IMG/VR virus record: IMGVR_UViG_3300042276_000285
Reading direction: 5' to 3' (one strand)
DNA from: an uncultured virus (IMG/VR IMGVR_UViG_3300042276_000285)
Lineage: Duplodnaviria; Heunggongvirae; Uroviricota; Caudoviricetes
Length of the DNA stretch: 64,000 bases
Shown here: positions 1 through 64,000 of the stretch, piece by piece
How the letters are laid out: each line of letters starts with the position of its first letter
How positions within the stretch are numbered: position 1 is the stretch's first letter
Notes under the pieces: generated by a model
The model's database searches: none
The model's input: the letters and a program-made list of their open reading frames with translations, nothing else
Told to the model about the DNA's origin: nothing
Made by a program: the position numbers and the translations under genes

Positions 1-26
1 CTAATTGGTTTTAATAATAGTTAGCG
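1..26 (+). other. attI-like proximal recombination site of array 1 (may extend left of window)
   Basis: CTAATTGGTTTTAATAATAG|TTAGCGG. Nt 1-23 are the exact reverse complement of 41969-41991 at the end of array 2; no hairpin arm precedes this GTT. Confidence 0.7.
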
Positions 27-809
27 GTAATGCGAACCAAACACATCATCCACCGCTATGTTATAATATTCCTTTTCCTTTTCAATCCCAATAAATCTTC
101 TGTTCAAATCCTTAGCACCTAAACAAGTTGTCCCACTACCCATTGTGTTATCAAGTACATACTCGTTTTCTTCACTATATGCAGTAATCAACCACTTTAT
201 TAAATCCAAAGGTTTTTGAGTTGGGTGCTTTTGGTCTTGTCTTCTCCATTGTTGTGGATAGTCAAGTACAGTAATTGGGTGTCTTGTTCCTTTATTGTCA
301 GTCTGCACCCCTTTTATTCCGTACTTCATATTGTTTTGTTTGTTTGGTGTCCATTTACGTTTATACGGCTTTCCTTCCGTAAGTTGTGGTAAGTAATAAC
401 TTGCACTTTCACCAAATACTAATATCATTTCGTGTTTTTTAAGTGGCATATATTTAGCGGTAAAAGGGCTTCCACACTTACTTTTCTTCCAAACCATATC
501 GTATCTAAATAACCTTTCGTTACTAAGCGCAAGTTTAAAAGCAAACATTCCAGCACCAAACAAAACAATATTTCCCTTTGGTTTTAATATGCGTTCATAT
601 TCAACCCACAACTTGTTTAGGTCTAAAACACTATCCCATTTATTTGCAGTCGTTCCATAAGGCAAGTCAGCCAAAATAAGTTGAACAGATTTATTGGGTA
701 TCAAAGGAAGAATATCCATACAATCCGCATTGAACAAAGCACTACCGCCAACATTGGCTATATGTAATGCCTTATTTCCTGATTCGTATTTAAGTTTTTC
801 TATATCCAT
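21..809 (-). CDS. DNA methyltransferase, N6-A/N4-C family (beta class)
   Basis: DLPYG motif IV, HPTQKP, VLDNTMGSGTT SAM-binding motif, FIGIEKE. The start lies in the attC1 loop and the stop is the TAA of the core at 20-23. Confidence 0.9.
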   Translation of the reverse strand: MDIEKLKYESGNKALHIANVGGSALFNADCMDILPLIPNKSVQLILADLPYGTTANKWDSVLDLNKLWVEYERILKPKGNIVLFGAGMFAFKLALSNERLFRYDMVWKKSKCGSPFTAKYMPLKKHEMILVFGESASYYLPQLTEGKPYKRKWTPNKQNNMKYGIKGVQTDNKGTRHPITVLDYPQQWRRQDQKHPTQKPLDLIKWLITAYSEENEYVLDNTMGSGTTCLGAKDLNRRFIGIEKEKEYYNIAVDDVFGSHYR

Positions 810-876
810 AAGCTCCTACTTCGTATTAATTTTTTTGGTAGTTTATCGGCACTACACATAGCCCTATCCGTTATAC
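746..876 (+). repeat. attC-like site 1 (131 bp)
   Basis: CGCCAACattGGCTATATGTAATGCC ... GGCACTACACATAGCCctatccGTTATAC. Confidence 0.85.
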
Positions 877-958
877 CTCATTGCGCCAAAAAAATTGTAA
901 ATAAATTTGAAAGCTAAATACATGGCGCAACGCACGCAAAACAGAAAAAGTTTTGCTG

Positions 959-1952
959 GTATAACACCATGTATATTTTATAGCTGTATCGTTCATTTAT
1001 TAGGCGTTTCTGCGTAAATCCGTTTTAATAATTTTCCCACCGCACATTAGTTTTTTCAAAACTATTTGGATTCAGATATTTCTTTTATGGAGTTTTCCCA
1101 TTTTTCAATTGATTCCTGATAGCTTTTAATGTTTTTTGTTAAGCTATCAATAGACCTATGTTTAAGGTCGTTTAACTTTTCGGCATCTAATTTTATTCCA
1201 TATTTTTCAGCTAATTTTTTATCATCTGCCGATATTTTATCTTTTTCAGACAATATGCTTTCGAGTTTTGCAATGGCTTCTTCTTTAGTATGAAATGGAA
1301 TAAACTTTTTATGTCCGCCGGAATAATCATAATAATCTCCAATAGCATATGTAAATGAACCGTCATCTTTACCAAAAAATGAAATCAATCTCAATCTTTC
1401 CTCATAGCTTTCGTTAAATTCAGCCATATCCATGATTTTCAAATCATATCCAGTAACAAGAATATACTTTATGTCGCCACAGATATAATCAGCCATTAAA
1501 TCAAATGTTTCAGGCTTAATTTTATCAATAGCAGACTTTATATATTCTATTTTATTTCTAAATTCTTTTGTTATCTCTCTATGTCTTTTTTCTAAACGAG
1601 ACATTTCGTCTAATCTTTGATTATACTCTTTTTTATAACGTTCTTCAACTTCTTTAATCCGTTTTTCTTGCCATGAAACAGCGGGAAAATCATGCAAACT
1701 TCTAACAACGAAGTTTTCACCAGAAGGAACTTCCTGATTATTTACTATAAAAACTTCCTGCACTATCTTTTCTTGTGCATTAAGATTTCCAATAACTACT
1801 ACTTTTTTACCGTCTGTTGTGTACTTAAATTCATTCATTGTTTTATATTTTAAAGTTTAAAAAATCCCTCTCAAAAATTATTAAAACTACGTCAGTTTTT
1901 CATTGAACATTCTGCATTAATCACGCTACAAAACATACATTTTCCGTTACCT
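959..1952 (+). repeat. attC-like site 2, loop expanded by a whole gene
   Basis: Arms ATGTATATTTTATAGC / GCTACAAAACATACAT; inner IR TTTTAATAATTTT / AAAATTATTAAAA. Confidence 0.8.
1062..1838 (-). CDS. Hypothetical phage protein (coiled-coil rich) inside attC2 loop
   Basis: 258-aa ORF with A/T-rich leader; no recognised motif. Confidence 0.8.
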   Translation of the reverse strand: MNEFKYTTDGKKVVVIGNLNAQEKIVQEVFIVNNQEVPSGENFVVRSLHDFPAVSWQEKRIKEVEERYKKEYNQRLDEMSRLEKRHREITKEFRNKIEYIKSAIDKIKPETFDLMADYICGDIKYILVTGYDLKIMDMAEFNESYEERLRLISFFGKDDGSFTYAIGDYYDYSGGHKKFIPFHTKEEAIAKLESILSEKDKISADDKKLAEKYGIKLDAEKLNDLKHRSIDSLTKNIKSYQESIEKWENSIKEISESK

Positions 1953-1962
1953 GCAATAAAAA

Positions 1963-2169
1963 TTACTTGTCATCTCTTTTAGGGCAAGTATATCTAACAT
2001 CGCCTTGCAAGTATTTAATCGCATTCCAAAGGTCATCTAATACTATTGTGCCAAGTGGTAGTAAGTTCCCTTTTCCATCTTTTACGCCAGATAGATAAAT
2101 AGCCAAGTCTTTTAAACTATCAGTTCCTACTATAATTTTTTCTTGCATTGGTTTGTTGTTATCTTCCAT
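1963..2169 (-). CDS. Hypothetical cassette protein (MEDNNKP...)
   Basis: ORF fills body 1946-2194; ATG at 2169. Confidence 0.65.
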   Translation of the reverse strand: MEDNNKPMQEKIIVGTDSLKDLAIYLSGVKDGKGNLLPLGTIVLDDLWNAIKYLQGDVRYTCPKRDDK

Positions 2170-2187
2170 AATCGTAATTTTAAAAGC

Positions 2188-2317
2188 AGGTAACAACGTG
2201 TATAAAAAATAGCTGTTAAGTGCTTTGGTTAATGTTATTTTATTTTTGTTTACTCTTTTACTAATTCAATTTTTAAGTGTGTTAAAACGCTACATTTCAT
2301 ACACAAATACGTTGTGC
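2188..2317 (+). repeat. attC-like site 3 (130 bp)
   Basis: GTGTATAAAAAATAGC / GCTACATTTCATACAC arms, GTT at 2311. Confidence 0.8.
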
Positions 2318-2332
2318 TTCATTAAAACGAAA

Positions 2333-3175
2333 GCACAACATGCAATATAAAACATGCTTAGTGTAGTGCTTCGTTTCAATGTTTCTACAAGTTTGACCAT
2401 AATTAAATATTTTTTTGCCCGCCCGCTTTGGTTTTTTCAAAACCATTAGGTTTTCGTAGTTTTGCAACAAATTCAAATCCAGTTCTTACATTGCCGTTTT
2501 GTCCAAACCCATTGCCATTAGTTTGTACTTGTCTTACTTCTTCAAGCATAAAACCTATCTCAATTAAAATTTTAATATGCCAAGAAAAAGCATCCACAAT
2601 CTTTCCTTTTCGTATATGGTTCTTAAAATTTAGTATAAACAACCCATCTTTTTTCAAAACCCGATACGCCTCTTTCCATGCTTTAATGTGTAAATTCCGA
2701 TAATCTTCGCCCCATTGCATTTTACCGCTATTATTATCGTTAAGAGTTCTACCCAACTTATGTGTGTATGTATTCCTACTACTTCCGTCATTAGCATTGT
2801 GGCAATCTGCCATTCTGTTGCCATATGTTGGGCTTGTGCATATTGCATCAAATTCGCAATTCGCAAATTGCAAATCCGTAGCATCTCCAACAATAGTTCC
2901 TTCTTGCATACCCGCCCATTCTGGTTCAATTTCAACACCTATTGTATCAAAAGGCAAGCTATGTATCTTTCCTGTCCCAGCGAACGGGTCTAAAACAGTC
3001 TTGCATCCTTGAAGCATTTCTTCAAATACTGGTAAAAGTGCATCTGTATATTTAGCTGGGTGCTTTGGTTTATTCATAAAAATCCCTCCCTAAAAAATAT
3101 TTAATTATTACCGTTGTGCTTCGCATCATAGTTTCTGCGTAATTGTCGCACGTTTCATATTGCTGTCCGTTATGT
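2333..3175 (+). repeat. attC-like site 4, loop holds a methyltransferase gene
   Basis: GCAATATAAAACATGC / GCACGTTTCATATTGC arms, GTT at 3169. Confidence 0.8.
2403..3077 (-). CDS. DNA methyltransferase (probable N4-C/N6-A)
   Basis: HPAKY, VLDPFAGTG motif I, TSPTY motif IV, YRVLKKDG. Confidence 0.85.
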   Translation of the reverse strand: MNKPKHPAKYTDALLPVFEEMLQGCKTVLDPFAGTGKIHSLPFDTIGVEIEPEWAGMQEGTIVGDATDLQFANCEFDAICTSPTYGNRMADCHNANDGSSRNTYTHKLGRTLNDNNSGKMQWGEDYRNLHIKAWKEAYRVLKKDGLFILNFKNHIRKGKIVDAFSWHIKILIEIGFMLEEVRQVQTNGNGFGQNGNVRTGFEFVAKLRKPNGFEKTKAGGQKNI

Positions 3176-3415
3176 GGCATTTGTTTCAATCTTCCAGTAC
3201 ATACTACAATAATCAGGGTAAAGTGGCTTTTCTTTTGCAGAATGTTCACCGCTAAACACCTTCATTTCTGTATGGTCAAGAAAGTCTTTCATAAAATAAT
3301 GTTCACCACTTTCGTAATCTTTTTCAGTCTTGTAAGCACAAAAACGCCACATAACAACAGGTATAGTTAATGCTCGTTCTTCTGCTAAGTCGTAATATTT
3401 TTTCTTTTTACTCAT
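3170..3415 (-). CDS. Hypothetical protein crossing attC5/body junction
   Basis: Starts in attC5 loop, GTT core read as Val, stop at next core. Confidence 0.6.
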   Translation of the reverse strand: MSKKKKYYDLAEERALTIPVVMWRFCAYKTEKDYESGEHYFMKDFLDHTEMKVFSGEHSAKEKPLYPDYCSMYWKIETNAT

Positions 3416-3479
3416 TTCTATTTTTAATTAAAGTGAATACTTCTATGGTCGCACTAATCATACCTGTGGTACGTTAGCA
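3349..3479 (+). repeat. attC-like site 5 (131 bp)
   Basis: ACAGGTATAGTTAATGC / GCACTAATCATACCTGT arms. Confidence 0.8.
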
Positions 3480-3485
3480 GTAATA

Positions 3486-4247
3486 CTACATTCCATCTCC
3501 GAATGAAGTTATCACATTAAATTCTTTTTCTTTTCTTTTTTCTTCCACCCTCTTTTTTGAATTAGTAAAATGTTCTAATTCTTTTTCAATGCCAATGAAA
3601 TTTCTATCAGTATTTATACAAGCAATTCCTGTTGAACAACTCCCCATCGTATTATCTAGTACCAAGTCATTTTCATCAGTATATGTTTTGATAAGATATT
3701 CCAACAAATCAACAGGTTTTTCAGAACTATGTAATCTACTGTAATTATCTACACACTTAAACTCTAAAATGTTTGTTGGAAATCTTGTTGTTTTACCACC
3801 TTCGTAATCTCTTGTATTTGTTCCGTGATATGCTTTTCCATTACTGCAACCTTTTGCACTATTTGTTGGTATGTGTCCATCTGTTATTTGTGGATAGTAT
3901 TTACCTTTTTTGAAAATACATATTTCTTCAATTTTTCTAATTGGCATTCGTTTAGCGTGAAAGAAATTAGTTCCTTGATTTTTCAACCAATACCAACAAT
4001 ATCTAAAATCCTTTTCATTGCTTGAAATTATTTTGGTTGTAAATGGCTGTGAAGCAAATAAAGCAATCGTTCCGTTTTTCTTTATTATTCGGTTGTATTG
4101 TTTCCAAAGTTCAATCATATCAATATGTTCATCCCATTTTGGTGCTGTCATCCCATAAGGTAAATCACAACAAATAAAATCAATACTTTTATCAGGTATC
4201 AATTTCATTTGTTCTATTGTATCTCCGTATCTTAAATCTATTGTCAT
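3486..4247 (-). CDS. DNA methyltransferase, N6-A/N4-C family (paralogue of 21..809)
   Basis: DLPYG, HSSEKP, VLDNTMGS, FIGIEKE. Confidence 0.9.
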   Translation of the reverse strand: MTIDLRYGDTIEQMKLIPDKSIDFICCDLPYGMTAPKWDEHIDMIELWKQYNRIIKKNGTIALFASQPFTTKIISSNEKDFRYCWYWLKNQGTNFFHAKRMPIRKIEEICIFKKGKYYPQITDGHIPTNSAKGCSNGKAYHGTNTRDYEGGKTTRFPTNILEFKCVDNYSRLHSSEKPVDLLEYLIKTYTDENDLVLDNTMGSCSTGIACINTDRNFIGIEKELEHFTNSKKRVEEKRKEKEFNVITSFGDGM

Positions 4248-4338
4248 AATTTTATTTTAATATTTTACCACCACACAAAAAAGAAAAGAAAAAGGTTCTG
4301 TTCTTCGATTGAGTATTTGTGGTTTAAATCCGTACTAC

Positions 4339-4432
4339 TGCTAACAGCGTATATAAGAAATGGCACATAAACATTTGTGCTAAATTTCAAGTTCGTGCAA
4401 GTGCCACTTCTCATATACGCAAACCGTTAGCG
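4339..4432 (+). repeat. attC-like site 6 (94 bp)
   Basis: GCGTATATAAGAAATGGCAC / GTGCCACTTCTCATATACGC arms. Confidence 0.9.
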
Positions 4433-4433
4433 G

Positions 4434-4847
4434 TCAGTTTTTTACCTTTAAATAATAAGCATACAACTCCTCTGTTGTCAAATGACCAACCGTGTGAATA
4501 TACCAACTACCACCCCTGTATCTAAACCAGCTATCAGCTTGCATTTTTTTAGCAATCCAGTCTGCGAACAAAACCGAACCGCTAACATTGTGCAAATGTA
4601 AACCGCTCGCTTCGTTGTTGCGTTCAGCCTCCGCGCGTTCTAAAAAATCATTCTCAAAATATTTTTTAATCTTTTTGCGCTCAGATGTTTTTAATTTAGT
4701 TATTTGTTTTTTGTGATATCCGGCTGTATAGTATTTGCCATTCCTTTTTACAGAATCGACAGTATATTCTAAAATTTTGTCGTTTATAATAATTGTAACA
4801 TCATGTGTAAATGTTTTTACTCTTTCTTTAAAATAAGTTATTTCCAT
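4434..4847 (-). CDS. Hypothetical fusion protein (attC7 loop + body)
   Basis: Junction peptide GLHLHNVSGS. Confidence 0.7.
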   Translation of the reverse strand: MEITYFKERVKTFTHDVTIIINDKILEYTVDSVKRNGKYYTAGYHKKQITKLKTSERKKIKKYFENDFLERAEAERNNEASGLHLHNVSGSVLFADWIAKKMQADSWFRYRGGSWYIHTVGHLTTEELYAYYLKVKN

Positions 4848-4932
4848 CGCGCGTTAATTTATAGTTTCGTAACTCGTATCAATGTTCATCTGTAATTCAA
4901 TAGCGGTCAGCACTTGCACTTTGCCGTTATAG
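4580..4932 (+). repeat. attC-like site 7
   Basis: GTGCAAATGTAAACCGCT / AGCGGTCAGCACTTGCAC arms. Confidence 0.8.
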
Positions 4933-5442
4933 TGCATTGCCCACCCGCTCAAAAACGAATTGCTTCGGAAGTAAATTTGAGCATAGGTAAATACTTTTAA
5001 ATGGTACGCCCTTTAGTTCTATTCCTGTCTTTATATAATCAATTCGTTTATCAAACACCATTATTTCAAATTTGTGGGTACTTAATAGTCCGTACCGCTT
5101 TTTGCTATCAAATAAACCTGCTTCATTAATCAACATTGCAAATGGTTTATTAAGTCCAAACAACCGTTCTAAAATCGGTTCTCGTAGGCTGTATGGTGGG
5201 TTACTTATAATTAGGTCGTAATTTTGTTCAGGTTCATACTCGAAAAAGTCTTTCCCTTCGTCAATATGTGAGTGTATAACATTATGGCTTTCACTCAGTA
5301 GTTTCACAAAATTACTTTCGTTCGTATCAAACGGACACCAAACGGTTGTTTTCGGTGGTAAATATGGTAAAAGCGGTACTATTGCGTAATCTTTAGTATA
5401 GTACTCATCGGCTTTGTTCTGTTTAAATTGGTGATTTGCCAT
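4927..5442 (-). CDS. Small phage adenine DNA methyltransferase
   Basis: DEYYT, VWCPFD, GKDFF, IISNPPYS motifs. Confidence 0.8.
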   Translation of the reverse strand: MANHQFKQNKADEYYTKDYAIVPLLPYLPPKTTVWCPFDTNESNFVKLLSESHNVIHSHIDEGKDFFEYEPEQNYDLIISNPPYSLREPILERLFGLNKPFAMLINEAGLFDSKKRYGLLSTHKFEIMVFDKRIDYIKTGIELKGVPFKSIYLCSNLLPKQFVFERVGNAL

Positions 5443-5456
5443 CGCTCAAAAACGCA

Positions 5457-5586
5457 CTATAACAATTTATATAAGTAATAGCCGTTGTAGTGCAATTATT
5501 AGGGCTTATTACTCTGTTTAACATTTGCAATTATTTCAAAGTTCGTGTTTCAAATCGGCTACTACTCATATAAGTATCCGTTATAA
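5457..5586 (+). repeat. attC-like site 8 (130 bp)
   Basis: TTATATAAGTAATAGCCG / CGGCTACTACTCATATAA arms. Confidence 0.85.
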
Positions 5587-5592
5587 AACATT

Positions 5593-5727
5593 TTAAGACA
5601 CATCATATGTCGAAAAATATTCACCATCTATATAAACTATTGCTTCATTTTCACGGTACTTTATTTTAATGTTTGAGCCGTAATTTAACTTTTCTCTGAG
5701 TAATTTAAGTAAGTCTTCTAAATACAT
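5593..5727 (-). CDS. Small hypothetical cassette protein (44 aa, MYLEDLLK...)
   Basis: Translated by hand; fills body 5580-5746. Confidence 0.55.
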   Translation of the reverse strand: MYLEDLLKLLREKLNYGSNIKIKYRENEAIVYIDGEYFSTYDVS

Positions 5728-5739
5728 AATAAAAACGTT

Positions 5740-5835
5740 TTATAACAAAAGCTATAAACAAAAAGCCTCTGTTTGGTTTGTACTTTTAATTATATTTTAT
5801 GGTTCGGCTTTCAGTTCATAGCCAAGCCGTTAGCG
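5740..5835 (+). repeat. attC-like site 9 (96 bp)
   Basis: GCTATAAACAAAAAGCC / GGCTTTCAGTTCATAGC arms. Confidence 0.85.
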
Positions 5836-6123
5836 TTCAGTTTGCCGATTATTGCAAATTTTCCAAATTGTTCCGTTCAGACATTTTCCATTGTATTGGT
5901 CTAAGCATGGTCTGTAATGGCAAACCGCATCGCTAACATGCGGTTTATTGCAGTTGCTCAGCTCGTCCGAACTTTTTGCCAACGCGCGGGGAAGCCATTC
6001 AAAACTTATAACCGAATCAACTCTTTTTTGTCCCTGTTTTTCGTACCAGTCAAATAGCTGGTCTTCCTCGGTTTGCGTTTCTGGTGTAATATGTGGCACA
6101 TTATCTGTAAATTGTATTTTCAT
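5830..6123 (-). CDS. Hypothetical fusion protein with Cys-rich C-terminus
   Basis: Junction peptide NCNKPHVSDA. Confidence 0.65.
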   Translation of the reverse strand: MKIQFTDNVPHITPETQTEEDQLFDWYEKQGQKRVDSVISFEWLPRALAKSSDELSNCNKPHVSDAVCHYRPCLDQYNGKCLNGTIWKICNNRQTER

Positions 6124-6212
6124 CCTACGCTCGTATTTTTATGGTTATTTACTCGTATCAACTTATTCGGTTATTGTAGCGGCAACCGACAACAAACCGC
6201 CAGCCGTTAGCA
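5931..6212 (+). repeat. attC-like site 10
   Basis: GCGGTTTATTGCAGTTGC / GCAACCGACAACAAACCGC arms. Confidence 0.8.
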
Positions 6213-6345
6213 ATAATAAAAACTAACAGTATCAATATGTACCGCCTATTTTGTCACTGCCGCAATTTGCACAGCTTGTAAAATTAAAATGTTCTATATT
6301 ATATGGATTCCATTTGTATCCACATTCCATACATTTACAATAGTC

Positions 6346-6519
6346 TTATTTAAAATCGTTTTTACTATTGCTAACATTATGCAAATTTAAATTTTTAATT
6401 TTCCATTCTGCATATTCGTTCATTGCGTTCAATATCGTGGCTTCCTTGCCTATATCTTCCAAACAAGGTTCCCAACTTCTCCAAATTTCAAGCATTTTTA
6501 AAGTGTCGTTTTTACTCAT
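6346..6519 (-). CDS. Small fusion ORF (57 aa) followed in frame by a stop-separated Zn-ribbon module
   Basis: MSKNDTLKM...NLNLHNVSNSKNDFK* then DYCKCMECG...CANCGSD to TGA at 6232. Confidence 0.5.
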   Translation of the reverse strand: MSKNDTLKMLEIWRSWEPCLEDIGKEATILNAMNEYAEWKIKNLNLHNVSNSKNDFK

Positions 6520-6569
6520 AATATTTCAATTTAAAATTAAAAATCAAAACTTGCACTTGTCCGTTAGCA
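6369..6569 (+). repeat. attC-like site 11
   Basis: TGCAAATTTAAATTTTTAATT / AATTAAAAATCAAAACTTGCA arms. Confidence 0.75.
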
Positions 6570-6578
6570 ATCAGTTTG

Positions 6579-6971
6579 CTAACCATCTATTCCACATTTA
6601 ATACACTTTAATGCAAATGGTATGTCAGATTCTTCGTTTGTTGTCCACTCGTGTTCGCAAACCGCCGTTTCGTCATTTATTTGCGCTTCGTGCTTAACGC
6701 CACATTCGCACTCATAAATAACTTTTGTAATCGGGGCTAATTTGTTGCATAAAGGGCAAATAAATTCCTTCACTTTGCTAACACCATGCAAAGGTAATGC
6801 TGCGCTCTCGTCCAAACTGTTTCCCGATGCTCGTTCTAATTCAAGAATATAATTAGCCAAATATTCTCTTTCATTAATCGTTAGAATATCAGCTTTTGTT
6901 TTGCCAATTAAAGCACTCACAATCATTTTTCGTTCCAATCCAAGTTTATTCAATTTGTTAATGTAATCCAT
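6579..6971 (-). CDS. Hypothetical fusion protein with Zn-ribbon C-terminus
   Basis: Junction peptide DESAALPLHGVS; CxxC pairs. Confidence 0.7.
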   Translation of the reverse strand: MDYINKLNKLGLERKMIVSALIGKTKADILTINEREYLANYILELERASGNSLDESAALPLHGVSKVKEFICPLCNKLAPITKVIYECECGVKHEAQINDETAVCEHEWTTNEESDIPFALKCIKCGIDG

Positions 6972-7057
6972 CGCTCGTATTATTTAATCGTTATTTACTC
7001 GTATCTACTTTCGTGCAGCTTTCAGGGCAGCACATACCCTTGCATTTACCGTTAGCA
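6776..7057 (+). repeat. attC-like site 12 (same shell as 35599-35965)
   Basis: ATGCAAAGGTAATGCTGC / GCAGCACATACCCTTGCAT arms. Confidence 0.9.
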
Positions 7058-7063
7058 GTAATG

Positions 7064-7306
7064 CTATTTGTGCTTATCATAAAATTCAATTAAATGATAT
7101 ATGCACTTCGCATCTCCCGTACTGCTAAACATATACTTTTGCCTCAAATATTCAACCATTTCATCAAGACTTAATGTGTTCCAATCAAACATAGGTGAAG
7201 CACTACTGCTAACACCATGTAAAAAACATTGCTCGGCAAGTTTCTTAGCATCTGGCTTTGGTTCACCTATTATAATCACTTTTGGCTTTTTGTCTTTATC
7301 TTTCAT
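7064..7306 (-). CDS. Hypothetical fusion protein
   Basis: Junction peptide CFLHGVSSSA. Confidence 0.65.
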   Translation of the reverse strand: MKDKDKKPKVIIIGEPKPDAKKLAEQCFLHGVSSSASPMFDWNTLSLDEMVEYLRQKYMFSSTGDAKCIYHLIEFYDKHK

Positions 7307-7339
7307 ATCGCAACGATTTTTTACATTTCAACGTTGTAT
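7207..7339 (+). repeat. attC-like site 13 (133 bp)
   Basis: ATGTAAAAAACATTGC / GCAACGATTTTTTACAT arms. Confidence 0.8.
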
Positions 7340-7491
7340 TTCACGGTAAGACCGAGAGGTTCAGAATCTACTTTAAAAATTCTTGTTTTAAAGTAGTGAA
7401 CCGAAGGGATTACGCGACGGTAGGAGCGAGTGAAATACAACGGCTTCGTGTAAACTTGAAATATGTGACCACTTTAACCGGAGCGAGCGCA

Positions 7492-7768
7492 ACACAACAA
7501 AAGTGTAAACGTAATTTCAAACGCGAGCTTAATTTCATTTCAAGTTCCTGTATTGCTCCCAGCCTTTAAAATTGAAATCTCTTTATTCATTCGCTCAATG
7601 CGTACATCGTATTTTTTAACATCGGTCATATAACCTAAATTTTCGTGTACTTTTCTCAATTCAAGTAACCTATCTCTATAAATTTCAAATGTCTTTAATA
7701 TGTCCATGATATTTCAATTTTAAATTCTTTCTCAATCCAGAAACTACGTTTACACGAAGCCGTTAGGC
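7492..7768 (+). repeat. attC-like site 14
   Basis: GTGTAAACGTAATTTC / GAAACTACGTTTACAC arms. Confidence 0.75.
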
Positions 7769-8053
7769 TTCATTTACCTCCGCACTCATAAATAATTCCC
7801 ATGCCTTTTGGTAGTTCTTATGCCACATTTTTTGTAACTCAATATCTTTATCACTCCAATTGTGTTTAGGCTGTAATTCGGCATAAGAATCATCATCCCA
7901 ACCCATTACAACGCCATACATAAAAGCTATCATCTTATCTTCGCTGCAATCTCTGGAGGTAAATGCGAATGTTTCGTGCAACCTTTGTAATGGGTTTGTT
8001 GGCGTTTCCATCTCATCTCTTGTTTGCCATTTTAATTCTGTATTATCTTTCAT
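7763..8053 (-). CDS. Hypothetical cassette protein (MKDNTELK...)
   Basis: ORF between CCWCCGCAC direct repeats; stop in core. Confidence 0.7.
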   Translation of the reverse strand: MKDNTELKWQTRDEMETPTNPLQRLHETFAFTSRDCSEDKMIAFMYGVVMGWDDDSYAELQPKHNWSDKDIELQKMWHKNYQKAWELFMSAEVNEA

Positions 8054-8086
8054 AATATTGTTTTTATCCCACCGCACAAAACGAAA

Positions 8087-8216
8087 GCCTAACAATGTAT
8101 AAAAATAATAGGCGGTTACGTGCGTGTAGGTAGTTTATAATCATTTAATTAATTGTATTCTGTTTGCGAAGTTCAGCGTTTCAAATCGCCTACTATTCTT
8201 ATACTCACCGTTACCG
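8087..8216 (+). repeat. attC-like site 15 (130 bp, related to site 8)
   Basis: GTATAAAAATAATAGGCG / CGCCTACTATTCTTATAC arms. Confidence 0.85.
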
Positions 8217-8286
8217 TGCATGCTAAATTTTAATTTAGTGCCGTGCTTAATCAGAAAGTGTTTAACCTTTAAGAAAAAGCACGACA

Positions 8287-8635
8287 CGGTAACAATGTGT
8301 AACTACAAAATGCTCGTAGCTCGTAAAACCATTTAGCCATCACACAACTCTGTTACCAGTAAGTCTTATCTTACCATCATCTTTTGGCTGTGTTTCCATT
8401 ACAATAAATTCACTTCCGTCTGAATTGTGTCTGTGCAATATTACAATTGCATCTAATTCAACTTTCCCATAAACAGAATCACCATAGTCTATGGTAACTT
8501 TTCTTGTTTTTGTTTTTCTTGTAGGCATATTTATTTATTTAGTTGCCCTCCGCGCTGTACTTTGGGCTGTTAATTCTCGTATCAAAGTCGCTGCAAATTT
8601 GAAGCAGCATTCAGTAGTTACACCAACCGTTAACG
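8287..8635 (+). repeat. attC-like site 16
   Basis: GTGTAACTACAAAATGCT / AGCATTCAGTAGTTACAC arms. Confidence 0.85.
8340..8528 (-). CDS. Small hypothetical protein in attC16 loop
   Basis: 62-aa ORF flanked by CCATCACAC / CCTCCGCGC. Confidence 0.6.
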   Translation of the reverse strand: MPTRKTKTRKVTIDYGDSVYGKVELDAIVILHRHNSDGSEFIVMETQPKDDGKIRLTGNRVV

Positions 8636-8977
8636 CACATGCTGAGAATCGTATTCATCAGCAGCTTTGCGTAATTCGTTATATTCTATAACAGGTACAG
8701 TAAACTTTTTGAAACGGTGTGCAATCTTTGAACCATCTACATATTCAGCAAGGTTTCCGCAGCTTTCAACAAAAGCACGTGCGTTAACACAAGCTAAATG
8801 CAAACCGCCTTCGGTATCTGAATCGGGCTTGCCAACGCTCGCAATAAATTTGGCTGTTAACTCTTTATTTCTGTAAAGAAATTCAGTTATAACTTGTGAG
8901 TTAGTCGTGTCATTGTTAACCTTCCAATCGGTTTTTTTATCAATGAAGGTTAGTAGTTCATTTAAAAATTTTTCCAT
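8630..8977 (-). CDS. Hypothetical fusion protein
   Basis: Junction peptide GGLHLACVNARA. Confidence 0.7.
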   Translation of the reverse strand: MEKFLNELLTFIDKKTDWKVNNDTTNSQVITEFLYRNKELTAKFIASVGKPDSDTEGGLHLACVNARAFVESCGNLAEYVDGSKIAHRFKKFTVPVIEYNELRKAADEYDSQHVR

Positions 8978-9061
8978 CGCTTCGGTATTTTAAAGTTATT
9001 TGTTATCTGATAATTCATCGGTTATTCAAAAGGCGGTCAGCACTTAGCTAAACCGTTAGCA
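8782..9061 (+). repeat. attC-like site 17 (family of site 7)
   Basis: AGCTAAATGCAAACCGCCTT / AAGGCGGTCAGCACTTAGCT arms. Confidence 0.85.
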
Positions 9062-9113
9062 ACAATGCCTTTAAATAATTGCCAACACTCAAAAGCCTTA
9101 CACAAGGCACAGT

Positions 9114-9537
9114 TGCTAACACGTTGTATAAAACATGCTTGCGGTAGTGCCTCGTGCTAGCTTCGGTGCTTAATTGGAGCAAAATAATAATGCCCCACGC
9201 ACAACAACTACTTTTTAATTTCAGGCCAACTCCACTCGCGCTCTCCTGTACCCAAAACAGCAGAAGTTACCCAAAGGTTTTCTTCTCCATCAAGTAGTAC
9301 TTTAAGGTTTACGCACTCGTCACCCCACACAGCAGTAATAACCGCAGGTGCATCTTCTTGGTAATTGTTCATCTTGTCCTTTTGCTCTTCATCACAATGA
9401 TAAATCACAATTCTACCTATTGTTGGTGTCATAACTAAATATGGGTTTTACAAAGCCCGCCCAGGGCATTATTATTTTTTCTCTCGTGTGAAGGTCAGTG
9501 CAAATTTGCCGTACTTGCCATATTGCCACCGTTAGCT
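9114..9537 (+). repeat. attC-like site 18 with non-matching (hybrid) outer arms
   Basis: Both boxes present; inner IR AAAATAATAATGCC / GGCATTATTATTTT; outer arms do not pair. Confidence 0.6.
9208..9432 (-). CDS. Small phage protein (MTPTIGRIVIY...WSWP)
   Basis: PTIGRIV / PAVIT / VNLKV / W-WP pattern typical of a common small phage protein. Confidence 0.75.
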   Translation of the reverse strand: MTPTIGRIVIYHCDEEQKDKMNNYQEDAPAVITAVWGDECVNLKVLLDGEENLWVTSAVLGTGEREWSWPEIKK

Positions 9538-10288
9538 ACAAAGCCAACAACTGTTCGTACTTTTTTAAACATTTACGGCAAATTAAGCGTGTGTCTATTT
9601 TTGTCGGTTGCTTATCCAACGCACGAAATGGAATATTGCCGTCAGGGTGTGTATATTTTGAATCATCTTTTGTTTTATCATAGGTTGGTAAGCCAGAAAG
9701 CGATAATGTATTATAGCCACCATTTTTTACTGAATATCCTGTCGTTTTATGATCTGGTTCGCAAAGAACTTTTCCATCAACGGCAATATGACGTTTTTTA
9801 GTAGCCCAACACAAAGCAACCTTGCGTTCTGCGTTTGGCTCAGTAGCTAACACATTACATAGGTCATTTGCTTTGCTATTCGGATGTTTGGTACTTTTAT
9901 TCATCGTATCTGTTTTTTGAAGTTTTGTAAATTTATTCAGGGGCAAACGCCCCATGTAATCGGCACGGTACCATTCATTCGCCCCACCGCACATCGTAAT
10001 ATCATTGTAACCACCAATTCCAACAACTTTTGCATCATCCCAATTACTTATCCCGTATTTAAACTCTCGCATTTCTGTGTAGGGTTTTCCTTTAAATCTA
10101 ACATCGGGCTTTGGCATCTTATCAAACATGAAGAAACCATCACAGCAATGCAACTGTTTTTCGCTGTAATAAAATACGTGCGTAGCCCTATTCTTTCTAA
10201 ATGGGTTACTCATAAACGCCCAACACTGCAACGAAATGGTAACAATGTGTAGGCGTAATGCCTTCGTTTTTTTAATTAAAGTTTTCAT
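9536..10288 (-). CDS. Read-through fusion of two cassettes
   Basis: Spans attC20, body 20, attC19 and body 19; core mutation at 9968 removes the internal TAA. Confidence 0.55.
   Translation of the reverse strand: MKTLIKKTKALRLHIVTISLQCWAFMSNPFRKNRATHVFYYSEKQLHCCDGFFMFDKMPKPDVRFKGKPYTEMREFKYGISNWDDAKVVGIGGYNDITMCGGANEWYRADYMGRLPLNKFTKLQKTDTMNKSTKHPNSKANDLCNVLATEPNAERKVALCWATKKRHIAVDGKVLCEPDHKTTGYSVKNGGYNTLSLSGLPTYDKTKDDSKYTHPDGNIPFRALDKQPTKIDTRLICRKCLKKYEQLLAL
9845..9973 (+). repeat. attC-like site 19 with mutated core (GGT)
   Basis: ATTACATAGGTCATTTGC / GCAAACGCCCCATGTAAT arms; GGTACCATT where GTTACCATT is expected. Confidence 0.8.
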
Positions 10289-10354
10289 ATACTTTTAGTT
10301 TTTAAGTTTTAAAACGAGTCAGTGGTGGCACTCCGCCTACACCAACCGTTATAG
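10237..10354 (+). repeat. attC-like site 20 (118 bp)
   Basis: GTGTAGGCGTAATGCC / GGCACTCCGCCTACAC arms. Confidence 0.85.
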
Positions 10355-10372
10355 TGCATTTCCATCCGCACT

Positions 10373-10537
10373 CTAAATCTGTTTATAAAATTCAATTTCT
10401 TTTCTTGTCATAGGTACTACTTGGTAACCATAACCTTGTTCTGCTTTCCAGTTAAAACATTCTTCGTATGTACCTGCATATACCTCATTACCCTCATCTT
10501 CATGGTAAACTAAATCAATTACTTTATGTGTTTTCAT
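10373..10537 (-). CDS. Small hypothetical cassette protein (MKTHKVID...)
   Basis: ORF in body 10348-10578. Confidence 0.6.
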   Translation of the reverse strand: MKTHKVIDLVYHEDEGNEVYAGTYEECFNWKAEQGYGYQVVPMTRKEIEFYKQI

Positions 10538-10630
10538 TTTATAATTTGTTATGCCTACCCGCAAAAACGCACTATAACAAGCGGTCATAAAAAATTGCGG
10601 GGTTAGCGGTTAACATTTAAACTTCTACAC

Positions 10631-11020
10631 TTATTCGCATTCATACGTGTTAACGTTTTTTTCAATTTTAAGCATTTCTCTATAATGCAGATCCACATCA
10701 ATGTCCTTTAATCTATTCATGTATCCACCCCACCACCACAGGTTTTTTAAAAAAGAAATTGGCTTGTTGTGGTAACCTTCGTCACCTGTGTGATATTTGT
10801 CTATACACGGAAATATGAACCTCTTATCACAGATCAACTCTCCGTCCCTTCCTTTCAGGTGGTGAAAAGAAACATCTTTCCACGTTACGTGATCCGGTAT
10901 AGGCAGGCCAGAAAACACGCACACCCATTTTCCGGCTTCTTTCAATTCTTTTTCTTTTTCTTGCTTTGCCCTGTTGTAGGCGCGTATTTCAACCTTTCTC
11001 TTTTCTGATATCTTTTTCAT
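10631..11020 (-). CDS. Putative HNH-like nuclease domain protein
   Basis: CVFSG...FHH...C..YH....YH spacing resembles HNH/Ref-like folds. Confidence 0.45.
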   Translation of the reverse strand: MKKISEKRKVEIRAYNRAKQEKEKELKEAGKWVCVFSGLPIPDHVTWKDVSFHHLKGRDGELICDKRFIFPCIDKYHTGDEGYHNKPISFLKNLWWWGGYMNRLKDIDVDLHYREMLKIEKNVNTYECE

Positions 11021-11152
11021 TTAATTTAGCTATTGATCTTACCAATACGACTGTCATAAACACAATCGCCAATATTCCAAAAATCCACCCTAATATCGTG
11101 TGGTGAAACAACCTTGCAATCGCCACGCACACAAACGAGTAAAATATTCCTT

Positions 11153-11347
11153 TCATTCTCTTTCTCCTATGTCTCTTAGTATTTCGTTGTATGTTCTCTT
11201 TCTATGCGTAAAGCCACACGCCGGACAAACATAAAAGTCGTGACACTTGTCCCACCTGTTTTTACGTCTTTTTGCCCTTACTAGGGTCATTTCCGTGTTA
11301 CACACGTTGCAAACGCTTTCGTCTCTTTGTGCTTCTTCTATGTTCAT
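11153..11347 (-). CDS. Zn-ribbon protein
   Basis: CNVC ... CPACG. Confidence 0.6.
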   Translation of the reverse strand: MNIEEAQRDESVCNVCNTEMTLVRAKRRKNRWDKCHDFYVCPACGFTHRKRTYNEILRDIGERE

Positions 11348-11500
11348 ATTAATTTTATTTTACGAAAACACAAACTCACTTCCGTAGTAAGTATGACTCC
11401 TTTTATACCCATGTGAGCGATTTTGAATGCGTTTTAAGACACTTTCCTCGTCCCGGGGCGTCATAAATATACCAGCCGCACATATCTGCGTTTATCCTCA

Positions 11501-11683
11501 TCATGGCTGTAATTCAGAAAGTACATTTAAACAAATCTCGCTGACGGGTGTAAATATTTCGTCGTTGGATTCTTCTTTAATAAGCTCCCACACGCGATCT
11601 ACTCCGTAGCCAATGACTACGTCAGTCAGTCCGTTTTCTTCGGCCATGCGCCAAATGCTTTGTTTTACTTTTTCCGGTGTCAT
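11501..11683 (-). CDS. Hypothetical protein
   Basis: ATG overlaps stop of upstream ORF. Confidence 0.55.
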   Translation of the reverse strand: MTPEKVKQSIWRMAEENGLTDVVIGYGVDRVWELIKEESNDEIFTPVSEICLNVLSELQP

Positions 11684-11970
11684 TCTGTTGCTTTTTGAAT
11701 TGCTTCTTCATGTCTCTCAATATCCTTACGATATAAATTTTTTATATCCATATCCAATTGAGATATTGACAGTAGTTTTTGAATTGATACAACGGCGTTT
11801 TTGAGTTCATTTAGCAATTCAGGAGCAGCAGCCATAACCTTTGAATTTGCTTCCATTTCTTTTTCGTCCCTATCGTAATAGGGAATTATTGCAAGGGTCT
11901 TGCCTGTTTCCATTGAAATTACATTGCCGTCTTTTGCATACCATTCTCCGGGTGTACATTGTGTTTTCAT
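11680..11970 (-). CDS. Phage protein with TPGxW / AAAPELL motifs
   Basis: TPGEW ... EANSKVMAAAPELL, a common phage early-protein pattern. Confidence 0.75.
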   Translation of the reverse strand: MKTQCTPGEWYAKDGNVISMETGKTLAIIPYYDRDEKEMEANSKVMAAAPELLNELKNAVVSIQKLLSISQLDMDIKNLYRKDIERHEEAIQKATE

Positions 11971-12523
11971 AATTAATAACATTTAAAATTTCCTAACTTA
12001 AAATTGTCTTTTGATACTTTTATTTTTTTTACCCCGTATCTAACAGGGCTTTTTCCGTCTGCCTTTGTTGGCAAGTCCCAGACGGGAGGGAATTCAATTT
12101 TTTCTTTCATTGTTCTTAGTTTAAATGATAATTATTACAACAATTGACAGTTTCAAGAAAATTTAAAACCTGTGACTCCAACAAAGTAACAAACTGTTCA
12201 GCATATTGACTTTTTCTGTCTATTGCTTTTGCAACAATTTCAACCTTGTTTTGATATGCGTCTGGCATATTGGAAGAAAAAACCAACAACGCAACTATCT
12301 TAAATCTTAATTCGATCTTGTCTTTCATAAAATGCAAATTTAATTAATAAATGTTTTGCGTGCAACATGTTATACAACATATTACCGCACTTCCTTAAAG
12401 TATTTCACACCGGAAAGCACCGCAGCGCCCCCGATTAACACTAGTCCTTCTTTGAACCAGATGAGATCAATTATAAACAACATCAAAAACGATATTGTAA
12501 ACGCCAAATACAAAACTTCTCTT

Positions 12524-12781
12524 TTAATCATGGAATCCAAAATATAAAGTTAATTCACAAAACTCGTCGTAACACGGATCGACAAACAGTTCACGTGGGG
12601 CGATTTTGAGCGTATTTAAGAACGTTTTAACCTGCTCCTTATGTTCCGTGTTCCAATCTGCAAAAAGCTCCTTATTTAGCTTTATTTCTTCTCGTATGGC
12701 CTTAGCCATGTCGCCGTTTGTCATTGCAGTATACACCGGAACAACAACGGACTTGTCTTTTTCTTGTGTTAGTCCAAACAT
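12524..12781 (-). CDS. Hypothetical protein
   Basis: 85-aa ORF in minus-strand operon. Confidence 0.55.
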   Translation of the reverse strand: MFGLTQEKDKSVVVPVYTAMTNGDMAKAIREEIKLNKELFADWNTEHKEQVKTFLNTLKIAPRELFVDPCYDEFCELTLYFGFHD

Positions 12782-12810
12782 TTCCTATATTTTAAATGTT
12801 ATTTCTTGCA

Positions 12811-13368
12811 TCAGATATACATTGCGCCATTTACCCGAACGTCTTTTATTTGTTCGATTATCTTATTAATTTGTTCAGGGTCTTTATCAGGAGCAAGTCC
12901 GTAAACCATTCCTTCAGGTTTAAAAGTACCTGTTTTTTCGTCTGGTTTATTTGTAGCCTCTCTGGATTCGTAAATAATTTCATTAAGTCTTTTCTCTGGC
13001 ATTCTATGCCCGTTTAAATAAATACCACGTTCTGCAATATGTGTGTAATCATAATTTACATAATAGGGAAGTTCATCGTAGTTATCATTTTTTACAGCCC
13101 ATTTCCATGCATTTTCTGGAACGTCGATATAATAAATCATTAACCACACAAAGAAAATATCCCCTTTATGCGTAGAACAATATTTATTATACCAGGCATG
13201 TTCCGAAAAATCGGAAGTATCAAAGTTTTTTAATGTGGCTGAGTTGTACAAGTTAACTTGTTCTTTTCTGTTGTCGCTCCATTCGGTCATTCTCTCATCG
13301 TATGGAGGAAAACAACCGCCGTCGCAATGCAATGAACCTTCGTATTTGTATAAACGTATCGTTTTCAT
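12811..13368 (-). CDS. Hypothetical protein
   Basis: 185-aa ORF, A-rich leader. Confidence 0.75.
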   Translation of the reverse strand: MKTIRLYKYEGSLHCDGGCFPPYDERMTEWSDNRKEQVNLYNSATLKNFDTSDFSEHAWYNKYCSTHKGDIFFVWLMIYYIDVPENAWKWAVKNDNYDELPYYVNYDYTHIAERGIYLNGHRMPEKRLNEIIYESREATNKPDEKTGTFKPEGMVYGLAPDKDPEQINKIIEQIKDVRVNGAMYI

Positions 13369-13470
13369 TTTTTTTATATTTTAAAAGTTATTTGTTTTTT
13401 CGTACTGTTTGGCGTGAGCCGGAAAGCATCCGGCTCAATTCGCCCCAGTTGATTAAATCTTGTGCGCTCA

Positions 13471-13764
13471 TTAGTTGTTGAATTGTTCGTAATACTCAAT
13501 TCTTTCTTCGATGTCTTCATCAGTGAATGGTGTATTCAAATCTTCATTCAACCATTCAACATATTCGTCTCCACAATCATCAGTTTGTACTTCGTGATTT
13601 GCATCAACGTAATCTTCAAAATCTCCACTTCTTTCAACTAACACTGCAAAGCTGCTGTTATCGGCTCTGTCGTTATCTTCCATAAGGCAGATTTCAGTAT
13701 CTGAATATACTCTTACTGTGAAGTTTGTGCCTTTTACCGAGTTTAAAATTTCTGTTGCTTTCAT
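13471..13764 (-). CDS. Acidic hypothetical protein (possible DNA mimic)
   Basis: 97 aa, very D/E-rich; A-rich leader. Confidence 0.7.
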   Translation of the reverse strand: MKATEILNSVKGTNFTVRVYSDTEICLMEDNDRADNSSFAVLVERSGDFEDYVDANHEVQTDDCGDEYVEWLNEDLNTPFTDEDIEERIEYYEQFNN

Positions 13765-13874
13765 TTTGTTGTTTTTTACTTTTTTTATTAATTTTGTTTT
13801 CGCTGAATTATTCAGCTTACATTGTGATAAGATGTAAACCCCGGATTGATTAGTTTATTTCCGGGGTTGTTTTT

Positions 13875-14126
13875 CTATCCTATTCCCATCTCTGCCGCAT
13901 GATCCCTGAATGAAGGAATGTTTGTTGTGATTACAAAATTACCTTGTCTTACTTCCCTTACTCCTTCACACGTTACATAAGAATGTGACCAATTGGATGG
14001 TGTCCAATCTTTTCTTTTGCAGTAGTTTTTTAAACTTTCCTCTTTCCAGAAACCATTTAAGGAAACGGATTTAATGTCATTTGGATAATCTTCATTTGTT
14101 TTTACAGTTAAGAATGTAGTTTTCAT
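13875..14126 (-). CDS. Hypothetical protein
   Basis: MKTTF start with A-rich leader. Confidence 0.65.
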   Translation of the reverse strand: MKTTFLTVKTNEDYPNDIKSVSLNGFWKEESLKNYCKRKDWTPSNWSHSYVTCEGVREVRQGNFVITTNIPSFRDHAAEMGIG

Positions 14127-14223
14127 AATTTTAGATTTTAAATTAAACATTAAATAAAATTTGTGGCTGCCCTGCTCCGGTCACAGGGTTGCGGATTCAG
14201 CCGATGTGTTAAAAATCGTAATT

Positions 14224-14502
14224 CTATTCAATGTGGTGAAGTTCTGACAAATCAGACAACAATTCCCATTCATCATCAACAGTATAGGGTGAATATTCAG
14301 CATAATAATACTTTTCGCCCTCAACAACAACATAATTTTCTTTGTTTTCTTCGAAATACGATTTGTTGTAGATGTCCAACAAGTCATTTTTTTTCATGTA
14401 TCGATCACAGTCAACCATAACATACTCACCTGTAAAGTGAGGAACTAAAATTTCATTGCCATTTTTGTAATAAGCGCCTTTAATAACTAATTTTGCTTTC
14501 AT
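14224..14502 (-). CDS. Hypothetical protein
   Basis: 92-aa ORF, A-rich leader. Confidence 0.7.
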   Translation of the reverse strand: MKAKLVIKGAYYKNGNEILVPHFTGEYVMVDCDRYMKKNDLLDIYNKSYFEENKENYVVVEGEKYYYAEYSPYTVDDEWELLSDLSELHHIE

Positions 14503-14592
14503 TGTTTTATTTTTTTTAAAATTAAAATTTTCGTTTGTTTACTGGCATTGCTGCCAGTGGTCACAATTTGCGGACTGCCAACCAGGAAAATA

Positions 14593-14886
14593 TTAAACAA
14601 CCATAAAATCAGCATATCTGTAAACTCCTTTTTCAATATCATTCACACATTCTTTAATGAATGATTCGATTCTTGTTTTAAAAAGGTCGTTTGCAATTTC
14701 GCTGAATTGTTTTCTAATTGAGGATGAAAGTTGTTCTTCAAACATTTCGCAAAGTTTTGCGTCAAGCATTCCAAATGCTAAAACTGCTTTCATTTCGTCG
14801 TTTGATGCATGAAGATCGCACAACCCTTTACTTAATTTGTCGGTATCAATTGATACTCTTCTGCTTGCAATTTCTAATGTTTTCAT
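14593..14886 (-). CDS. Hypothetical protein
   Basis: 97-aa ORF. Confidence 0.7.
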   Translation of the reverse strand: MKTLEIASRRVSIDTDKLSKGLCDLHASNDEMKAVLAFGMLDAKLCEMFEEQLSSSIRKQFSEIANDLFKTRIESFIKECVNDIEKGVYRYADFMVV

Positions 14887-14976
14887 TTGTAGTAAAATTT
14901 TAATTTTTAATAAGGTTTGTGGCTGCTCCGGTAAATTGAACCGAATAAAAAAGCCTATCTTTGCAGCCGCCGGAAA

Positions 14977-15168
14977 TTACAAGTTAATTGTTTCTTTTTT
15001 CACATCATCACTGTAATATCCAACTGAATTAGAACAGTAATAAATGATAATTTTTTCAACATCGAAACACATATTTTTTGCTCTATTCAAATAGCCTCTC
15101 ACCGTTTTTAAATCAGTTTGCAAAACAGAGGCGTTATTTTTACCTTTTTCATAAAATTCGCAATACAT
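14977..15168 (-). CDS. Hypothetical protein
   Basis: 63-aa ORF. Confidence 0.55.
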   Translation of the reverse strand: MYCEFYEKGKNNASVLQTDLKTVRGYLNRAKNMCFDVEKIIIYYCSNSVGYYSDDVKKETINL

Positions 15169-15171
15169 AGT

Positions 15172-15363
15172 TTATTTTTTTGAAGTTAAACAATCATTTT
15201 TTGATTCAGCTAAAACCCAAACTACGGTAACAACCGCAAAGAACAAACCAGCAACTAAAGCCAGTGTTTTTGAACCGGAAGACAAAAAACTATCTTCCGA
15301 GCAACCAATCCCGGCTAAACTTACAGCCGAAACAAAACTAATAAAGGAAATAATGTTTTTCAT
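15172..15363 (-). CDS. Small membrane protein
   Basis: Two hydrophobic segments. Confidence 0.6.
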   Translation of the reverse strand: MKNIISFISFVSAVSLAGIGCSEDSFLSSGSKTLALVAGLFFAVVTVVWVLAESKNDCLTSKK

Positions 15364-16607
15364 TGTGATAAGTATTTAAGATTAATATTTTAATTTAAAA
15401 ATTAACCGGAAAGATGTTTCTTGTTATTCTTACTTCGCTCGTGTTGTCAGGAAACAGCACAACCTGTTTCCGCGTTCTTTTATGCAATGTTTCATAAACA
15501 ATAGTTCTGCCTGTTCTGCCAGTGGAATAAATTGTAGTTTTCATTTTTTTTAAATTATTAAGTAAATATTTTGTGGCCTGTCAATGAATCGAACATTGAA
15601 TTATAACCATTCAGGCCGGACATGAAGTTTGACGAATAATCCTTTTATCCTGAACCGAAGTGATTTTCTTTATTCAATTGTGCACTGTTCCAAACTTTCA
15701 ATAGTCAAATATCTATCTTTTAAAATTAACTACCAAACTTTTTTATATGTTTTTTATATGTTTTACAACATGTTTCTGGTTTTTCCTGTGTGAAACCCTC
15801 TTTAAGGAAACACTAACACACAATAATAACAACAAATAACCCAATTAGCTCAAACACCCGTAAATATGATTTTATTTACATTTTGCTACAACGACACCAT
15901 CATAATAAAACACATAGACACAAAACACACACATAAAATAGCATATTGTTATATTATTATGGATTGTTGCGATAAATGAGGGTGAGTAAAGTAAAAACAA
16001 GGCAAAAACTTCTCTTTTCCATGCTTTTTACAGAAGGTTTTAAGGCTAACTTATTGATAAACAACAGCGGGAGACCGACGAGGAGCAAAAATATTTGTCC
16101 TATAATTGCTATTATGATCAATAGAAACGCAAAAATAAAGAGATCTGCAAAGAAAAGAAATCATTTGCAAGGGATATCTAACTAATTGTTATCACAGGCC
16201 ATTAGAGAGGTTTTAGCAGGGCCATTTGGCACTAACGCAACAAAACAATACAAATACCTAACGGAAACAGATCGCGCCTAATATACCGCCTCGATTTGTT
16301 CTACGCGGCACACGTGCAAAAACATGAACTTTCATTCATGCATTCATTTCTATTCAAATCGTTAATGAAATCGCTTTCTCTGGACTGACAGGAATAAACC
16401 GGAACTGCTTTTCTTTTCCTTTAAGTACTAATTTTATTCAAACACGACCCCCCGGCTTCGCAAATTCCGGTTTCGTTTGTTTTTTACACCACGTCGAATG
16501 TTACGCTGAGTCCACTGATCCAACAGTCTTCCCGGCAATGTTAAAATAGTTTGAGTTGTCTTTTGGTTCACATATTGCAGCCAAATATCTTTTTATGCAT
16601 CCCGTTT

Positions 16608-16775
16608 TCAATTCACGCAAATGTTCTCGGTTAGTCTCTCTATGTATTCACGGCGGTCAAATGAGTTGTGTACGACGATTATCTCACCGGATTCAAACAC
16701 GATTTTTGGTTTGCACTTACACGCAGTAGATTCTTCGTGTTCTTCTATGTCGTTAATGGGTAGTATGTGAATCAT
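16608..16775 (-). CDS. Small hypothetical protein (MIHILPINDIEEH...)
   Basis: 55 aa translated by hand; H..H..CxC..HN..D pattern. Confidence 0.55.
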   Translation of the reverse strand: MIHILPINDIEEHEESTACKCKPKIVFESGEIIVVHNSFDRREYIERLTENICVN

Positions 16776-16930
16776 TGTCTTGCACGCGATCGTTCCTAAA
16801 ATACTGCTTAAATTACGTCACACGGGCTATCTCAACCCGAATCTCAACACATACGCCACCACTTCAACGACGGCAATGACAACAACAACTGCTGCTATTA
16901 TCCACGGTTTATTTTCGTCAATCCACTTTT

Positions 16931-17260
16931 TCATTGTTCTTCTAATTTAAAATATTCTACCCACGCGGAGTCTTTTGAAGATTGCTCTAATTGCACGCAG
17001 TCGATTTCATACGCAGACGGATTCTTTATCTGTATCACCAGCGTGTCGTTTCTGATGTATGCATATTGTTCGCTGTGGTTGGAACACGCCGTAAGTATCA
17101 AAAACAACCCCACTATTCTAAATGCCCCCTTGCTCCATTTTATCTTTACTCTTTCTCCGGTCTTCTTATGTACGTACGTGTCCTTCACGGGAAACTTACG
17201 CTTTGTGTTTGGATACTCGTCCATTAACTGTTCGTACTTTGTTATGTCTATTTCACTCAT
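16931..17260 (-). CDS. Hypothetical protein with internal lipobox-like segment
   Basis: LFLILTAC. Confidence 0.55.
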   Translation of the reverse strand: MSEIDITKYEQLMDEYPNTKRKFPVKDTYVHKKTGERVKIKWSKGAFRIVGLFLILTACSNHSEQYAYIRNDTLVIQIKNPSAYEIDCVQLEQSSKDSAWVEYFKLEEQ

Positions 17261-18089
17261 CGCATAAAAATTGATTAAAGTCGTTGTAGTAGCCGTATAG
17301 ATACCTCATGTCTGTCACTCCATCCAACGCCATAAATACTTCGTCTCCGGCGGTATCGTTGTCACCCCAATAGTATATCTTCTTTCCACTCACAAAGGGT
17401 TTGATTAGGTTTATCTGTCCTACGCCGTTCAGGATGTACGTATCGTATTCCGGTTCCTGAAGGCCGTAGAACGTCATATAGCTAAGAAAGTCTGTGTACC
17501 CTTCGAATATATTTACGTCTCTGCTTCGTCCCTTTACAAGGCTAAAAGACTTTGGTGGTGAGCAAATCTTGATCCACGACGACCGAAGCTCCCACGAGTT
17601 CATGAACGTTTTGAATCCAACGGCAACATGACTCTTGTCCGGATTCTTTCCCATTGGAAAGCTAAATTCAACCTGCTTGCAATATTTCAACAAAACGTCT
17701 TTGTTTATCTTTCTGTCTGCAACAAAGTAAGAGATTAGCTTTTCGTCTGTGATGTCTAACACGGAGTGAATCTTTACACCGGGCTCGCTTCTCGTTGGCA
17801 CATACTCTACTTTGTGTACCGTGTTTTCTTCTTCAAGAAATTTAACAGCTTCACGAAATGTCATGTTCTCCATTGCCATAACAAGGTCTATGATAGACCC
17901 GCCTTTCTTCGCAGAGTAGTCGTGCCACCTGTTCGTAGCCGTGTTTACTTTCATTGAAGGATTGCCCTCTCTGGTAAGAATTGAATAGTAGCTGCGATAC
18001 TTGCCCGTTTTGTTTACAGGCGTGTACCCACACTTAGCTAAATATTCAACTATCGATTTGTTCCGTATGTTCTCCGTATTGTTCTTCAT
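17253..18089 (-). CDS. DNA primase-like protein (CHC2-like N-domain + Toprim), Bacteroidota type
   Basis: GGSIIDLVM, FEGYTDFLS, WGDNDTAG; the zinc-finger Cys residues appear degenerate. Confidence 0.85.
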   Translation of the reverse strand: MKNNTENIRNKSIVEYLAKCGYTPVNKTGKYRSYYSILTREGNPSMKVNTATNRWHDYSAKKGGSIIDLVMAMENMTFREAVKFLEEENTVHKVEYVPTRSEPGVKIHSVLDITDEKLISYFVADRKINKDVLLKYCKQVEFSFPMGKNPDKSHVAVGFKTFMNSWELRSSWIKICSPPKSFSLVKGRSRDVNIFEGYTDFLSYMTFYGLQEPEYDTYILNGVGQINLIKPFVSGKKIYYWGDNDTAGDEVFMALDGVTDMRYLYGYYNDFNQFLCDE

Positions 18090-18300
18090 ATACTGCTACT
18101 GCTGTAGATATTAAGTCGTACAAAACACCGCTTTTTTCTGTTGCCATTGCGCTCATAATCATAAACACTATATCTTCATCTGTGCCTGCATATACGTGGG
18201 TGACTTCGTTTCCTTCGTGTCTAAAGTACAACAAAGCTCCTTCGTCTCTGTTTACGATGCTGTCTGCTTCTAACTTTGCGTCTAAGTCAAGGTTGTTCAT
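18046..18300 (-). CDS. Hypothetical protein
   Basis: 84-aa ORF. Confidence 0.6.
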   Translation of the reverse strand: MNNLDLDAKLEADSIVNRDEGALLYFRHEGNEVTHVYAGTDEDIVFMIMSAMATEKSGVLYDLISTAVAVYEEQYGEHTEQIDS

Positions 18301-18438
18301 CTTTTATATCTTAACAGTTCTTTTTCTACTATCTTGTTGTACGCGGCGTATGCTTGTTCAATTGTTTCGTCTATTGTTTCTTCTTCTGTCCTCAACGCTG
18401 AAAACAACACAGAAATAGTCAATTTTTTGATGTCCAAA

Positions 18439-18672
18439 TCATATAACATACAGTATGCTTTTTTCGTCTATGTAAATGTAGTTAATTCCGTGTATTTTTA
18501 CGTTTGTGCCTCCACGACGAAACACTACCTCGTCTCCGGGGATAAGTTCCGAGCCTTCTCCTGCGACACGAACTGTGCCGTCAAACAAATCTTTGAATTT
18601 GTCTGGAACTATTATTCCGTCTTGTTTCTTTTTTTCTATTAATAGTTTTCCTTCGAGTACATTCATTGCCAT
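18439..18672 (-). CDS. GroES/Cpn10-like co-chaperonin
   Basis: GIIVP, GTVRVAGEG, PGDEVVF, IDEKSILYVI. Confidence 0.75.
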   Translation of the reverse strand: MAMNVLEGKLLIEKKKQDGIIVPDKFKDLFDGTVRVAGEGSELIPGDEVVFRRGGTNVKIHGINYIYIDEKSILYVI

Positions 18673-18701
18673 ATTTTTATATGCTTAACATGCAGTAAAA
18701 A

Positions 18702-19382
18702 CTACAAAACTCCCTGTATCCAACATCGCTGCAAGTATCCTATTCCTTTTTCAAGTATCGCAAATACGTCGTTTTCTATTTCTGTAAACCAGTTTCCTTC
18801 AAACACAACCACGTCGCCAACGCTAACATCAGCATCTACCATCAAAGAGTTGTGATACATGTCGTTTTTTCTTCCTGTGTACAAAACCTTTCCAAGACGC
18901 TTGTTCTGAAAGTCTCCAAAGTCAAGAATCAATCCTTCCACGCGCACGTTGTCAACAACTGGCTCTACAACAACGTTTCCGTTCAATGGGTATATTTCTC
19001 CGTTTCTGGCGCGAAGAATCAACTCTGAATAGTTAACAACAAAATATATATCGTTGCCACATTTAATAACCGGGGCGTTAGCACCTTCCATCTTTCCAAA
19101 GAACACAACGTCTCCTTCTTCAATCTCCACTTGTGTCTTCCATCCCATAGCACCTTCAAACATAGTCTCCCATTGTCCAATCAACTTCTTTGGTGCTTTT
19201 ACTACTGTTCCGTATCGTGCTACACGCCCCGGTTCGTCCCATTCCCCACCAGCTAAGATAATACTGCCAAACTTAGTTCCATCTTCCGGGACAAAATCAA
19301 CCTTAACTAAAACCTTGTTGTTTATCATTGGCTTGTTGCCAAGTTCTTTTAATTCTATCTTTTGTCGTTCTGCTATTCCCAT
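18702..19382 (-). CDS. Tandem double-GroES-like protein
   Basis: Two repeats: NKVLV..GSIIL..GTVV..EGDVVFF and PLNGNVVVEP..GLIL..GKV..VGDVVVF. Confidence 0.75.
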   Translation of the reverse strand: MGIAERQKIELKELGNKPMINNKVLVKVDFVPEDGTKFGSIILAGGEWDEPGRVARYGTVVKAPKKLIGQWETMFEGAMGWKTQVEIEEGDVVFFGKMEGANAPVIKCGNDIYFVVNYSELILRARNGEIYPLNGNVVVEPVVDNVRVEGLILDFGDFQNKRLGKVLYTGRKNDMYHNSLMVDADVSVGDVVVFEGNWFTEIENDVFAILEKGIGYLQRCWIQGVL

Positions 19383-19606
19383 ACAACAATTTTTTTAACG
19401 TTCACGAGCTTCTCTCCGTCTTTGCTAAAACAATGCCTGCCAAAATACAACACGCGGCTGCCGTCTGGAACATTGCCGTTGCCGTCCACAACAACACCCC
19501 ATTCCATTTTTGGGTCTGACGCAGTTTCCGGTATGATAATTCCGCTTGCCGTTACACGCTCGTATGGCTCAGGTCTTACTAATATGCTGTTTCCTGTTGG
19601 TTTCAT
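19373..19606 (-). CDS. GroES/Cpn10-like co-chaperonin
   Basis: MKPTGNSILVRP..TASGIIIPETA..GVVV. Confidence 0.85.
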   Translation of the reverse strand: MKPTGNSILVRPEPYERVTASGIIIPETASDPKMEWGVVVDGNGNVPDGSRVLYFGRHCFSKDGEKLVNVKKIVVWE

Positions 19607-19752
19607 GTATAAATGTTTGCAGTTCGCGAATCACGATAACTCTAAATCAAATGTTTTTACTAACTTGTTGAACATGTCGTTTTTTTCAAACAATTCCAAC
19701 TTGTCTTTTGGCGTTAACAGTATCTCTTTTTGGGGCTGATTACTCTCCTCTG

Positions 19753-20163
19753 TCAAAAAGGCATATCAGAGTCGTCGCCATCAACTTCTTTGGCATTTTG
19801 AAACTGCCTTAGATGCTTTGCTGCTATGTCGTCTGCGTATGCATTTAAATCTTCTTGTCCAGTTACAACTGACGTGTCCTCCCTGACAGTTTCAACCTTA
19901 AAAGCGTTTGCTCCTGTAAACCACCTGTCCTTCCACTTTCTGCTTGTAACATCATACCACACGCGAACAATAGAACCATCAGACGTGTCTGAAATGAATT
20001 GTATTACATCTGTGTTTAGAGACTCAAAGTAAAGTTCTTTCGGAAACTTCAAATTCTGTTCTTTTACCTTAATGGCAAAACCAATCTTCTGCCACTGTTT
20101 GCCTGCTTTTGATACACCAGACTGAATCTCTGTCTTTTCAATTAATTTTCCTGTAGTGTCCAT
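19753..20163 (-). CDS. DUF3127-like single-stranded DNA-binding protein
   Basis: SGVSKAGKQWQK, SRKWKDRWFT, acidic tail DDSDMPF. Confidence 0.8.
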   Translation of the reverse strand: MDTTGKLIEKTEIQSGVSKAGKQWQKIGFAIKVKEQNLKFPKELYFESLNTDVIQFISDTSDGSIVRVWYDVTSRKWKDRWFTGANAFKVETVREDTSVVTGQEDLNAYADDIAAKHLRQFQNAKEVDGDDSDMPF

Positions 20164-20270
20164 GTTTTTTCATTAAGTGATAACATTCCATTATTCTAAC
20201 GCGAATGTCGTGTTTTAATTCTTCGTCTTTCGTCTCTATTAACAGCAAAGACAATTCTGTTATTCTTTCC

Positions 20271-20483
20271 TTAAAAATGTTCATTGTATGTGTGTCCTGT
20301 AAAATTAAACGACGTCACCTTGTCAGTAATGTCCCACTCACCAATTGAAAGCTGTTCGTCTTCAACCACAAACTGATCGTAAAATCTTCCATTGGCGTAA
20401 ACAGCAAGACTTAATCCAAGTTTGTTCCAGTTGGTGTTGTGTGTTACAACGTAAATTCCATTCTCAACCATTTCTTCTTTCAT
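20271..20483 (-). CDS. Hypothetical protein
   Basis: Downstream of minus-strand TACATTTG promoter-like motif. Confidence 0.5.
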   Translation of the reverse strand: MKEEMVENGIYVVTHNTNWNKLGLSLAVYANGRFYDQFVVEDEQLSIGEWDITDKVTSFNFTGHTYNEHF

Positions 20484-21163
20484 TTCCTCATCGTGTTTAA
20501 TCTTTTGCAAATGTAACAACAAAAGCACAATGTAGCAAATGTTTTTTTATGTTGTACAACACATTATACATATAAAATTATTTTTTCCTTAAAGGAAATA
20601 TTGTTATTAAACGTGAAATAACTTACATTTACTTATAGGGAAACATTTTAACTGTTTTTAAATTGTTTATTTTTAAGGAAAAGGAATATTGGTGTTTTAA
20701 AAGAAAATTTCCCCCTTTCCCCCATAAAAGAAAGATTGCTTTTTTAGAAGCAAAAGGAGCGTAACGCCCTTCGGAGCTATCTGTGTTTGTGTCCAGCAAC
20801 CTTATGAGTTTTGATACCGTGCAATCTCTATTCGCGGGTAAGACGAAATTAACTTATGTATCACAATAAAAAAACCACCCTCTCTCATTGAGAAGAAGGT
20901 GGTATGTGTTTATGCGAAAACCGTCAGAACGATTTTTTTTCAAATTAATATGTAGCTCGAGTTTTCGCATAAAAAACTATTTTTTACACGGCAAATATAA
21001 TAAAAAAAAACAATCACAAAGAAAAAGGTTTAAAAAAAATCATTTATCTGTACTTGTAGTACAAATAAGCTCAAAAAAATAAACCAGAAACAACAACATA
21101 ATGTGAAAAAATATTATCTTTTTGCTTTGTTTTGTGCAAAATGGCGCACATATCACATTATAG

Positions 21164-21562
21164 TCAATCTTCATCGTCTCTAAATGGAATGATGGAACGT
21201 TTGTCCATTTTTATGTTTCCTATTGCGCTAATCATGACCTCGTGAACGTCTTCAAGGGCAAACGACGAATCCGGGTGTTTTTTTATACTGTTGAATATAG
21301 ACTCTTCTATTTTAGAGCAGAACAGAATAAAGTGAGGTATTTCGATAAACCCTGTGTATTCGTTGTAATTTATGTTTTGCTTCTTTAGTCTTTCGGTACG
21401 CATCCTCATTAGTTTTCCATACCATCTGTGTGCTTTTTCCCATGCCTTTTCAATGTTTTGTTTCACGCGGGTCGAGCAGTATGTTTTTATGAGACGTTCA
21501 ATTTCTTGTTCGTCAGAAGACTTGGCGACGTACTGCACCAGTTGTTTGAAATCTATTTCCAT
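21164..21562 (-). CDS. Hypothetical protein, first gene of leftward arm
   Basis: 132-aa ORF after minus-strand TACTTTTG. Confidence 0.7.
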   Translation of the reverse strand: MEIDFKQLVQYVAKSSDEQEIERLIKTYCSTRVKQNIEKAWEKAHRWYGKLMRMRTERLKKQNINYNEYTGFIEIPHFILFCSKIEESIFNSIKKHPDSSFALEDVHEVMISAIGNIKMDKRSIIPFRDDED

Positions 21563-21569
21563 TTTTTAT

Positions 21570-21655
21570 TTCAAAAGTACAAAATATTAATATGTTGTAC
21601 AACAGTTTTTTGCGCATAGTTATTGACATTTAAAATCTTTTTATTATCTTTGTGT
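21570..21655. promoter_or_regulatory. Divergent promoter region with central palindrome
   Basis: Minus-strand TACTTTTG (~21572-21579), palindrome ATGTTGTACAACAG 21592-21605, plus-strand TTGACA...TATCTTTG (21645-21652); gene strand switches here. Confidence 0.7.
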
Positions 21656-21678
21656 CGTAATTGCTAAAGACTAAAGAC

Positions 21679-22014
21679 ATGTTTTACAAAAAAAGGATTG
21701 AAGAACTGGAAGAAACCGTTGTTGCTTTGGACAAAAAAATCAAGGAGATAAACGACACGTTTACTTCAAGGCTTGACAAATTTGAAGATGAGACGAAGAA
21801 TGATTTTGTGGAAAAGTTTGAGGACATAATTGAAGTCATACGGGAAGAAATGACAAAAGACTTTAAGAAGCTAAGAGAATACGATGCCACGAATTTTAAT
21901 TCAATGTCAGAAATTGTCGAAGAAACCGTTAAGTCGTTTAACAAAAAACTTGATTTAATTGCGGGATACAGCACGAATCCGGTGTTAGCAAGAAAAGGTT
22001 TAGAGAAAAACTAA
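21679..22014 (+). CDS. Coiled-coil hypothetical protein
   Basis: 111 aa, heptad-rich. Confidence 0.7.
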   Translation: MFYKKRIEELEETVVALDKKIKEINDTFTSRLDKFEDETKNDFVEKFEDIIEVIREEMTKDFKKLREYDATNFNSMSEIVEETVKSFNKKLDLIAGYSTNPVLARKGLEKN

Positions 22015-22018
22015 TTTT

Positions 22019-22447
22019 ATGGATTTAGATACAATACGAGAAGAAGCCGCAAAACACGGATGCGTTGTTGTTTCTGTGCGCAATACGAGCATTTCGCCTA
22101 CGGAAGTTATTAGGATCGCGTGTTTTGCTACCGGAATACAAGTTGAAGATTTTTTCAAGAGGTCGCGCAAGCAGGAAATCGTGTTTGCAAGGTATTTGGC
22201 TTTCTATGCGTTTATCAGGGACAATGTAATGAGACAAATAGACATTGATCGCAGATACGGGTGGAATCATTCCAACATTCACTATGCAGAAGATTTGCTG
22301 AGAGGTGTTTACGAGGACGAAAAAAATATAAAGTACTTCAAGGAATGGCAACAGTTTGCTATATTGGATTTCAATGCCGCGTATGAAGAATATAAAAAAA
22401 CACTAAAAAATGATAGAGTACAAAAAAGTTGTAATGAAGCCGTATGA
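22019..22447 (+). CDS. DnaA C-terminal-like helix-turn-helix protein
   Basis: SRKQEIVFARYLAFY ... YGWNHSNIHYA matches the DnaA domain IV pattern. Confidence 0.7.
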   Translation: MDLDTIREEAAKHGCVVVSVRNTSISPTEVIRIACFATGIQVEDFFKRSRKQEIVFARYLAFYAFIRDNVMRQIDIDRRYGWNHSNIHYAEDLLRGVYEDEKNIKYFKEWQQFAILDFNAAYEEYKKTLKNDRVQKSCNEAV

Positions 22448-22711
22448 ATCTTTAAGAGACGACGACTTTGCAGAATTAGGCAAAGAGAATTGGGAACACT
22501 ACCTTATCGAGATCAACGAAAACGAAAGAATTTACTATTTCAGGAAACATGCAAATTAGACAAACAATACGCAACCGGATTGTGTTTCATGCGAAGAACG
22601 TAAATAAAGCTAAAGAGGAGGACAATGAAATGTTGCTTGCTGATTCTTTGATTAGAATAGACGAGTTGAAGAAGTTGCTTGGTGTGATGAGGAATAGATA
22701 ATTTGTTTGCT

Positions 22712-22987
22712 ATGAGTGCAAAAGAATTTTTAAATATAAAAGGCAATGGTGAATCGCCATACGGTGATGTTATATGGAACTTTGACACGGCGTCAAATGA
22801 TTGGCTGTGTGATTTGTTGGAAGAATACAAAGAATTTGTTTTACGAAATTCAGGTAATACCACCAAAATAATACAAAAGCAATATGAACTTGAAGGATCA
22901 ATTTACTTGGTTGAGTGTTGTGAAATTGGCCCCATAACACACGAAAAATATTGTCCTAAATGTGGTAAGAAAATAGTTCGGCAATGA
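22712..22987 (+). CDS. Hypothetical protein with C-terminal Zn ribbon
   Basis: YCPKCGKKI. Confidence 0.6.
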   Translation: MSAKEFLNIKGNGESPYGDVIWNFDTASNDWLCDLLEEYKEFVLRNSGNTTKIIQKQYELEGSIYLVECCEIGPITHEKYCPKCGKKIVRQ

Positions 22988-23019
22988 CAGCCTTTTTTGG
23001 TGTGTGTGTTTGAAGGTAT

Positions 23020-23027
23020 TATCTTTG
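23020..23027 (+). promoter_or_regulatory. Bacteroidota -7 promoter element TATCTTTG (also at 24438, 28484, 30919, 35192, 42084, 46736, 57005)
   Basis: Identical octamer matching TAnnTTTG, usually 10-25 nt upstream of gene starts. Confidence 0.75.
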
Positions 23028-23041
23028 TGAAAAAATAAACA

Positions 23042-23731
23042 ATGGCGTTAACTAATTGGGATTTATTAACAATAGCAAACATAGCGATCAACAAAGATGT
23101 CAATGGACGAGCGTTGACGTCCGGTCAATTTCAATCTTTGATAAACGCAAAGAGTCAGAAGTTGTTTGCTGAACATCTTGGGTTGGAACGCGAATATCCG
23201 CTGGATGCTCCTCTATCCCGGCGTGGAGTTGGCAAATCAAGAAAAATAAGTCAGTCGTTACGTCCATTTTTAAAGACAGAAACAAAGTCTGTTGCAGGCG
23301 GTTCTTTTGACATGAGTACGCTTTCTAAATCTGTTGGCTACTTGGTGTCTGTGAATCCTGCTACTATTTCAGGCAGACCGTTTGACGAATTGGAGCCAGA
23401 TGAGCTTGCAGACAGACTCGGAAGTGCTGTTACTGTTCCAACAGCAAGCGATCCTGCGTTTGTGTGGACAGGAAAAAACACAATCAACACACATCCAAGC
23501 ACAATAACATCGATAACCATCGTTTATTACAAATTTCCAGACAATGCTGTTATTGCTACGACTACCAATACGTCAACATTGCTGGAAGAATACAATGCAA
23601 GTGGAAGTACAGAGTTAGAGTGGTATGATACAGAAAAGATAGAAATTTTGTATCGCGTGTTGAAGGACATGGGCATTAACTTAGAACGCCAAGACGTGTT
23701 TGCGTTGGCAGAAAGGGAAACAAATGAATAA
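23042..23731 (+). CDS. Putative virion ring / head-tail connector protein
   Basis: Position, size, and YYKFP ... ELEW..EILYRVLKDMGINL pattern typical of crAss-like ring proteins. Confidence 0.55.
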   Translation: MALTNWDLLTIANIAINKDVNGRALTSGQFQSLINAKSQKLFAEHLGLEREYPLDAPLSRRGVGKSRKISQSLRPFLKTETKSVAGGSFDMSTLSKSVGYLVSVNPATISGRPFDELEPDELADRLGSAVTVPTASDPAFVWTGKNTINTHPSTITSITIVYYKFPDNAVIATTTNTSTLLEEYNASGSTELEWYDTEKIEILYRVLKDMGINLERQDVFALAERETNE

Positions 23732-24344
23732 AAAGGCGTTAGTTGAGTTTGTACGAGTGTCTATACTTGGTTCAGAGGCAGTAGCAGACAATCAAAAGAC
23801 AGCCCACTTCAAGCGAGTTGAACAGGGTGTTGGATATGCGTTTGACACGTTGCTTGCGCAGATACCAATTGACGAAAGCGGTGTCAGCCAGATAGAGGAA
23901 TACTATGTAAAGCACTACTACAATCAATCCGTAAAAGAGGCAACGAATGGATACCGATACGTTGGCGTAGACGACTCTATCGTGCCCGTAGGCGAAGGGA
24001 AAGGCATTTGGTATGTACAACCATCAGGAGGCGGCAATCCGTTCTCACAGGCTCGCAGACCGAGTCTGGCGATGTTTAGAAATCTAAAGATAGGCAGTGC
24101 TATCAACGAAACATACTGGAGGCTTGGCAACGTTGCAACGAATTTGCAGATTGTATTGGAACACATAGGCGACAGTCCTTTTAGAGACATACGCAGGGTT
24201 GACTATGGCGTTGTTCGTGCGTTTAGTTCATACGGAGAAACAGAAGAAGTTCGTATTCCCGGTGGCAGAAGTGACCTTTTGGTGAACATGACACGGGCGT
24301 GGTTTGACAAAAACTATAACGATATGATAAACAACAACAAATAA
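23724..24344 (+). CDS. Putative virion structural protein
   Basis: Coupled to upstream ORF; ends DMINNNK. Confidence 0.5.
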   Translation: MNKKALVEFVRVSILGSEAVADNQKTAHFKRVEQGVGYAFDTLLAQIPIDESGVSQIEEYYVKHYYNQSVKEATNGYRYVGVDDSIVPVGEGKGIWYVQPSGGGNPFSQARRPSLAMFRNLKIGSAINETYWRLGNVATNLQIVLEHIGDSPFRDIRRVDYGVVRAFSSYGETEEVRIPGGRSDLLVNMTRAWFDKNYNDMINNNK

Positions 24345-24372
24345 TTCTTTTTGGTTTTTTGGTCATTTTTTA

Positions 24373-24404
24373 GGCTCACGGCGGTTGCTGTGGGCTTTTT
24401 TTTT
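24373..24404 (+). terminator. Rho-independent terminator
   Basis: GCTCACGGC-ggtt-GCTGTGGGC followed by a T run. Confidence 0.7.
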
Positions 24405-24444
24405 GTTAAAATGTTTGTATGTTTGGTATTTATTTCTTATCTTT

Positions 24445-24571
24445 GTACAACGTTTGGTGCAAGTGGTGTTAGCCAACCGTATTGCAAATAATATAACACC
24501 GCAAAATGGTTAACGTGTGCAGATTTTTGTGAGTAACGCATTGGGCTAATGCCATTTGCACATTGTTAGCG
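24445..24571 (-). repeat. Orphan attC-like site (127 bp)
   Basis: TACAACGtttgGTGCAAGTGGTGTTAGCC ... GGCTAATGCCATTTGCACattGTTAGCG. Confidence 0.8.
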
Positions 24572-25037
24572 CAAGTATTTGGTTCTATGTCAGGCATTGT
24601 AAATGATTATGAAAGATTATTAGATTATACTAAGAAACATCAAAAAGCTGTTTCTGAAATTTTACCTGTTTTAAACGGAATGTCTACGAGAGATGCTAAG
24701 GACGTTCTTAAGTCTGTTGAACAGAGGCTTGATGAATTTCCTTTATCCATATCTGTTTAATCATTGTTTTTTATTAATACAGTTTCAGTCGTAAAATATT
24801 CAACTAATTTGTCGTCCTAGTCTTTTACTGTCATTCTTATTAAACTTCCATCTGTTCTGTGTTCTATTGAAGCGATTTAAGATGTGTTTAAGATTCGTTT
24901 ACCGTTAGGTGTTTGAATAGTAATAAAATTTGGTTTTGTCATAATTTATAAAATTTAAAAGTTAATGGATTTAGCTATTCTTTGTTGTCGCCTTCTTGGT
25001 TTAGATCCAGAAAAATATTCGACAAAAGCGAAACAAA

Positions 25038-25274
25038 ATGAAAGACAAAATAAGGGAAAACGCTAAAAAATATTTTGAGGAAGAATTAAGTGGAGAGCCG
25101 TTGTATCAAGATTTGGTAATAGACTGGCTTACAGAGTTCGCAAAACAGCAGTTAGAAGACTGCAATTCGCAAAACATTACCTGTGCTGTTTGTGGTTCTT
25201 CAAACCTGTTCAAATTCAAACTTGAACACATCAAATGTAGAAATTGTGGTGAAACGTTTGAGCGTGGCTGCTAA
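25038..25274 (+). CDS. Zn-ribbon protein, probable decayed cassette fusion
   Basis: DCNSQNIT resembles junction peptide NCNLQNVN; CxxC..CxxC. Confidence 0.6.
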   Translation: MKDKIRENAKKYFEEELSGEPLYQDLVIDWLTEFAKQQLEDCNSQNITCAVCGSSNLFKFKLEHIKCRNCGETFERGC

Positions 25275-25444
25275 TATAAAAAATGTAAATAAAAAACAGG
25301 ACAATTTGACAATAATTTGTTAAATATTTTACATATTTGCAATAGCTCATAAGAAACAATTTACCAAAAGAGGGTTAAGTGTATTGGCACTTAGCCTTTT
25401 TTTTTGTGTGTTGTTGTAAGTATTACTTTTGTAATAAAAATACT

Positions 25445-26170
25445 ATGCAACAATATGACTTGAAGGAACTGGACTGTGACGGAATGGTTATTCACCCCAA
25501 CTCCCCAAAGATAGTTACCTATTTAGAATCAAAAATACCTTTACTGAAAAAGTTTCCTGCCGAATACGACAAGAAAGGATTTAAGAAATCGATGGTGTAC
25601 AGGTACGTTCTGTTGATGTACGATCCAAAGTCGCCAATACAGGAAATGATGTCGTTAGACTGGTGGGCAAAGAAGTTTGAATCTATCGCCTACGCCGGGT
25701 TTGAACTCAAAAATGGCAGAGATGGACACCCGCGTTTTGATGAACAGGTGTTAGAGATGGCACTTGGGAAGATACAAGAGATAAACGACATTGTCATTTT
25801 GTTTATAGCATGGATAAACAACTATCGATGGAACCACCGCGTGTTCTTACACGAATCAATTCTGCAATATACAAAAGGTGCTTTGGCTGGTGATAAGGAA
25901 AGTGTGAAGGGTATTAGTGAAGTGAGAGCATTGAGGTCAGAGATCAACGTTCTTGACAAAGAAATGATACGCGCAAATGAAGAAACCGAAGAATTTGTTT
26001 CTCGTTTCTACTACCATATCGAGCAGTCGCGTTTGGCTATACGCCCGGAAGACTATGCAAAGAGGTTGGCAGACGGAGACGATCTGAGTTCAGATTCTCC
26101 GTATGGAATCAACTACCGCGTGAACAAAATAACATTTGCAGGAGACAAAATACCAGATGGAGAAGTGTAA
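25445..26170 (+). CDS. Hypothetical protein upstream of terminase (possible small subunit)
   Basis: 241 aa, overlaps terminase start; position-based call. Confidence 0.55.
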   Translation: MQQYDLKELDCDGMVIHPNSPKIVTYLESKIPLLKKFPAEYDKKGFKKSMVYRYVLLMYDPKSPIQEMMSLDWWAKKFESIAYAGFELKNGRDGHPRFDEQVLEMALGKIQEINDIVILFIAWINNYRWNHRVFLHESILQYTKGALAGDKESVKGISEVRALRSEINVLDKEMIRANEETEEFVSRFYYHIEQSRLAIRPEDYAKRLADGDDLSSDSPYGINYRVNKITFAGDKIPDGEV

Positions 26171-28454
26171 ATATCAATACGAAGAAGCAGACAAATACGT
26201 AGTAGTAAACGACAACGATCCAGACCTGCGTCCTATCGTGTTGAGACTGCCAGAGCCACCGCCGTTGCACACAATAGACGGGTATGGACTGCCGCCGGAA
26301 GAACAGCGGTTCAAGAGGCTTGCTATTCCACGGCGTTTGATAGATTTGGAGGCAGAGGCTATTCTTCGAACAAAGGAAGATATAAAGTCAAACAAAAACA
26401 ATAAATTGACTTTAATAAAAATACAGAAGACATTTTGGAATTTAGTACAAGAAAGATACAAGCAACTAAGCAAGGAAATAGATTTTATTCGCCGTGTGTG
26501 GTATCACAGGATTAACGGATATTGGGTATTTATAAAAGGAAAGCCGTATTATCTTACAGGCAGATTTTTTTATTATTTGAATTTTTGTTACATGGACGTG
26601 CAGGGAGAGCGTCCAGAATACAGAGATTGTGACCGTCGTGAATACATTTTTAAGGAATATTGTTGGACTGCGTCAGAGACATTTGAAAAATTAGATGAAT
26701 TTGGATTTGCTGTTCCAGAGGAAGACGGTTCTTATAAAATGATTGATTTGGGAAGGCGTATTTGTTTTGGCGACGGACAGACAAAGAATAGGCGTAGGGG
26801 GAATACGTCAAAAGGCGTGTCTGACGGAGTTGAGGTTGTTACGAGAACCATAGGCACAGATGGAATGGGTTTGCAAAGCTATACCGAAGAAAGTGCAAAA
26901 GGTCATTTTAAGGGAAAAGTTCTGCCATTGTTTGATCACCTTCCCATATGGCTAAAGCCGTATACTGCATCGAACAGAATGACACTAAAATTTGAAACAG
27001 AAAAAAGCGATTTCGGTGATTTTGGATTAGACACAAGAATTGAATATGCAACTACGTCGTCTTCCAAGTTTTTTGATGGTAGGAAGATGATGTATCTTAT
27101 AATTGACGAAAGCGGCAAGACTTCAAATGTGTCTGTTTCAGAAAGATACAATGTTAACAAACACACACTTGCACAGGGTGACGGAATGATTATTCGTGGA
27201 TATGCAACGAATCCAAGTACCGTAGATCAATTGACAGATGGTTCTGGGGACTATCAGTTTTTAATGGAATCGTCTAATTTTTACAAAAGAATAAAATCAA
27301 AAGGACAAACACCAAGTGGACTGTTTCGCGTATTTATTCCTGCGCAGGATGGGTTAGAAGGATTTGTTGATAGTTATGGTTTTTCCGTTACGGGAAATGT
27401 GAAAGAATACCAGAAAAAAGAGGGATTTGATCAGACGGCAGAAAGCTATCTTATCGGAGAGCGTGAATTGCTTTTAAAGGAAAACACCCCAGAGTCATTA
27501 AAGAAACATAGAGAACACAAGCAGCTTTGGCCTATGCAGTATTCAGATAGCTGGATGGGGATATCAGGCGACATTGGACTCGACATAGAAAAGATAGACA
27601 GCCAGATTGCTGAATTGCGTAGGAAAAATGAAATAATAAGGGGAAATTTTGAATGGGCAGATCAATTTGGGAGAAAAGTTTTGTTTAAGCAAGACGATAT
27701 AAAGGGAAGGTTTTTCATGTCAAAAGATTCGCCGGACTATGTTCGCAACAAAATGGTTCGAGTGTCTTTTTTCAATCCATTTAAACAAAAAATGGAAGAA
27801 TCGTGGAAGCCCATGTACCCCGGAATGTTTACGGTTGGAGTAGACCCATTTAGACTTGGAGGAAAAGCAGACAGAAAGATATCTGATTCACTTGGAAAGA
27901 AGTCGAGCTTGTCAGACGGTGGTATGGCAATACTTTGGAACTACGATGCGTCTATTGACGGAGAAAAAAACAAAAGCGAATGGGAAAGCTATCGCTTTGT
28001 GCTGACATATCGTTACAGGCACAACAATACAGATGATTTTAATGAAGATGTTTTAAAGGCAGCTATTTATTTTGGTGGAATGGTGTACCCGGAAACAAAC
28101 GTTCCAAACACGTATGAATATTTTGTAAAACATGGTTTTGGTGGTTATCTTTTGTATGATGTCGATAAATACACCGGAAGGTTGAAGGACAAACCCGGTG
28201 TAGATTCACTTGAGCGATCCAAGCAAGAGATATTCAGTCTGTGGAGAGATTATGTGGATTATCGTTGCCACAAGGAGCAACATGCTGATTTATTGCATGA
28301 GCTGAAGGATATACAGGGCATGGAATACATGAGGCATTTTGACCTTGTTGCTGCTGGCGGCGTGGCGTTGCTTGGGGCAAAAAGTCCGTATGTGGAAACG
28401 TTAAAACGAGTAGAAGATAGAGACTACGATCTACAGGATTTTCTTTGGACATAG
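26157..28454 (+). CDS. terL: Terminase large subunit
   Basis: KNRRRGNT Walker A variant, YLIIDESGK Walker B, nuclease VGVDPF ... HFDLVAA. Confidence 0.85.
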   Translation: MEKCKYQYEEADKYVVVNDNDPDLRPIVLRLPEPPPLHTIDGYGLPPEEQRFKRLAIPRRLIDLEAEAILRTKEDIKSNKNNKLTLIKIQKTFWNLVQERYKQLSKEIDFIRRVWYHRINGYWVFIKGKPYYLTGRFFYYLNFCYMDVQGERPEYRDCDRREYIFKEYCWTASETFEKLDEFGFAVPEEDGSYKMIDLGRRICFGDGQTKNRRRGNTSKGVSDGVEVVTRTIGTDGMGLQSYTEESAKGHFKGKVLPLFDHLPIWLKPYTASNRMTLKFETEKSDFGDFGLDTRIEYATTSSSKFFDGRKMMYLIIDESGKTSNVSVSERYNVNKHTLAQGDGMIIRGYATNPSTVDQLTDGSGDYQFLMESSNFYKRIKSKGQTPSGLFRVFIPAQDGLEGFVDSYGFSVTGNVKEYQKKEGFDQTAESYLIGERELLLKENTPESLKKHREHKQLWPMQYSDSWMGISGDIGLDIEKIDSQIAELRRKNEIIRGNFEWADQFGRKVLFKQDDIKGRFFMSKDSPDYVRNKMVRVSFFNPFKQKMEESWKPMYPGMFTVGVDPFRLGGKADRKISDSLGKKSSLSDGGMAILWNYDASIDGEKNKSEWESYRFVLTYRYRHNNTDDFNEDVLKAAIYFGGMVYPETNVPNTYEYFVKHGFGGYLLYDVDKYTGRLKDKPGVDSLERSKQEIFSLWRDYVDYRCHKEQHADLLHELKDIQGMEYMRHFDLVAAGGVALLGAKSPYVETLKRVEDRDYDLQDFLWT

Positions 28455-28509
28455 CCTTTTTTACAACTGTTTTGTCTGCGTTGTATCTTTGCTGTAAAAT
28501 ATTTCAGGG

Positions 28510-30888
28510 ATGATATTTAAAGCAGCTGAATACGGGAAGTCAAAAAGAGTATTTCCAGACAGAGAAAGCAAGGATTTAGACAAAAATTCTGAACAATATA
28601 ATTTACAGATTGCAGAATATGTGTATTCTGAATTTTGTCGCGGTGGTACTTACGTTGGCTATGACTGGTACAGCGATGTTGACAGAAACAGAAAATATTC
28701 AGACGGAAGGCAAGACACTGGTATATACATGGATGCTTTTTATGGAAAAGAGCAATCCAACACTGTTATAGAAAACTTCGACAATGCAAACACGCGACTT
28801 GCCAAAAGAAATGCATACGCTACCCTGAACTTTGAAATCCAATCACCCGCCCCCAGATATGTAGATGCCATTGTAAATAAATTAGCTGAACTTGTCAACC
28901 GTGTATCTGTTGATGCGTCAGACAGGAGCAGTGCTGAATTGCGTGAAGAATTGAAGTGGGGAACCTATGTAGACGGAAAATTCAGGAACGAACTTGAATC
29001 GTTGCGTGCAATGGCAGGACTTCCACAGCAAGATATAGGATATACGCCAAGAAGCGTAGAGGAACTGAACCTATACGAGGCAGAAGGTGGGTTCAAGCTG
29101 GGATACGAGGAAGTCATGGAACGGCTTTTGAAATTTGCGTTTGAGCAATCCAATTGGGAAGAAAATAGCTTGGAGAGACACATAAAAGACCTAATCACAA
29201 GCGGTTTTACAGGGGCAGAAGACTACTACGACAAACACACTGGACAAGTTCTTACGAGATACTTAGACGCAGAATATGTGGGCGTTCAATACACCAAAGA
29301 AGATGCATACAGGAAACCAGACTTTGGTTTCTATACTCGTATGGTGAAGCTATCAGATTTGTATAAGCGCGGGTTAGACGAAGAAAAGCTGGACTCAGCT
29401 GCAAAAACATTTGAAGGAAAATATGGGAATCCAACGTCAGACGACCTGAACAAAGTAAACAAACAGCGTTCCGACTATTCAAAGTACGATCAGTACACCG
29501 TCCCCGTGTTTGTTGTAAAGTGGATAGACGTTGAATGGATAAGAGAAGCACAAAACAAAATACGAAAAGGAAAGGTTCGTACACGAAACGTGGACAGGGA
29601 ATACAAGCCAACCACAAGAGAGCAAATCATAGAAACAAGAACCAAGACACTTCGTGAAGTGCATTGGGTTATTGGAACAAACTTGGTGTATGACTATGGC
29701 AAGTGTGAGTTTCAGAACAGAGACGGATTGAATGAACCAGTCCTTCCGATTCACTTGGTTAAGGTGACCGGAACCCCCATAATCCCAAGAATTATTCCAT
29801 CGCTGGATCAGTACCAAATGGCATGGCTTAGGCTGCAACAGGGAATTAGTTTGGCTGCTATGAACGGGTATGCTATCAACATGGATGCTATCTCCAATTT
29901 AAGCATGGGAAGCAAGAAGATGTCACCGCGTGAAGTACTTAGATTTTGGAGGCAAACAGGAACACTTTTCTTTAAGCCAACCGACGTAGCGGGGAACGTT
30001 CATCAGGGCATGATAACACGCCCCGTGGAGCAACTGCCCGGTGGTGCAGGTGCCGTAATAAACGAAGCTCTTGTTATGATGGACGCAGCCATGCAGCAGA
30101 TAGAGAGGCTAACAGGAATAAACGATGTGGCAGTTGGCGGTGCGCCAGATAGGGGAACAGGAAAAGCCGTTACCGAATTTTCTATTGCCGGAACAAACGA
30201 CGTGTTAAAAGGAATACTCAAACAGGTAAACATACTTAAATCAGACGTTGCACGTGGCATGACAATGCGTTTACAGCACGTTATAGAGGCAGACGAGCGA
30301 GCAAGGAAAGCATACAGCTGGATAGGAGATAGTGCCATAGAACTGCTTAAAATCGCTAATGGCGGCGACGTGAAATATGGAATAAGAACCCACGTTAGAC
30401 CAACACAGCAGGATATAGCTGAATTGAAGGAAATGATTGCCTTGTCTTTGAAAAATGGAAGAGACGGAAAGGTTGGGATTACAGAGGCAGATGCGGTTCG
30501 TTTCAATGCTATGATAAATTCAGGAGCAAGTTTGAAGCGCGTGGCGTTGTTGTTAGACTTTGCCAACAAAAAGGCAAAAGAAGAAGCAGAGGCAAAAGAA
30601 ATGCGAATGATTCAGATAAACGCACAGCAACAGGCATATACGGCACAGGTGAACTCACAGGGAAGGGAGCAGGAACAGCAGATTAAAACACAATCTGAAA
30701 TAGAAGTACAAAATGCCAAGACGAAAGGTTCTATTTTGGAGAAGGCGTTTGAGAAAGGAGAGGTAAAGTGGGATCAGGCATTGTACCTCATAAGTGGTAG
30801 GACAGTTCAGGAAATGCAAGAGCCACAGCAACAGCAAATTGGACAGACACAAGAGCAGACACTTCCAATGCCGGAAGAAGCCGTTTAG
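28510..30888 (+). CDS. Portal protein
   Basis: 792 aa after terminase; LTGIND motif, Q-rich coiled C-terminus typical of podovirus/crAss portals. Confidence 0.8.
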   Translation: MIFKAAEYGKSKRVFPDRESKDLDKNSEQYNLQIAEYVYSEFCRGGTYVGYDWYSDVDRNRKYSDGRQDTGIYMDAFYGKEQSNTVIENFDNANTRLAKRNAYATLNFEIQSPAPRYVDAIVNKLAELVNRVSVDASDRSSAELREELKWGTYVDGKFRNELESLRAMAGLPQQDIGYTPRSVEELNLYEAEGGFKLGYEEVMERLLKFAFEQSNWEENSLERHIKDLITSGFTGAEDYYDKHTGQVLTRYLDAEYVGVQYTKEDAYRKPDFGFYTRMVKLSDLYKRGLDEEKLDSAAKTFEGKYGNPTSDDLNKVNKQRSDYSKYDQYTVPVFVVKWIDVEWIREAQNKIRKGKVRTRNVDREYKPTTREQIIETRTKTLREVHWVIGTNLVYDYGKCEFQNRDGLNEPVLPIHLVKVTGTPIIPRIIPSLDQYQMAWLRLQQGISLAAMNGYAINMDAISNLSMGSKKMSPREVLRFWRQTGTLFFKPTDVAGNVHQGMITRPVEQLPGGAGAVINEALVMMDAAMQQIERLTGINDVAVGGAPDRGTGKAVTEFSIAGTNDVLKGILKQVNILKSDVARGMTMRLQHVIEADERARKAYSWIGDSAIELLKIANGGDVKYGIRTHVRPTQQDIAELKEMIALSLKNGRDGKVGITEADAVRFNAMINSGASLKRVALLLDFANKKAKEEAEAKEMRMIQINAQQQAYTAQVNSQGREQEQQIKTQSEIEVQNAKTKGSILEKAFEKGEVKWDQALYLISGRTVQEMQEPQQQQIGQTQEQTLPMPEEAV

Positions 30889-30944
30889 TGCTTTTTTAAG
30901 AGAATAAAAAAGACAATATATCTTTGTAAACAAAAAAATACAAC

Positions 30945-32051
30945 ATGGAAGAACAGGGAATTGTAGGAAGGGTAATAGACAAAGAACAATATCTTTCGCG
31001 GATGCCGAAGGATGTCGTTGAAACAAAGGACGAAGTTGTAGAAAAGACAGATGTTGTAGAACCGGGTGCCGTTGAAGAAAAGCCAGTGCAGCCGGTTTCC
31101 AGTGAAGAAAAACCGGAGCAGAAGGCATCAGAGGAAAAAGTGGTAGACTTCGTGAATTTATTCAACGAGAAATTTGGGAAAGACTTTAAGGAAGAAAAAG
31201 AAATAATAGCGTTATTTGACAAAGTTGGTGGTTACGACGAGTTGGAAAAATCCAATAAAGACTTGCTGGCAAAACTTGGCGACTACAAAAAAGTTGCAGA
31301 CGGTGTAAACCCGATGAAGTATTTTGCCTCCGAAGACGATTTTATCAGGAATCAGTTTTTGCTGAAGAACAAAGATAAATTCGACGAAAGCAAGTTGGAA
31401 GTATTGTCTTCGCTTAGTCCAGAGCGCATATCAAAATTGTCTCCTGTTGAAGCTATTAAAAAAGACTTGGTTGTCAACAATGGTGTTTCAGCGGAAGACG
31501 CAGAGGAATACGTTTCTGAGACATATGGCGATTTAGACGATATGTCGGGAGCAGCAAAAGTAAAACTTCAATTGGCGGCAAAAGAAGCCAAAGGGCGTTT
31601 GACGGGCTTGTATGAGGGAATTGAAGTCCCTAAGGGTGTAAGCGTGGACGAACACTTGGTGCAGCGCAGAGATTCGTGGCAGAAGTCTGTGAAGGCAACC
31701 GTTGATGGAATAGACAAATTGTTGCTTGCTGACGGCGTGGATGTGGAAATTCCGGCAGAGTCGAAAGAAGGAGTTGCAGACGAGCTTGTGTCTATGGTCT
31801 TAAATAGCGGAATGGAGCTGACAGAAGAAAATCTTAAATCCGTGGCAGGAAAAGCAAGAGACATTCTTTTGGCAAGAAACATTGACGACGCTATGAAAGC
31901 ATATGCGGCAACAAAAATAGAAGAAGAAAAGGCTAAATGGAGAGCCGACATTCACAATGACAAGCCGTTGAGTACTGACGTAAGTGGATCTACAAAAGCG
32001 ACAAGAACCAATGACGACATAGTCAAAAACTTCGCATTGTTAAACAGATAA
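30945..32051 (+). CDS. Putative capsid scaffolding protein
   Basis: Acidic, helical, between portal and capsid. Confidence 0.6.
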   Translation: MEEQGIVGRVIDKEQYLSRMPKDVVETKDEVVEKTDVVEPGAVEEKPVQPVSSEEKPEQKASEEKVVDFVNLFNEKFGKDFKEEKEIIALFDKVGGYDELEKSNKDLLAKLGDYKKVADGVNPMKYFASEDDFIRNQFLLKNKDKFDESKLEVLSSLSPERISKLSPVEAIKKDLVVNNGVSAEDAEEYVSETYGDLDDMSGAAKVKLQLAAKEAKGRLTGLYEGIEVPKGVSVDEHLVQRRDSWQKSVKATVDGIDKLLLADGVDVEIPAESKEGVADELVSMVLNSGMELTEENLKSVAGKARDILLARNIDDAMKAYAATKIEEEKAKWRADIHNDKPLSTDVSGSTKATRTNDDIVKNFALLNR

Positions 32052-32063
32052 AATGAATGAAAC

Positions 32064-33491
32064 ATGTCTTTAGTTAATAGTAATTACAGAGAATCAACAG
32101 CCACCCAGTCGTGGTACAATCAGACTTTTGCGTCTATATATGATGCAGAGTTGAAACCACAGACTTTGGGTGAGTTGATTTATCGCTACGGAGACGGCTT
32201 GTCTGTGACAGGTATTCTCCACATGGCAAACAGGGTTATTCCTGTTAAAAGCCCGAACATCACAATTTTTGAAAAAGGAGCGCCCACTCGTCCTGTTAAG
32301 GTGTCAATTGCTACCAGTGTAGATGCTTCTGCTGGTGTAACAGTTACCCCGGCAACAGACGACGATTCAGACGACTACCTTCGTGCAGGTCTGACAATTG
32401 TCATTCCTAAGTCTTTTACAAACAAAGACAAAGACGTGGAATTGGTACTTTCTTATGCTGATTCTACGTGGACTGGTACTCCGCTTGTATCTGGACTGCA
32501 AATAACAACTGCACTGTCCGATGAATACGTATTTGTTGGAGCCAGTGCGTTTGGGTACGGAACAGCACAGCCAGACCCGATGGCTTCCGGCAGCTATTCT
32601 TACGAGACCAAAGACCGTATTATAAAAGACACCTCTGGTGTTGAAGGCGGTCAGGTTTATCAGGAACGTTGGGAAGAAATTGAAATGGCAGGTGGACGAA
32701 AAGGTGTGCTGACACAATCGTTGATGGAAATGGACTTCAGGGTAGACGATCAATATGATTCAGCCCTGTTGATTGGAGATGAAAACGCCAACACTACCAA
32801 CCTCGTTGCTACCAGCGTCAGTGGTGCTTCACAGGCAATCCCGTCTTTCAATGGGTTGATTGCAGAAATGAAATCCAAAGGACAAGAACTGGAGTGGACT
32901 ACTGGTTTCGACATTGACAAGTTCCGTGCAGTAAAAGTTCTGTTGGAAAACGTGGGTATCACCAATCGCGGTGTTGATTTCTTCGTTGGTACGGACTTGA
33001 ATTCTAACATTGAAACAGAAATGTTGGACTTCCTGAATGCTTATTCACCGGGTCACAGTTTGTGGGATATGGTTAAAGGGGTAGGTTTCAACGTTAAGAA
33101 ACTGAACATTAACGGCGTTATGTTCTACATCAATGAACTTGGTGCGTTCTCTAACCCGAACAAGTTTGGTTTGAGTAACTATGGATACCGTGACATGGGT
33201 CTTATGTTACCGCAGGGGGACTATGCTGCTCAATTGCAACAGAACGGAATTCAGGAAAATGTACGTCTGCCTCACCTGTCGATTGGATATCCGGCAAACA
33301 ACGGCGAAAACAGAAAACGTAAGTTCTCTATTGAACCCGGTGTAAATGGATTAGAGGGAATGGGAAGCATTGTTTCCAATGCATACGACGGTGTTAAGGT
33401 CTATACCATTGCACATATGGTTCCGATCTTCACACACATGCACCAGACCATTTTGGTAGAAAAAGATGAAACATCAGGCGTAGGAGCTTAA
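32064..33491 (+). CDS. Major capsid protein
   Basis: 475 aa, position after scaffold, high-expression codon usage, FNGLI motif. Confidence 0.75.
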   Translation: MSLVNSNYRESTATQSWYNQTFASIYDAELKPQTLGELIYRYGDGLSVTGILHMANRVIPVKSPNITIFEKGAPTRPVKVSIATSVDASAGVTVTPATDDDSDDYLRAGLTIVIPKSFTNKDKDVELVLSYADSTWTGTPLVSGLQITTALSDEYVFVGASAFGYGTAQPDPMASGSYSYETKDRIIKDTSGVEGGQVYQERWEEIEMAGGRKGVLTQSLMEMDFRVDDQYDSALLIGDENANTTNLVATSVSGASQAIPSFNGLIAEMKSKGQELEWTTGFDIDKFRAVKVLLENVGITNRGVDFFVGTDLNSNIETEMLDFLNAYSPGHSLWDMVKGVGFNVKKLNINGVMFYINELGAFSNPNKFGLSNYGYRDMGLMLPQGDYAAQLQQNGIQENVRLPHLSIGYPANNGENRKRKFSIEPGVNGLEGMGSIVSNAYDGVKVYTIAHMVPIFTHMHQTILVEKDETSGVGA

Positions 33492-33508
33492 AAAAAGGAG
33501 GTATTAAG

Positions 33509-33997
33509 ATGAAAAAGTTAATTGTAATTGTATCACTGCTTGTTTTTGCGATGCTTAGTTATTCGCAGGACATTACAGTCACAGGGCTAAAAGCTTCCGT
33601 AGATGCCTTTGTTGATGTTTCCGGATCGACAAACGAGTCTTACATATACAAGTATCCAAGCGAAAGTGCTGATACGTTGATAGAAAGTGAAACTTGGAAT
33701 TTCGACATTGGGATATTGAAGGATTATTCGGCTGATCTTAAATACGAAGCGCGTGTTGCCATTGACAGCATTAGCGGTACGCCTTCGTTGAATATTATTT
33801 TGCAGGGTAAATATTCATGGAACGATAGTTATACATCTTTAGACACAGTTGCGTGGGCAGGGACAAGCTCTGACACTACCGCCGTGTTTACTTACAGTAC
33901 AGCTAAAAACTATCGGTTTGTGAATATTGCCATTGTTGCTGATGCTACCGACCAAAAGGTGCAGGTAGAGAGAATTGAATTTGGAGTATATGACTAA
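33509..33997 (+). CDS. Signal-peptide-bearing beta-rich protein
   Basis: MKKLIVIVSLLVFAMLSYS-Q. Confidence 0.75.
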   Translation: MKKLIVIVSLLVFAMLSYSQDITVTGLKASVDAFVDVSGSTNESYIYKYPSESADTLIESETWNFDIGILKDYSADLKYEARVAIDSISGTPSLNIILQGKYSWNDSYTSLDTVAWAGTSSDTTAVFTYSTAKNYRFVNIAIVADATDQKVQVERIEFGVYD

Positions 33998-34053
33998 CAG
34001 GTTGGGGCTTTTGCCCCTTCCTTTTTTCAACACAGAGAAAAATACAAAACAAC

Positions 34054-35097
34054 ATGATATTTTATTTAGACAAATTGGTTGACTGGAACAGGCGAACCGG
34101 CCTGTCAGAACTTGAGAGACAAGTAAAAGAAGAAATTGAACAAATCCGTTCAGAATTCTTTTCAGAAAATTCACCACAACTTGTAAGGCTTATTTATCCA
34201 AAAGGAGCAGCAGAGAAAGTACACCACGTTCACGGCGTGTTGCGTAAGTTTCCTATTGACCTGTTGAGTCCTGACGGTGTTTGGAGATATTCAAAGTCAC
34301 GTCCGAAGATGTTAAAAAGCGGAAAACTGGACTACGGAGATCGTCACCTGTTTGTACTTCATACGAATAAGTTTTCAGAGAAAGATATTGAACTCATTTG
34401 GTACTTGAAGAACAAAGCGTCGTCGCTTAAAAATGGCAAGGTGTATATTGAAAATCTGGAAGCAGAAGCCAAACAACAGGTAGAGGAAATGTCAACAGAG
34501 GCAGACATTCGTTATATGATAATGGGTAACACCTCTCCGGTGGCTAAGAACGAAAAGCTGATAAAGGAAGCGGCAGAGATTTTTGGCGTGAAAGACGTTG
34601 ACAAAATGAAAATCAATCAGATAAAAATGTCTTTGTATGATAAAATAGTAGAAGGAGAAAAGGCCAAAGACAGGTTTGCCAACTTCAATAAGTTTGAAGA
34701 AATTGTAGAAGGCAACGTGAAGCGCAAAGCTGCTTTTATCACGCGGCGTGCCATAAACGACAGCATTGTTGGATACAGAGACAGAGCTTGGTGGATAAAA
34801 GAAGGGCGTGAATATGTAGAGAAATTAATAAACATACGTCCCGTTGACGTAGAACAGCGTGTAGAATTGTTGATAGAAGAAGTAATCAACAATCCTAACA
34901 TACGAAGCAGGCTGTTTGCGGTGATGGGAGAATCAGAAAACACGACAGTAGAAGAACTGTGGGAGTTGGATCGTCCGACTCTTATGAGACATGCAAAAGA
35001 CAGAGGGTTGCCAACGAGTACCAAGTCTACGAAGACTGAATTGGTAGAGATGTTGTGTAAAGACATGGAGATCGAATTTAAACCTGAATCTGCATAG
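34054..35097 (+). CDS. Hypothetical protein with C-terminal Rho-N/HeH-like motif
   Basis: LMRHAKDRGL..STKTELVEML. Confidence 0.7.
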   Translation: MIFYLDKLVDWNRRTGLSELERQVKEEIEQIRSEFFSENSPQLVRLIYPKGAAEKVHHVHGVLRKFPIDLLSPDGVWRYSKSRPKMLKSGKLDYGDRHLFVLHTNKFSEKDIELIWYLKNKASSLKNGKVYIENLEAEAKQQVEEMSTEADIRYMIMGNTSPVAKNEKLIKEAAEIFGVKDVDKMKINQIKMSLYDKIVEGEKAKDRFANFNKFEEIVEGNVKRKAAFITRRAINDSIVGYRDRAWWIKEGREYVEKLINIRPVDVEQRVELLIEEVINNPNIRSRLFAVMGESENTTVEELWELDRPTLMRHAKDRGLPTSTKSTKTELVEMLCKDMEIEFKPESA

Positions 35098-35125
35098 TTT
35101 TGTAGGTTTCTTCTCGTGTTGTATC

Positions 35126-35157
35126 GGGGGTGGCTGTTGAGTCGCCCCCTTTTTTTA
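35126..35157 (+). terminator. Rho-independent terminator upstream of array 2 promoter
   Basis: GGGGGTGGCT-gttg-AGTCGCCCCC followed by a T run. Confidence 0.75.
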
Positions 35158-35259
35158 TTCACAAATACTTGCATCGATGCGACTTATTTTCTATCTTTGC
35201 TAACGTTTCCGCCATGAGTAGTGGCGGTTTTAGAACTACTCACTTTAAATAACAAAATA

Positions 35260-35592
35260 ATGAGCGAATTTGAAAACGGATATTATTGGGTAAGTTATAA
35301 AGGTATGAAACCTGTAATTATGGAAAAAGATAATTATGGATGGAATGCTATGGGTATAGAAACCGAACCAGATTTAACAGATTATAAAGTATTAGGAAAG
35401 GTAAGCGAATGGGATTTGAGCGTACCACAAGCAAATGAATTATCACCGCATGTTAGCGGTAGTGCTTTTCCTAAGTACGATTGCGATGATTGTAAACACT
35501 ACCCCTGCCAAACAGAACCAGATAGCCACGGAAGCCGACAAAGAAAAATAGAATACGGTAAATGCGGAGACCATAGCGAAAGATGTGATTAG
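35260..35592 (+). CDS. Hypothetical fusion protein, Cys-rich C-terminus
   Basis: Junction peptide NELSPHVSGSA. Confidence 0.65.
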   Translation: MSEFENGYYWVSYKGMKPVIMEKDNYGWNAMGIETEPDLTDYKVLGKVSEWDLSVPQANELSPHVSGSAFPKYDCDDCKHYPCQTEPDSHGSRQRKIEYGKCGDHSERCD

Positions 35593-35598
35593 CATTAC

Positions 35599-35965
35599 CG
35601 CTAACGGTAAATGCAAGGGTATGTGCTGCCATGAAAGTTGCACAGACAATGATACGAGTAAACGACAAAACAAATAAAAGCGATGGAAAAAATAACTTAT
35701 TACACAAACAGCGGTGAATTTATAGCTGACAAATTACTGCCATGTCCTTTTTGTGGGGGTGAGCCTGAATTTATAACAATCGGAAACTACCACACAAAGA
35801 GTAGAAAAGCACAAATTGAATGTACCAAATGCCATGTAAGGCGAACAACTGGCACAATTAGAAATGACCTTGAATGGTGTGGACGTAAAGCAATTGAGGC
35901 TTGGAACGCGCGTTGGCAAGACAGTTCGGACGAGAGCGCAGCATTACCTTTGCATGATGTTAGCG
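35599..35965 (-). repeat. attC-like site sharing its shell with 6776-7057
   Basis: GCTAACGGTAAATGCAAGGGTATGTGCTGCC and GGACGAGAGCGCAGCATTACCTTTGCATG identical to the reverse complement of site 12. Confidence 0.9.
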
Positions 35966-36120
35966 CGTCGTTGCTTAAAAAATACATGACTTTGATAATT
36001 GATTGTGAAGGAGTGGACTTCCTTTATAAAATAGATACAATGCAAGATACACAGGAATGGACAGACGAAGAGGTTGAAGCTTTAACTGAACTTTCAGAAT
36101 CAATTAGCAATGCGCGCTAA
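35683..36120 (+). CDS. Lar-like (restriction alleviation) Zn-binding domain fused to a cassette body
   Basis: LLPCPFCGGE ... IECTKC ... AIEAWN. Confidence 0.7.
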   Translation: MEKITYYTNSGEFIADKLLPCPFCGGEPEFITIGNYHTKSRKAQIECTKCHVRRTTGTIRNDLEWCGRKAIEAWNARWQDSSDESAALPLHDVSASLLKKYMTLIIDCEGVDFLYKIDTMQDTQEWTDEEVEALTELSESISNAR

Positions 36121-36233
36121 CGGTTTGTACAAGTTGCGTTTTAAAACTGACGATTATTTGAAATACTAAAGTAATATTTTTAAAAGCGAAGCGGGGGCGT
36201 TTTCTCCTGCATAAATTTAATACATACAGCAAA

Positions 36234-36929
36234 ATGAAAAATTTAAAAGAAATGACAGAACAAGAAATTCTTGCGTTAACAGATGAAGAAATTACGCTTA
36301 GAATTAAGCTGAAAAAGGCAGAAGAAGGAATTAAATTAGTTCCAAAACCCAAAATGCCTTCCTATTTTGATATTGAAGAACCTGACAAAACAGTTTATTA
36401 TTGCGAGTTATTCGGTGATGATTTGTGTTTTGAAAGCATGGAAGAACTTACTAAATTGATTCAATTGATTTCTGGTAGCGAAACAAAATGTTCGGTTACC
36501 TATGACTACAATAAAGCCGGGTCTGAATATTCTTATATCACGTCAAAAATGAAAACACGTGGTTACAGCTATAAAGAATGGAGTGTGACTGGTTCGAAAC
36601 GTGTTTATTCAATCGAAAAATACAATGCTTGTGTTGATATGATTGCTCAGAACAAAAAAATGAAAGAGCAATATGAAAAAGAATTAAAAGAATATGAAGC
36701 TGCTATTTCGGAAGCCAAATGGATTGAAGATGAAATAAACGACCGTGTTCGCGAAGTTCGTGACAAATATTGGAAACTAAATGAATATTGCCGTAAATTT
36801 AAACTTGATTATTTGCCACTTGCAGACGAAAATGAAGACGTGGCAATGAAGTTTATGGATAAAGCATATTCGTTAACTGACGAACAAAAGGAATACGTTC
36901 TATCAAATTATGCAGGATTAAATTCCTAA
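36234..36929 (+). CDS. Hypothetical protein inside attC loop
   Basis: 231-aa ORF. Confidence 0.8.
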   Translation: MKNLKEMTEQEILALTDEEITLRIKLKKAEEGIKLVPKPKMPSYFDIEEPDKTVYYCELFGDDLCFESMEELTKLIQLISGSETKCSVTYDYNKAGSEYSYITSKMKTRGYSYKEWSVTGSKRVYSIEKYNACVDMIAQNKKMKEQYEKELKEYEAAISEAKWIEDEINDRVREVRDKYWKLNEYCRKFKLDYLPLADENEDVAMKFMDKAYSLTDEQKEYVLSNYAGLNS

Positions 36930-37168
36930 ACAGCTTTGCTGTATGCGGGAGGGGCTTTTAAAAATATGGTTAATTAAGCTCCACCGTTGATTAGATGCAC
37001 GGCAAAAATGCAATTTGTACTTTGTTATAAACTGTAGCCGTGCTTCTTCTAATCTTTTTAAACATACAGTTTTCACGGCTATTGTTTATAACGGTTGGTG
37101 TTTGTTTAGTTTGCCAACCGGATTGCAGAGAATTTTAATTGAAATACTAAAATATCAAATTACGCGCG

Positions 37169-37444
37169 ATGGAAGATTACGAACAAGATTATGACGAATG
37201 TTGCCCGAAGTGCGAACATTCACCGACACACTACCGCAATTGCAGCGAATTGCACTGCGATGAAGGTTATATAGATGAAAATGACCTTGACCCGATAGAT
37301 TTCATGGAAGGTGAAAGTTACATTATGTGCAATGAGTGTTACGGCACTGGTATTGAAGAATGGTGTCCAAAATGTGGTTACGATATTAGCGCACATAAGT
37401 ACGTTGTGCGGCTGCGAGAAGCTAAATTGAAAAGCGCAAATTAA
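37169..37444 (+). CDS. Cys-rich zinc-finger protein inside attC loop
   Basis: CPKC, CNECYGTG, CPKCG. Confidence 0.7.
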   Translation: MEDYEQDYDECCPKCEHSPTHYRNCSELHCDEGYIDENDLDPIDFMEGESYIMCNECYGTGIEEWCPKCGYDISAHKYVVRLREAKLKSAN

Positions 37445-37671
37445 ATAAACACATTGTTACCATGCCGAAGGGTACGTTTTGCGCTTACGTACCTTTCGGA
37501 TTGCTTCAAATTTTCAAGCGCAAAATGCATGGTAACGGGAACTTGTATGAAGCGGTGGCGATTAGGAGCTACTACCTATCGAACCGCACAAAATTAACTT
37601 AGTAGCTAAGTGGTTAAAAATAAGCACATAACGCCACTGATTTATACAAAATGTTATGCTGCGTTTTTGTT

Positions 37672-37947
37672 ATGATTTACAAATTAACTTTTGATGACGG
37701 CAGAATTGATTGGTGTACCGCCAAAAACCAATTACACCTATTAAAATCTTACGATAAAGATTATGATTTGCCATTGCAGGAAATTGAAAATATCGAAGAA
37801 ATAGAGGAAGAACAAGCCAAAACAATAATGGTTACAAATACTGAATTTGACGAAGATAACCCAGATGATATGCCGGAACAATTATCAATTTGGGAATTGG
37901 CAGTTGGAGAAGATTTTGAAATAATCGCTTCTACGGAGTTCGTTTAA
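37672..37947 (+). CDS. Acidic hypothetical cassette protein
   Basis: Fills body 37653-37959. Confidence 0.7.
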   Translation: MIYKLTFDDGRIDWCTAKNQLHLLKSYDKDYDLPLQEIENIEEIEEEQAKTIMVTNTEFDEDNPDDMPEQLSIWELAVGEDFEIIASTEFV

Positions 37948-38073
37948 ATGCAGCATAACGGTCGAGTGTATGAGTAGTGTGGCTTTGCACATACTTTCTT
38001 TCGACTTACAGATAAACTTATTTAGCCACATTACTTATACACTTTGTTATAGGTATGTAAAAATTTATGGATT

Positions 38074-38247
38074 ATGAAAGATAAAGAAATTAAAGACTTA
38101 CAAAAGTTTAGGGCAAAGGAAGAGTTGAAGATAAAACTACTTCAAGTTATTAACAAATATAAATCAAAGGAAGAACCACATATAATGTTATCAAATGATG
38201 ATATTGTAAATGTTTTATCTTCAATGATAGTTAGAAGAACGGAATAA
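38074..38247 (+). CDS. Small hypothetical cassette protein (57 aa, MKDKEIKD...)
   Basis: Translated by hand; fills body 38046-38265. Confidence 0.55.
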   Translation: MKDKEIKDLQKFRAKEELKIKLLQVINKYKSKEEPHIMLSNDDIVNVLSSMIVRRTE

Positions 38248-38342
38248 ATTTTTATTACCTATAACGGAAAGCATAAGTTTTGACCGCAGTTGAATAACCG
38301 AAAAAATCTAATACGAGTATAAACAGTTTAAAATTACGTGTG

Positions 38343-38684
38343 ATGGGAAAAGAATTACATATTATAAGACCAAAAGGAACAACTATTGGAGAATATGAAG
38401 TAACAAAAATTGGATTTTTGATGCCGAATGGAGAGGAAGTTATCATTCCTTTTAATAAAGGCACGAAGATAAAAGACATACTGAGCGAAGGCAATCCGTT
38501 GCTCGAAGTTGGTAGCGGTTTAAATTTATGCTGTGTTAGCAGCCGTTTATCCTTAGATGAAATAGAAAAAGAATCAAAAGAGTGGGCTGAAAGTAGGAGT
38601 GTTGGCAACAAAGAGCAGGACGATGAATGTGCTTATGACTTTAAATGTGGAATGATAACCGCAAGAAATAAACTTAGCAAATAA
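38343..38684 (+). CDS. Hypothetical fusion protein
   Basis: Junction peptide GLNLCCVSSR. Confidence 0.65.
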   Translation: MGKELHIIRPKGTTIGEYEVTKIGFLMPNGEEVIIPFNKGTKIKDILSEGNPLLEVGSGLNLCCVSSRLSLDEIEKESKEWAESRSVGNKEQDDECAYDFKCGMITARNKLSK

Positions 38685-38735
38685 AATGGCTGCTAACGGT
38701 AACTTGTAAGTTGTCGGTTTTTATTAACGGATTAA

Positions 38736-39119
38736 ATGAACGAAATTATGGAAAAAGTATTTAGAGTTGCAGACATTAGAAAATTTGAGCAACAAGTTAC
38801 AAAAGGAGATATAAGCTATTCAAGAATGGTTGAATTAATGAACGAAATGGCGCATACGCACTATGTAGTTAATAAAAACTGCAATTTACAAAATGTTAAC
38901 CGCCGTTATTCCCCAGAAGAAGGAAAAGTACGAGGCGGATCAACAATTAAATGGGAAACTTTTACGGACGAATCATATCACAATATGGTTGCTGTTAGAC
39001 CAGTTGGAGACACCGACTTTAATTCACCGAGGTTATTTCATTTCATATTCCCAGAAAATGCCGAAAAATTTAAACTACTTGCTGAAATGGCTTTTGTTGC
39101 TAAGCCTAATGGCGGTTAA
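38736..39119 (+). CDS. Hypothetical fusion protein
   Basis: Junction peptide NCNLQNVNRR; stop in core. Confidence 0.65.
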   Translation: MNEIMEKVFRVADIRKFEQQVTKGDISYSRMVELMNEMAHTHYVVNKNCNLQNVNRRYSPEEGKVRGGSTIKWETFTDESYHNMVAVRPVGDTDFNSPRLFHFIFPENAEKFKLLAEMAFVAKPNGG

Positions 39120-39204
39120 CGGTAAGCATAAGAATAGTGGCGACAATAACGCACGAAAGTTAATAAAAGAGATACAGTAATATTTTATTTTTAGGGATGG
39201 TTTT

Positions 39205-39867
39205 ATGTTTTATTATTACGGAAGAAAAAAACAAATAGCCAAGTATTATCCTGCTCCAAACTGCGATACTATTATTGAGCCGTTTGCAGGTGCAGCATCT
39301 TACTCAATGTTTGGCGACAATTGGGAAAAGAATATAATTCTCATCGAAAAGGATGAGAAAGTTGCCAATATTTGGGATTGGCTTATTAATAGCGCAACTG
39401 TCGAGGATATTAAGAATTTACCTGACTTAAAAGTTGGTGAAAGAAGTTCTGATTTTTTACATATTGTACATGCTGCAACAAAAATGGCTTTCCACTACAA
39501 AACGATTAAGGTAACACCTGTACTGGAACGAAATTGGGAAATCAGCCGCAGAATATTTGCTGAAAACCTTCACAAAATAAAACATTGGCAGATTATTAAT
39601 GACGATTATTCAAGTGCGCCAAATATTGAAGCTACTTGGTTTATCGACCCCCCGTACAAAGGCAATGCAGGAATGGGGTACAGGCATAGCAGTAGATTGT
39701 TGGACTATGATAAACTCGCCGATTGGACATTGAAACGCAAAGGCGAAATTATTTTTTGTGAGGGTAAAAACGGTGATTATTTACCATTTAAACCCTTATT
39801 AAATTTGAAAGGTGTGGCTGGGAAAGTAAGTAAAGAAGTTATTTTTTACAAATCCAAATTGCTTTGA
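39205..39867 (+). CDS. Dam/D12-like DNA adenine methyltransferase
   Basis: YYGRK, IEPFAGAA, FIDPPY. Confidence 0.85.
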   Translation: MFYYYGRKKQIAKYYPAPNCDTIIEPFAGAASYSMFGDNWEKNIILIEKDEKVANIWDWLINSATVEDIKNLPDLKVGERSSDFLHIVHAATKMAFHYKTIKVTPVLERNWEISRRIFAENLHKIKHWQIINDDYSSAPNIEATWFIDPPYKGNAGMGYRHSSRLLDYDKLADWTLKRKGEIIFCEGKNGDYLPFKPLLNLKGVAGKVSKEVIFYKSKLL

Positions 39868-40117
39868 AAAAGCAAAAGTGCGAGGGCAAAATAAAATATG
39901 GAATTAGCGCAGAATGTTGATTAAATGTACCACACCAAGCCATTATTTTTATGCATTGTTATGCACCGTGCTTTTTGTAACTTTGAAACACGGACGTAAC
40001 AACAAAGATGCATTTATGAATAATAGCATGGTGCATAACGGTTGCAACAAGTGGCGTTGCTGCCAGACAGTTGATTAAATGAACGGACGTTAAAAAAATA
40101 ATTTTAGGGAGGGTTTT

Positions 40118-40834
40118 ATGATTAATTTTTTCTTTGGTAACTACAAAATATTTACGCGCAATATCCCTGATTTATATTACGATTGGACTATTGCCGATAT
40201 TCCCTACGGAATTGACGTTGCAAATATGGCTTATCTGAAAGAAGTTAATACAACAGTTAAACAGAAAAATGGAAATAGACTTAATCCAAACCGAAACAAA
40301 AAAGCATATAAACAAAAGGATTGGGACAAACAAACACCTTCTCAAGATTACTTTGACGAGATTAGGCGCATAAGTAAGAATCAGATTGTTTTCGGTGTTA
40401 ACTATGTTGATTGGAAAGGACTTGGAAAAGGCAGAATTAAATGGGATAAAGGTGTTCCTGATGGTGTTAGTTTTAACCGTTATGAATATGCCTATTGTAG
40501 TTCGATTGATTATGAACACGAAATACAACTTCTTTGGGCTGGAATGTGCCAAGCTAAAAGCCTGAGCGAACCAATGACACAGCAAGGCAATAAGAAACTC
40601 AATGAAAAACGTATTCATCCATGCCACAAGCCTATTTTGCTTTATAAAAGACTATTGCTTGATTTCGTGGAACCTGGGATGAAAATAATTGACACGCATG
40701 GAGGAGGAATGAGTTTAGCAATTGCTGCAGATGAATTTGGCGCAGATGCAGATATATGTGAGATTGACGGTGAATACTTTAATTCTGGAACTAACAGATA
40801 TAAATTGCACAAACGCCAACTCAAACTGTTTTGA
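40118..40834 (+). CDS. DNA methyltransferase, N6-A/N4-C family
   Basis: ADIPYGI, RIHPCHKP, IIDTHGGG, CEIDGEYF. Confidence 0.85.
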   Translation: MINFFFGNYKIFTRNIPDLYYDWTIADIPYGIDVANMAYLKEVNTTVKQKNGNRLNPNRNKKAYKQKDWDKQTPSQDYFDEIRRISKNQIVFGVNYVDWKGLGKGRIKWDKGVPDGVSFNRYEYAYCSSIDYEHEIQLLWAGMCQAKSLSEPMTQQGNKKLNEKRIHPCHKPILLYKRLLLDFVEPGMKIIDTHGGGMSLAIAADEFGADADICEIDGEYFNSGTNRYKLHKRQLKLF

Positions 40835-41137
40835 AAAAACAGTACGTGGGTCGGCAAATTATTTTTTGATTTTATGCAGAAACTTAGCTATGAAATACCG
40901 AAGCAATGCCATTTGTTGCGTGTTAGCGTGCCAACGGGAACGGTTTTGCTAAACTGGTTTTCATGTTTGCTTATAAGTTTCAAGCAAAACTGCACGCTAA
41001 CGGCTATTGTAAGAATAGTAGCCGTAAAATACGCAGAAAAGTTGATTGAAATACAATAGTTTAATAACCGATAATAGCTCTAAAAAGACCACATAGCAGG
41101 CTATTATTTTTACAAATTGTTATGTGGCGTTATTATT

Positions 41138-41302
41138 ATGGACAAATGGGAAATATACGGAACTTTCAATAACTGGAAGAATCGAAACTATCACGAGCTT
41201 AGAAAAGAGTACGAAGGTGGGAAAAATTGCGGGGATTCAATGAGAAGTACTGACGATTGTAGTTTTGATGATTTTTGTATGGGTAAGTGGCAGCGACTTT
41301 AA
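41138..41302 (+). CDS. Small hypothetical cassette protein
   Basis: Fills body 41119-41313. Confidence 0.55.
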   Translation: MDKWEIYGTFNNWKNRNYHELRKEYEGGKNCGDSMRSTDDCSFDDFCMGKWQRL

Positions 41303-41482
41303 TGCCACATAACGGTTCGTATATGAAAAGTAGCGGACTACGAAGCGCAAAACTATCAAACTATGAGAAACGATAATACGAGTACGAACCTTGCAAACGG
41401 CACTAAAACCGCTATTTTTTATATATGGTGTTATGTGTAGTGCTTTATTAATCAGATTGTTAAACTTTAAAAATTAAATAAA

Positions 41483-41959
41483 ATGGGATTAGATGTAAGA
41501 ACTTACGGAAATATTAAACTTGCTGAAAACGAAGATGATTACGCATTTACAGCATTTGTAATAGATGATAATTGGAAGCATAAAATTAAAAACTTAGAAG
41601 ATGGTAAATGTTATACTGGTGATAGCATTTTCAGAGGTGTTTCTTATCCTTATTCAGCACATAGCAGATTTAGAGAAATGTTGGTAAAATTAATTGATAG
41701 AACTGATTTACTTGAAGCTGATGGAAAAATAAAATGGAGCGAACTGCCTTCTGATATTCCATTTAATGCGTTAATTGACTTTGCAGATAACGAAGGTTGT
41801 TTGGACTGGGAAATTTCAGAAACTATCTATTCTGACTTTAAAAAATACAATGAAAAGGCAAAAGCTGAATTAGATGAATACAATTATTCAAGATACGAAA
41901 CTTGGATGAAAACATTTGAAGCAGCTAAAAATAATCAAGGCGTGGTGGTGTTTTCTTAA
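41483..41959 (+). CDS. Phage hypothetical protein (MGLD... family)
   Basis: MGLDV start, PFNALIDFADNEG. Confidence 0.8.
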   Translation: MGLDVRTYGNIKLAENEDDYAFTAFVIDDNWKHKIKNLEDGKCYTGDSIFRGVSYPYSAHSRFREMLVKLIDRTDLLEADGKIKWSELPSDIPFNALIDFADNEGCLDWEISETIYSDFKKYNEKAKAELDEYNYSRYETWMKTFEAAKNNQGVVVFS

Positions 41960-41965
41960 CATTAC

Positions 41966-42003
41966 ACATAACTATTATTAAAACCAATTAGTTTAACCAA
42001 TTA
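41966..42003 (-). other. attI-like proximal site of array 2
   Basis: 41969-41991 is the exact reverse complement of 1-23; internal direct repeat AACCAATTA at 41982 and 41995. Confidence 0.7.
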
Positions 42004-42108
42004 ATTTTCAATCAGATAAAAATGGATTTGACAGAACTGAAACAAAACTATGTCACTGTTTTGACTGCGCATATCCATTTTTGTATCTTTGTAGAAAAAT
42101 AAATAAAC

Positions 42109-42846
42109 ATGCCAACAGGATTTAGGACAGCCAACCAGATAATAAACGAGTCGCTTGCCTCCGTACGTGACTTCGATCGAAAGTACTACAACGAAGCTGC
42201 TATGTACTTTGACAGGGGGTATCGTGAGTTTAAGTTGTTCAACGATTCTTCTTTTAAGGAATCGTGGGAAACAATTACTGCAATAAATACTGTAAACTAT
42301 CCCAAAGACGCTATCAGGTTGTTGTCTGTCGGAGTGGTATCAGATGGAGAGATGTTTACGTTCACGCGATCTGACGACATGGTTGCGCCAATTACAAGCC
42401 CAATTGATTCTTTTTTAGATAGTGATAGAGGAGAAGACGACACCTTGCGGCGTGTGCCACAAATTGGCTATGGGGCTAAATCTGTAAACGTAGAATACTA
42501 CTACTTTGACGACAGGAAAAAGCGCAGGATTGTGCTTGGCAGAGCTGCTGTTGACGTTTCTCGTTTTGCAGCCAGAGGAGAGGTGTTAGTGAGGTATGTT
42601 GCAAACGAGGTGGATAACTTGGATGCGCTGCATATACCTGACGATGCTTCCAATCTTTTGATTGCTTATATAGAATATAAACTTGTTGAATCGCGTCCAG
42701 ACAAGTACGATCGTGGCTACATGGCAGAAAAGAAACAAAACTACAGAGAAGAAGTAAGGCGGTACGAAGCATTGGAACTGCCGTCGTTGCAAGACATGAT
42801 AGACGTTATTTATGAAACATCGGGACAAACGCCGCGTAGAGTATGA
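42109..42846 (+). CDS. Putative tail tubular / ring protein
   Basis: Precedes stabilisation protein; size and position. Confidence 0.6.
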   Translation: MPTGFRTANQIINESLASVRDFDRKYYNEAAMYFDRGYREFKLFNDSSFKESWETITAINTVNYPKDAIRLLSVGVVSDGEMFTFTRSDDMVAPITSPIDSFLDSDRGEDDTLRRVPQIGYGAKSVNVEYYYFDDRKKRRIVLGRAAVDVSRFAARGEVLVRYVANEVDNLDALHIPDDASNLLIAYIEYKLVESRPDKYDRGYMAEKKQNYREEVRRYEALELPSLQDMIDVIYETSGQTPRRV

Positions 42847-45800
42847 AGACACTTTTGCCAATGAATGGAGGCATCAACAGAGATGCAAATCCGCTATATA
42901 TAGCTTCTGACAGAGGCGACGTGTATGACAGGAGAAACTGCCGTGTGTATTCTTTTGATGGTAATAGAACAGGAATAAACGTTTCTATAAAGGGTATGAC
43001 AGAGGTGTCGGCAAGTCTTCCGAGTGGCACGAATATAATTATAGGATACGTACAGGACAAAGAAAGAGATTGTGGAATCTTCTTCAACTACAATTCAAAC
43101 GGAAACGACGGTATTTACATATTTACGGGTTCGCTTGTGATAAACTTGGGAGTGCCAAATGGTGTTCTTGGGTTTAGCCCATTTTATTTTGTAAGGGCAT
43201 CAGTGATAGGAGACTATTGCGTGTTTACAGACAACCTGAATCCACCGCGTAAGATACAGTTTGTGAACGACGACGGAGATTTTCAAATCAATTTACTTTC
43301 AGGGAAAAGTGCAGATGACATACAGTTGATAAATAGACCACCCTCTTCTGCACCAACGTTTGTGGTGGGAAGTGATTCATCAAAGAAAAGTAACAGACTC
43401 ATAGGAAAATCATTTCAGTTTGCATATTATTATATATATTCCGACAATACATATTCAGTATTGTCTCCGTATTCTGATTTGCTTGTAGCACCGTCTATGT
43501 TTACTGGTGACAAAGATTCTTACGTGGATCAGTCGCTTGGAAACCATGCGGTAGTTTCTTATAATGTTGGTTACGACAGTGTTTCAGAAGTTGTACTTGT
43601 GGCAAGAGAGGGAAATAGTGGGAATTGGTTTGTTGTAGACAAACATGAAAAAGATTCAGAAGACGAATTGTCTGTAATTTCAACCGTTTTTTATAATGAT
43701 GTGGCAAGAGTTGGTGTGCAACATCAGGAAGTTGATTCTTTTTTTAGCGACGTTCCGTTATTGGCAAAATCTGTTAGCATTGTTCAAAACAGAGTTGCAC
43801 TGGCAAATGTTTTAAAGGGATACGATAAAACAAATGTTGATTTTAGTGTATCTGTTGCTTACGAAGACTACGATTTAAATGGTCTTTTTACGGATATGAC
43901 AAACAGCGACGAAATTAGTTCTACTAATTATATTATAAAATGGACAATTCCTACCGCTTTAATTAAGGGACAGATTATAAAAGCAACATTTAGTGGACGG
44001 TTTAAGAATGAAAGTTCTTATGATTTTGACTTTTATTATTCGTTTTCGGTTGTTGTTGAAAGCGGTGACGTTGTGTCTGATATTATAAATAAATTTGTTG
44101 CAGACATTACCTCGAAAGGAAACGGAATTATAACCACTATAAGAAAAGGTACTTTTATTACGGCATCTCCATATCAAAGTGGAAGCGACGTTGGAATACA
44201 GTTTTTAGGGGTCGCTGGAAGTGGTTCAGAGGAATATTCATATAGTGGCACATTTACGCAAGAAACAATTGTTTCGGGTGTAAATACATTCAAGGCGGGC
44301 AGTTATTATGAAGTTGGAGTTGTTTTGTGTGATGAACACTCAAGAACATCTGGTGTATTGAGCAAAAAAAAGATTTATATTCCAAGTGCAGGAGAAAGAG
44401 ATTTTGCAGATGCTTACAAAAGGGCTTATTTAAACTTTACCATAAACAATACAACAGCGCCATCATGGGCAAAGTATTTAAGATTTGTTGTTACTGAGTC
44501 TGTAAGTTTTTCTGGCGTGTTTAATACTATTGTTGGTGCTTCCTCTGTTGAGGCAGTAAATGATGGTAAAGATGTATTTGCTATATCGTTGTCTGAGTCC
44601 TTAGATTATGCTTTTACAGACGGAGACTACGTTTTAATTGAAAGTATTAGCGGTTCTTCTATAACAACGATACAAAAAACGTGTATAGGAACAAGAACCA
44701 TAGTATACGATTCTGCCTCTAATGAATATTCTGGATTTTTCTTACTTATTCCAAACGAAGGAGAATCTATTTTAGATTTTGCAGGAAATAAGCTTACGAT
44801 ATACAGACCAAAATCAGACATAGAAAATAATGTTTTCTTTGAGGACGTTAATACTTATTCTGTAACGAATGGAGTTATACAAATAACAAGCGGTACCATT
44901 GATAATTCTGATGCATGGATAATAAACAGACAGTTTAGCGTCACTTTTGATATAGGACTCCCAAATGTATTACAAGGAATTAGATTAAACACAGGAACGT
45001 CAGGAACGGCTCAGTTTTCTTATGGAAGCATAACTGGTGTATTTACTTTTTATGACGATTATGAGACAACTATAAAGAGATTTGTTGCTCAATATGGGAA
45101 TGATTTTTTAACAAACGGATTAGTTGTAGCAGCAGATGGTAGTGACTTATTGGTCTATGAGCCAGCAGGCGCGTCAACATCTCCAACAATAACTAATTTA
45201 ACGGGAGATTTAGACGGAGACACTCTGTTGATAAATGAAGCAAGAACAGGTGTTTTGTATGCCACCGTAGAGGATTTCTATATAGACATTTATACCGGAT
45301 TAAGGGCTTATGCTCGTGGTAGGAGTATTGTAGAATTATCAGATTTATCTCAAATAAGATTACAGGATTTTGTGTGGAGTTTTAATTATTTAGACAATAC
45401 CAAGATAAACGGAATGTCAACGTTTAATCCACTGAACAGGAAGCAGTTAGACGAAAAGAACGGACAGATAAATGCCATCTCAGTAGTTGGCGACGTGGTA
45501 AAAGTAATTCAGGACAACAAGGAAACGTCGCTGTACATTGGCAAGGCACGTTTTGTAGACGGGGACGGAACCATCGGGCTTGTAAAATCAAACGACTTTA
45601 TTGGAGACGCCTATCCGAGTGTGTCAGACTACGGTTCACGCTATCCGAACAGCGTAAGCACCAACAATCGTGACGTATACTATTTTGACGGGGACAGAGG
45701 GCAGGTGATACGATCATCGGCAAACGGACAGTTTCCTATTTCTGACTATGGAATGAAGTCAGAGTTTTTGCGGATAAAAAGAGATATGGACAATGCTCTG

Positions 45801-46427
45801 GGCGTAGACAGCAGAAGCGTGAAAATTATCTCTTTCTACGACGTAAGGAACGATGAGTATGTGATTACATTTGACATACGCGGAAACGTAGAGACGTGGG
45901 CTTTCAAAGAAGGGGCAGATCAGTGGGTGGCAAGATACGACTTTGAAGACGCTTCCGGCAATGCACCGAGTCTGTATGGAAATGTAGGAGAACAGGCGTT
46001 GTCGTTTTTGAACGGAAGCGTGTGGCTGCATGAGCGTAGCACGTCGTACAATACCTTTTATGGCGATTTAAAACCACTTTCTGTCACAGGACTACTAAAT
46101 ATATATCCTGAACAGGAAAAGTGTCTCAGAGCTGTCAAAATTGACTCAAACAGGGCTATGGACACAACGATTACTTCTCCGGTGGCAAACACGCGTCCTG
46201 TTGGGCAAAAGAGTTTGTTGTATGCAGAGAGCTACTCGTTGCGGGAAGGAAGTTACACGTCAGCCGTGTATGGCAACATTTTAGGGGCAGGTGGAGTAGA
46301 GAATTTGTCGTTGTTGCATTCCGGCGACGACATGGTTGGGAAGTACCTGCAACTGACGTTTTCAGACGAAAGTGCAAGTGAAATGCAACTGCGCTTGGTT
46401 ACAGCCTCTTTTACAATAAATCGATAA
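42843..46427 (+). CDS. Tail stabilisation (muzzle, P22 gp10-like) protein
   Basis: GGINRD N-terminus, FTDNLNPPRKI, TFKAGSYYEVGVV, YYFDGDRG, PISDYGM motifs typical of crAss-like stabilisation proteins. Confidence 0.75.
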   Translation: MKTLLPMNGGINRDANPLYIASDRGDVYDRRNCRVYSFDGNRTGINVSIKGMTEVSASLPSGTNIIIGYVQDKERDCGIFFNYNSNGNDGIYIFTGSLVINLGVPNGVLGFSPFYFVRASVIGDYCVFTDNLNPPRKIQFVNDDGDFQINLLSGKSADDIQLINRPPSSAPTFVVGSDSSKKSNRLIGKSFQFAYYYIYSDNTYSVLSPYSDLLVAPSMFTGDKDSYVDQSLGNHAVVSYNVGYDSVSEVVLVAREGNSGNWFVVDKHEKDSEDELSVISTVFYNDVARVGVQHQEVDSFFSDVPLLAKSVSIVQNRVALANVLKGYDKTNVDFSVSVAYEDYDLNGLFTDMTNSDEISSTNYIIKWTIPTALIKGQIIKATFSGRFKNESSYDFDFYYSFSVVVESGDVVSDIINKFVADITSKGNGIITTIRKGTFITASPYQSGSDVGIQFLGVAGSGSEEYSYSGTFTQETIVSGVNTFKAGSYYEVGVVLCDEHSRTSGVLSKKKIYIPSAGERDFADAYKRAYLNFTINNTTAPSWAKYLRFVVTESVSFSGVFNTIVGASSVEAVNDGKDVFAISLSESLDYAFTDGDYVLIESISGSSITTIQKTCIGTRTIVYDSASNEYSGFFLLIPNEGESILDFAGNKLTIYRPKSDIENNVFFEDVNTYSVTNGVIQITSGTIDNSDAWIINRQFSVTFDIGLPNVLQGIRLNTGTSGTAQFSYGSITGVFTFYDDYETTIKRFVAQYGNDFLTNGLVVAADGSDLLVYEPAGASTSPTITNLTGDLDGDTLLINEARTGVLYATVEDFYIDIYTGLRAYARGRSIVELSDLSQIRLQDFVWSFNYLDNTKINGMSTFNPLNRKQLDEKNGQINAISVVGDVVKVIQDNKETSLYIGKARFVDGDGTIGLVKSNDFIGDAYPSVSDYGSRYPNSVSTNNRDVYYFDGDRGQVIRSSANGQFPISDYGMKSEFLRIKRDMDNALGVDSRSVKIISFYDVRNDEYVITFDIRGNVETWAFKEGADQWVARYDFEDASGNAPSLYGNVGEQALSFLNGSVWLHERSTSYNTFYGDLKPLSVTGLLNIYPEQEKCLRAVKIDSNRAMDTTITSPVANTRPVGQKSLLYAESYSLREGSYTSAVYGNILGAGGVENLSLLHSGDDMVGKYLQLTFSDESASEMQLRLVTASFTINR

Positions 46428-46760
46428 TATGTTTTACAACATGTAAAAATATTTGTGGATTTGTTGTTAGTTTTGTGTGATGATTGTTGTAATTGATATT
46501 ATATGTAAAGCCATATAAATTGGTATAATGTTTAAGTATTATATTCACAAGCATACAATGAATGAAATGGAATTAAGAAAAGAAGAAATGTTTTAGAATT
46601 TTGTTATCAAGTTGTTGTTTGATTTGCAGCTAAGTAATTCCAGTGTAACTTTTGATGTTGTAGAAGACGATGATTTGGTTGAAAGGGGTTAGACTTTGTG
46701 TTTAGCCCTTTTTTATTTGTACGCAGCCATATTTGTATCTTTGCTGTAAAATATAGAAAT

Positions 46761-47483
46761 ATGCCAATACCATTATTAGTACCACTGATTGCGGCGGGTG
46801 TATCGGCTGCTGGGCAAATAGGCATGGGTGTAGCCGATTCTGTTAAAGGGAACAGGACGTTGAAACAGGCACAGAGCTTTTACGAACAGAACAAATTCGA
46901 CATACCCGAATTTGCACAGGAGGCATTGAGTGTTGCGGAGAGACAGGGGTCTTCGATGCGTCTTCCGGGTGAGGATATAGCAAGGTCTCGGTTGGAAGAA
47001 ACTGTGTCAGGTGGCATAGGTGCGGCACAACAGGCAGCTACAAGTTCAAGTGACGTTTTGGCGTTGTTGGGGACATTTATGGGACAAAAAGCACAGTCAG
47101 AACAAAACTTAATAGAAGCAGGGGCGCAAAGATACGATGCCAATCAGCTGCAACTTCAAAACGCGCTGGGAATGATGTCGGAATTGGAGCAGAAGCGTTG
47201 GCAGTACAACGTGCTTTATCCATATCAACAGCAGTTGGCACAGGCAGAGGCTTACTCTACAAGAGGGCGACAGGAGCTAAGTGGCGGTTTAAGCGCACTT
47301 GGAAGCATGGCTGGCGGTATGGCTCAGGTAGGTTCAGCACAAGGTCAATACAACAATTGGATGGCAAATATGGGGTTTACAATGGGAGATTTAAACCCAC
47401 AGAACAGAATGCAGCCAATGGGGACAATTGGCACGCCGAGTTTGTCGTCTGGAGTTAGTACAAATCAATTAATGCCGATGTAA
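46761..47483 (+). CDS. Putative ejection / pilot protein
   Basis: Hydrophobic G/A-rich N-terminus, Q-rich helical body. Confidence 0.6.
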   Translation: MPIPLLVPLIAAGVSAAGQIGMGVADSVKGNRTLKQAQSFYEQNKFDIPEFAQEALSVAERQGSSMRLPGEDIARSRLEETVSGGIGAAQQAATSSSDVLALLGTFMGQKAQSEQNLIEAGAQRYDANQLQLQNALGMMSELEQKRWQYNVLYPYQQQLAQAEAYSTRGRQELSGGLSALGSMAGGMAQVGSAQGQYNNWMANMGFTMGDLNPQNRMQPMGTIGTPSLSSGVSTNQLMPM

Positions 47484-47485
47484 TT

Positions 47486-49108
47486 ATGGCAGATGGATTT
47501 TTAACAGGAGTAAGCAGGCAACCATTGGACTTGGTCTCAGGTGCGCAAAGTTTCATGCGTTCTGCGGTTGAGTCGCGTTTGGCAGAAATAGAGGCAAACA
47601 AAATAGAAGTAAGCGAAAACTACAAAAATTCGTTGAAGGCTATGTCTCTGTCTACCGTAGAGGGACTATCAGAAAATTTACGCAGAAAGTATCAAGGCAG
47701 AATAGAAGAATACCGCAAAGACGTTATGAACAAATTTCGTTCTTCTGGTGGCAAATTGAGCATGCAACAGGAGAAAGAAATTCAGGATGGCTATGTAGAC
47801 ATACAGAGAAAGATGGCCGGTGATGTTTCTATATTGAACGAAATACAAAAAGTTCAGGACATGGCATTGAGCAATCCTACGATGTACAACATAGAAGCAC
47901 TTAGCACTGACTTGGGGCATGTTCAGACGGCGTTGGACAAAGGGGAATATACAGGCAGACCGTCCGTGTTGCTGATGAAACATCAAGTTCCTGTTAGCGA
48001 AGGCGACTTTATTGCCAAACACTACGGAAACGAAATGAAGGCGTTAGAGGACTTTGTTACGGGCGACTTCACAGGAAACATCTTCAAAACTACAGAGTTG
48101 ACAGGGTTAGACCCGAACACATACGAGCTAACACGCCGCGCAAGCGACCTGCGAGACAGAATATTAGAAAACCCGTGGATGAAATCCAAATATACCAATC
48201 CAGACGGTTCTATAAATCCAGAGGCGTATGCTCGTCAGAAACAAGTGGCAGAAGACAACATCACCAGAATAGTTGAAGACATGAAGTCTTACAGTCCGCG
48301 TGCGGGTAGTGGCAAAGACAAAGAATTGACATACCTGACGCCAACCACTGTTGACGTAAACGGTGAGGACGTAAGCGTGTATAACGTTCCGGCTGGTATA
48401 CCACAAACGAAAATGACCATTACGGTTGGTGGAAAGCTGAAAAATGCAAACACGGGGCGTATGGAAGAAGTAAAAGGAAATACGCTCGACGACTTTATTG
48501 TCAAGGGGGTATCACCAGAAACAAGAGAAGTGTTTGTTCAGGTAGAAGGCGGTGGTGTTTTGGAAAGAGACGGTCAGCCGTTGTTAGCCAGAGAAACAGA
48601 AATTGGTTCTTTAGAGGGAAGGTCAGACAGCGACAAGATGCAAGACGGACAGACGCCAAATCAAATTAAAGAAAATGCATTTAGCATACTCGTTGGTCAG
48701 TCGAGCAAGCCAAGTGAAAGAGATTGGACGCGTGTTGTAGACGCGAAAGTGACCGAGAACAACGACGGTTCATATACGCTTAGCGGCACACTTGAAAGGC
48801 ATGGAACAAAAGCACTTGGAGTTGGCTTAGGTGGCGTTAGAAAAGAAGAAGATTTATCCAAAGAAGGCGAGAACCTGAAAAAGTCAGAACAGGTAAGCAT
48901 AACCTACCAACCAATAACAGGAGGCAAAGAACCAAAATCTTATGCCTTGCCAATGGATGAATACAAGGATGTGTTGCAGCGCATCGTTGGCAAATTTGGC
49001 CTTGTGTACGACGGTAAGAGATACACATGGGACGACGTGTTTAACAGGCCTGAATTGTTTCAGAAGTCGAAGAAAACAAAAGAAGACGATCCGTTAGGAA
49101 TATTATAA
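47486..49108 (+). CDS. Putative ejection (internal virion) protein
   Basis: Position between pilot-like and giant genes; ends DDPLGIL. Confidence 0.55.
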   Translation: MADGFLTGVSRQPLDLVSGAQSFMRSAVESRLAEIEANKIEVSENYKNSLKAMSLSTVEGLSENLRRKYQGRIEEYRKDVMNKFRSSGGKLSMQQEKEIQDGYVDIQRKMAGDVSILNEIQKVQDMALSNPTMYNIEALSTDLGHVQTALDKGEYTGRPSVLLMKHQVPVSEGDFIAKHYGNEMKALEDFVTGDFTGNIFKTTELTGLDPNTYELTRRASDLRDRILENPWMKSKYTNPDGSINPEAYARQKQVAEDNITRIVEDMKSYSPRAGSGKDKELTYLTPTTVDVNGEDVSVYNVPAGIPQTKMTITVGGKLKNANTGRMEEVKGNTLDDFIVKGVSPETREVFVQVEGGGVLERDGQPLLARETEIGSLEGRSDSDKMQDGQTPNQIKENAFSILVGQSSKPSERDWTRVVDAKVTENNDGSYTLSGTLERHGTKALGVGLGGVRKEEDLSKEGENLKKSEQVSITYQPITGGKEPKSYALPMDEYKDVLQRIVGKFGLVYDGKRYTWDDVFNRPELFQKSKKTKEDDPLGIL

Positions 49109-49109
49109 T

Positions 49110-52100
49110 ATGGAAGAAAAATTAACATATCAGGAACTCGCACTGAAGATAAAGTCCAAATATCCACAGTATAAAGATATGGACGATACGGTGTTGGTTG
49201 ACAAAATGGTCTCTAAATATCCTGTATACGGAGAGTTGTTAAAAAAAAAAGACAGTGGCGACGAAGTTTCAAAATCTTCGGAAGAACCTATTACTTCGGT
49301 TGGGAGTGAAACAACCGCACAAAAATTTGGTTCACAACAGCTATTTGATAAAGATGGCAAGATACCTCAGAATTCCAAGTTAGCAGATAAGCCAAAAACA
49401 GAACAAGAATCAAATTTTGTTCCTGATACATATTTTGACGAAAAGATAAGCGAGGGTGATTCTCGTTACGGAGTTTCTATTTATAATTATTCAAAATCAA
49501 ACATTGAAAAGAATGATGCTGTTTCTAAACACAACAGTATAATTGAAAATATAAACAGTGGTTCAGATTCTACCTATAATGCAATCATTGAGGATAAAAA
49601 GAAACAGATACAAACCGAAGTTGAAAAGTTGCAGAAACAATTTGATTTTAAAGAACCAACAAACGATCAGGAAGTTGATGAATACAATAAAAAAGTAGTT
49701 GACTTTAATAAACAGGCAAAACAAATTCAGGAAAAAATATTGTCAACCATTGACAAGGATGTAGAAGATTACGTTAATAAAACTGTTCCGTCGGTTATCG
49801 AAGATAAGTATATCGACAAAAACGATAAGGCACAATTAGACACAATGATTGAAAAAGAAATGCCTGTATCTTATGATGACAAGAAGAAATACATTGATAA
49901 GATCGTTGAATCAATGACTTATTTCTATGATGAAAAGGAAAAGAAAGAAGCAAAATCTGAATTGTACAATTATCTTTCTGAAAAACTATTATTTGACAAA
50001 GAGGGTAATCCAACGCAATATGCGTTAAAAAATCAGGCAGAAACAAGACTTGAAAAAGTAAATAAAAGAATATCTGAATTAGAAAATGAATTATCAAAAC
50101 CACAATTCCAAAGGACAAGGCGGGAAATAACAAGAGGACAATTTGCAGGAACAAGGTCTTATACTCCGTCAAGCGAAGAAACTAAACTTCGAGATGAATT
50201 ATCTAATTTAAGACAAGCGCAAAATAAATATCGGGAAGTAATTGCCTTACCGGATAAGCAAGAAGGCGTTAAAGTGGGTAAGTTTTCAGATGCTTTTACA
50301 GCGGAAACAGTTGCAGACATAGCAACCGGAGGGTTTGCTTCTGCATTTGTGGCGTTAGATGTATTAGGGAAAATCAAAAAAGGAGAAGATGCTACTGATG
50401 CTGAAAAGGAAATGTTAAACGCATTATCATTAAATAACGCAGCCAAAGGAGACATTAAAGAGAACATGAGGACTTGGGCTATCGTTGGACAGGGAGTTGC
50501 TGGTTCATTGCCTTTTGTTACTTCAATTATGCTGTCAGGTGGAACATCTGCGTTATTCAGAGCAGGCACTAAGAAAGCACTTGGATGGGAACTTAAAAAT
50601 ACGATTAAAAACAGGATAATAAATCAGGTTGGAAATGTTACTTCGGCAGCAGCAAGAGTTCCATTTTATGGTGGTTATTATGAGAGTTTAGCAGACAGAC
50701 GTGCAAAAATTGAAATGAAGTACGACCCAATATCAGGTCAATTTGCGGCAGATGTAAAGGAAAGTGAAAAACCATTTATTGCAGATGCTACAAAACAATT
50801 TGTTACCACATGGACTGAATTTTATGCAGAAGAACTTGGTGGGTCTATTGCTGCAAGAGTTGTTAACCCATTGGCAAAAAGGATTGGTTTAAAAAATATT
50901 ACTAATTCAGTATTTAAAAAAGTTACAGAAGCAACTAAAATAAATGACCCAATAACTGAATATTTAGAAGAAGTTGTAACAGGCGGTATGCAAATAGCCA
51001 TTGGAGAACAAGACCCAAAAGAGTTTCTTACATGGAAAACCCAATGGGAAACCTTGCTTACCACGACAGTAATGTCAGGTACACCACAAGTATTGACAGC
51101 ACCTTTTAGTAAAAACACAGAAGGACTTGCGAAACATTTTAATAAAAAACAAATAGCTGAAATAGAAAAAATATTGGCTATTGAAGATATATCTGAAAAA
51201 GCAAAGCAACTTACTCAATTTTCGTATGACAATAAAATAGGAGAGGATGCTATCCGTCAACTTGGGGATTACGCATGGAAATCACAAGCAGAACAAGCCG
51301 ATAAAATTACAAAAGAGGAAGCTGAAAAGATAAAGAAAGATCAAACAGAGTTAGCAACCCAACAGGAACAACTTGACTATTTAAAAGAAAAAGGCGTTGA
51401 AGTACCCGATGGAACTTCGATGGAGAACTTAAATAAATTGTATAACGAAACAAAAAAATCAGAAACGCCAAAAGTAAGCGAAAGGGACACTAAATTAGAA
51501 TTTGTTAAATCAAGGGGAATTGAAATAGCAGAAGATATTTCAGACAACGAACTTGATAAGACATATCGGGAACAACGTGTATCTAAAATTAAAGAAGATA
51601 ATGTAGAATTTGATAATCAAATATCAGAATCACAAAAAAGGTTAGGGCTACCAACAACTCCAGATATTAAAATATCCGATGATACCGAATTAACGCTGGA
51701 ACAGCTTGATAATGGTGAACCTGTTACCAATGAGTTTTTAAAGAAAGCCAGCGATGAGTTGTATAAAAAGTACAATGAATTAGAGGCAATGAAGCAGTCT
51801 GATTCTCGTGTTTACACGACAGAACAGATTGAATCCATGCAGGAATTTTTAGGTGAAGAAATAACTAAATTAGAAGATTATGCAAAAGAACAAGCAGAAA
51901 CGGGTAAGTTTGTCGGCGAAACTGAAACTGGCGAAGTTACCGAAAGAGGAGCAGAAGAAGTTGTTGAAGTTAAACCAAAAATAAAAGAAGATGGCAAAGA
52001 AATGCAAGTCAGCGAAAGCGAAAGAGAAGATGTACCAGAATCCGAAACACAAGCCGCCGAAGGAGGTGAGACAGAGGCAGCGGCAGTTGCAGAGGCAGCA

Positions 52101-55100
52101 GAAGCGGAAATAAAGCTAGTAGAGCCACTTTCTCCCGAAGAAGGTGCTGTTGCTCCATTAGAAGAAGAAGTGGCTGAAAAAGGCGTAGAAGAGACAATAG
52201 AACGGCAGCAAATCGAACCTGCTGCCGAAATAAAGGCAGCAGAACCAAAGGTGGTAAAAGCCACCGGAATCAAACCAAAGAACTTGCGCGACGTGTACAG
52301 GGCGGGGCGTGAAGTATTTGGACTTGACAAATCACAGGCGTTGGCACAGGCTGTTGTTGTGGATAGAATTGTAGGCAACATCGCAAGACGGCAAGGTGTT
52401 GGCAAGGATGCTGTGTATTCTGGTGTAGAATTTAGAAAAGGATTGTCAGAAGAAGGCGCTAGGGCTCCACAGGGGGCAAAAGGAGCTATTAGTATCATGC
52501 GTGATGGTCGTGCAGTCATTAGCGCACTAACAAACCCAAATGTTTCCACGCCGCTACATGAAATAGCCCATCTGTACGAGAAATACACGACAAAGCCTGA
52601 ACGCGACGCCGTGTTGAAATGGGCAAAGACAAAAACGTGGACAACGGAAACAAGCGAGAAGTTTGCGCGTGGGTTTGAAAGATATTTGGCAGATGGCAAA
52701 GCACCTGTTCCGAGTTTGCAGAAAGTGTTTGACCGATTCAAGGCGTGGCTGACTGACATCTACAACGGAATCACAGGAAGTGAAATAGACATTGAGTTGA
52801 ACGATGCTATGCGCGGTGTGTATTCTGCAATGTTGGGTGAGGGTGTTGTAAAAACCAAAAAGCGTACAGCGGCAGAAACTAAACCAAGCACGACTGGGTT
52901 TGACGACGTGGACGCATTGTTGTTTCAGGACGTTTTATTTCAAGGTGAAGACAAAACAGAAAAACACACAAAGGCTGTAAACCTGTTGGTTGACAAAGCC
53001 GAATCAGCCAAAGAAGATGTTGAGAAATTTGTAAGGGAAAAACTTGCCAATGCAGGCAATCCGGTGCGTGAAGAAATAATTACTAACGTTTTAAAAGAAA
53101 GAGGTTATGCCAAAGAAAAGCAAAGTGGGAAGATGCGTAGCGAAGGTAAGCAAAAGCAACCCAAAGGGAAGGGCGATAGCGATTTGTCAGAAGTCGACAG
53201 GGCAGAGCTACAAGACCGGAAGAAAGACAAAAAAGTAAGCCAGTTTGGAAAGAGGTTCTTTACTGCTACGTCTCAGGTTTCAGAAGAAGTTCAAGACCTG
53301 ATTGTAGAAAAAGGTATTCATTTGTACGAGCCAACCAGCTTGGAAGAAGCGGTGACTGTGGCTAAGGAAATGGCGTCGAATCTTTCGTATGAGGAGCTAA
53401 AAGACATCATAACATCCAACAGAAAGATGAACGAGGCTGTTCGTGCCAATATTGCCATTCAAACGCTAAAGAAATCTACTGCCGAAATGCGCCAAAACAG
53501 CAAAAACGGTGTTAGTTCTCCTTATTTGGTGAATTTGCAGTTGGAGGTACTAAGGTCTTTAAAAGACAATGTAAGCGCGGCTGGGTTGTTGATGAGAGCT
53601 ACACAGGGTGATGAGTTTACCGAATACATAGCCCCGGATGCGTGGGTGCAGGACTATATCGATACCGTACTTGGATCGAGAAGAACCAGCATGAAAGAAA
53701 AGTGGTTCAACAGGGCTTCCGATTTGTTTGACAAAAAAGCAAAGCGGGCTGTGTCTGAATCGGTGTCAGAGACAATGGATGCTCCAAAAGTAAAAAAGGA
53801 AATAGAAAAAGCCAAAAAGAGAAAACCAAAGGCGCCAAAGTCAGAAGCAGCTAAAAAGCGAAACGACATTGTTGCCAAGTGGAAAAAGTCGCTGGAAAAC
53901 AGGAAGACGCTGTTTCAGGCAGCAAGGTCTGAGTTTGTCTGGATGGAAGAAGACATTCAGTTTGCACGCGATGTCGTACAGACGTACATAGAAGACGGCG
54001 TGTACAACAGGAACGTGTTGGCAGAAAAGCTATCCATGCAATTTGAGAGTCTTGGTCTTCCGGTGGAAGAAGAAGTGCTTCGCAGGATTATCCCGGACGA
54101 GTTCAACGGTGTTCCGCTGGATAAGTTGTTTGAACGTCAGCAGTTGGACAAGGCAGCAGAGTCGTTGGCAACAAGGATATTTGGGTCGGTAATCGAGACT
54201 AAGAAAAAAGACGATCCATTGCTTCAAATGGTGAATACATTGCTTTCTAAATTCAAGGAAAGAACAGAAACAAAAGAGGTAAAAAAGAAAACAGATTTAG
54301 AAAAAGTAGTAGACGCCATAAGCAGGGTAAGCGACTACAAAGAGGTATGGAAAGAGGCACGTGATCTTGCCATTGACAAAGTTGACGCAAACGAATCGTT
54401 AGAATCAATTCAAAAGGAACTGGCAAAAGAAAAAATAAACTATGCCTACGACAACGCCACTAAGTTTACGTTTACTGAAAATCAAATAAGAGGCGTTGTT
54501 CGGGACGCAATACGAAAAAAAGAAATAAACCTCGACGACTTGGTTAGGTCGCACATGAGTGTAAGAGGGGCTACGCGTGAAACGTTGCGCAACTTCATTA
54601 TAGACTCATCTGGATTAGATGCAGAGGGAGCAAAGACATTGTCTGATGCTGTTTATGGTGTCTATGAAAGGATGCTGACACAACGTGCAACCAACATTGT
54701 GTCCAAAGAAGCGAAAAAGATGGGGGACAAGGTTTCTGGCAAAGAGGTTGAAAAAAGAATCGTTGCAACAGAGACAGAGAGGCTGTTGGACATGATTTTG
54801 TTGAAGGCATTTGAGAACGACGAATTTAGAAACGCGTATGCCTCCGTGAAGGGAATCCCAAGGATTACAGAAGACCATGTAGCCAACATCGAAATGCTTG
54901 CCGACAAAGTAAGGGAAACACCATCTACGGGTGTAAAGAGAATGCGCAAAGACGACTTGCTTATGTACATGAGGCGACTGGAAGGAGTGTCTATTCAGGA
55001 GGCATTGGATACCCTGTGGTTTGCTGCGGTGTTATCCGGCGTGCCTACACAGGTAAGAAACGCTTATGGTGCCTTTGGGAACGTGTATGGTGATTTATTT

Positions 55101-56960
55101 TTGAAGATAGCATCCAACCCGTTAAAGGCAGCAGACATTATAAAGTCACAGTCGCGTGGGTTTAGATTTGGTAGAACAAAAGCAGGCGTTATATGGAGAA
55201 CTGGAAAGTACTTTTTTGAAAATAGAACGGACGCTCCTATGGCGTCAGAATACGCCGTTGACAAAGATTCAAGTTGGACAAATCCGTTTAAGTTTGCTGC
55301 GTACCTGATGAGGTTTATGTCAGCCAACGACCAGCTTGCGCTATCCGTAGGGAAAGAGGCTTATGCTACTCTGCTGGCCAACGAACAGAAAAACGTCAAC
55401 TATTTCAAAAAGGCTTTCAGCAAAGAATATCGCAGGCGTATCAACGAGGAGGTAGAGCGCGTTCTTGGGTTGTCGAAAGAACAGTTGGATGAATTTGACA
55501 GGATTGTAAAAGAAGAATCCGAAGAATACGGGTATGACATAAACGAACAAAAAATACGCAAGCAAGAGCTTATAGATGAAGCACGTCCTCTTGAACTGGT
55601 GAAAGATGCGGAGACAATAGCCGCCGAACTTACAGGAAATACAAAGGCTTATGGAACAATTGGATATTTGATTGAACAAATTGCCAAGCCGTTGAGAAGT
55701 TTTACTGTAAACATTAAAGTTCGCGGCAAAGACTACGCAATACATCCAACCAAGCTACTTGCCGTGTTTACCAAGATTTCTACCAACGTGGCTACGACAC
55801 AGCTTTCCTTTACGCCGTTTGGATTTATGAACGTATTGGCTGGAAAACATGGCTTTTTGCCAAAAGACAATCCATTTATAAGAGAAATGTCACCGGCTAA
55901 AAAAAGAATTCACATAGCAAGGGCAACTGCTGGAACTGTGTTGATAGGATTGATATGGGGGTTAATGAATCCAGACGACGAAGACCATTGGTTTCAGTTG
56001 ACTGCAAACGGAACAGGAAACTACAAAGACGAAAAAGAACTAAGAAGGATTGGGTGGAGACCGTATTCTGTTTTCATTGGCGGATACGATGGAATCCGTG
56101 TTTCATACAGATATACTCCATTTGCCCTGTTGATGGCTCCGCTGGGATATATGTCAGACAGAAAAAGATTTACGAAAAAAGGAAAAGAGAAATCCGAATT
56201 TGAATTGGTTGCGTGGGCTATGACAGATGTATTTACGTACATTGCAGATAATACGCCGTTAAGTGGTATGTTGAATTTCATGAACGACATAATTGGTGGC
56301 ATACGTGGAGCCTCCGATATGGCTGAATCTGGTAAAGACGGCGCAAAGGCAGTAGCTAAAGCATTTCTAAACATACCAAAGGGGATATACGGTGCAGGGA
56401 TAGTTCGTTCTGTTATAGACACGTGGGATAGCTTTACCCGCGACGAAAGAATGGAGAACAACAAAATCTACAACGACTATATCGACAGAACCGTGTTTGA
56501 GATATTGCCGTGGGAAGAAGACAACTTTCCGGCACGTGATTCATGGGGATTGCCAATGAAGCAGTACAGAACGCTGGATGAGTTTTTTGGGTTGAGAGAC
56601 GAAGATCAGTTTGCCTCTTTGAGAGAATTTCACTACGAACAGGGCGCAGGCGTTGTTGGAATGCCAAACAGAAATCAATTGCTTTTCAGGGTTAAGTTTG
56701 CAGACGGGACACAACAGTACATAAGTCTTTCAAGGAACAACAAAAATCACAGGTATCTGTGGAATGAGGTGTTTCTAAAGAAACGTGGAGAGTACATGCG
56801 TGAAAGCATGACAAGTCTTAAAAACACAGGATACAAAAACGAAAGATATGTAGAAGAATTTTCAAAGAGAAAAACGAAAGACCAGAACAACGCAAAAGAG
56901 GATGTGTATCGCTATACGCTGAACAAGCCACTTCCTGTGTCGGAAAAGAATAAAGAGTAA
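49110..56960 (+). CDS. Giant internal virion / polyvalent protein with zincin-like HEXXH motif
   Basis: 2616 aa; STPLHEIAHLY ... EKFARGFERYL; N-terminal KIKSKYPQY. Confidence 0.75.
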   Translation: MEEKLTYQELALKIKSKYPQYKDMDDTVLVDKMVSKYPVYGELLKKKDSGDEVSKSSEEPITSVGSETTAQKFGSQQLFDKDGKIPQNSKLADKPKTEQESNFVPDTYFDEKISEGDSRYGVSIYNYSKSNIEKNDAVSKHNSIIENINSGSDSTYNAIIEDKKKQIQTEVEKLQKQFDFKEPTNDQEVDEYNKKVVDFNKQAKQIQEKILSTIDKDVEDYVNKTVPSVIEDKYIDKNDKAQLDTMIEKEMPVSYDDKKKYIDKIVESMTYFYDEKEKKEAKSELYNYLSEKLLFDKEGNPTQYALKNQAETRLEKVNKRISELENELSKPQFQRTRREITRGQFAGTRSYTPSSEETKLRDELSNLRQAQNKYREVIALPDKQEGVKVGKFSDAFTAETVADIATGGFASAFVALDVLGKIKKGEDATDAEKEMLNALSLNNAAKGDIKENMRTWAIVGQGVAGSLPFVTSIMLSGGTSALFRAGTKKALGWELKNTIKNRIINQVGNVTSAAARVPFYGGYYESLADRRAKIEMKYDPISGQFAADVKESEKPFIADATKQFVTTWTEFYAEELGGSIAARVVNPLAKRIGLKNITNSVFKKVTEATKINDPITEYLEEVVTGGMQIAIGEQDPKEFLTWKTQWETLLTTTVMSGTPQVLTAPFSKNTEGLAKHFNKKQIAEIEKILAIEDISEKAKQLTQFSYDNKIGEDAIRQLGDYAWKSQAEQADKITKEEAEKIKKDQTELATQQEQLDYLKEKGVEVPDGTSMENLNKLYNETKKSETPKVSERDTKLEFVKSRGIEIAEDISDNELDKTYREQRVSKIKEDNVEFDNQISESQKRLGLPTTPDIKISDDTELTLEQLDNGEPVTNEFLKKASDELYKKYNELEAMKQSDSRVYTTEQIESMQEFLGEEITKLEDYAKEQAETGKFVGETETGEVTERGAEEVVEVKPKIKEDGKEMQVSESEREDVPESETQAAEGGETEAAAVAEAAEAEIKLVEPLSPEEGAVAPLEEEVAEKGVEETIERQQIEPAAEIKAAEPKVVKATGIKPKNLRDVYRAGREVFGLDKSQALAQAVVVDRIVGNIARRQGVGKDAVYSGVEFRKGLSEEGARAPQGAKGAISIMRDGRAVISALTNPNVSTPLHEIAHLYEKYTTKPERDAVLKWAKTKTWTTETSEKFARGFERYLADGKAPVPSLQKVFDRFKAWLTDIYNGITGSEIDIELNDAMRGVYSAMLGEGVVKTKKRTAAETKPSTTGFDDVDALLFQDVLFQGEDKTEKHTKAVNLLVDKAESAKEDVEKFVREKLANAGNPVREEIITNVLKERGYAKEKQSGKMRSEGKQKQPKGKGDSDLSEVDRAELQDRKKDKKVSQFGKRFFTATSQVSEEVQDLIVEKGIHLYEPTSLEEAVTVAKEMASNLSYEELKDIITSNRKMNEAVRANIAIQTLKKSTAEMRQNSKNGVSSPYLVNLQLEVLRSLKDNVSAAGLLMRATQGDEFTEYIAPDAWVQDYIDTVLGSRRTSMKEKWFNRASDLFDKKAKRAVSESVSETMDAPKVKKEIEKAKKRKPKAPKSEAAKKRNDIVAKWKKSLENRKTLFQAARSEFVWMEEDIQFARDVVQTYIEDGVYNRNVLAEKLSMQFESLGLPVEEEVLRRIIPDEFNGVPLDKLFERQQLDKAAESLATRIFGSVIETKKKDDPLLQMVNTLLSKFKERTETKEVKKKTDLEKVVDAISRVSDYKEVWKEARDLAIDKVDANESLESIQKELAKEKINYAYDNATKFTFTENQIRGVVRDAIRKKEINLDDLVRSHMSVRGATRETLRNFIIDSSGLDAEGAKTLSDAVYGVYERMLTQRATNIVSKEAKKMGDKVSGKEVEKRIVATETERLLDMILLKAFENDEFRNAYASVKGIPRITEDHVANIEMLADKVRETPSTGVKRMRKDDLLMYMRRLEGVSIQEALDTLWFAAVLSGVPTQVRNAYGAFGNVYGDLFLKIASNPLKAADIIKSQSRGFRFGRTKAGVIWRTGKYFFENRTDAPMASEYAVDKDSSWTNPFKFAAYLMRFMSANDQLALSVGKEAYATLLANEQKNVNYFKKAFSKEYRRRINEEVERVLGLSKEQLDEFDRIVKEESEEYGYDINEQKIRKQELIDEARPLELVKDAETIAAELTGNTKAYGTIGYLIEQIAKPLRSFTVNIKVRGKDYAIHPTKLLAVFTKISTNVATTQLSFTPFGFMNVLAGKHGFLPKDNPFIREMSPAKKRIHIARATAGTVLIGLIWGLMNPDDEDHWFQLTANGTGNYKDEKELRRIGWRPYSVFIGGYDGIRVSYRYTPFALLMAPLGYMSDRKRFTKKGKEKSEFELVAWAMTDVFTYIADNTPLSGMLNFMNDIIGGIRGASDMAESGKDGAKAVAKAFLNIPKGIYGAGIVRSVIDTWDSFTRDERMENNKIYNDYIDRTVFEILPWEEDNFPARDSWGLPMKQYRTLDEFFGLRDEDQFASLREFHYEQGAGVVGMPNRNQLLFRVKFADGTQQYISLSRNNKNHRYLWNEVFLKKRGEYMRESMTSLKNTGYKNERYVEEFSKRKTKDQNNAKEDVYRYTLNKPLPVSEKNKE
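53107..53238 (+). CDS. Candidate overprinted small basic protein (43 aa)
   Basis: Alternative frame MPKKSKVGRCVAKVSKSNPKGRAIAICQKSTGQSYKTGRKTKK with A-rich leader. Confidence 0.45.
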   Translation: MPKKSKVGRCVAKVSKSNPKGRAIAICQKSTGQSYKTGRKTKK

Positions 56961-57028
56961 GAAGCCATTTTTATGGCTTTTTCTATGCCTGTTTTTTTCG
57001 TGTGTATCTTTGTAAAGAAGTTAAAATC

Positions 57029-57520
57029 ATGCCAACGATTGAAGAAAATATGGGAGACTACTTGGATCAGCTTGAGAAAATATTAGATAGGGCTGAAAGC
57101 GAGAGAAAAGAGCATTTTCAAAAAATGCAGGAGCAGCGTGAATTAAACAACAGGCAGCTTACTATGTACAAAGAAGTTCTGGATGCAAGCATCATGTTCA
57201 ACAAAGAACGGTTGGACGGCATGGACAAGCGCATAGGGTGGTTCACGAAGATTGCATTAGCCCTGTTGCCATTTGTTGCTGCGTTTGTTGCTGCTGGGTT
57301 TACCGTGAACACGCGGGTGTCTAAAATAGAAGACTACGTTAGAGAACAAGACCCCGCACAAAAAACAGAAGTAACCAACAGCATTGGCGTGGTTGTGGAC
57401 GAAACAAGAGACGCTCTGGAAAACGTTGGCATGGACAAAGAAGATGCATACAAATACGAAAAAGACGCAAAGGGCGGTGTGACGAGAGCAATGGGTGACA
57501 TTAGTCGTGGAGTAAAATAA
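57029..57520 (+). CDS. Single-TM coiled-coil protein
   Basis: IALALLPFVAAFVAAGF hydrophobic segment. Confidence 0.7.
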   Translation: MPTIEENMGDYLDQLEKILDRAESERKEHFQKMQEQRELNNRQLTMYKEVLDASIMFNKERLDGMDKRIGWFTKIALALLPFVAAFVAAGFTVNTRVSKIEDYVREQDPAQKTEVTNSIGVVVDETRDALENVGMDKEDAYKYEKDAKGGVTRAMGDISRGVK

Positions 57521-57526
57521 AATAAT

Positions 57527-58036
57527 ATGGCAAGTTTCAAAATAAAATGTTCAAAGAACAAGGCACAGACGGTGATTACAGTTAAGCAAACCGATTCTGT
57601 TGATTTGATTGGAGTAGCAGAAATTGTTGTCAGTTTGTATTCAGACGACATATCTACGGCAGACAACACCTATACACTGGACGCAACAGAACTTAGTGCT
57701 TTCAAAACAGACGGCACAGTTAACTTAAATGTGTCAGACGTCATTGGTGCAAGTCCGGCAGACGACTTTTATTTGGTAGAGTTCAGTGCAGACAGTGGCA
57801 GCTATTTGTCTAACAAGGCAGGGTTAGCTATTACGCTGGAAGCAGCCGGAAGGGTGTACTCAAAGCAGGGATTTGTCGATGTATACGCTCCAGACTTTAG
57901 GATCGACCGCGTGTTGCACACAGTTCACATGCTCTTTCAGGAAATGAATCTCATAGAAGAACTGGACACGTCGTTGCAAAAGAGGGCAGACTTCACTACC
58001 CGTCTTAGTTTGTTAAAAGAAATACTACAATACTGA
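57527..58036 (+). CDS. Putative tail-associated protein
   Basis: Late operon position. Confidence 0.6.
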   Translation: MASFKIKCSKNKAQTVITVKQTDSVDLIGVAEIVVSLYSDDISTADNTYTLDATELSAFKTDGTVNLNVSDVIGASPADDFYLVEFSADSGSYLSNKAGLAITLEAAGRVYSKQGFVDVYAPDFRIDRVLHTVHMLFQEMNLIEELDTSLQKRADFTTRLSLLKEILQY

Positions 58037-58617
58037 TGAATCAGGCACAACTGGACAATATAAAAGAAACAGCCGCAGGCGTGGTGAATCAATACTCAAG
58101 TGGATATGCAGACGCTATGCTGCGTGGTACAGAGCAGATAGGCGACCTGTTTGAACACTGTTTGAGGCTTCACTATCTTTGGGGGGTGTTGAACGAAGTG
58201 CGATTGAGTGGTACGTCTCTGTATGTGGGAAACGCCGTTATCTCCGGCGACGACGTAGAGGACGTATATTCAAAGATATGGCACTACAACGGAATATTTG
58301 CGTCCGTAGATCTGTCTGACTATTCAGATATAGTTGCAGACGACGGTGACGGTGGCACGAGCAATGGAGATACCGGCACAGGAATTTCAAGCGACCACTA
58401 TCGGTCAAACGACATAACGTCGGTAGTAGGCACCAATGTGGTTACATTCAGTTCTCCGCTTCCAAGTTCGGACTACACTGTTACCGTGTACAACACAGGG
58501 GCAAATGGCTATCTGCAAAAGAATTTAGTGGTAAGCACAAAAACAGCCAACGGGTTTGTGTGTGGCGACGTATTGGAAGCAGGAACGTTAACCTATTTTG
58601 CAGTAATTGACCTATGA
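58036..58617 (+). CDS. Putative tail-associated protein
   Basis: C-terminal VTFSSPLPSSDYTV module shared with next gene. Confidence 0.6.
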   Translation: MNQAQLDNIKETAAGVVNQYSSGYADAMLRGTEQIGDLFEHCLRLHYLWGVLNEVRLSGTSLYVGNAVISGDDVEDVYSKIWHYNGIFASVDLSDYSDIVADDGDGGTSNGDTGTGISSDHYRSNDITSVVGTNVVTFSSPLPSSDYTVTVYNTGANGYLQKNLVVSTKTANGFVCGDVLEAGTLTYFAVIDL

Positions 58618-61166
58618 TGAACAATAAGCCATATAAGCTCATTTTAGCCCTTTTTACGGCACTTCTCCTGTCGGGTGGTGTATTTGGTCAGGGGTTCGTA
58701 GAACGTCATATAAAAGGCACAGAAGACGTCGAGACGAACCTTCACTTTATCTATCAGGGGATACACATTCCCGTATTGGATCAGACCTATCATGAGTTCA
58801 GTGCCGATTCGCTTACATGGAGAAAGAGCTACGAAGAAGGAGACTGCTACATACGGTTTAACAACTATACAGACAATTCTGTAAATCCATACACCGGATA
58901 CGAAGGCTATCACCCCGATTCAGGATGGTGGGTGTTTAACTTCTGCACGTGCAACGGAGCCATACCCGACAACATAGGCGGAGTAGATACGATGTTCGTG
59001 TATTACTACCAGACAGATACGACATACATAATTGACACCGTAGTCGTTCAAAACGATGCGCTGGATATAAACATTCCATTTCCCGATACGGTGAGTGGAA
59101 GCACTGTGAACTATCAGGATACGACGTACCATACACACGAATTGTATGTTTTTATAGGAGACAACGAAGACGTAGATACAACAGGCAGATTCGACGGAGC
59201 CGTGTTGAAGTGGAACGCTGTGAGTGAGATGTGGGAAGTGTCCTCTGATCTTATAGGCACAGGGGGAGGAGCATCACTGCGTGTCACAGAAGAAGACAAC
59301 AACCCAAGCGTGGACAACGTTACAGAGATACGTGTAACCAATAGTCACCTGACAAACAATGGAACGGGAAGTGTATCTTTGGATTTGACGATAGACGCCA
59401 ACGAGGCAGAGAATGACTTTTTCAGAACAGGGAAAGTCAGAGTTCCTTCCGGCGACAACTTCATAACGTTTAGTTCAGCCCTGCCCGACACAGACTACGT
59501 GGTGGCAAGCGTGTATGCGCAATTGGACTGGCAGCAGGCACGACAAAGCCTGTGGTACGACAGCCTTGCTGTGGACGGGTTTAGAGTGCTGGACGTCGTG
59601 GACAGTGCCTATGTACACTACATAGCCATACGGGATTTGGATTCTCTGTTGCTGGCACTGAACGGAACAGGACTGGTGTACGCAAGCGGAGCAGACACCA
59701 CATTAGGTTTTTTGTCCAACTCTGTTGACGACAGTACAATTACTGTTTCCAACAACGAATTGCACGTACTGGACACAGCTCTGTATCACAACAACCTTAG
59801 AAATCTAAATTGGGCAGACGCAGGGCACACGATGGACGACACGCTGGAAATGAACGGATACAACGTGGATCAAGTGGGTGTAGTTGGTATGGACACATCG
59901 TATACTGTTTTGGGGTCAGAACCAATAGGTAGCATCTATTGGGACAGCGACAACGGAACGTACAGCTACGTGTTTGAAAACGGCGTGATAGGGCAGAACT
60001 TCTTCGAGGAATATTTTAGGGTAAAAAACGAAACAGGAGCGCAAATAGACAACGGAACACCCGTTATGTATTCCGGCTCGGTAGGAGCCAGTGGAAACCC
60101 GAAAGTAGTGAAGGCTATTGCCGACGGAACAAGAGCACCGTGGACGTTTTTGGGTGTAGCCACAGAAGACATTGCCAACGGTGGTTGGGGTTTGGTTTCG
60201 TGGAGGGGAATAGTACGCGGAATAGACACAGACGGAAGCCCATACGGTGAAACGTGGAGTGCGGGCGATACTATATACGTATCTTCTGCGACAGCAGGAT
60301 ATCTGACAAACGTTCAGCCCAGCGCACCAAACTACACTATATGGGTGGCTATTGTTTCTTCCGCAGGAAACAACGGGTCGTTGCTCATCAGACCAAGCTG
60401 GGACAGCAAAATAACTGATGCCGCCGACGTGAACGGAACCCCACTGACAGAAAGCGGACAGTTCCTCGTGTGGAACAACGACAGTTCTTATTTCGATCCA
60501 ACGTGGAACGTAGATACCTTTAAGGTATTAGACGCATTGTACGGAGAGATGTACAAATACGAAAATACAACGGCCGCTGTCATTGGAACACAAGATACCT
60601 ATCATGCGGTTGTGAATTTTACACAAGGAAGCCAAAACGGAGTTACCTACGTGGCAGGGGCAGAAGGAAGTTTCACGGCAGTGGCAGATTACAGCGGAAC
60701 AGTAGCCGGAACAGTGTTGATAACAGACGTAGGACACGGGTTGTCCACAGGCGACATACTTACAATTCACAATACAACAAACTACAACGGCGTGTTTGAG
60801 ATAACAGTAGTAGACCCGGACTCCTATTACATTACCGACACATACGTTGCCACAGAAACGGGGGATTGGGCAGCAGGTGACTATCTGAGATGTGATGTTG
60901 CGGGTGTGTACATGGCTACATTCCACGCCACTGCATTTGCAGCAGCAGCCAACACGCAGTTTAAGTTTGAGTTGTTCAAAAACACAACAGAGTTGAACAA
61001 CATAGCTGCGTCGCGTATGTTTTCATCTACCGACTACGGGTCTATCAGCGGACATGGAGTTGTTACCCTTGCTGTGGGGGATCGCGTATGGTTTGCAGTG
61101 ATGAACAGAACAAGTTCAACAGATATAACAGTGCGTCACGCAAATGTGACAATAAACAGACTTTGA
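58614..61166 (+). CDS. Tail-fibre-like multidomain protein with N-terminal signal peptide
   Basis: KLILALFTALLLSGGVFG-Q; LGVATEDI..G.VRGIDT cement-like domain; C1q-like C-terminus. Confidence 0.65.
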   Translation: MMNNKPYKLILALFTALLLSGGVFGQGFVERHIKGTEDVETNLHFIYQGIHIPVLDQTYHEFSADSLTWRKSYEEGDCYIRFNNYTDNSVNPYTGYEGYHPDSGWWVFNFCTCNGAIPDNIGGVDTMFVYYYQTDTTYIIDTVVVQNDALDINIPFPDTVSGSTVNYQDTTYHTHELYVFIGDNEDVDTTGRFDGAVLKWNAVSEMWEVSSDLIGTGGGASLRVTEEDNNPSVDNVTEIRVTNSHLTNNGTGSVSLDLTIDANEAENDFFRTGKVRVPSGDNFITFSSALPDTDYVVASVYAQLDWQQARQSLWYDSLAVDGFRVLDVVDSAYVHYIAIRDLDSLLLALNGTGLVYASGADTTLGFLSNSVDDSTITVSNNELHVLDTALYHNNLRNLNWADAGHTMDDTLEMNGYNVDQVGVVGMDTSYTVLGSEPIGSIYWDSDNGTYSYVFENGVIGQNFFEEYFRVKNETGAQIDNGTPVMYSGSVGASGNPKVVKAIADGTRAPWTFLGVATEDIANGGWGLVSWRGIVRGIDTDGSPYGETWSAGDTIYVSSATAGYLTNVQPSAPNYTIWVAIVSSAGNNGSLLIRPSWDSKITDAADVNGTPLTESGQFLVWNNDSSYFDPTWNVDTFKVLDALYGEMYKYENTTAAVIGTQDTYHAVVNFTQGSQNGVTYVAGAEGSFTAVADYSGTVAGTVLITDVGHGLSTGDILTIHNTTNYNGVFEITVVDPDSYYITDTYVATETGDWAAGDYLRCDVAGVYMATFHATAFAAAANTQFKFELFKNTTELNNIAASRMFSSTDYGSISGHGVVTLAVGDRVWFAVMNRTSSTDITVRHANVTINRL

Positions 61167-61201
61167 TGTAAAATAACGATATTTGTAAAAAAAAATAAAC
61201 A

Positions 61202-61591
61202 ATGGCAATTTACAGAGACACAAACACCAGATATGTGGGCACGATAGACATCGAAACGGCCACAATTGTTCCTCAGTTTACACTGCGCACAGGAGCCTTG
61301 GACGACGGGTACTTCAGAACAGACAAAGGAGAGTCTTTTTCTTTTCAGTTGTTTTCCGACGACATCAGCGCAAGTCTTACGTGGACGCTGCAATACAGCC
61401 TAGACGGAACGAATTGGGCAACAGCAAAGGACAGCTCTGACACGGACATTACGGGAACGCTTGTGGCAGACACAGCCACTATTCAGTCCGTGTATGCTCC
61501 GAGGTATGTCTATTTCAGAGTTTCTCTGGCAGTGACGACAGAGACCGGTAACGTGAGCTATATTGTCAGACCCGGAAACAGTGAAAAGTAA
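61202..61591 (+). CDS. Putative virion beta-sandwich protein
   Basis: LQYSLDGTNW ... YFRV. Confidence 0.65.
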   Translation: MAIYRDTNTRYVGTIDIETATIVPQFTLRTGALDDGYFRTDKGESFSFQLFSDDISASLTWTLQYSLDGTNWATAKDSSDTDITGTLVADTATIQSVYAPRYVYFRVSLAVTTETGNVSYIVRPGNSEK

Positions 61592-61776
61592 TGAGAGTAA
61601 TCGGTAAGTTTGTAGGAAGGGACATTGGCAAGACAGTGGGAAAGGCTCGCCTTGGGTCAAAGTTGAACTCTTATGCGATTACAACAGACATCGAAGATGG
61701 AGTTATTCAGGCAATTTTAACAGATAGTGAAGACGGAACACCAGAATTAATCTTAATTGATACGGAGGACAGATAA
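61591..61776 (+). CDS. Small hypothetical protein
   Basis: Translationally coupled (TAATG). Confidence 0.55.
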   Translation: MRVIGKFVGRDIGKTVGKARLGSKLNSYAITTDIEDGVIQAILTDSEDGTPELILIDTEDR

Positions 61777-61778
61777 TC

Positions 61779-63548
61779 ATGAGTAAAGAAGCAAAAAATT
61801 TAGGGGCATATACAAACACGTTAGAATCACTGCGTAGGCTATTAGGTAAAAACAAAGAATTTTTCCCCAAGAATTTAATTAATACCGTTTCTCCAGATCA
61901 CATAACTGGATATTTTTACGATATTTATGGCAGTTTGACTTTAAATTCGAAGTATAATATAACTGAATATATAACAGTTGACGGATTAGTTGGTAAGGTT
62001 CTTTTGTCTTTTTATATTGGGGAAAAAAATTCAATAGTACAACATCATCATTTTAGGTTTGTTACATTTTTTGACAACAATAAAAATTTTATTGCCTCAA
62101 CATCTATTACAGATTATCGCAATTATTATCTTGTTGAAGATGTAGCCGATGCTGTTTATATGAGGATTTCGTACGAAAACACCAGCCTGAGCTCTGAGAC
62201 TGAAAGTGTAATCATATGCAGCGAAGAAGATTTTTATAACTCCTTAATATCAAGAATTGTTCTCGAAAATAAAAATTCATTGCAATTAGCAAGTACGGTG
62301 TTATCAGTTAATAGTAATTTATATAGAAATGATGATGGCTTGGTGGCCTCTGAATATTACAGTTCTTGTGAATTTGTTCCACAACGAGACAAGTTGTATT
62401 ACATACACTTAAATACAGGAGGTGGTTTGCCGTCTGACTTGAACTTTATGACTGTTTTGGATTCTAATGATAATGTTATTTATCGTAATAAATCATCGCT
62501 TTCATATAAAGGATGGGTTTTTCCATCAAACGCAGTTAAAGTGGTGTTGTCGTATCGTAATTTATGTGATCCATTGCTGTTGACTGAAGGTAAAAATTCA
62601 AATGAAAACTATAATTTAAGTGGAGATCTCACTTCTGGAGTTACGTATTATATTGGAGAAAATAATTATATAAAAAAGAATGTAATATTGACATATTTTA
62701 TTCAATTTACAACTTTTTCAAACATCCGAATTGGGAGGGGTGTTGGCGAATATTGGTATTCATATGTTGATGTTAATTCAACGCAGATAATAGCAACAAC
62801 TAAGAACGGGGTTGTGTCCACAGAATCTCACGGACTGACTATCTTGGATTATTTAGTTATTTCATTAGAATCAGACGATTATAATCAGACCATTGTAAAG
62901 ATTAGAACAAACGGGGGGACGTTTACAAGTGCCGCATTTGATTTTTACGGCGACGGAAGACCGTATATAATTCCATACATGGATTGTCAATTATACAAGG
63001 CTTGTGAAATTTTCAAAGATATTAAAAAGACGGTTAGATACTACGGAGATAGTTATTCTGGAACAAATAACGTAGAGCGATGGCCGTATCAAGCGGCATT
63101 ATTGGGTGCTGATTTTTTAGTCAATGGTTTAACTGGCGGAACTTCTGTTGAATTATATGAAATGGTGGTAAGAGACATGTGGTTTGGCAAACCAAACATA
63201 GTTATTTGGGGACTTGGTATGAATGATGGTTCGGACGCAGACGAAAATACCCCTAACGCAACATGGAAGTATATCGTTGATAGTCTTATTCAATTATCAT
63301 ATTTGCTTGATTTTGAATTGATTTTATGTACAATTCCAAATGTTCCATCTAGATATCATGGTGGGAAGAACAAGTATATTAGAGAGTTAGGATTTAGATA
63401 TATTGATTTTGATTCTATTGTTGACAATGGCATTGACTACACGTGGAAATCAGGAATGCTAAGTGCAGATAACATACATCCGTCAAAGATTGGCGCAATT
63501 GCTTTAGCTCATGCTGCCATAGCATCTGTTTCTGAACTCTTTGTTTAG
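61779..63548 (+). CDS. SGNH/GDSL hydrolase domain protein (putative tail spike / esterase)
   Basis: YGDSY, GMND, DNIHP catalytic blocks. Confidence 0.85.
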   Translation: MSKEAKNLGAYTNTLESLRRLLGKNKEFFPKNLINTVSPDHITGYFYDIYGSLTLNSKYNITEYITVDGLVGKVLLSFYIGEKNSIVQHHHFRFVTFFDNNKNFIASTSITDYRNYYLVEDVADAVYMRISYENTSLSSETESVIICSEEDFYNSLISRIVLENKNSLQLASTVLSVNSNLYRNDDGLVASEYYSSCEFVPQRDKLYYIHLNTGGGLPSDLNFMTVLDSNDNVIYRNKSSLSYKGWVFPSNAVKVVLSYRNLCDPLLLTEGKNSNENYNLSGDLTSGVTYYIGENNYIKKNVILTYFIQFTTFSNIRIGRGVGEYWYSYVDVNSTQIIATTKNGVVSTESHGLTILDYLVISLESDDYNQTIVKIRTNGGTFTSAAFDFYGDGRPYIIPYMDCQLYKACEIFKDIKKTVRYYGDSYSGTNNVERWPYQAALLGADFLVNGLTGGTSVELYEMVVRDMWFGKPNIVIWGLGMNDGSDADENTPNATWKYIVDSLIQLSYLLDFELILCTIPNVPSRYHGGKNKYIRELGFRYIDFDSIVDNGIDYTWKSGMLSADNIHPSKIGAIALAHAAIASVSELFV

Positions 63549-63574
63549 TTCACCTTTGGAACAATACAAAGCAG

Positions 63575-63606
63575 GCAGGATTCTTTTTAAGGGTCTTGCC
63601 TTTTTT
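63575..63606 (+). terminator. Rho-independent terminator
   Basis: GGCAGGATTCTT-ttt-AAGGGTCTTGCC followed by a T run. Confidence 0.65.
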
Positions 63607-63860
63607 GTGTTAATTTTACAACATGAAGAACACGCAGGAAAAGTTTGTGGACTCACAGACAAAATTCAAAATAAAGATAAATGTAAAAAAAGCAATACGT
63701 TGGATAAAAAAGAAACTAAAATGAAAGGATTGTATTTTGGAGAATGGATAGACGTGCAGAAGGTAGACGCAGAGTGGCTAAAAGAGCCGTGCTACTTCAA
63801 CACAAAAGAGGGGGTTATCCCGCGTGAACTGTTAGACGACATCATAGGAGAAGAATGCTC

Positions 63861-64000
63861 ATGACAGAAAAAGACAGACTGATTTTTGTTGGATATATGT
63901 ATCCATACGCGAAGCTCGTAGAAGAAGACACAGAGCTGAACTGTCGTATTCAGTTGGCGCAGTTGGTGGCAGAATCCGGGTGGGAAATACCTGAAGGCAA
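63861..64000 (+). CDS. Glucosaminidase (GH73-like) endolysin, 5' part
   Basis: LAQLVAESGW motif; ORF runs off window. Confidence 0.6.
   Translation, partial: MTEKDRLIFVGYMYPYAKLVEEDTELNCRIQLAQLVAESGWEIPEG

Follow-up and report, generated by a model that had tools for sequence, protein, structure and literature searches.

Two sites in the window, the 64,000-nt (64 kb) stretch of viral DNA analysed here, carry the same shell around unrelated contents: site A (6777-7066, minus strand) and site B (35590-35964, plus strand) have a 73-nt and a 44-nt block in common. We suggest, with a probability of about 0.6, that A and B are two copies of a single sub-type within a family of attC-like hairpins that punctuates integron-like cassette arrays in both accessory arms. 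The arrays probably belong to an integron-like system, so far unrecognised, in Bacteroidota and their phages, and the occurrence of the same hairpin around unrelated protein pieces suggests a built-in shuffling of anti-defence genes.

One shell around unrelated protein pieces

An inverted-repeat search of the window paired block 1 (6994-7066 with 35590-35662, 73 nt, 88% complementarity) and block 2 (6777-6820 with 35921-35964, 44 nt, 95%), and by length the two blocks top the 410 inverted-repeat pairs of the window. A 44-nt match with two mismatches in 64 kb should lie far above chance expectation. Between the blocks and behind block 2 the sequences of A and B are unrelated. In coding orientation both sites start with TAG-CATTAC(Y)-GCTAACGGTAAATGCAAGGGTATGTGCTGCC...GATACGAGTAAA and end with GGACGAGAGCGCAGCATTACCTTTGCATG(R)TGTTAGC; in pairwise alignment the similarity wanes across an A-rich leader up to the common start context AGCGATGG and returns about 12-15 nt past the common GAACG(A/C)GC. 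The sequence-only reading had described the same shell in both arrays with different cargo and different body, had given this wording for the start and end of both sites and had confined the similarity by a start-side repeat and the GAACG(A/C)GC repeat; the two blocks, the unrelated remainder and the aligned boundaries bear out this description. The parts of the two sites are as follows:

6994..7066, minus strand: site A block 1, starting at the stop codon of the upstream gene, with R core GCTAAC (7051-7056), hairpin 5' arm and GATACGAG leader; 73 nt, 88% to 35590-35662
6821..6971, minus strand: site A loop cargo, the start codon (context AGCGATGG) and N-terminal module of ORF A (MDYINKL...)
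6777..6820, minus strand: site A block 2, the hairpin 3' arm, translated ..SLDESAALPLHGVS, with F core GTTAGC (6777-6782); duplex with the 5' arm -45.1 kcal/mol
6579..6776, minus strand: site A body, the Cys-rich C-terminal part of ORF A; next R core at 6563-6568
35590..35662, plus strand: site B block 1, starting at the stop codon of the upstream gene, with R core GCTAAC (35600-35605), 5' arm and leader
35683..35920, plus strand: site B loop cargo, the start codon and Lar-like zinc-ribbon N-module of ORF B (PF14354, E 1.7e-10; phrog_599, Lar-like)
35921..35964, plus strand: site B block 2, the hairpin 3' arm, translated ..SSDESAALPLHDVS, with F core GTTAGC (35959-35964); -43.3 kcal/mol
35965..36121, plus strand: site B body, the C-terminal part of ORF B, ending with the TAA of the next R core (36116-36121)

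An in-frame TAG...TAA pattern was also noted.

ORF A (6579-6971, minus strand) encodes 130 aa and ORF B (35683-36120, plus strand) 145 aa. By BLASTP the part common to the two proteins is the linker DESAALPLH(G/D)VS with its immediate surroundings, and this peptide is the only one in common because the linker is the translated 3' arm. The N-terminal part of ORF B is Lar-like (PF14354, 41.4 bits against a cut-off of 28.6), and the N-terminal part of ORF A matched no Pfam or PHROG family.

Block 2 was found between six distinct N-terminal and six distinct C-terminal parts (window A, window B, G002/L019, L003, L020 and L021), in a census in which 24-27 bases were exact by search design and near-identity covered about 38-44 nt in the flanks; block 1 lies upstream of block 2 in four of the six contexts. 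The shell of A and B thus recurs in otherwise unrelated phage contigs with four more combinations of cargo and body. At the DNA level the window shares with G002 or G003 only the shell blocks and one non-coding element (window 37468-37682). Body A itself stands behind yet another N-terminal part in a 120-aa protein (P0002), with the junction at ...HGVS. The partners of the linker were listed at the DNA level because a 13-residue linker cannot reach significance in a protein database; a protein homologue search with ORF A returned ORF A itself and one relative of its body only. A blastn search with both regions and one hairpin against a phage collection turned up nothing beyond a methyltransferase relative, three unrelated small matches and a single metagenomic phage without annotation.

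That the two proteins have only DESAALPLH[G/D]VS in common, as had been proposed from the letters of the window, is thus confirmed by BLASTP, and the six contexts of block 2 together with the second N-terminal partner of body A support the proposal that shell, loop cargo and body assort independently. The loop cargos, on whose homology the test of that proposal turned, are not homologous by BLASTP, and the test therefore leaves it standing. Families of similar sites had likewise been claimed; families common to the left and right arrays exist among the inverted-repeat pairs (I3, I5, I10, I11, I17 and I18).

Hairpins, cores and cassettes in two arrays

Blocks 1 and 2 are the two arms of one long hairpin, whose core is GCTAACG/TGTTAGC; it has a bulge of 4-5 nt, and its stem covaries from one site to another. 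On the coding strand a site runs from an R core, (n)TAACGG, through the 4-5 nt bulge, a 5' arm of 10-30 nt, the loop and the 3' arm to an F core, TGTTA(n), and the R core often provides, or comes just after, the stop codon of the upstream gene. Minimal members of the family measure 84-150 nt and are intergenic; expanded members, A and B among them, accommodate in the loop an N-terminal protein module with its start codon, preceded by a conserved leader (GATACGAG ... AGCGATGG), and their ORF continues through the 3' arm into the segment past the F core. The window contains at least 22 such hairpins over its two accessory arms, all on the same strand within an arm, and the GTTAGC core is enriched in it (42 occurrences against 23.6 +/- 4.9 expected, with none of 100 shuffles reaching 42). 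The arrays comprise the following elements, with bit scores from the covariance model R1:

35199..41445, plus strand: right-arm array, with an R core at 35199 and further hairpins at 37521-37668, 37944-38061, 38694-38898, 40986-41134 and 41298-41445 (R1 79.8-97.7 bits)
39205-39867 and 40118-40834, plus strand: right-array methyltransferases, Dam-like and N6/N4 respectively, as cassette genes
41948..41991, plus strand: right-array terminus, an R core (TAAC 41969-41972) and then TATTATTAAAACCAATTAG; attI-like half-site with no adjoining recombinase gene
737..10363, minus strand: left-arm array, with minimal hairpins at 737-885, 2179-2326, 3340-3488, 4330-4441, 5448-5595, 5731-5844, 7198-7348, 8078-8225, 9836-9982 and 10228-10363
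9058-8785, 8786-8631, 8632-8290, 6566-6372 and 6209-5934, minus strand: left-array expanded hairpins
21-809, 2403-3077, 3486-4247 and 4927-5442: four left-array methyltransferase genes
1..44, minus strand: left-array terminus, the same 44-nt end sequence (TAAC 23-20), 84% to 41948-41991

Together the accessory arms hold six DNA methyltransferase genes and one Lar-like gene. Both array ends in the window read TAAC followed by TATTATTAAAACC (TATTAT...), and the window and the near-identical record G001 both stop at the left-array terminus. No tyrosine recombinase was found in the window by Pfam (45 ORFs), PHROGs (77 ORFs) or tblastn with the recombinase of G002, nor in G001 (rated 77% complete); the window is a partial genome.

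The closing stem is retained in 14 of 15 hairpins in full-length minimum free energy folds, the exception being 40998-41122, and the complete hairpin is present in 72 of 117 IMG/VR loci among the matches listed. In a 13 x 13 matrix of duplex energies five R elements have the next downstream F element as best partner, each pair being different in sequence, and the arms of shells A and B pair equally well with each other. The stem consists of two helices around an asymmetric internal loop and has at least 20 bp. An alignment of 73 copies shows compensatory changes in 14 of 24 pairs, three invariant G.U pairs (72/73, 72/73 and 73/73), an invariant TAACGG and a nearly invariant TGTTA, with GTTG or GCTA in four of the 73 rows; the neighbours of the cores vary (GCTAAC, ATAAC and CCTAAC; GTTAGC, GTTATG and GTTAGG). 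Sub-families of hairpins, loops included, occur near-identically in many unrelated viral contigs with differing flanks.

R1 was built from 73 minimal copies and is specific to the GTRTATGAG stem sub-type. On the window all 15 of its sense-strength matches fall on the coding strand of their own arm, and its four antisense matches are weak mirrors of stronger sense ones. Shells A and B gave no match with R1 at E up to 1 with filters off, and their membership of the family therefore rests on architecture and not on the model; the copy of the shell in G002 does score with it (24.3 bits, E 0.007). Rfam 15 placed no family on the hairpins and matched only twister-P3 elsewhere in the window.

Pairing between the 10 nt in front of an R core and the 10 nt that follow the preceding F core covers on average 8.5 of 10 positions over 17 adjacent pairs, 11 of which reach at least 9, whereas the flanks of an R core and its own F core pair at a mean of 5.7 of 10 (one of 16 pairs reaches 9) and all 462 combinations of R and F flanks at 4.9 +/- 2.1 of 10. 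Complementarity is thus shifted by one site, as in integrons. Around the two shells the pairing is 10/10 from F35455 to R35602 and from F7210 to R7054, moderate across body B (7/10) and weak across body A (5/10).

Breakpoints in contigs of four variant metagenome runs, a type of contig that can be chimeric, fall at the same landmarks. The joint 35598 to 36115 leads from R core to R core, with 10 letters in common, and drops the whole site B unit; the joint 40997 to 41969 (runs X6 and X7) leads from an R core to the terminal site; and the joints 38722 to 38874, 38735 to 38863 and 41024 to 41099 lie within loops. Variant contigs part from the window directly after cores at 35606, 37538, 38539, 41122, 35964 and 38898, and at site B three of them split off right behind 35964. 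Breakpoints therefore occur at R and F cores alike, and a mechanism acting on a single strand at a single core would not predict both.

Linked recombinases, candidate mechanism and rival readings

Among eight records examined, four have a PF00589 match, in all four at the downstream end of a co-oriented array, and four have none. In an nhmmer search of 80 loci of the array-linked recombinase family, 118 hairpins lie upstream of the recombinase gene on the same strand, one lies downstream and none on the opposite strand; the covariance model gives 306 matches across 78 of the 80 loci, and 14 of the 59 loci with at least 1500 nt upstream had no hairpin by nhmmer. TAAC followed by TATNATATA stands 40-50 nt before the start codon of the recombinase in 60 of 64 distinct upstream regions; as a regular expression it is found in 61 of 64, one region having it at 8 nt, compared with 39 of 1285 control windows, and the three misses retain AAC. 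The recombinase is Xer-like, with Pyrococcus XerA (4a8e) as best solved relative (E 2e-34 to 1e-42). Its alignment with XerA is continuous, whereas that with VchIntIA is in two pieces with about 48 IntI residues unmatched, and it falls below every NCBIfam cut-off. One 170-kb phage contig has more than 30 hairpin sites. In chromosomes of Flavobacteriia (e.g. Seonamhaeicola, Tamlana and Tenacibaculum) related arrays adjoin related recombinases, with 5-7 sites within the 8 kb flank examined.

Combining these data, we propose a mechanism in which one DNA strand would fold, as does an integron attC or the hairpin of CTX-phage attP, and a Xer-type tyrosine recombinase would swap strands at the core between TAA and C. 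Cassettes, each bounded by R cores, could then be excised and inserted beside the attI-like TAAC-TATNATATA site. Bodies might be exchanged through crossover at the F core, and cargo by homologous recombination between the conserved leader and the 3' arm. The phage of the window would keep two arrays and attI-like remnants without a recombinase in 64 kb, much like a CALIN (a cluster of attC sites lacking an integrase).

A rival reading holds that the hairpins are RNA elements of early or accessory transcripts (RNase III-type processing sites, terminators or insulators around each gene) that, being conserved, ordinary homologous recombination passively uses as short homologies, a situation that would resemble the promoter-early stem-loop cassettes (PeSLs) of T4-type phages. 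All hairpins lie on the coding strand, which folds better; the sense duplex is more stable than the antisense duplex in six of seven cases; and three G.U pairs are invariant in a stem of at least 20 bp with two helices and an asymmetric internal loop, all of which would suit an RNA, as would R cores that overlap stop codons, T-runs after several hairpins and the lack of a visible recombinase in the window. Yet transcript processing leaves unaccounted for the pairing of R-core flanks with the preceding F core across a gene, the core-to-core deletions of unit size and the fixed synteny of array, TAAC-TATNATATA and recombinase (118 hairpins against one; 61 of 64 sites), and the hairpins match no Rfam family. 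We therefore regard the RNA explanation as unlikely.

The spread of near-identical sub-families, loops included, among unrelated viral contigs with differing flanks could alternatively reflect selfish MITE-like inverted-repeat elements moving among Bacteroidota phages, the A/B shell being two insertions that later captured different sequence. That the window shares with G002 or G003 only the shell blocks and element 37468-37682 would fit such elements; but no target-site duplication was seen, the flanks are inverted and not direct, no transposase is associated, and strict alternation of cores, a single orientation and arrays that end at a recombinase are not traits of MITEs, which makes this origin distinctly improbable. 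Even less can be said for A and B as a duplicated gene with its upstream region, in which the coding parts diverged and selection kept the arms. One genome holds both sites in identical layout, as a duplication would leave them. Against this, the arms are 88-95% identical, unpaired leader positions included, and cargo and body are without similarity; the Lar family includes cargo B but not cargo A; and other genomes have four more unrelated pairs of cargo and body between the same arms. Duplication followed by divergence is already contradicted by these data and retains next to no probability.

Several other candidates were rejected. Block 2 as a Bacteroidota promoter has a -7 box TAccTTTG in A and B, but TAnnTTTG occurs, by eye, in about four of nine F elements and a -33 TTG is not at the proper spacing. 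The idea of an early promoter read by a virion RNA polymerase was dropped: the phi14:2 preprint reports no early motif in common (10.1101/2020.03.07.982082), and the 2616-aa protein of the window has no DFDxD motif. With that protein lacking DFDxD and crAss_MUZ_C in the window scoring 23.3 bits, under its cut-off of 27, a crAss-like label is weak. An invertible segment, translational bypass and a local terminator hairpin were set aside because the GCATTACCG-CTAA-CGGTAAATGC fold is not kept at other R cores. Repeats of a diversity-generating retroelement (DGR) do not fit block mismatches that are C/T, C/A and G/A and thus not adenine-specific, nor is there a reverse transcriptase among the annotated ORFs; TAG recoding was discarded, no tRNA having been found.

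Relation to integrons and other shuffling systems

Integrons are considered rare in Bacteroidetes. According to the IntegronFinder 2.0 paper, only empty integrons (In0) were found there at first and later one complete integron in Salinibacter (PMC9024848). The arrays described here are associated with a single recombinase family and a single attI-like site, and if that recombinase acts on these sites they would represent a second, independently organised integron-type system. The open-access literature that we searched contained no description of such a hairpin/recombinase system. If true, it would also give virulent phages a mechanism for gathering and trading methyltransferases and other anti-defence genes, and the translated arm would be a new route to in-frame protein chimeras via site-specific recombination. 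We tentatively extend this to a general model, whose odds seem to us slightly short of even: Bacteroidota and their phages may possess a form of gene capture parallel to integrons, built from a small Xer-type recombinase without the IntI domain, an attI-like TAAC-TATNATATA site and folded hairpins with three fixed wobble positions, which in phages would stock and reshuffle anti-restriction genes. Loops can hold leader, start codon and N-module, and translation runs through the 3' arm; exchange at the cores would thus at the same time lead to in-frame domain shuffling of small anti-defence proteins.

The attC label of the sequence-only reading is right in kind, as judged by hairpin architecture, shifted flank complementarity, breakpoints at cores and, elsewhere, a recombinase and attI-like site; it does not hold in the sense of a canonical integron attC, for the sites are 280 and 365 nt long and seem to keep only TAAC/GTTA of the core consensus, and the recombinase is Xer-like. 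The linked recombinase lacks the IntI insert and none is visible in the window; this is therefore not a canonical integron. In common with integron attC sites, these are imperfect hairpins with AAC/GTT cores between co-oriented, promoter-poor cassettes, their structure is conserved while sequence varies, their strands are non-equivalent and each cassette starts with sequence complementary to the inverse core of its own site. The attC arrangement, an imperfect inverted repeat folding into a hairpin in which an unpaired spacer separates the paired R box (AAC/GTT) from another paired box, is found in A, B and the family, with the spacer taking the form of the 4-5 nt bulge on the 5' side. By contrast, only TAAC/GTTA appears to be retained of the attC consensus RYYYAAC/GTTRRRY, GTTAGC violating RRR at the third position, and the loops reach up to 330 nt and are translatable. 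Sites of the attC type are about 57-141 nt long; the minimal members of 84-150 nt fit, whereas A (about 280 nt core to core) and B (about 365 nt) are far longer. Unlike an integron integrase, the array-linked recombinase is without the IntI-specific insert; its gene is co-oriented with the array and follows it, so that the cassette genes point towards the attI-like site.

As here, integron and CALIN cassettes often encode DNA methyltransferases. A CALIN that includes two methyltransferase genes, with IntI1-active attC sites, is reported from Polaribacter phage P12002L (Qi et al. 2023, PMC9892861); R1 matches four sites around methyltransferase gp54 of this phage, at 38023-39722. What has been reported from phages is limited to small clusters of 2-3 attC sites without an integrase (PMC9892861), compared with which the arrays here, with more than 20 sites in the phage of the window, are far larger.

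Other systems share single features with these arrays. Xer recombination on folded single-stranded DNA operates at CTX-phage attP and in other dif-integrating elements, and pdif modules occur in Acinetobacter plasmids. A Xer-like recombinase, a hairpin of one strand that would form the duplex site and modules bounded by sites of alternating orientation are common to these and the present arrays, but the present arrays lack a 28-bp dif-like site with its pair of conserved 11-bp arms, their hairpin arms covary between sites and the element encodes its own recombinase beside a dedicated attI-like site. The PeSLs of T4-type phages are short regulatory stem-loops, located around small accessory ORFs of hyperplastic regions, to which modular shuffling is attributed; they have in common with the family described here that conserved stem-loops flank small accessory ORFs, whereas these hairpins measure 84-365 nt, have a conserved core and show complementarity of shifted flanks and linkage to a recombinase. 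Finally, in shufflons (Rci/sfx) a tyrosine recombinase lies beside an array with sites inside ORFs and brings about in-frame C-terminal swaps. The arrays in Bacteroidota and their phages likewise adjoin a recombinase, have sites within ORFs and appear to exchange C-termini in frame, but they consist of whole cassettes of unrelated genes in one orientation rather than of inverted alternative C-termini of one gene.

Hairpin shells around different cargo and bodies

Two sites in the window, aligned in coding orientation, have two blocks in common. Together the blocks form a shell around a loop cargo, the N-terminal part of an ORF that reads on across block 2 into its C-terminal part, here termed the body.

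Features of the two sites
6777-7066 (-): site A
35590-35964 (+): site B
Block 1: 73 nt, 88% identity between A and B; from the upstream gene's stop codon, via GCTAACGGTAAATGCAAGGGTATGTGCTGCC, to GATACGAGTAAA
Block 2: 44 nt, 95% identity; 3' end GCAGCATTACCTTTGCATG(R)TGTTAGC
6579-6971: ORF A, 130 aa; start and N-terminal part between the blocks, C-terminal part behind block 2
35683-36120: ORF B, 145 aa; same arrangement

The blocks are the longest two among 410 inverted-repeat pairs in the window and are complementary across ~30 nt, forming the arms of one hairpin with a GCTAACG/TGTTAGC box, a 4-5 nt 5'-side bulge, an 11-bp helix and a 6-bp helix, in that order (duplex energies -45.1 kcal/mol for A and -43.3 kcal/mol for B). 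By BLASTP, the linker DESAALPLH(G/D)VS is the sole stretch common to ORFs A and B; the N-terminal part of ORF B is Lar-like (PF14354, 41.4 bits, cut-off 28.6; phrog_599), and no family could be assigned to that of ORF A. The sequence-only reading, which saw one shell with different cargo and body, was therefore correct. The shared peptide is the translated 3' arm, and its codons are conserved because the underlying DNA is conserved. At 6232-6330 (-) a Cys-rich body behind the F core (the GTTA-type core of the 3' arm) at 6370 forms a 32-aa ORF of its own (MECGYKWNPYNIEHFNFTSCANCGSDKIGGTY) instead of continuing the upstream ORF, showing that ORFs need not be fused across the core.

Four IMG/VR contigs and another three from metagenomes carry the block 2 core, with 24-27 bases matching exactly apart from one base left free. 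Set in register, block 2 has six contexts (window A, window B, G002/L019, L003, L020 and L021); the N-terminal part ahead of it and the C-terminal part behind it are unrelated from one context to the next, with GTTAGC as the exact end of similarity in all six. Four contexts (A, B, G002/L019, L020) also have block 1, with the core variants CCTAAC, GTAACC and ATAAC. Body A recurs in a 120-aa protein behind a different N-terminal part, the joint lying at IHGVS. By BLASTP the cargos are not diverged copies of each other, and the further proposal that shell, cargo and body assort independently is supported by these mosaic contexts. The only other DNA that the phage records G002 (101 kb) and G003 (46 kb) share with the window is a non-coding element, 37468-37682, which is a further member of the hairpin family.

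The window belongs to a tailed phage: it has genes for terminase, portal and virion proteins, two divergent arms and TAtcTTTG boxes that resemble Bacteroidota promoters. A crAss-like label fits it only weakly; crAss_MUZ_C scores 23.3 bits, under its cut-off, and the DFDxD motif is absent from the 2616-aa protein. No tRNA genes were found in the window. Both sites lie within accessory regions with a Lar-like gene and six DNA methyltransferase genes (21-809, 2403-3077, 3486-4247, 4927-5442, 39205-39867, 40118-40834). Four genes stop at TAG and have an in-frame TAA 4-5 codons on, inside the R core, the TAAC-type core of the 5' arm (for example TAG CAT TAC CGC TAA; pairs 35590/35602, 7064/7054, 6579/6566 and 3486/3476); in methyltransferase 21-809, CAT TAC CGC TAA is read as a genuine C-terminus, HYR. 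A type-P3 twister ribozyme match (14526-14592 (-), 41.8 bits, gathering score 39.9) lies between the small early-arm ORFs 14593-14886 and 14224-14502.

A strand-biased hairpin family

Along each arm of the window GCTAAC is always followed by GTTAGC and vice versa, and GTTAGC is enriched (42 matches, 23.6 +/- 4.9 expected). In a 13 x 13 duplex-energy matrix the R elements 7056, 6568, 6211, 4431 and 35600 pair best with the next downstream F element and, because each of these five pairs has a different arm sequence, the arms covary. A scan for TAAC...GTTA with strong flanking duplexes returned 15 distinct hairpins (loops 84-360 nt), each on the strand that is coding in its arm, against 4 and 8 matches in reversed sequence and 1-9 per strand for eight other 4-mer cores; when the 15 are folded at full length, the minimum-energy structure retains the closing stem in 14. 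Minimal hairpins (84-150 nt) occupy intergenic spaces, and expanded members (A, B, 6566-6372, 6209-5934, 9058-8785, 8632-8290 and 38694-38898) hold the start of an ORF inside the loop. Several expanded members have in common a leader, GATACGAG (6 matches, 0.87 expected), and a start context, AGCGATGG (6 matches, 0.83 expected); the leader lies at 4873-4880, 6152-6159, 6998-7005, 8576-8583 and 35651-35658, ~25-35 nt 5' of start codons in the AGCGATGG context. Several array genes share this leader, which is also present in loops of hairpins from other phages.

The minimal-type pattern occurs at at least 117 IMG/VR loci, with a complete GTTA-closed hairpin in 72 among the matches listed, and many sub-families differ from the window copies in their flanks but hardly at all in the hairpin. 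In an alignment of 73 non-identical copies (7 from the window, 66 from 65 loci) TAACGG is invariant, TGTTA nearly so (4 of 73 rows deviate), 14 of 24 consensus pairs show compensatory changes and three G.U pairs are fixed (72/73, 72/73 and 73/73 copies). R1, a covariance model built from minimal copies, finds 15 sense-strand copies in the window and four antisense matches, all weak mirror images of stronger sense matches; with the expanded sites the window total is at least 22 hairpins. The hairpins match no Rfam family. R1 does not match shells A and B even with filters off, the G002 copy being the only shell that scores (24.3 bits, E 0.007), and the link of the shell to the family therefore rests on shared architecture.

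Flank rule and breakpoints at the cores

The 10 nt behind an F core complement the 10 nt just 5' of the next R core, on the far side of the gene or body between them. For these 17 pairs, one of them with a mis-set position that scores low, a mean of 8.5 of 10 positions is paired and 11 pairs reach at least 9; for an R core and its own F core the mean is 5.7 (n=16, at least 9 in one pair), and for all R x F combinations it is 4.9 +/- 2.1 (n=462, at least 9 in 6.1%). Metagenome contigs, not clonal, of four variant DNA runs were aligned to 34500-42500, and their breakpoints include the cores.

Breakpoints in variant contigs
35598->36115: R core to R core, 10 shared letters; whole ORF B unit removed
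40997->41969: R core to the array's terminal TAAC; segment removed
38722->38874, 38735->38863, 41024->41099: joints within loops
35606, 37538, 38539, 41122, 35964 (3 contigs), 38898 (4 contigs): divergence right after cores
35600, 40998, 41969: matching begins at cores; also at 35921, the block 2 start

A recombinase, an attI-like site and a proposed mechanism

PF00589 is absent from the ORFs of the window, of its near-identical record G001 and of G003, and is present in four of eight records examined (G002, G004, G005, G007). In all four a co-oriented array of hairpins has a 266-289-aa recombinase at its downstream end; the G005 array holds more than 30 hairpins within ~23 kb and ends 0.8 kb before the recombinase gene. 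The recombinase has 204 relatives in IMG/VR. Around the best 80 of these 204 loci, nhmmer found 118 hairpins upstream on the same strand, one downstream and none on the other strand (search space 413 kb upstream, 542 kb downstream); 59 of the 80 have at least 1.5 kb upstream, with at least one hairpin in 45 and at least two in 31. R1 gave 306 matches over 78 of the best 80. Among 64 distinct upstream regions, 61 have TAAC followed by TATNATATA (control windows, 39/1285), in 60 cases at a distance of 40-50 nt from the start codon, and the other three keep AAC. Both window arrays terminate in the same 44-nt sequence, TAAC|TATTATTAAAACCAATTAG (1-44 and 41948-41991, mutually inverted, 84%). The right-arm copy is not followed by a recombinase. 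The left-arm copy is where the sequence of the window, like that of G001, runs out, perhaps because the genome ends there or because assembly broke at the repeat. In the complete phage elements at L139 (~8063-8130) and L160 (~7900-8000), GTTA-N6-CGTTTTAATG-N6'-TAAC|TATNATATA comes immediately after the last hairpin; its GTTA-to-TAAC stretch is an empty F-to-R unit forming a mini-hairpin, a hint that units of either type carry genes in their loops.

The recombinase is Xer-like (best solved relative XerA, 4a8e) and below every NCBIfam cut-off. Its alignment to VchIntIA falls into two pieces and skips ~48 residues of IntI, so it lacks the IntI-specific domain. Its closest GTDB relatives (38-57% identity) are nearly all from Bacteroidota, and R1 matches at 26 of 80 GTDB loci. 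Four loci are phage-like in layout (L231, L224, L226, L255), with a TAAC|TA..ATAT site upstream in all three inspected (L231, L224, L226). At 22 loci the hairpins lie downstream on the opposite strand (Seonamhaeicola 7, Tamlana 5, L294 6). Flavobacteriia chromosomal arrays thus laid out differ from the phage arrays; five of them (L267, L268, L291, L294, L264) have 2-7 hairpins of this family opposite a recombinase 40-47% identical to the phage's and a CACAAC|TATTTA-like terminal site ~70 nt past its stop codon. Polaribacter phage P12002L has four R1 matches around methyltransferase gp54, and a CALIN, an attC cluster lacking an integrase, with two methyltransferases and one IntI1-active attC is described for it (PMC9892861). 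In the literature searched, arrays of this kind are not described for Bacteroidota phages, crAss-like or otherwise, beyond the small CALINs of that paper. According to the IntegronFinder 2.0 paper (PMC9024848), canonical integrons are nearly absent from Bacteroidetes.

We suggest that one strand folds and that the Xer-type recombinase exchanges strands at TAA|C. Cassettes would be R-to-R units, bodies would be swapped by crossovers at F cores, and cargo by homologous exchange between leader and 3' arm. The main rival holds that the hairpins have an RNA role and that shuffling reflects passive homologous recombination; the strand bias and the fixed G.U pairs are compatible with an RNA role, which is nevertheless at odds with the flank rule and with the synteny of recombinase and attI-like site, the TAAC-based array end.

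Folding and exchange of a single strand, as proposed here, would resemble the action of integron integrases on folded attC bottom strands and of XerCD on the CTX-phage hairpin. The shifted-by-one flank complementarity of the window arrays is likewise common to integron arrays, where it reflects an earlier circular form in which the start of a cassette paired with that cassette's own inverse core.

Follow-up and report, generated by a model that had tools for sequence, protein, structure and literature searches.

How the contents of gene cassettes are gained or exchanged is the question raised by this locus. The window, by which we mean the whole stretch of DNA analyzed, comprises 64,000 nucleotides from an uncultured virus (IMG/VR IMGVR_UViG_3300042276_000285) and belongs to a crAss-like phage of Flavobacteriia that carries accessory early genes in two integron-like arrays. 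A sequence-only reading had proposed that short direct repeats bracket inserted cargo in these cassettes, and that a second reaction, either site-specific or driven by microhomology, loads DNA into pre-made shells. The genesis of cassettes is an open question for integrons according to PMC8352920. The repeat, hereafter called the box, marks both edges of each cargo gene and may thus reveal the way in which cassettes of this kind acquire or swap what they carry. Our preferred reading, to which we assign a probability of roughly 0.4, is an inner layer of cargo exchange that proceeds by short-homology joining at the boxes.

The arrays and their cargo-flanking box

Both arrays consist of imperfect hairpins with AAC...GTT at their ends and of bodies with GTT...AAC at theirs, in alternation. 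By reading, array 1 has 18 such bodies with complementary ends, and array 2 has about 12. The attC-like features, namely imperfect hairpins with a conserved AAC...GTT and complementary cassette ends, were likewise recognized by reading. Entire cassettes are evidently exchanged at the core triplet, and a methyltransferase module at positions 3471 to 4346 that is common to phage mymlan6-1 ends at GTTAGC/GCTAAC. A common attI promoter with co-oriented cassette ORFs, as in a classical integron, was not found; the array genes run opposite to the classical cassette orientation, and promoter-like sequences lie within the hairpin loops. Anti-restriction genes, namely those of seven DNA methyltransferases and one Lar protein, make up most of the cargo, and therefore the process probably shapes the speed with which these phages escape host defences.

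No recombinase or nuclease family was matched among the 65 ORFs of the window. An IntI-type recombinase beside the array is also absent among these ORFs, and the attI-like junction after the last core (41973–42102, plus strand) is accompanied only by a 26-codon tyrosine recombinase remnant whose ATG is at 42022. A sister phage (L155), which has a backbone 99.6% identical to that of the window and diverges at position 7048, carries an intact tyrosine recombinase gene beside its array, encoding a protein of 271 aa in the Phage_integrase family (PF00589, E 3e-19). The 53-nt junction next to this gene has no box.

The box is a 9-nt motif that reads GNGCGNNGG on the sense strand. Matches of CCNNCGCNC number 22 in the window versus 7.27 ± 2.66 expected from 100 shuffles, none of which reached 22, and 18 of the 22 lie inside the two arrays. 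The array matches are opposed in strand to the genes, with 14 on the plus strand at 1037–9992, where genes occupy the minus strand, and four on the minus strand at 35908–39886, where genes occupy the plus strand. Therefore, the G-rich form is always that of the coding strand. Sixteen of the 18 array matches are located at ORF starts, ORF ends, or head/body junctions, which bears out the claim that the motif is enriched at cargo boundaries. The box contains the ATG in four of the 18, as had also been noted; three are 0 to 18 nt upstream of an ORF start, five reside within fused ORFs at 149 to 204 nt ahead of the stop, four are at the CDS end, and two fall within a 250-aa composite ORF.

Every sequence quoted in the sequence-only reading was found where it had been placed. 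All of the motif pairs that it listed are present, although exact matches are confined to 4628/4844, 5979/6124, 8832, 8547, 5439, 6968, and 35908. The remaining boxes are one-mismatch or 10-nt variants, namely CCGATGCTC (6823–6831), CCATCACAC (8337), CCATCGCTT (8974), CCACCCGCTC (4941–4950), CCATCCGCAC (10362–10371), CCTACCCGC (10554), and AAGCGATGG (35678). The observation that boxes stand at the edges of cargo is confirmed.

Shells that hold unrelated cargo

On its coding strand, each gene-bearing unit is laid out in a set order of stem arm, T-run, G-rich box, leader and CDS, second box, and complementary stem arm. The box is usually followed by an A-rich pentamer. Reading of the sequence at 7762–8093 (minus strand) revealed a filled cassette unit of the body type, with shell, boxes, and a 96-aa cargo CDS. 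The body reads GTTAGGCTTCATTTA-CCTCCGCAC ... CCACCGCAC-AAAACGAAAGCCTAAC, and its stems, GTTAGGCTT(T)CGTTT and AAATGAAGCCTAAC, are complementary. The 5′ shell arm (8078–8093, minus strand; sense GTTAGGCTTTCGTTTT) contains the core GTT, the stem, and the T-run, and is invariant across 13 shells. Adjoining it is the 5′ box GTGCGGTGG (8069–8077, minus strand), 15 nt upstream of the ATG at 8053. The CDS (7763–8053, minus strand) reads through the 3′ box GTGCGGAGG (7777–7785, minus strand), which is translated within the tail ..SAEVNEA*, and terminates at the TAA of the core, supplied by the 3′ shell arm (7762–7776, minus strand; sense TAAATGAAGCCTAAC, core AAC). Relatives of this cargo were found in other contexts, and the one in L005 has no 3′ box.

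In other phages, the same AGGC shell, with a stem, T-run, and box ahead of the cargo and a box and stem behind it, encloses 13 coding sequences that exhibit no BLASTP similarity to one another. These shells were retrieved by the 16-nt stem arm alone, such that the box played no part in fetching them. Box-like 9-mers, defined as those with at least five of the six fixed bases, occupy 9 of 88 positions at the 5′ junction and 12 of 121 at the 3′ junction in 11 AGGC shells, compared with 1 of 2985 interior positions and none in antisense. At the 5′ box position itself, such a match is present in 9 of the 11. In most AGGC shells, GATAAA comes after the 5′ box, and the entire leader up to the ATG is common to five shells whose cargo differs. 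A 14-mer scan with the 3′ shell arm added at least four new shells, most of the matches listed being due to chance.

A second body shell (ATAGTGC) holds six kinds of cargo. Within the window, it surrounds a 171-aa DNA methyltransferase at 4926–5463 (minus strand), where the 5′ box at 5439–5447 holds the ATG and the 3′ box is at 4941–4950, and an unrelated 54-aa cargo at 10348–10578 (minus strand; boxes at 10554–10562 and 10362–10371). Among seven ATAGTGC shells, box-like 9-mers were present at 5 of 56 positions of the 5′ junction, 7 of 77 of the 3′ junction, and 7 of 2149 in the interior, with one in antisense. When the 20 cargo proteins of both shell families were compared, those of L196 and L205 formed the sole related pair, and all other pairs have E ≥ 0.06. 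Relatives of the L027 cargo were limited to one distant match. These shells from other phages bear out the view of shells as reusable, with the motif at both cargo junctions and rare inside. Neither a lack of enrichment at cargo boundaries nor divergence of homologous shells at positions unrelated to the motif was found.

The converse comparison can be made for the methyltransferase of 4926–5463, which occurs within other stems in two phages (L240 and L242). The homology spans the 5′ T-run and box as well as the 3′ box, and it ends at the stems. Thus, the box is the only sequence common to comparisons of one shell with different cargo and of one cargo in different stems, as expected of a crossover region. 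The methyltransferase family of this cargo ends with ..FVFE, after which come box-coded residues. At 5439, ATGGCAAAT was considered as shell sequence and rejected because relatives in other stems begin with the same codons.

The same arrangement is seen in units whose cargo resides in the loop of an AAC...GTT hairpin. The unit at 6777–7056 (minus strand) has an ATG-box at 6968–6976 and a second box at 6823–6831, 41 nt ahead of the core, and its ORF (6579–6971) continues into the next body. Its hairpin arms are repeated in the second array at 35600–35964 (plus strand) with a Lar-domain cargo, an ATG-box at 35678–35686, and a second box at 35908–35916, 42 nt ahead of the core. The Lar domain ends at R77, within GCGCGTTGG. 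Since the 3′ box overlaps the cargo's own C-terminal codons, both here and in the methyltransferase, the arrangement fits a junction made inside the box. Additional minus-strand examples are the hairpin-loop unit at 4578–4932, with cargo between boxes 4844–4852 (with ATG) and 4628–4636; the loop cargo at 5936–6132, between boxes 6124–6132 and 5979–5987, which forms an in-frame fusion across the core (plus strand GCTAAC, 5931–5936); the loop cargo at 8787–8982, between box 8974–8982 (AAGCGATGG, with ATG) and box 8832–8840; and a 62-aa cargo at 8337–8555, between box 8547–8555 and a degenerate box at 8337–8345. Five units of the hairpin-loop family with different cargo have an ATG-box and a second box 38 to 42 nt ahead of the core, and seven units of this comparison have the ATG within the box.

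A methyltransferase cargo at 2399–3108 (minus strand) is enclosed by a perfect 17-bp inverted repeat. It has a G-rich, box-like sequence on its 3′ side (GCGGGCGGG, 2417–2426), an SD-like AGGGAGGG upstream of its ATG, and contig joints at 2413/2443 and 3074. The sequence AGGGAGGG ahead of some ATGs was rejected as a box because it is 5 to 8 nt from the ATG and resembles a Shine-Dalgarno site.

Breakpoints between closely related phages give a further view of these edges. The hairpin-loop unit at 40040–41001 (plus strand) encodes a 238-aa methyltransferase of the N6_N4 type, in place of which the sister phage has a SpoU-type gene between the same flanks (94.8% identity on the 3′ side). The 3′ break coincides with the inner edge of the box, whereas on the 5′ side the break comes after an SD-like AGGGA(G/T)GG rather than a box. 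Where the sister phage carries a two-gene cargo, a box is present after the second gene only, which means that boxes delimit whole units rather than individual genes. In four public runs, contigs from related phages, whose depth and uncovered parts were excluded as evidence, break at cores (3111, in seven contigs; 4429; 6777; and 7047 to 9528, a joint with the shared 9-nt sequence ACCGTTAGC). They also break at outer box edges (8080, 4277, 6820, 8830, and 2413) and at start codons (3074, 6967, 7307, and 9437). The joint from 7233 to 7307 is the sole one between two box-like copies and may hide replaced sequence. No junction molecules, whether circles or precise deletions, were seen in the public contigs of related phages.

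Empty units and explanations for the boxes

The 29-bp empty body at 2311–2339 (minus strand), which reads GTTGTGCTTCATT|AAAACGAAAGCACAAC, had been matched with body 7762–8093 as its empty allele. Its stem, however, is GTGC instead of AGGC and it carries no box, which makes it a paralogous unit rather than an allele. The notion of empty and filled counterparts holds instead for an empty hairpin-loop unit in another phage (L228-1), whose single ATG-box, 41 nt ahead of the core and in frame with the body, can be set beside the five two-box filled units. The 66-bp empty body at 9055–9120 (minus strand) indeed carries a single degenerate copy (sense GAGTGTTGG, 9082–9090), and a hairpin of L013 is another single-box loop. 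Genuine empty alleles are uncommon, and the majority of empties have no box: by reading, eight of the nine short empty bodies in the window are without one, and one has a single copy. Cargo is also found in box-less shells (L017, L200, and the first cassette of the sister phage). Among 31 viral-contig matches of TTTCGTTTTN{0,16}AAATGAANNNNAAC, a pattern that misses the window's box-less 29-bp form (AATGAA, not AAATGAA), none is a real single-box empty AGGC shell, and complementary stems are lacking. Similarly, none of six matches of TTCGTTTTN{0,30}AATGAAGCCTAAC in species genomes is a real empty AGGC shell.

Under our preferred reading, the boxes would be the junction sequences of an inner modular-exchange layer. 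Cargo, meaning a leader and CDS and sometimes two genes, would first be captured and then swapped between shells by joining at or within the boxes. Folding of the flanking stem could place the two boxes next to each other. As chemistry, short-homology recombination is the likeliest; it would proceed by annealing or template switching while hairpin-prone DNA is being replicated, and would rely on general phage or host recombination functions rather than a dedicated box-specific recombinase. What we see is the anatomy of the units, its recurrence in unrelated shells, and the positions of the homology breakpoints; that joining takes place at the boxes, in which direction it runs (as gain, loss, or swap), and which enzymes act are inferences. 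Several findings weigh against this reading: box pairs within a shell show no particular likeness, the 5′ and 3′ boxes each keep a consensus of their own, 5′ conservation often extends beyond the box, some box-less shells are filled, single-box empties are rare, read-through of the 3′ box keeps to one frame, and junction molecules were not seen. Loading of pre-made shells could be one such direction, with a swap between filled shells or loss being equally possible. The proposal of a second reaction that loads pre-made shells therefore stands in part. It agrees with the reusable shells, the boxes at both junctions, and the single-box empty unit L228-1, but it is not favored by the lack of a recombinase in the window, the box pairs that are not alike, the eight of nine box-less empties, the box-less shells with cargo, and the 5′ conservation that extends past the box to the ATG.

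A rather unlikely alternative is that the boxes are working parts of the shell. The 5′ box would then belong between a −10 element and the start codon (with the ATG inside it in loop units), the 3′ box would serve as a coded tail or as an outer attC-like part, and cargo would turn over by rare illegitimate events, with deletion trimming junk until the CDS is flush. The ATG within the box in four window ORFs and seven hairpin-loop units agrees with this, as does the 5′ conservation that reaches the ATG. The 5′ and 3′ boxes each have a separate family consensus that is constant across cargo. Moreover, all 11 cargos that lack their own stop (eight from the AGGC set and three from the second shell set) read through the 3′ box in a single frame that ends at the core TAA, which indicates selection on the coded tail or common descent of the end and not frame-blind joining. 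A sigma-70-like TAGATA-17-AATAAT ends 2 to 3 nt ahead of box 6968–6976, and promoters of this kind are functional in a Cellulophaga crAss-like phage according to bioRxiv 10.1101/2020.03.07.982082. However, a scan of positions 1 to 10700 gave no excess of promoters or terminators over shuffled sequence (37 versus 42.5 and 5 versus 6.7, respectively), and thus provides no general support for a start-box role. In addition, no single expression role covers a motif that occurs upstream of leaders, at CDS ends, and within fused ORFs in all three frames; multi-gene cargo is boxed only at the end of the unit; and the box moves with its cargo into other stems.

It is unlikely that a dedicated site-specific or strand-transfer enzyme recognizes the box, perhaps together with the adjoining stem in folded single-stranded DNA, and both excises and inserts cargo, such that single-box empties are targets and two-box shells are products. 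In favor of such an enzyme, shells that are otherwise unrelated have the same box at their inner edge, and the boxes are always in direct orientation on one strand. The single-box empty and two-box filled units share their box-core distance, the box is shared by both partners in same-shell and same-cargo comparisons, and a tyrosine recombinase lies beside the array of the sister phage. Yet the outer cores suffice to explain that recombinase, whose adjoining junction is box-less, and the 65 window ORFs include no recombinase or nuclease. Of the features of an att core, dyad symmetry is by reading absent from GNGCGNNGG, and the members of a pair share the consensus with no further identical core, although the box is common to both partners when shells or cargos are compared. 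The preponderance of box-less empties and the cargo in box-less shells also argue against such an enzyme.

We regard as doubtful the more elaborate two-tier build, in which an outer integron-like reaction at the AAC/GTT cores moves entire cassettes while an inner, box-specific strand transfer on folded single-stranded DNA loads and unloads coding sequences in reusable hairpin shells, the stem uniting the boxes and the shells giving leader, start, C-terminal tail, and stop. If this build were true, a mechanism of cassette genesis would be directly visible. The seam between the reusable and variable parts is visible at single-nucleotide resolution and is marked by one motif in several unrelated shell families, and public data include natural variants whose contents are swapped, which makes the question testable.

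Target-site duplication through staggered-cut insertion into a single-stranded hairpin loop is highly improbable, even though the boxes, at 9 nt, are placed between the inverted repeats and the cargo, and single-box loops exist (9055–9120, the L013 hairpin, and L228-1). Arbitrary target DNA would not show a conserved motif such as the box, and the cargo has neither terminal repeats nor a transposase. Boxes within a shell are identical at an average of 6.67 of 9 positions versus 6.52 for boxes of different shells (P 0.30, 12 pairs), and in another set at 5.33 versus 5.42 (P 0.74, 6 pairs). Box pairs are no more alike than boxes across shells and therefore give no sign of recent duplication or copy exchange, and on this test target-site duplication was rejected.

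Finally, a Chi-like hotspot for host RecBCD or AddAB that protects the arrays and stimulates recombination nearby would suit a G-rich, strand-specific sequence of 8 to 9 nt that points the same way as transcription and the GC skew in both arms of the genome, but it is scarcely credible given that the motif is confined to the arrays (only four matches in the other 47 kb, three of them on the coding strand within long ORFs), is not over-represented in two Bacteroidota genomes outside the host family (569 versus 438 and 167 versus 196 for motif versus reversed control), and has a fixed position beside stems that Chi leaves unexplained.

Comparison with known systems

The arrays resemble integron cassettes with their attC sites, including those of integrase-less CALINs, in that small, promoter-poor genes lie between imperfect hairpins with little conserved beyond AAC...GTT. 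Each cassette has complementary ends, modules shared between phages end exactly at cores, and a tyrosine recombinase lies beside the array of the sister phage, although it matches the general Phage_integrase family. In contrast to integrons, the phage genes are oppositely oriented, may sit in the hairpin loop, and may read across the core; the R-box stem extends to 13 to 15 bp; and the box flanks the cargo as a second conserved element. We know of no cargo-flanking box in attC cassettes, and no description of one was found in the literature searched.

Elements of the IS200/IS605 family transpose as single strands by means of the HUH enzyme TnpA, which uses short related cleavage motifs in direct orientation and in a hairpin context, and excision yields a circle and a sealed donor. 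The boxes are likewise short motifs in direct orientation on one strand, read beside DNA hairpins. However, the 65 window ORFs include no TnpA or other HUH enzyme, the phage hairpin is formed jointly by the two flanks rather than being subterminal, and the phage motif is 9 nt long as opposed to 4 to 5 nt. Campbell-type integration at an attL/attR core also leaves direct copies that flank an insert and a single copy in the empty site, as seen for L228-1 versus the filled units, but the box pairs come without an identical overlap, a dyad-symmetric core, or an enzyme.

The recombinase-associated arrays (rAID-1) that Ross et al. reportedly described in Bacteroidota in 2019 are alike in phylum, in having a tyrosine recombinase beside repeat-separated arrays of small genes, and in a pool that is apparently shared by host and phage. 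To our knowledge, the box has not been reported for these arrays. The PeSL 'mobile regulatory cassettes' of T4-type phages, said to have been described by Arbiol et al. in 2010, are conserved intergenic segments with a stem-loop and promoter that reportedly flank variable accessory ORFs in hyperplastic regions, where they would promote the shuffling of modules through short homology. The likeness, which is one of resemblance and not of sequence membership, consists of conserved flanks that are shared by unrelated ORFs and of exchange within those flanks. The flanks of the phage arrays differ in that they pair across the gene, are nested within an integron-like outer tier, and end on both sides in a 9-nt direct-repeat box.

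Box motif at the cargo boundaries

The sequence-only reading had claimed that short direct repeats bracket cargo genes inside pre-made shells, the conserved folding frames around the cargo. Its quoted strings all occur at the positions given for them, and its motif sites are correctly placed, although several are only one-mismatch or 10-nt variants. We refer to this 9-nt G-rich motif as the box. The two arrays of the window (1–10.6 kb, genes on the − strand; 35.1–42 kb, genes on the + strand) consist of alternating AAC–imperfect hairpin–GTT and GTT–body–AAC units, the two ends of each body being complementary. CCNNCGCNC matches the window 22 times, compared with 7.27 ± 2.66 in shuffled sequences, and none of 100 shuffles reaches 22. 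The array matches, 14 on the + strand at 1037–9992 and four on the − strand at 35908–39886, are split opposite to gene direction in each array, and the coding-strand motif is therefore always GNGCGNNGG. When these 18 matches were placed relative to the called window ORFs, the box contained the ATG of an ORF in four cases (4844, 5439, 6968, and 37164), lay 0 to 18 nt upstream of an ORF start in three (6124, 8069, and 8547), stood at a CDS end in four (7777, 1037, 9194, and 39878), and fell within a fused ORF, 149 to 204 nt before its stop, in five (4628, 5979, 8832, 35908, and 38483); the other two (9616 and 9984) lie within a 250-aa composite ORF. Outside the arrays there are four matches, three within long ORFs and one antisense.

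Shells in other phages were retrieved by arm sequence, without conditioning on the box. With the 16-nt arm GTTAGGCTTTCGTTTT we recovered 34 viral loci, most of them chance matches. Ten distinct bodies among these have the closing GCCTAAC within 700 nt; GenBank phage LS06-2018-MD05 contributed one further shell of this family (AGGC, named by its stem), and a scan with the other arm two more among the matches listed. A second arm, GTTATAGTGCGTTTTT, recovered 24 loci and seven distinct bodies, two of which are the window's own units. Counting 9-mers with at least five of the six fixed bases, we found in 11 AGGC shells nine in 88 positions at the 5′ junction, 12 in 121 at the 3′ junction, one in 2985 in the interior, and none antisense; the corresponding values for seven shells of the second family (ATAGTGC) were five in 56, seven in 77, seven in 2149, and one antisense. 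This concentration at both junctions relative to the interior, in shells fetched by arm, bears out the claim that the motif marks cargo boundaries. Among 20 cargo proteins from both families, BLASTP detected one related pair (L196/L205, E 1.6e-51) and no other below E = 0.06. Because unrelated cargo occupies common shells, the shells are frames that can be reused, with the box forming their inner edge.

The proposed pairing of empty and filled forms held for loop units, which are hairpins with cargo in the loop, but not for bodies. Five loop units with arms TAAATGCAAGGGTATGTGCTGC and GCAGCATTACCTTTGCATG or close variants (two in the window, L227, L228-2, and L234) carry different cargo, each with an ATG-containing box and a second box 38 to 42 nt ahead of the core, the GTT triplet that ends the unit. 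L228-1, a diverged relative of the same arm, has a lone ATG-box 41 nt ahead of the core, with an in-frame ORF of 44 aa; the lone box of L232 lies at 35 nt, and a hairpin of LS06-2018-MD05 carries one box in its loop. By contrast, eight of the nine short bodies (21–109 bp, by reading) in the window lack a box, which is present in 9055–9120 only, and no real empty AGGC shell was found among 31 matches in viral contigs or six in species genomes.

Homology ends and reading frame at the box

Where a common shell holds different cargo, conservation on the 3′ side starts at the box, and on the 5′ side it spans the box and GATAAA, reaching the ATG in five shells. In window 40040–41001 and the sister phage L155, common flanks enclose different genes; homology breaks on the 3′ side at the inner edge of the box and on the 5′ side after an SD-like AGGGA(G/T)GG that was not counted as a box. 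The methyltransferase of 4926–5463 is 69% identical to those of L240 and L242, both of which have other stems, and the similarity extends over the T-run and box that precede the ATG (window versus L240) and over the 3′ box and then ends. Cargo of 7763–8053 recurs in a related shell with co-varying stems (L006), in another shell without the 3′ box (L005), and outside any cassette (L008, Brevundimonas jumbo phages). In related-phage contigs from four public runs, breakpoints fall at box outer edges (8080, 4277, 6820, 8830, and 2413) and at start codons (3074, 6967, 7307, and 9437). Two cargos of known family end within the 3′ box: in one, the Lar domain terminates at R77, inside that box, and in the other, residues encoded by the box come after the ..FVFE of the methyltransferase family. 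Viewed jointly, these homology ends and breakpoints make the box the sequence that both partners have in common, as a crossover region would be.

On the coding strand, unit 7762–8093 reads GTTAGGC-TTTCGTTTT / GTGCGGTGG / GATAAAAACAATATT-ATG ... CDS ... AGT / GCGGAGG / T-AAATGAA-GCCTAAC. Its arms form a 15-bp pairing that includes a single bulge and a single G.T pair, the boxes are direct repeats immediately inside the arms, and the CDS, which has no stop of its own, terminates at the TAA within the core. Reading through the 3′ box to the core TAA occurs in eight of 11 AGGC bodies (tails of the type ..ANEA*) and three of seven ATAGTGC bodies (..GNAL*). None of these 11 uses an alternative frame, though by sequence reading another AGGC-arm frame has an early TGA; were the three frames equally likely, we calculate the chance of this outcome as ~(1/3)^11. 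The CDS–box junction is therefore not frame-blind, and its fixed frame counts against simple end joining. In L025, L196, L203, and L205 a stop codon lies 0 to 1 nt ahead of the box.

Loop units run in the order hairpin arm, promoter-like stretch, ATG-containing box, cargo, second box, ~40 nt of the other arm, and core GTT, which is read as Val while the ORF runs on into the next body. Such ORFs (4434–4847, 5830–6123, 6579–6971, 7064–7306, 8630–8977, 35683–36120, and 38340–38684) start within hairpin loops and continue in frame across the core, with GTT-AGC giving Val-Ser after a conserved L-x-L-H-x peptide, and a variable head is thereby fused to the next body. A conserved 3′ module, consisting of the small A/T hairpin GTTTTGAAAAAAC, 4 to 5 nt, and the box, closes three different cargos (window 1032–1072 and 2413–2453; L155 ~3640–3690). 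An antisense box-like CCTACACGC at 8122–8130, in the hairpin loop lying upstream of body 7762–8093, could pair with the 5′ box ~45 nt downstream; the matching hairpin of LS06-2018-MD05 has a C-rich stretch resembling it.

Readings of the box

Both the motif and the division into shell and cargo are real and occur widely, and a second, inner layer of modularity exists, with seams that coincide with the boxes. Our tentative reading, to which we assign a probability of roughly 0.4, is that cargo would be joined by short homology at the boxes.

A doubtful alternative is that the boxes serve the shell itself as working parts and take no part in joining. The loop units agree with a start-signal role, in that the box contains the ATG and TAGATA-17-AATAAT ends just ahead of box 6968–6976; sigma-70-like middle promoters have been reported from Cellulophaga phage phi14:2 (bioRxiv 10.1101/2020.03.07.982082). 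The 3′ copies, found inside ORFs in each of the three frames, are left unexplained by this role.

More doubtful still is a dedicated, box-specific second reaction that loads the shells, as in the earlier proposal, which is only partly supported. The two boxes of one shell resemble each other no more than boxes across shells do (6.67 versus 6.52 identical positions of nine, P 0.30; 5.33 versus 5.42, P 0.74), the consensus of the 5′ boxes is distinct from that of the 3′ boxes in each family, and the box is without dyad symmetry. Moreover, box-less shells (L017, L200, and the first L155 cassette) contain cargo, no enzyme for such a reaction was detected among 65 window ORFs scanned, and the box is absent from the junction adjoining the L155 recombinase. 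The rest of the probability goes to minor readings, among which a Chi-like site is unlikely, as is a target-site duplication, given the same box-pair comparison. Short-homology joining at the boxes stays our tentative preference; in a two-gene cargo of L155, a box is present only after the second gene.

Outer tier and phage setting

Movement between phages, judged by module and contig comparisons, involves whole bodies. Flavobacterium phage mymlan6-1 is 86% identical to window 3471–4346 (methyltransferase), bounded exactly by GTTAGC and GCTAAC. The related-phage contigs diverge at cores 3111 (seven contigs), 4429, and 6777, and at the joint 7047→9528 the 9-nt ACCGTTAGC is common to both sides. 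We found no description of this outer, integron-like tier in the literature searched. One complete non-coding hairpin (window 2178–2315) has a 91% identical counterpart in an unannotated part of Polaribacter phage P12002L, whose genome is unrelated and of siphovirus type and carries small genes and methylases in a similar array. An unrelated phage-like contig carries a single cassette (L011 in G003, 9409–9905) whose outermost cores, GATTATAAC and GTTATAATC, are mutually complementary, and its nested cores present the pattern expected after what would be one insertion into a resident site.

L155 is 99.6% identical to window 7048–11486 and has a different cassette set beyond core 7048–7056. This set (L155 1–5286) replaces all window sequence leftward of that core; among its genes are a SpoU-type methylase and a PAPS-reductase-like gene, and it also contains a copy of the unit at window 40848–41001. 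At L155 1437–2305 lies the gene for a tyrosine recombinase of 271 aa (PF00589, E 3e-19), 53 nt past the last core. The same 53 nt are kept in the window directly after the last core at 41972, and of the recombinase gene only the first 43 nt remain, within a 26-codon ORF from 42022. The common stretch begins right after ...AAC in both phages despite different last cassettes, and it looks, in the window (41973–42102) and in L155, like an attI-like junction. Among the 65 window ORFs scanned, none matched a recombinase family. L155 also has ~290 nt (9725–10016) extra relative to window 11482–11486, outside the arrays and within a run of small leftward genes.

By sequence comparison, the window covers part of the genome of a crAss-like phage of Flavobacteriia: its large structural proteins are similar to those of Flavobacterium, Cellulophaga, and Tenacibaculum podoviruses, a weak match to the crAss muzzle domain occurs in one protein, and a virion-type protein of 2616 aa is encoded. 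Genes run leftward in 1–21 kb and rightward beyond, and GC skew follows; over the arrays, records G001 and G005 match the window exactly. The arrays encode seven DNA methyltransferases and the Lar restriction-alleviation domain; anti-restriction functions, including several methyltransferase families and Lar, dominate the cargo (ORFs 21–809, 2403–3077, 3486–4247, 4927–5442, 39205–39867, 40118–40834, and 35683–36120). Three adjacent ORFs at 18439–19606 match parts of the Cpn10 (GroES) family and may represent a split or repeated co-chaperonin gene.

What the first reader, a model, noticed from the sequence alone, without database searches (positions are those of the whole stretch)
35198..41991. 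Second cassette array inserted in the middle of the virion gene block
Seen: 12 sites and 12 bodies with the same grammar as array 1 but inverted, lying between the capsid-region genes and the tail genes. It is preceded by a terminator (35126) and a TATCTTTG promoter (35192) and is visibly more AT-rich than its flanks. Inference: two independent arrays mean an active, multi-locus system rather than a single captured host fragment.
Basis: partly seen in the sequence, partly recalled or inferred. Interest (0 to 1): 0.9.

Follow-up and report, generated by a model that had tools for sequence, protein, structure and literature searches.

The report
Second integron-like cassette array in phage
A crAss-like phage keeps a second row of twelve swappable single-gene cassettes between its head and tail genes, and near-identical phages differ by whole cassettes cut exactly at the joints, so this looks like a working integron-like gene-exchange system owned by a virus.

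Summary
Window 35201-41972 (+) holds 12 one-ORF cassettes bounded by xxxxxx-TAAC(GG) joints, after a terminator (35126) and a TATCTTTG motif (35192). GC is 0.353 against 0.41-0.43 in the flanks.

Each cassette carries two private inverted-repeat pairs that covary. The array ends in a 98-bp block identical to the end of array 1. That block is an attI-like site plus the first 43 nt of a 271-aa Xer-type tyrosine recombinase gene, which lies just beyond window position 1.

Evidence that cassettes move as units:
- A 99%-identical phage (L001) shares cassettes 1-4 and carries six different cassettes next to attI. One of them equals an array-1 cassette of this window.
- A phage whose recombinase is only 66% identical carries cassette 9 at 99.7% identity, cut at the joints.
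- An otherwise identical genome (G003) has one extra cassette inserted exactly at array 1's attI.
- One metagenome contig lacks exactly cassette 2.

Cargo includes DNA methyltransferases and Lar.

This is an active, two-platform, integron-like system, not a classical integron: the recombinase lacks the IntI signature and the genes are mirror-inverted. This scan has noted the same system on other DNA. I found no paper describing it. The catalysis itself is inferred.

The parts
35126..35149 (+). Intrinsic-terminator-like hairpin closing the upstream head-gene unit (34054-35097)
   Evidence: 10-pair stem with 7 GC pairs, then a T run
35192..35199 (+). TATCTTTG promoter-type motif at the far (attI-distal) end of the array, reading into the cassettes
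   Evidence: Exact motif. The same octamer precedes the virion genes at 21645, 23020, 28484, 30919 and 42084. Function was not tested.
35201..35206 (+). Left boundary of the array: degenerate joint CTAACGT directly after the promoter motif
   Evidence: L008's one-cassette module has the same layout, TATCTTTG then CATAACG.
35201..35605 (+). Cassette 1 (ORF 35260-35592, no family hit); ORF spans the internal GTTA (35452)
   Evidence: R stem scores 10 of 10. It has no L-stem pair: rank 9 of 24.
35602..36121 (+). Cassette 2 (ORF 35683-36120, Lar-like restriction alleviation protein); stop codon lies in the TAAC joint
   Evidence: PF14354 E 1.7e-10; phrog_599. One X9 contig skips exactly 516 nt, 35598->36115.
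36118..37092 (+). Cassette 3 (ORF 36234-36929, unknown) with the ORF inside the L-stem loop, followed by a compact R hairpin at 37024-37094
   Evidence: The hairpin folds at -13.8 kcal/mol, z -4.0.
37089..37538 (+). Cassette 4 (ORF 37169-37444, Cys-rich, unknown); last cassette shared with L001
   Evidence: Identity with L001 ends at 37538, the end of TAACGG. The X6 loose end at 37538 continues as in L001.
37533..37959 (+). Cassette 5 (ORF 37672-37947, unknown) with a compact L hairpin upstream of the ORF
   Evidence: A 78%-identical ORF sits in a cassette with a different N6 in a MAG contig, L071.
37956..38265 (+). Cassette 6 (ORF 38074-38247, 57 aa)
   Evidence: L hairpin -14.9 kcal/mol on the + strand against -11.0 on the - strand
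38262..38697 (+). Cassette 7 (ORF 38343-38684, unknown); ORF spans GTTA 38535
38694..39120 (+). Cassette 8 (ORF 38736-39119, unknown); stop codon in the TAAC joint
39117..40039 (+). Cassette 9 (ORF 39205-39867, D12-class N6-adenine DNA methyltransferase)
   Evidence: PF02086; phrog_56. It is 99.68% identical over 937 nt (39108-40044) to a cassette in L024, whose recombinase is only 66% identical.
40036..41001 (+). Cassette 10 (ORF 40118-40834, N6/N4 DNA methyltransferase)
   Evidence: PF01555; phrog_23224 E 6e-35. The same 5' ~80 nt and 3' ~180 nt frame carries unrelated ORFs in L024 and L006.
40998..41313 (+). Cassette 11 (ORF 41138-41302, 54 aa)
41310..41972 (+). Cassette 12 (ORF 41483-41959, unknown); ends in the TAAC that abuts attI
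41970..42021 (+). attI-like site, (T)AAC|TATTATT... with two AACCAATTA direct repeats; identical to the site at the end of array 1
   Evidence: Window 41967-42064 is 100% identical to L005 16988-16891. The exact 22-mer recurs at window 1-22 on the - strand. A homologous TAAC|TAnnATAT motif lies 35-55 nt upstream of the recombinase start in about 30 of 35 loci.
42022..42064 (+). Remnant of the recombinase gene: its first 43 nt (14 codons), after which the sequence diverges
   Evidence: The full gene is L005 16118-16933 (-).
42084..42091 (+). TATCTTTG motif in front of the next virion gene (42109-42846)
1..22 (-). attI-like site of array 1, cut by the window edge; the recombinase gene lies just beyond position 1
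   Evidence: In G003 one extra 458-nt cassette sits between this site and the cassette at 21-873.
20..10610 (-). Array 1: 17 cassettes with the same grammar on the - strand, including at least 3 N6/N4 methyltransferases

Best explanation
Array 2 is the second cassette platform of a phage-encoded, integron-like site-specific recombination system.

Shown:
- There are twelve one-gene cassettes joined head to tail at a conserved (T)AAC core.
- Each cassette carries a private R stem (GTTA-N6...N6'-TAAC, extendable to about 14 bp) and a private L stem (17-25 bp: the sequence after TAACGG pairs with the sequence before its GTTA). Both stems covary.
- The array ends at an attI-like site, TAAC|TATTATT..., that is duplicated exactly at the end of array 1, where it precedes an intact 271-aa Xer-type tyrosine recombinase gene.
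- Cassettes are gained, lost and exchanged as whole units at these joints, between the two arrays and between phages.

Inferred:
- The recombinase, acting in trans on array 2, excises cassettes as circles and inserts them at either attI by strand exchange within AAC. This corresponds to the integron AA|C / G|TT position.
- The substrate is probably the folded ORF-sense strand. That strand carries all the G.T wobbles and corresponds to the integron bottom strand.
- New cassettes enter next to attI, which is the promoter-distal end. The cassettes are read toward attI from the TATCTTTG motif at the far end, so the layout is the mirror image of a classical integron.
- The cargo (orphan DNA methyltransferases, Lar; radical SAM and PAPS-reductase genes in relatives) suggests a bank of counter-defence genes.
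For: Grammar and covariation:
- R-stem N6 is paired at 71 of 72 positions with the own partner, against 40.9% with other partners.
- The L-stem duplex beats all 24 non-partners in 11 of 12 array-2 cassettes. Mean energy is -14.1 against -6.7 kcal/mol.
- On 12 compact sites, the L stem has 20 pairs, 16 of them with changes on both sides, and 88% of cells paired. The covariation score is 0.44 against 0.15 in shuffles (0 of 500 reach it) and at most 0.16 when slid. The built-in negative control, a neighbour's N6 against the next cassette's N6, pairs at 40.3%.

Strand asymmetry:
- All 39 G.T pairs in L stems have the G on the 5' arm, and the sense strand folds better in 23 of 24 cassettes.
- The sense strand also folds better in 4 of 4 folded sites.

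Recombinase:
- PF00589 scores 70 bits.
- R134, K159, H218, R221, H243 and Y252 are invariant across 18 homologues.
- The fold is closest to XerA (5hxy, E 6e-12), then IntI (2a3v, E 7e-10).
- In 38 other viral loci that carry a homologue, TAACGG on the recombinase strand runs at 0.68/kb upstream against 0.09/kb downstream.
- An attI-like TAAC|TAnnATAT lies 35-55 nt before the start codon in about 30 of 35 loci.

Mobility:
- L001 keeps cassettes 1-4 and has six other cassettes up to attI.
- L001 13783-14043 equals window array-1 cassette 5835-5576 at 99.2%.
- L006 (the same genome as L001) differs from the window in the attI-proximal part of array 1, with the breakpoint at joint 7049-7054.
- G003 is 100% identical to the window on both sides but has one extra 458-nt cassette exactly at the attI G|TTA.
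- Cassette 9 is 99.68% identical in L024, whose recombinase is 66% and whose attI is 78% identical.
- An X9 contig skips exactly cassette 2, with only 10 nt shared at the joint.
- All of the roughly 11 cassette-level breakpoints fall at TAAC joints. None falls at the internal GTTA.
Against: - No experiment or read-level evidence shows circles or catalysis, so the link between recombinase and sites is by association only.
- All comparisons rest on metagenome assemblies. Several may come from one sampling campaign, and contigs can be chimeric at repeats, although the shared sequence at the joints (4-10 nt) is far below the assembler word length.
- The joint 40997->41969 in X6 and X7 is probably the array-1 junction of the L006-type genome, not a new array-2 allele, because the two attI copies are identical.
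- Five more distant relatives have neither arrays nor the recombinase. Two of them are at least 90% complete.
- Three cassettes share the frame of cassette 10 but carry unrelated ORFs, with breakpoints at the ORF ends. A second, unexplained process therefore also reshuffles cargo.
- Loops of 200-900 nt in 8 of 12 cassettes would make single-strand folding slow.
- Cassette 1 has no L stem.
- The G.T bias would equally favour folding of the mRNA.
- The attI-proximal position of the variable blocks rests on two arrays in one genome pair.
Confidence: 0.8

Rival explanations
1. Homologous or illegitimate recombination at conserved intergenic repeats, as proposed for PeSL cassettes of T4-type phages, shuffles the genes. 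On this view the tyrosine recombinase serves something else, such as lysogeny or dimer resolution, and the stems are regulatory.
For: Site families are conserved at 79-97% between cassettes and between phages, which gives homology for exchange. ORFs are swapped within one conserved frame, with breakpoints at the ORF ends. Xer-type enzymes normally resolve dimers.
Against: Exchange points fall in a 4-nt core flanked by cassette-specific sequence on the upstream side. Only 4-10 nt are shared at the joints. The private N6 and L stems covary, which homologous recombination does not require. Arrays sit upstream of the recombinase, on its strand, in 38 other loci. One cassette is inserted precisely at the site 51 nt before the recombinase start.
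Confidence: 0.1
2. A fragment of a classical bacterial integron (a CALIN) picked up from a host and carried passively, with any movement depending on a host IntI.
For: The grammar is attC-like: AAC...GTT, R and L stems, and variable sequence with conserved structure. CALINs with methyltransferase cassettes are reported in virulent phages, including a Polaribacter phage, and one such site recombined with IntI1 (PMC9892861, passages read).
Against: There are two arrays with an identical attI-like site, one of them beside a phage-borne non-IntI recombinase. Near-identical phage genomes show turnover. ORFs are inverted relative to integron cassettes. The block was not found in 406 Bacteroidota genomes searched; only 3 of 401 and 3 of 5 had cassette-size hits at 70-78% identity.
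Confidence: 0.05
3. The stems act only at the RNA level, as processing, stability or termination signals between genes of a long transcript, and the cassette polymorphism is incidental.
For: All G.T (G.U) wobbles lie on the transcribed-sense strand, and the stems bracket ORFs.
Against: No Rfam family matches; the best hit has E 0.47. The stems lie inside coding sequence in 4 of 12 cassettes. DNA breakpoints coincide with the joints. The arrays are associated with a DNA recombinase.
Confidence: 0.03

Closest known systems
Integrons, especially sedentary chromosomal integrons (IntI, attI, attC-bounded cassettes)
   Same: One-gene cassettes in a head-to-tail array. Sites are defined by structure, with only AAC/GTT conserved, and have an R-type and an L-type stem. 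The cassette-specific ends match each other. An attI lies next to a tyrosine recombinase gene, and turnover is attI-proximal. Exchange maps to the AAC/GTT triplet.
   Different: The recombinase is a 271-aa Xer-type enzyme. The IntI model TIGR02249 scores 67 bits against a cut-off of 265 and covers only its first half. ORFs lie on the strand equivalent to the integron bottom strand and point toward attI and the recombinase. The promoter motif is at the far end. The stems are longer. Conserved G.T wobbles may take the role of extrahelical bases in marking the strand; the integron side of that comparison is recalled, not read. The ORF may sit in either loop or run through the internal GTTA. The carrier is a phage with two attI copies.
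CALINs and integrons in phage genomes (Qi et al. 2023, PMC9892861; passages read)
   Same: attC-type clusters without an integrase in virulent phages, including a Polaribacter phage with two DNA methyltransferase cassettes. [quoted passage not shown]
   Different: That paper contains none of the words crAss, Bacteroid- or Flavobacteri-. In the passages I read it reports no phage-borne non-IntI recombinase and no allele comparisons. Its sites were called with classical attC models.
PeSL mobile regulatory cassettes of T4-type phages (PMC2839356, PMC4122927; search listing and start of abstracts only)
   Same: Small accessory genes in hyperplastic regions of lytic phages, bracketed by promoter and stem-loop motifs and differing between close relatives.
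   Different: As I recall it, not from a read text, PeSLs are thought to act through homologous recombination of a conserved motif, with no dedicated recombinase. Here the conserved core is 4-6 nt, the stems are cassette-specific and covary, and a recombinase and an attI accompany the arrays.
Xer/dif dimer-resolution systems (XerA, XerC/D)
   Same: Recombinase fold and size: best structural hits are 5hxy and 4a8e, and the best NCBIfam model is the archaeal XerA.
   Different: Dozens of structured sites bounding mobile genes, rather than one duplex dif site per replicon.

Membership tests
Integron (classical) | IntI integrase: a tyrosine recombinase with the IntI-specific insertion in the catalytic domain | tested here: not met
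   TIGR02249 scores 67.1 bits against a cut-off of 265 and matches model positions 15-177 of 315 only. NF011946 scores 29 bits against 435. The protein has 271 aa against 320 for 2a3v. phmmer aligns only residues 59-171 to IntI4. The model has only about 8 residues between strands 152-155 and 164-167. XerA ranks above IntI by fold.
Integron (classical) | attI site beside the integrase gene, where cassettes are inserted | tested here: met
   A conserved TAAC|TA..ATAT lies 35-55 nt upstream of the recombinase start in about 30 of 35 loci. G003 has one extra cassette exactly at this junction compared with the window. Array 2 ends in an identical 98-bp copy.
Integron (classical) | attC sites: imperfect inverted repeats with conserved AAC...GTT, R and L boxes, structure conserved and sequence variable | tested here: met
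   TAAC/GTTA is invariant in 12 of 12 sites. The L stem has compensatory changes in 16 of 20 pairs. R-stem N6 is paired at 71 of 72 positions with 12 different sequences. The stems are longer than in classical attC sites, and conserved G.T pairs are present.
Integron (classical) | Strand exchange at G|TT (AA|C on the bottom strand) | tested here: inconclusive
   Breakpoints are confined to the (T)AAC core. The base before AAC and the base after it travel with different neighbours: TAAC against CAAC, and TAACG against TAACT. The exact bond cannot be read from sequence.
Integron (classical) | Pc promoter at attI or intI driving promoterless cassettes that point away from attI | tested here: not met
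   All 12 ORFs point toward attI. The only TATCTTTG motif is at the attI-distal end, at 35192. Promoter activity was not tested.
Integron (classical) | Recognition by the IntegronFinder or HattCI attC models | not testable with these tools
   Those models are not in Rfam. The Rfam scan of 34900-42300 gave nothing relevant.
CALIN (cluster of attC sites lacking an integrase) | Two or more attC sites with no integrase gene nearby | tested here: met
   Array 2 has 12 sites and only a 43-nt remnant of the recombinase gene. The 'attC' label rests on grammar, not on the standard model.
Xer/dif dimer resolution | A single duplex dif-type site per replicon, with no cargo | tested here: not met
   About 30 sites in two arrays bound mobile one-gene units.
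PeSL-type cassettes | A long conserved promoter plus stem-loop motif shared by all cassettes; no dedicated recombinase | tested here: not met
   Only 4-6 nt are invariant, the stems are private to each cassette, and a recombinase is associated with the arrays. The PeSL definition is recalled and taken from abstracts only.

The most novel reading that the evidence does not exclude
A lytic crAss-like phage runs its own complete integron analogue with two insertion platforms served in trans by one minimal Xer-type recombinase. On this reading the enzyme handles folded single-stranded sites without the IntI-specific domain, and strand choice is set by conserved G.T wobbles rather than extrahelical bases. 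The second platform arose by copying attI plus the first 14 codons of the recombinase gene into the virion operon, so one bank of counter-defence genes is read with the left-arm replication genes and another from a virion-type promoter. This would be a living example of the Xer-to-IntI transition, and of gene capture owned by a virus.
Probability: 0.35. Interest if true: 0.9.

Novelty: new variant of a known kind. Interest (0 to 1): 0.8.

Why it matters
As I recall the field, integron recombination is thought to depend on the IntI-specific domain and to belong to bacteria. Here the same logic (folded sites, attI, cassette capture) appears in a virulent-type phage with a plain Xer-like enzyme and mirror-inverted genes.

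The evidence comes from genomes that differ by single cassettes at the predicted joints. That makes three questions directly testable:
- how a minimal tyrosine recombinase recognises folded DNA;
- how integrons may have arisen from Xer systems;
- how phages trade anti-restriction genes such as methyltransferases and Lar.

The second array shows that the platform can be multiplied within one genome by copying about 100 bp. Standard integron finders key on IntI and classical attC models and would probably miss the system.

Tried and rejected
- No whole genome is held for the window.
- megablast of 33500-43500 against 50,697 phage records gave one 58-nt hit.
- The search for related loci with the 42109-42846 protein in metagenome contigs found no relative.
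- The 37-nt attI pattern had 0 matches in metagenome contigs. In viral contigs it matched only the two known contigs, twice each.
- No RNA holder is listed among the sequencing runs, so nothing can be said on expression.
- The Rfam scan gave only a chance-level U6atac hit, E 0.47.
- The sigma-70 promoter scan was at background: 35 found, 29.4 expected.
- The five more distant relatives have no arrays in the up/dn gap and no recombinase.
- The joint 40997->41969 in X6 and X7 was first taken as an array-2 allele lacking cassettes 11-12. I rejected that because it matches the L006 array-1 junction.
- A possible third mini-array after TATCTTTG 24438 was inspected and not supported.
- A dif-mimic reading of the joint was considered and dropped because the two GCATAA-like motifs are direct, not inverted. 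This rests on my own reading only.
- No covariance model was built. Long variable loops made one model for all sites impractical, so pair counts on 12 compact sites and script counts were used instead.
- Literature searches listed no paper on this system in crAss-like or other Bacteroidota phages. This holds for the library searched and is not proof that none exists.

Full report
SETTING

The window is most of a phage genome of about 79 kb.
- Virion genes on the + strand include TerL (26136-28454), portal (28510-30888), a major structural protein (32064-33491) and a 1194-aa structural protein with a weak crAss muzzle C-terminal match (42843-46427).
- The left arm, on the - strand, holds a DnaG-type primase and many small genes.
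- A near-identical record, G003 (loci L002 and L005), closes the circle. L005 1588-2044 equals window 63544-64000, and L005 17441 equals window 20.
- The protein cluster of the 34054-35097 gene has a longest contig of 79,480 nt.

THE OBSERVATION

It is correct.
- Between 35201 and 41972 there are 13 joints of the form N6-TAAC(GG) and 12 bodies of 306-971 nt, each with one + strand ORF. None of these ORFs crosses a joint.
- TAACGG is enriched in the window (45 against 25.1 expected, 0 of 100 shuffles reach 45). The matches concentrate in two blocks of opposite strand, 868-10351 (-) and 35602-41315 (+).
- The terminator at 35126, the TATCTTTG at 35192 and the lower GC (0.353 against 0.425 and 0.412) are all there.

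ANATOMY OF A CASSETTE

Read on the ORF-sense strand, a cassette runs: TAA|C-GG, y, loop, y', t-GTTA, x, loop, x', TAA|C.
- R stem. x and x' are private to each cassette and complementary. The N6 next to GTTA/TAAC is paired at 71 of 72 positions and takes 12 different sequences. Non-partner combinations pair at 40.9%. The pairing often extends to 10-14 bp with a recurrent G.T at position 7.
- L stem. y and y' form a 17-25 bp duplex. In 11 of 12 array-2 cassettes it is better than with any of 24 foreign partners. Cassette 1, at the array's far end, is the exception.
- Covariation. On an alignment of 12 compact sites, the L stem has 20 pairs, 16 with changes on both sides, and 88% of cells paired. 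Two G.T pairs are nearly invariant (10 of 12 and 12 of 12). The covariation score is 0.44 against 0.15 in shuffles (0 of 500) and at most 0.16 when slid. The upstream neighbour's N6 against the next cassette's N6, an internal negative control, pairs at chance, 40.3%.
- Strand asymmetry. All 39 G.T pairs in L stems have the G on the 5' arm, and the sense strand folds better in 23 of 24 cassettes and in 4 of 4 folded examples.
- ORF position. The ORF sits in the x loop in 4 cassettes and in the y loop in 4, and runs through y', GTTA and x in the other 4.
- In the circular form, y'-GTTA-x pairs with x'-TAAC-GG-y to give one continuous imperfect duplex closed by two loops. Either loop can hold the gene.

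THE END OF THE ARRAY AND THE RECOMBINASE

- Window 41967-42064 is 100% identical, inverted, to L005 16891-16988.
- In L005 this block is the 55 nt upstream plus the first 43 nt of a 271-aa ORF, 16118-16933. That ORF is a tyrosine recombinase: PF00589 scores 70 bits and there is a SAM-like N-terminal domain.
- The catalytic R, K, H, R, H and Y residues are conserved across 18 homologues.
- Its best NCBIfam match is the archaeal XerA model. The integron-integrase models score far below their cut-offs and match only the N-terminal half.
- An AlphaFold model (pLDDT 84.7) is closest to XerA (5hxy, 4a8e), then to VchIntIA (2a3v).
- Array 2 therefore ends in a second copy of the attI-like site followed by a 14-codon stump of the recombinase gene. 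The intact gene lies just beyond window position 1, next to array 1, whose own attI-like site is window 1-22 on the - strand.

EVIDENCE THAT CASSETTES MOVE

(a) L001, a relative from genome G002, is 99.6% identical to window 24054-37538 and 99.0% identical to 41962-46018. Between those stretches it holds six other cassettes, including a methyltransferase and a radical SAM gene. The breaks are at the TAACGG of cassette 4 and at the terminal (T/C)AAC.

(b) One of the L001 cassettes equals window array-1 cassette 5835-5576 at 99.2%. The two arrays therefore draw on one pool.

(c) In array 1, G002 (locus L006) shares window 7048-11486 and differs from there to attI. Its attI-proximal cassette has the tail of window cassette 10.

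(d) G003 is 100% identical to the window on both sides but has one extra 458-nt cassette between attI and the cassette at 21-873. The junctions read ...AATAATAG|TTA... and ...CCG|TTA.... This is the expected product of a single attI x cassette integration, or the substrate of a single excision.

(e) L024, whose recombinase is 66% and whose attI is 78% identical, carries cassette 9 at 99.68% over 937 nt, bounded by the two joints.

(f) Logan contigs:
- An X9 contig joins 35598 to 36115, skipping 516 nt. That is exactly cassette 2, with 10 nt shared at the joint.
- X9 also has the tail of an array-1 cassette next to an attI copy.
- X6 and X7 contain L001-type junctions.
- The X6/X7 joint 40997->41969 most likely comes from the G002-type array 1, so I do not count it as an array-2 allele.

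(g) The bases on either side of AAC travel with different neighbours (TAAC against CAAC; TAACG-G, TAACG-T and TAAC-T). This confines the exchange to the AAC triplet.

None of the roughly 11 cassette-level breakpoints lies at the internal GTTA.

WIDER CONTEXT

- Forty viral loci encode homologues of the recombinase. In the 38 that are not this phage, TAACGG on the recombinase strand occurs at 0.68/kb upstream and 0.09/kb downstream. GTTA-N6...N6'-TAAC pairs occur at 0.97/kb upstream and 0.14/kb downstream.
- About 30 of 35 inspected loci, viral and bacterial, have TAAC followed by TA..ATAT 35-55 nt before the start codon. L050, L062, L066 and L069 lack it, and in L061 it lies farther upstream.
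- Nine Bacteroidota genome loci carry homologues, some with cassettes of the same grammar upstream.
- A MAG contig (L071) has a 78%-identical copy of the cassette-5 ORF in a cassette whose N6 differs but still pairs.
- The whole block was not found in 401 sampled genomes of that MAG's family. Three had cassette-size hits at 70-78% identity, and only the two best candidates per genome were scored.

THE LOCUS IN RELATIVES

- Five more distant relatives (35-57% identity in the 34054-35097 protein) carry two conserved structural genes between the homologues of 34054-35097 and 42109-42846, and no array. In the window those two genes sit at 23042-24344.
- None of the five has the recombinase. Two are at least 90% complete.
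- L008 and L009 are near-identical to each other. L008 has an extra module of about 890 nt at this spot: TATCTTTG, CATAACG, one methyltransferase-like ORF, then TATAAC|TATTATA. L009 is empty there.
- The spot behind the head-gene terminator is therefore a recurrent landing place, and the left and right boundary motifs match those of array 2.

MECHANISM

Shown:
- the cassette grammar and its covariation;
- the duplicated attI;
- an intact recombinase beside array 1;
- unit-wise gain, loss and exchange at AAC.

Inferred:
- The recombinase acts in trans on both platforms.
- The substrates are folded single strands, by analogy with integrons and because the private stems and the one-strand G.T bias have no role in duplex recombination.
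- The sense strand is the reactive one. It reads x'-TAA|C...GTTA-x, like the integron bottom strand.
- Insertion happens at attI. The variable blocks abut attI in both arrays of the window/G002 pair and in the window/G003 pair.

Relative to a classical integron the cassettes are mirror-inverted. Their ORFs lie on the bottom-strand equivalent and point toward attI and the recombinase gene, and the promoter motif sits at the far end. New cassettes would therefore join the 3' end of the transcription unit.

Which folded form is used in the array is open. It could be the neighbour-hybrid hairpin, closed by only the 4-bp TAAC/GTTA plus the L stem, or the cassette's own R hairpin stacked on the next L hairpin.

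COMPARISON WITH WHAT IS KNOWN

- The system works like an integron but fails membership on the integrase signature and on the Pc and orientation rule.
- Array 2 alone fits the layout of a CALIN. [quoted passage not shown] That paper does not mention crAss-like or Bacteroidota phages.
- PeSL cassettes of T4-type phages (PMC2839356, PMC4122927, listing only) are the nearest phage-specific concept. They lack a dedicated recombinase and private covarying stems.
- Four literature searches listed no description of this system.
- Earlier notes of this scan describe the same system on other DNA, several with a Xer-type recombinase. One note on genes inside the hairpin loops is marked as having partly failed a later check, without saying which part. 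Those notes are unchecked leads.

This window adds a genome pair differing by one cassette at attI, a second attI with a recombinase-gene stump inside the virion block, and cassette traffic between the two platforms.

VERDICT

It is a new variant of a known kind. The catalytic step and the folded-strand mechanism remain inferences.

Noticed in passing
window 23042-24344: Two conserved structural genes (229 and 214 aa) lie here, upstream of the terminase. In five relatives their homologues sit between the homologues of 34054-35097 and 42109-42846, exactly where array 2 is in this phage. This is a translocation of two virion genes linked in place to the array.
   Followed up: partly
window 1-22 (-) and L005 16986-17444: The window starts inside the attI-like site of array 1. 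The otherwise 100%-identical G003 has one extra 458-nt cassette (119-aa ORF, phrog_12889) inserted exactly there. The same cassette sits at an internal position of array 1 in G002 (L006 13167-13625).
   Followed up: yes
window 40036-41001; L024 2757-3431; L006 10633-11335: Three cassettes share the same ~80-nt 5' part and ~180-nt 3' part (site halves and ribosome-binding region) but carry unrelated ORFs: a 238-aa methyltransferase, two small ORFs, and a 151-aa ORF. The breakpoints are at the ORF ends. How cargo is swapped inside one site frame is unexplained.
   Followed up: partly
L008 7850-8780 versus L009 11075-11110: A one-cassette module is present in L008 and absent from near-identical L009, at the locus homologous to array 2. 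It consists of a promoter motif, CATAACG, a methyltransferase-like ORF 40% identical to window cassette 4927-5442, then TATAAC|TATTATA. No recombinase was found in either record.
   Followed up: partly
window 24438-24760: TATCTTTG is followed by CAACGT and two GTTA motifs before a 65-aa ORF. This faintly resembles the left boundary of array 2, but no paired stems were found. It could be a relic or chance.
   Followed up: partly
L071 1440-2880 (G012 contig C110): A MAG contig carries at least three cassettes of the same grammar. One has an ORF 78% identical in DNA to cassette 5 but a different, still complementary, N6. The upstream genes look phage-like, so the contig may be a prophage or a binned phage.
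   Followed up: partly
window 18702-19382 (-), 58614-61166 (+), 19753-20163 (-): There is a 226-aa protein with a C-terminal Cpn10 (GroES-like) domain, an 850-aa late protein ending in a C1q domain, and a DUF3127 protein. None belongs to the arrays.
   Followed up: no
Read laying on window 33500-43500, run X9: Backbone contigs have depth about 32, while array-2 cassettes have about 8-15 and some have none (cassettes 9 and 12). This fits a mixed population of array alleles in that sample, but contig depths are coarse.
   Followed up: no
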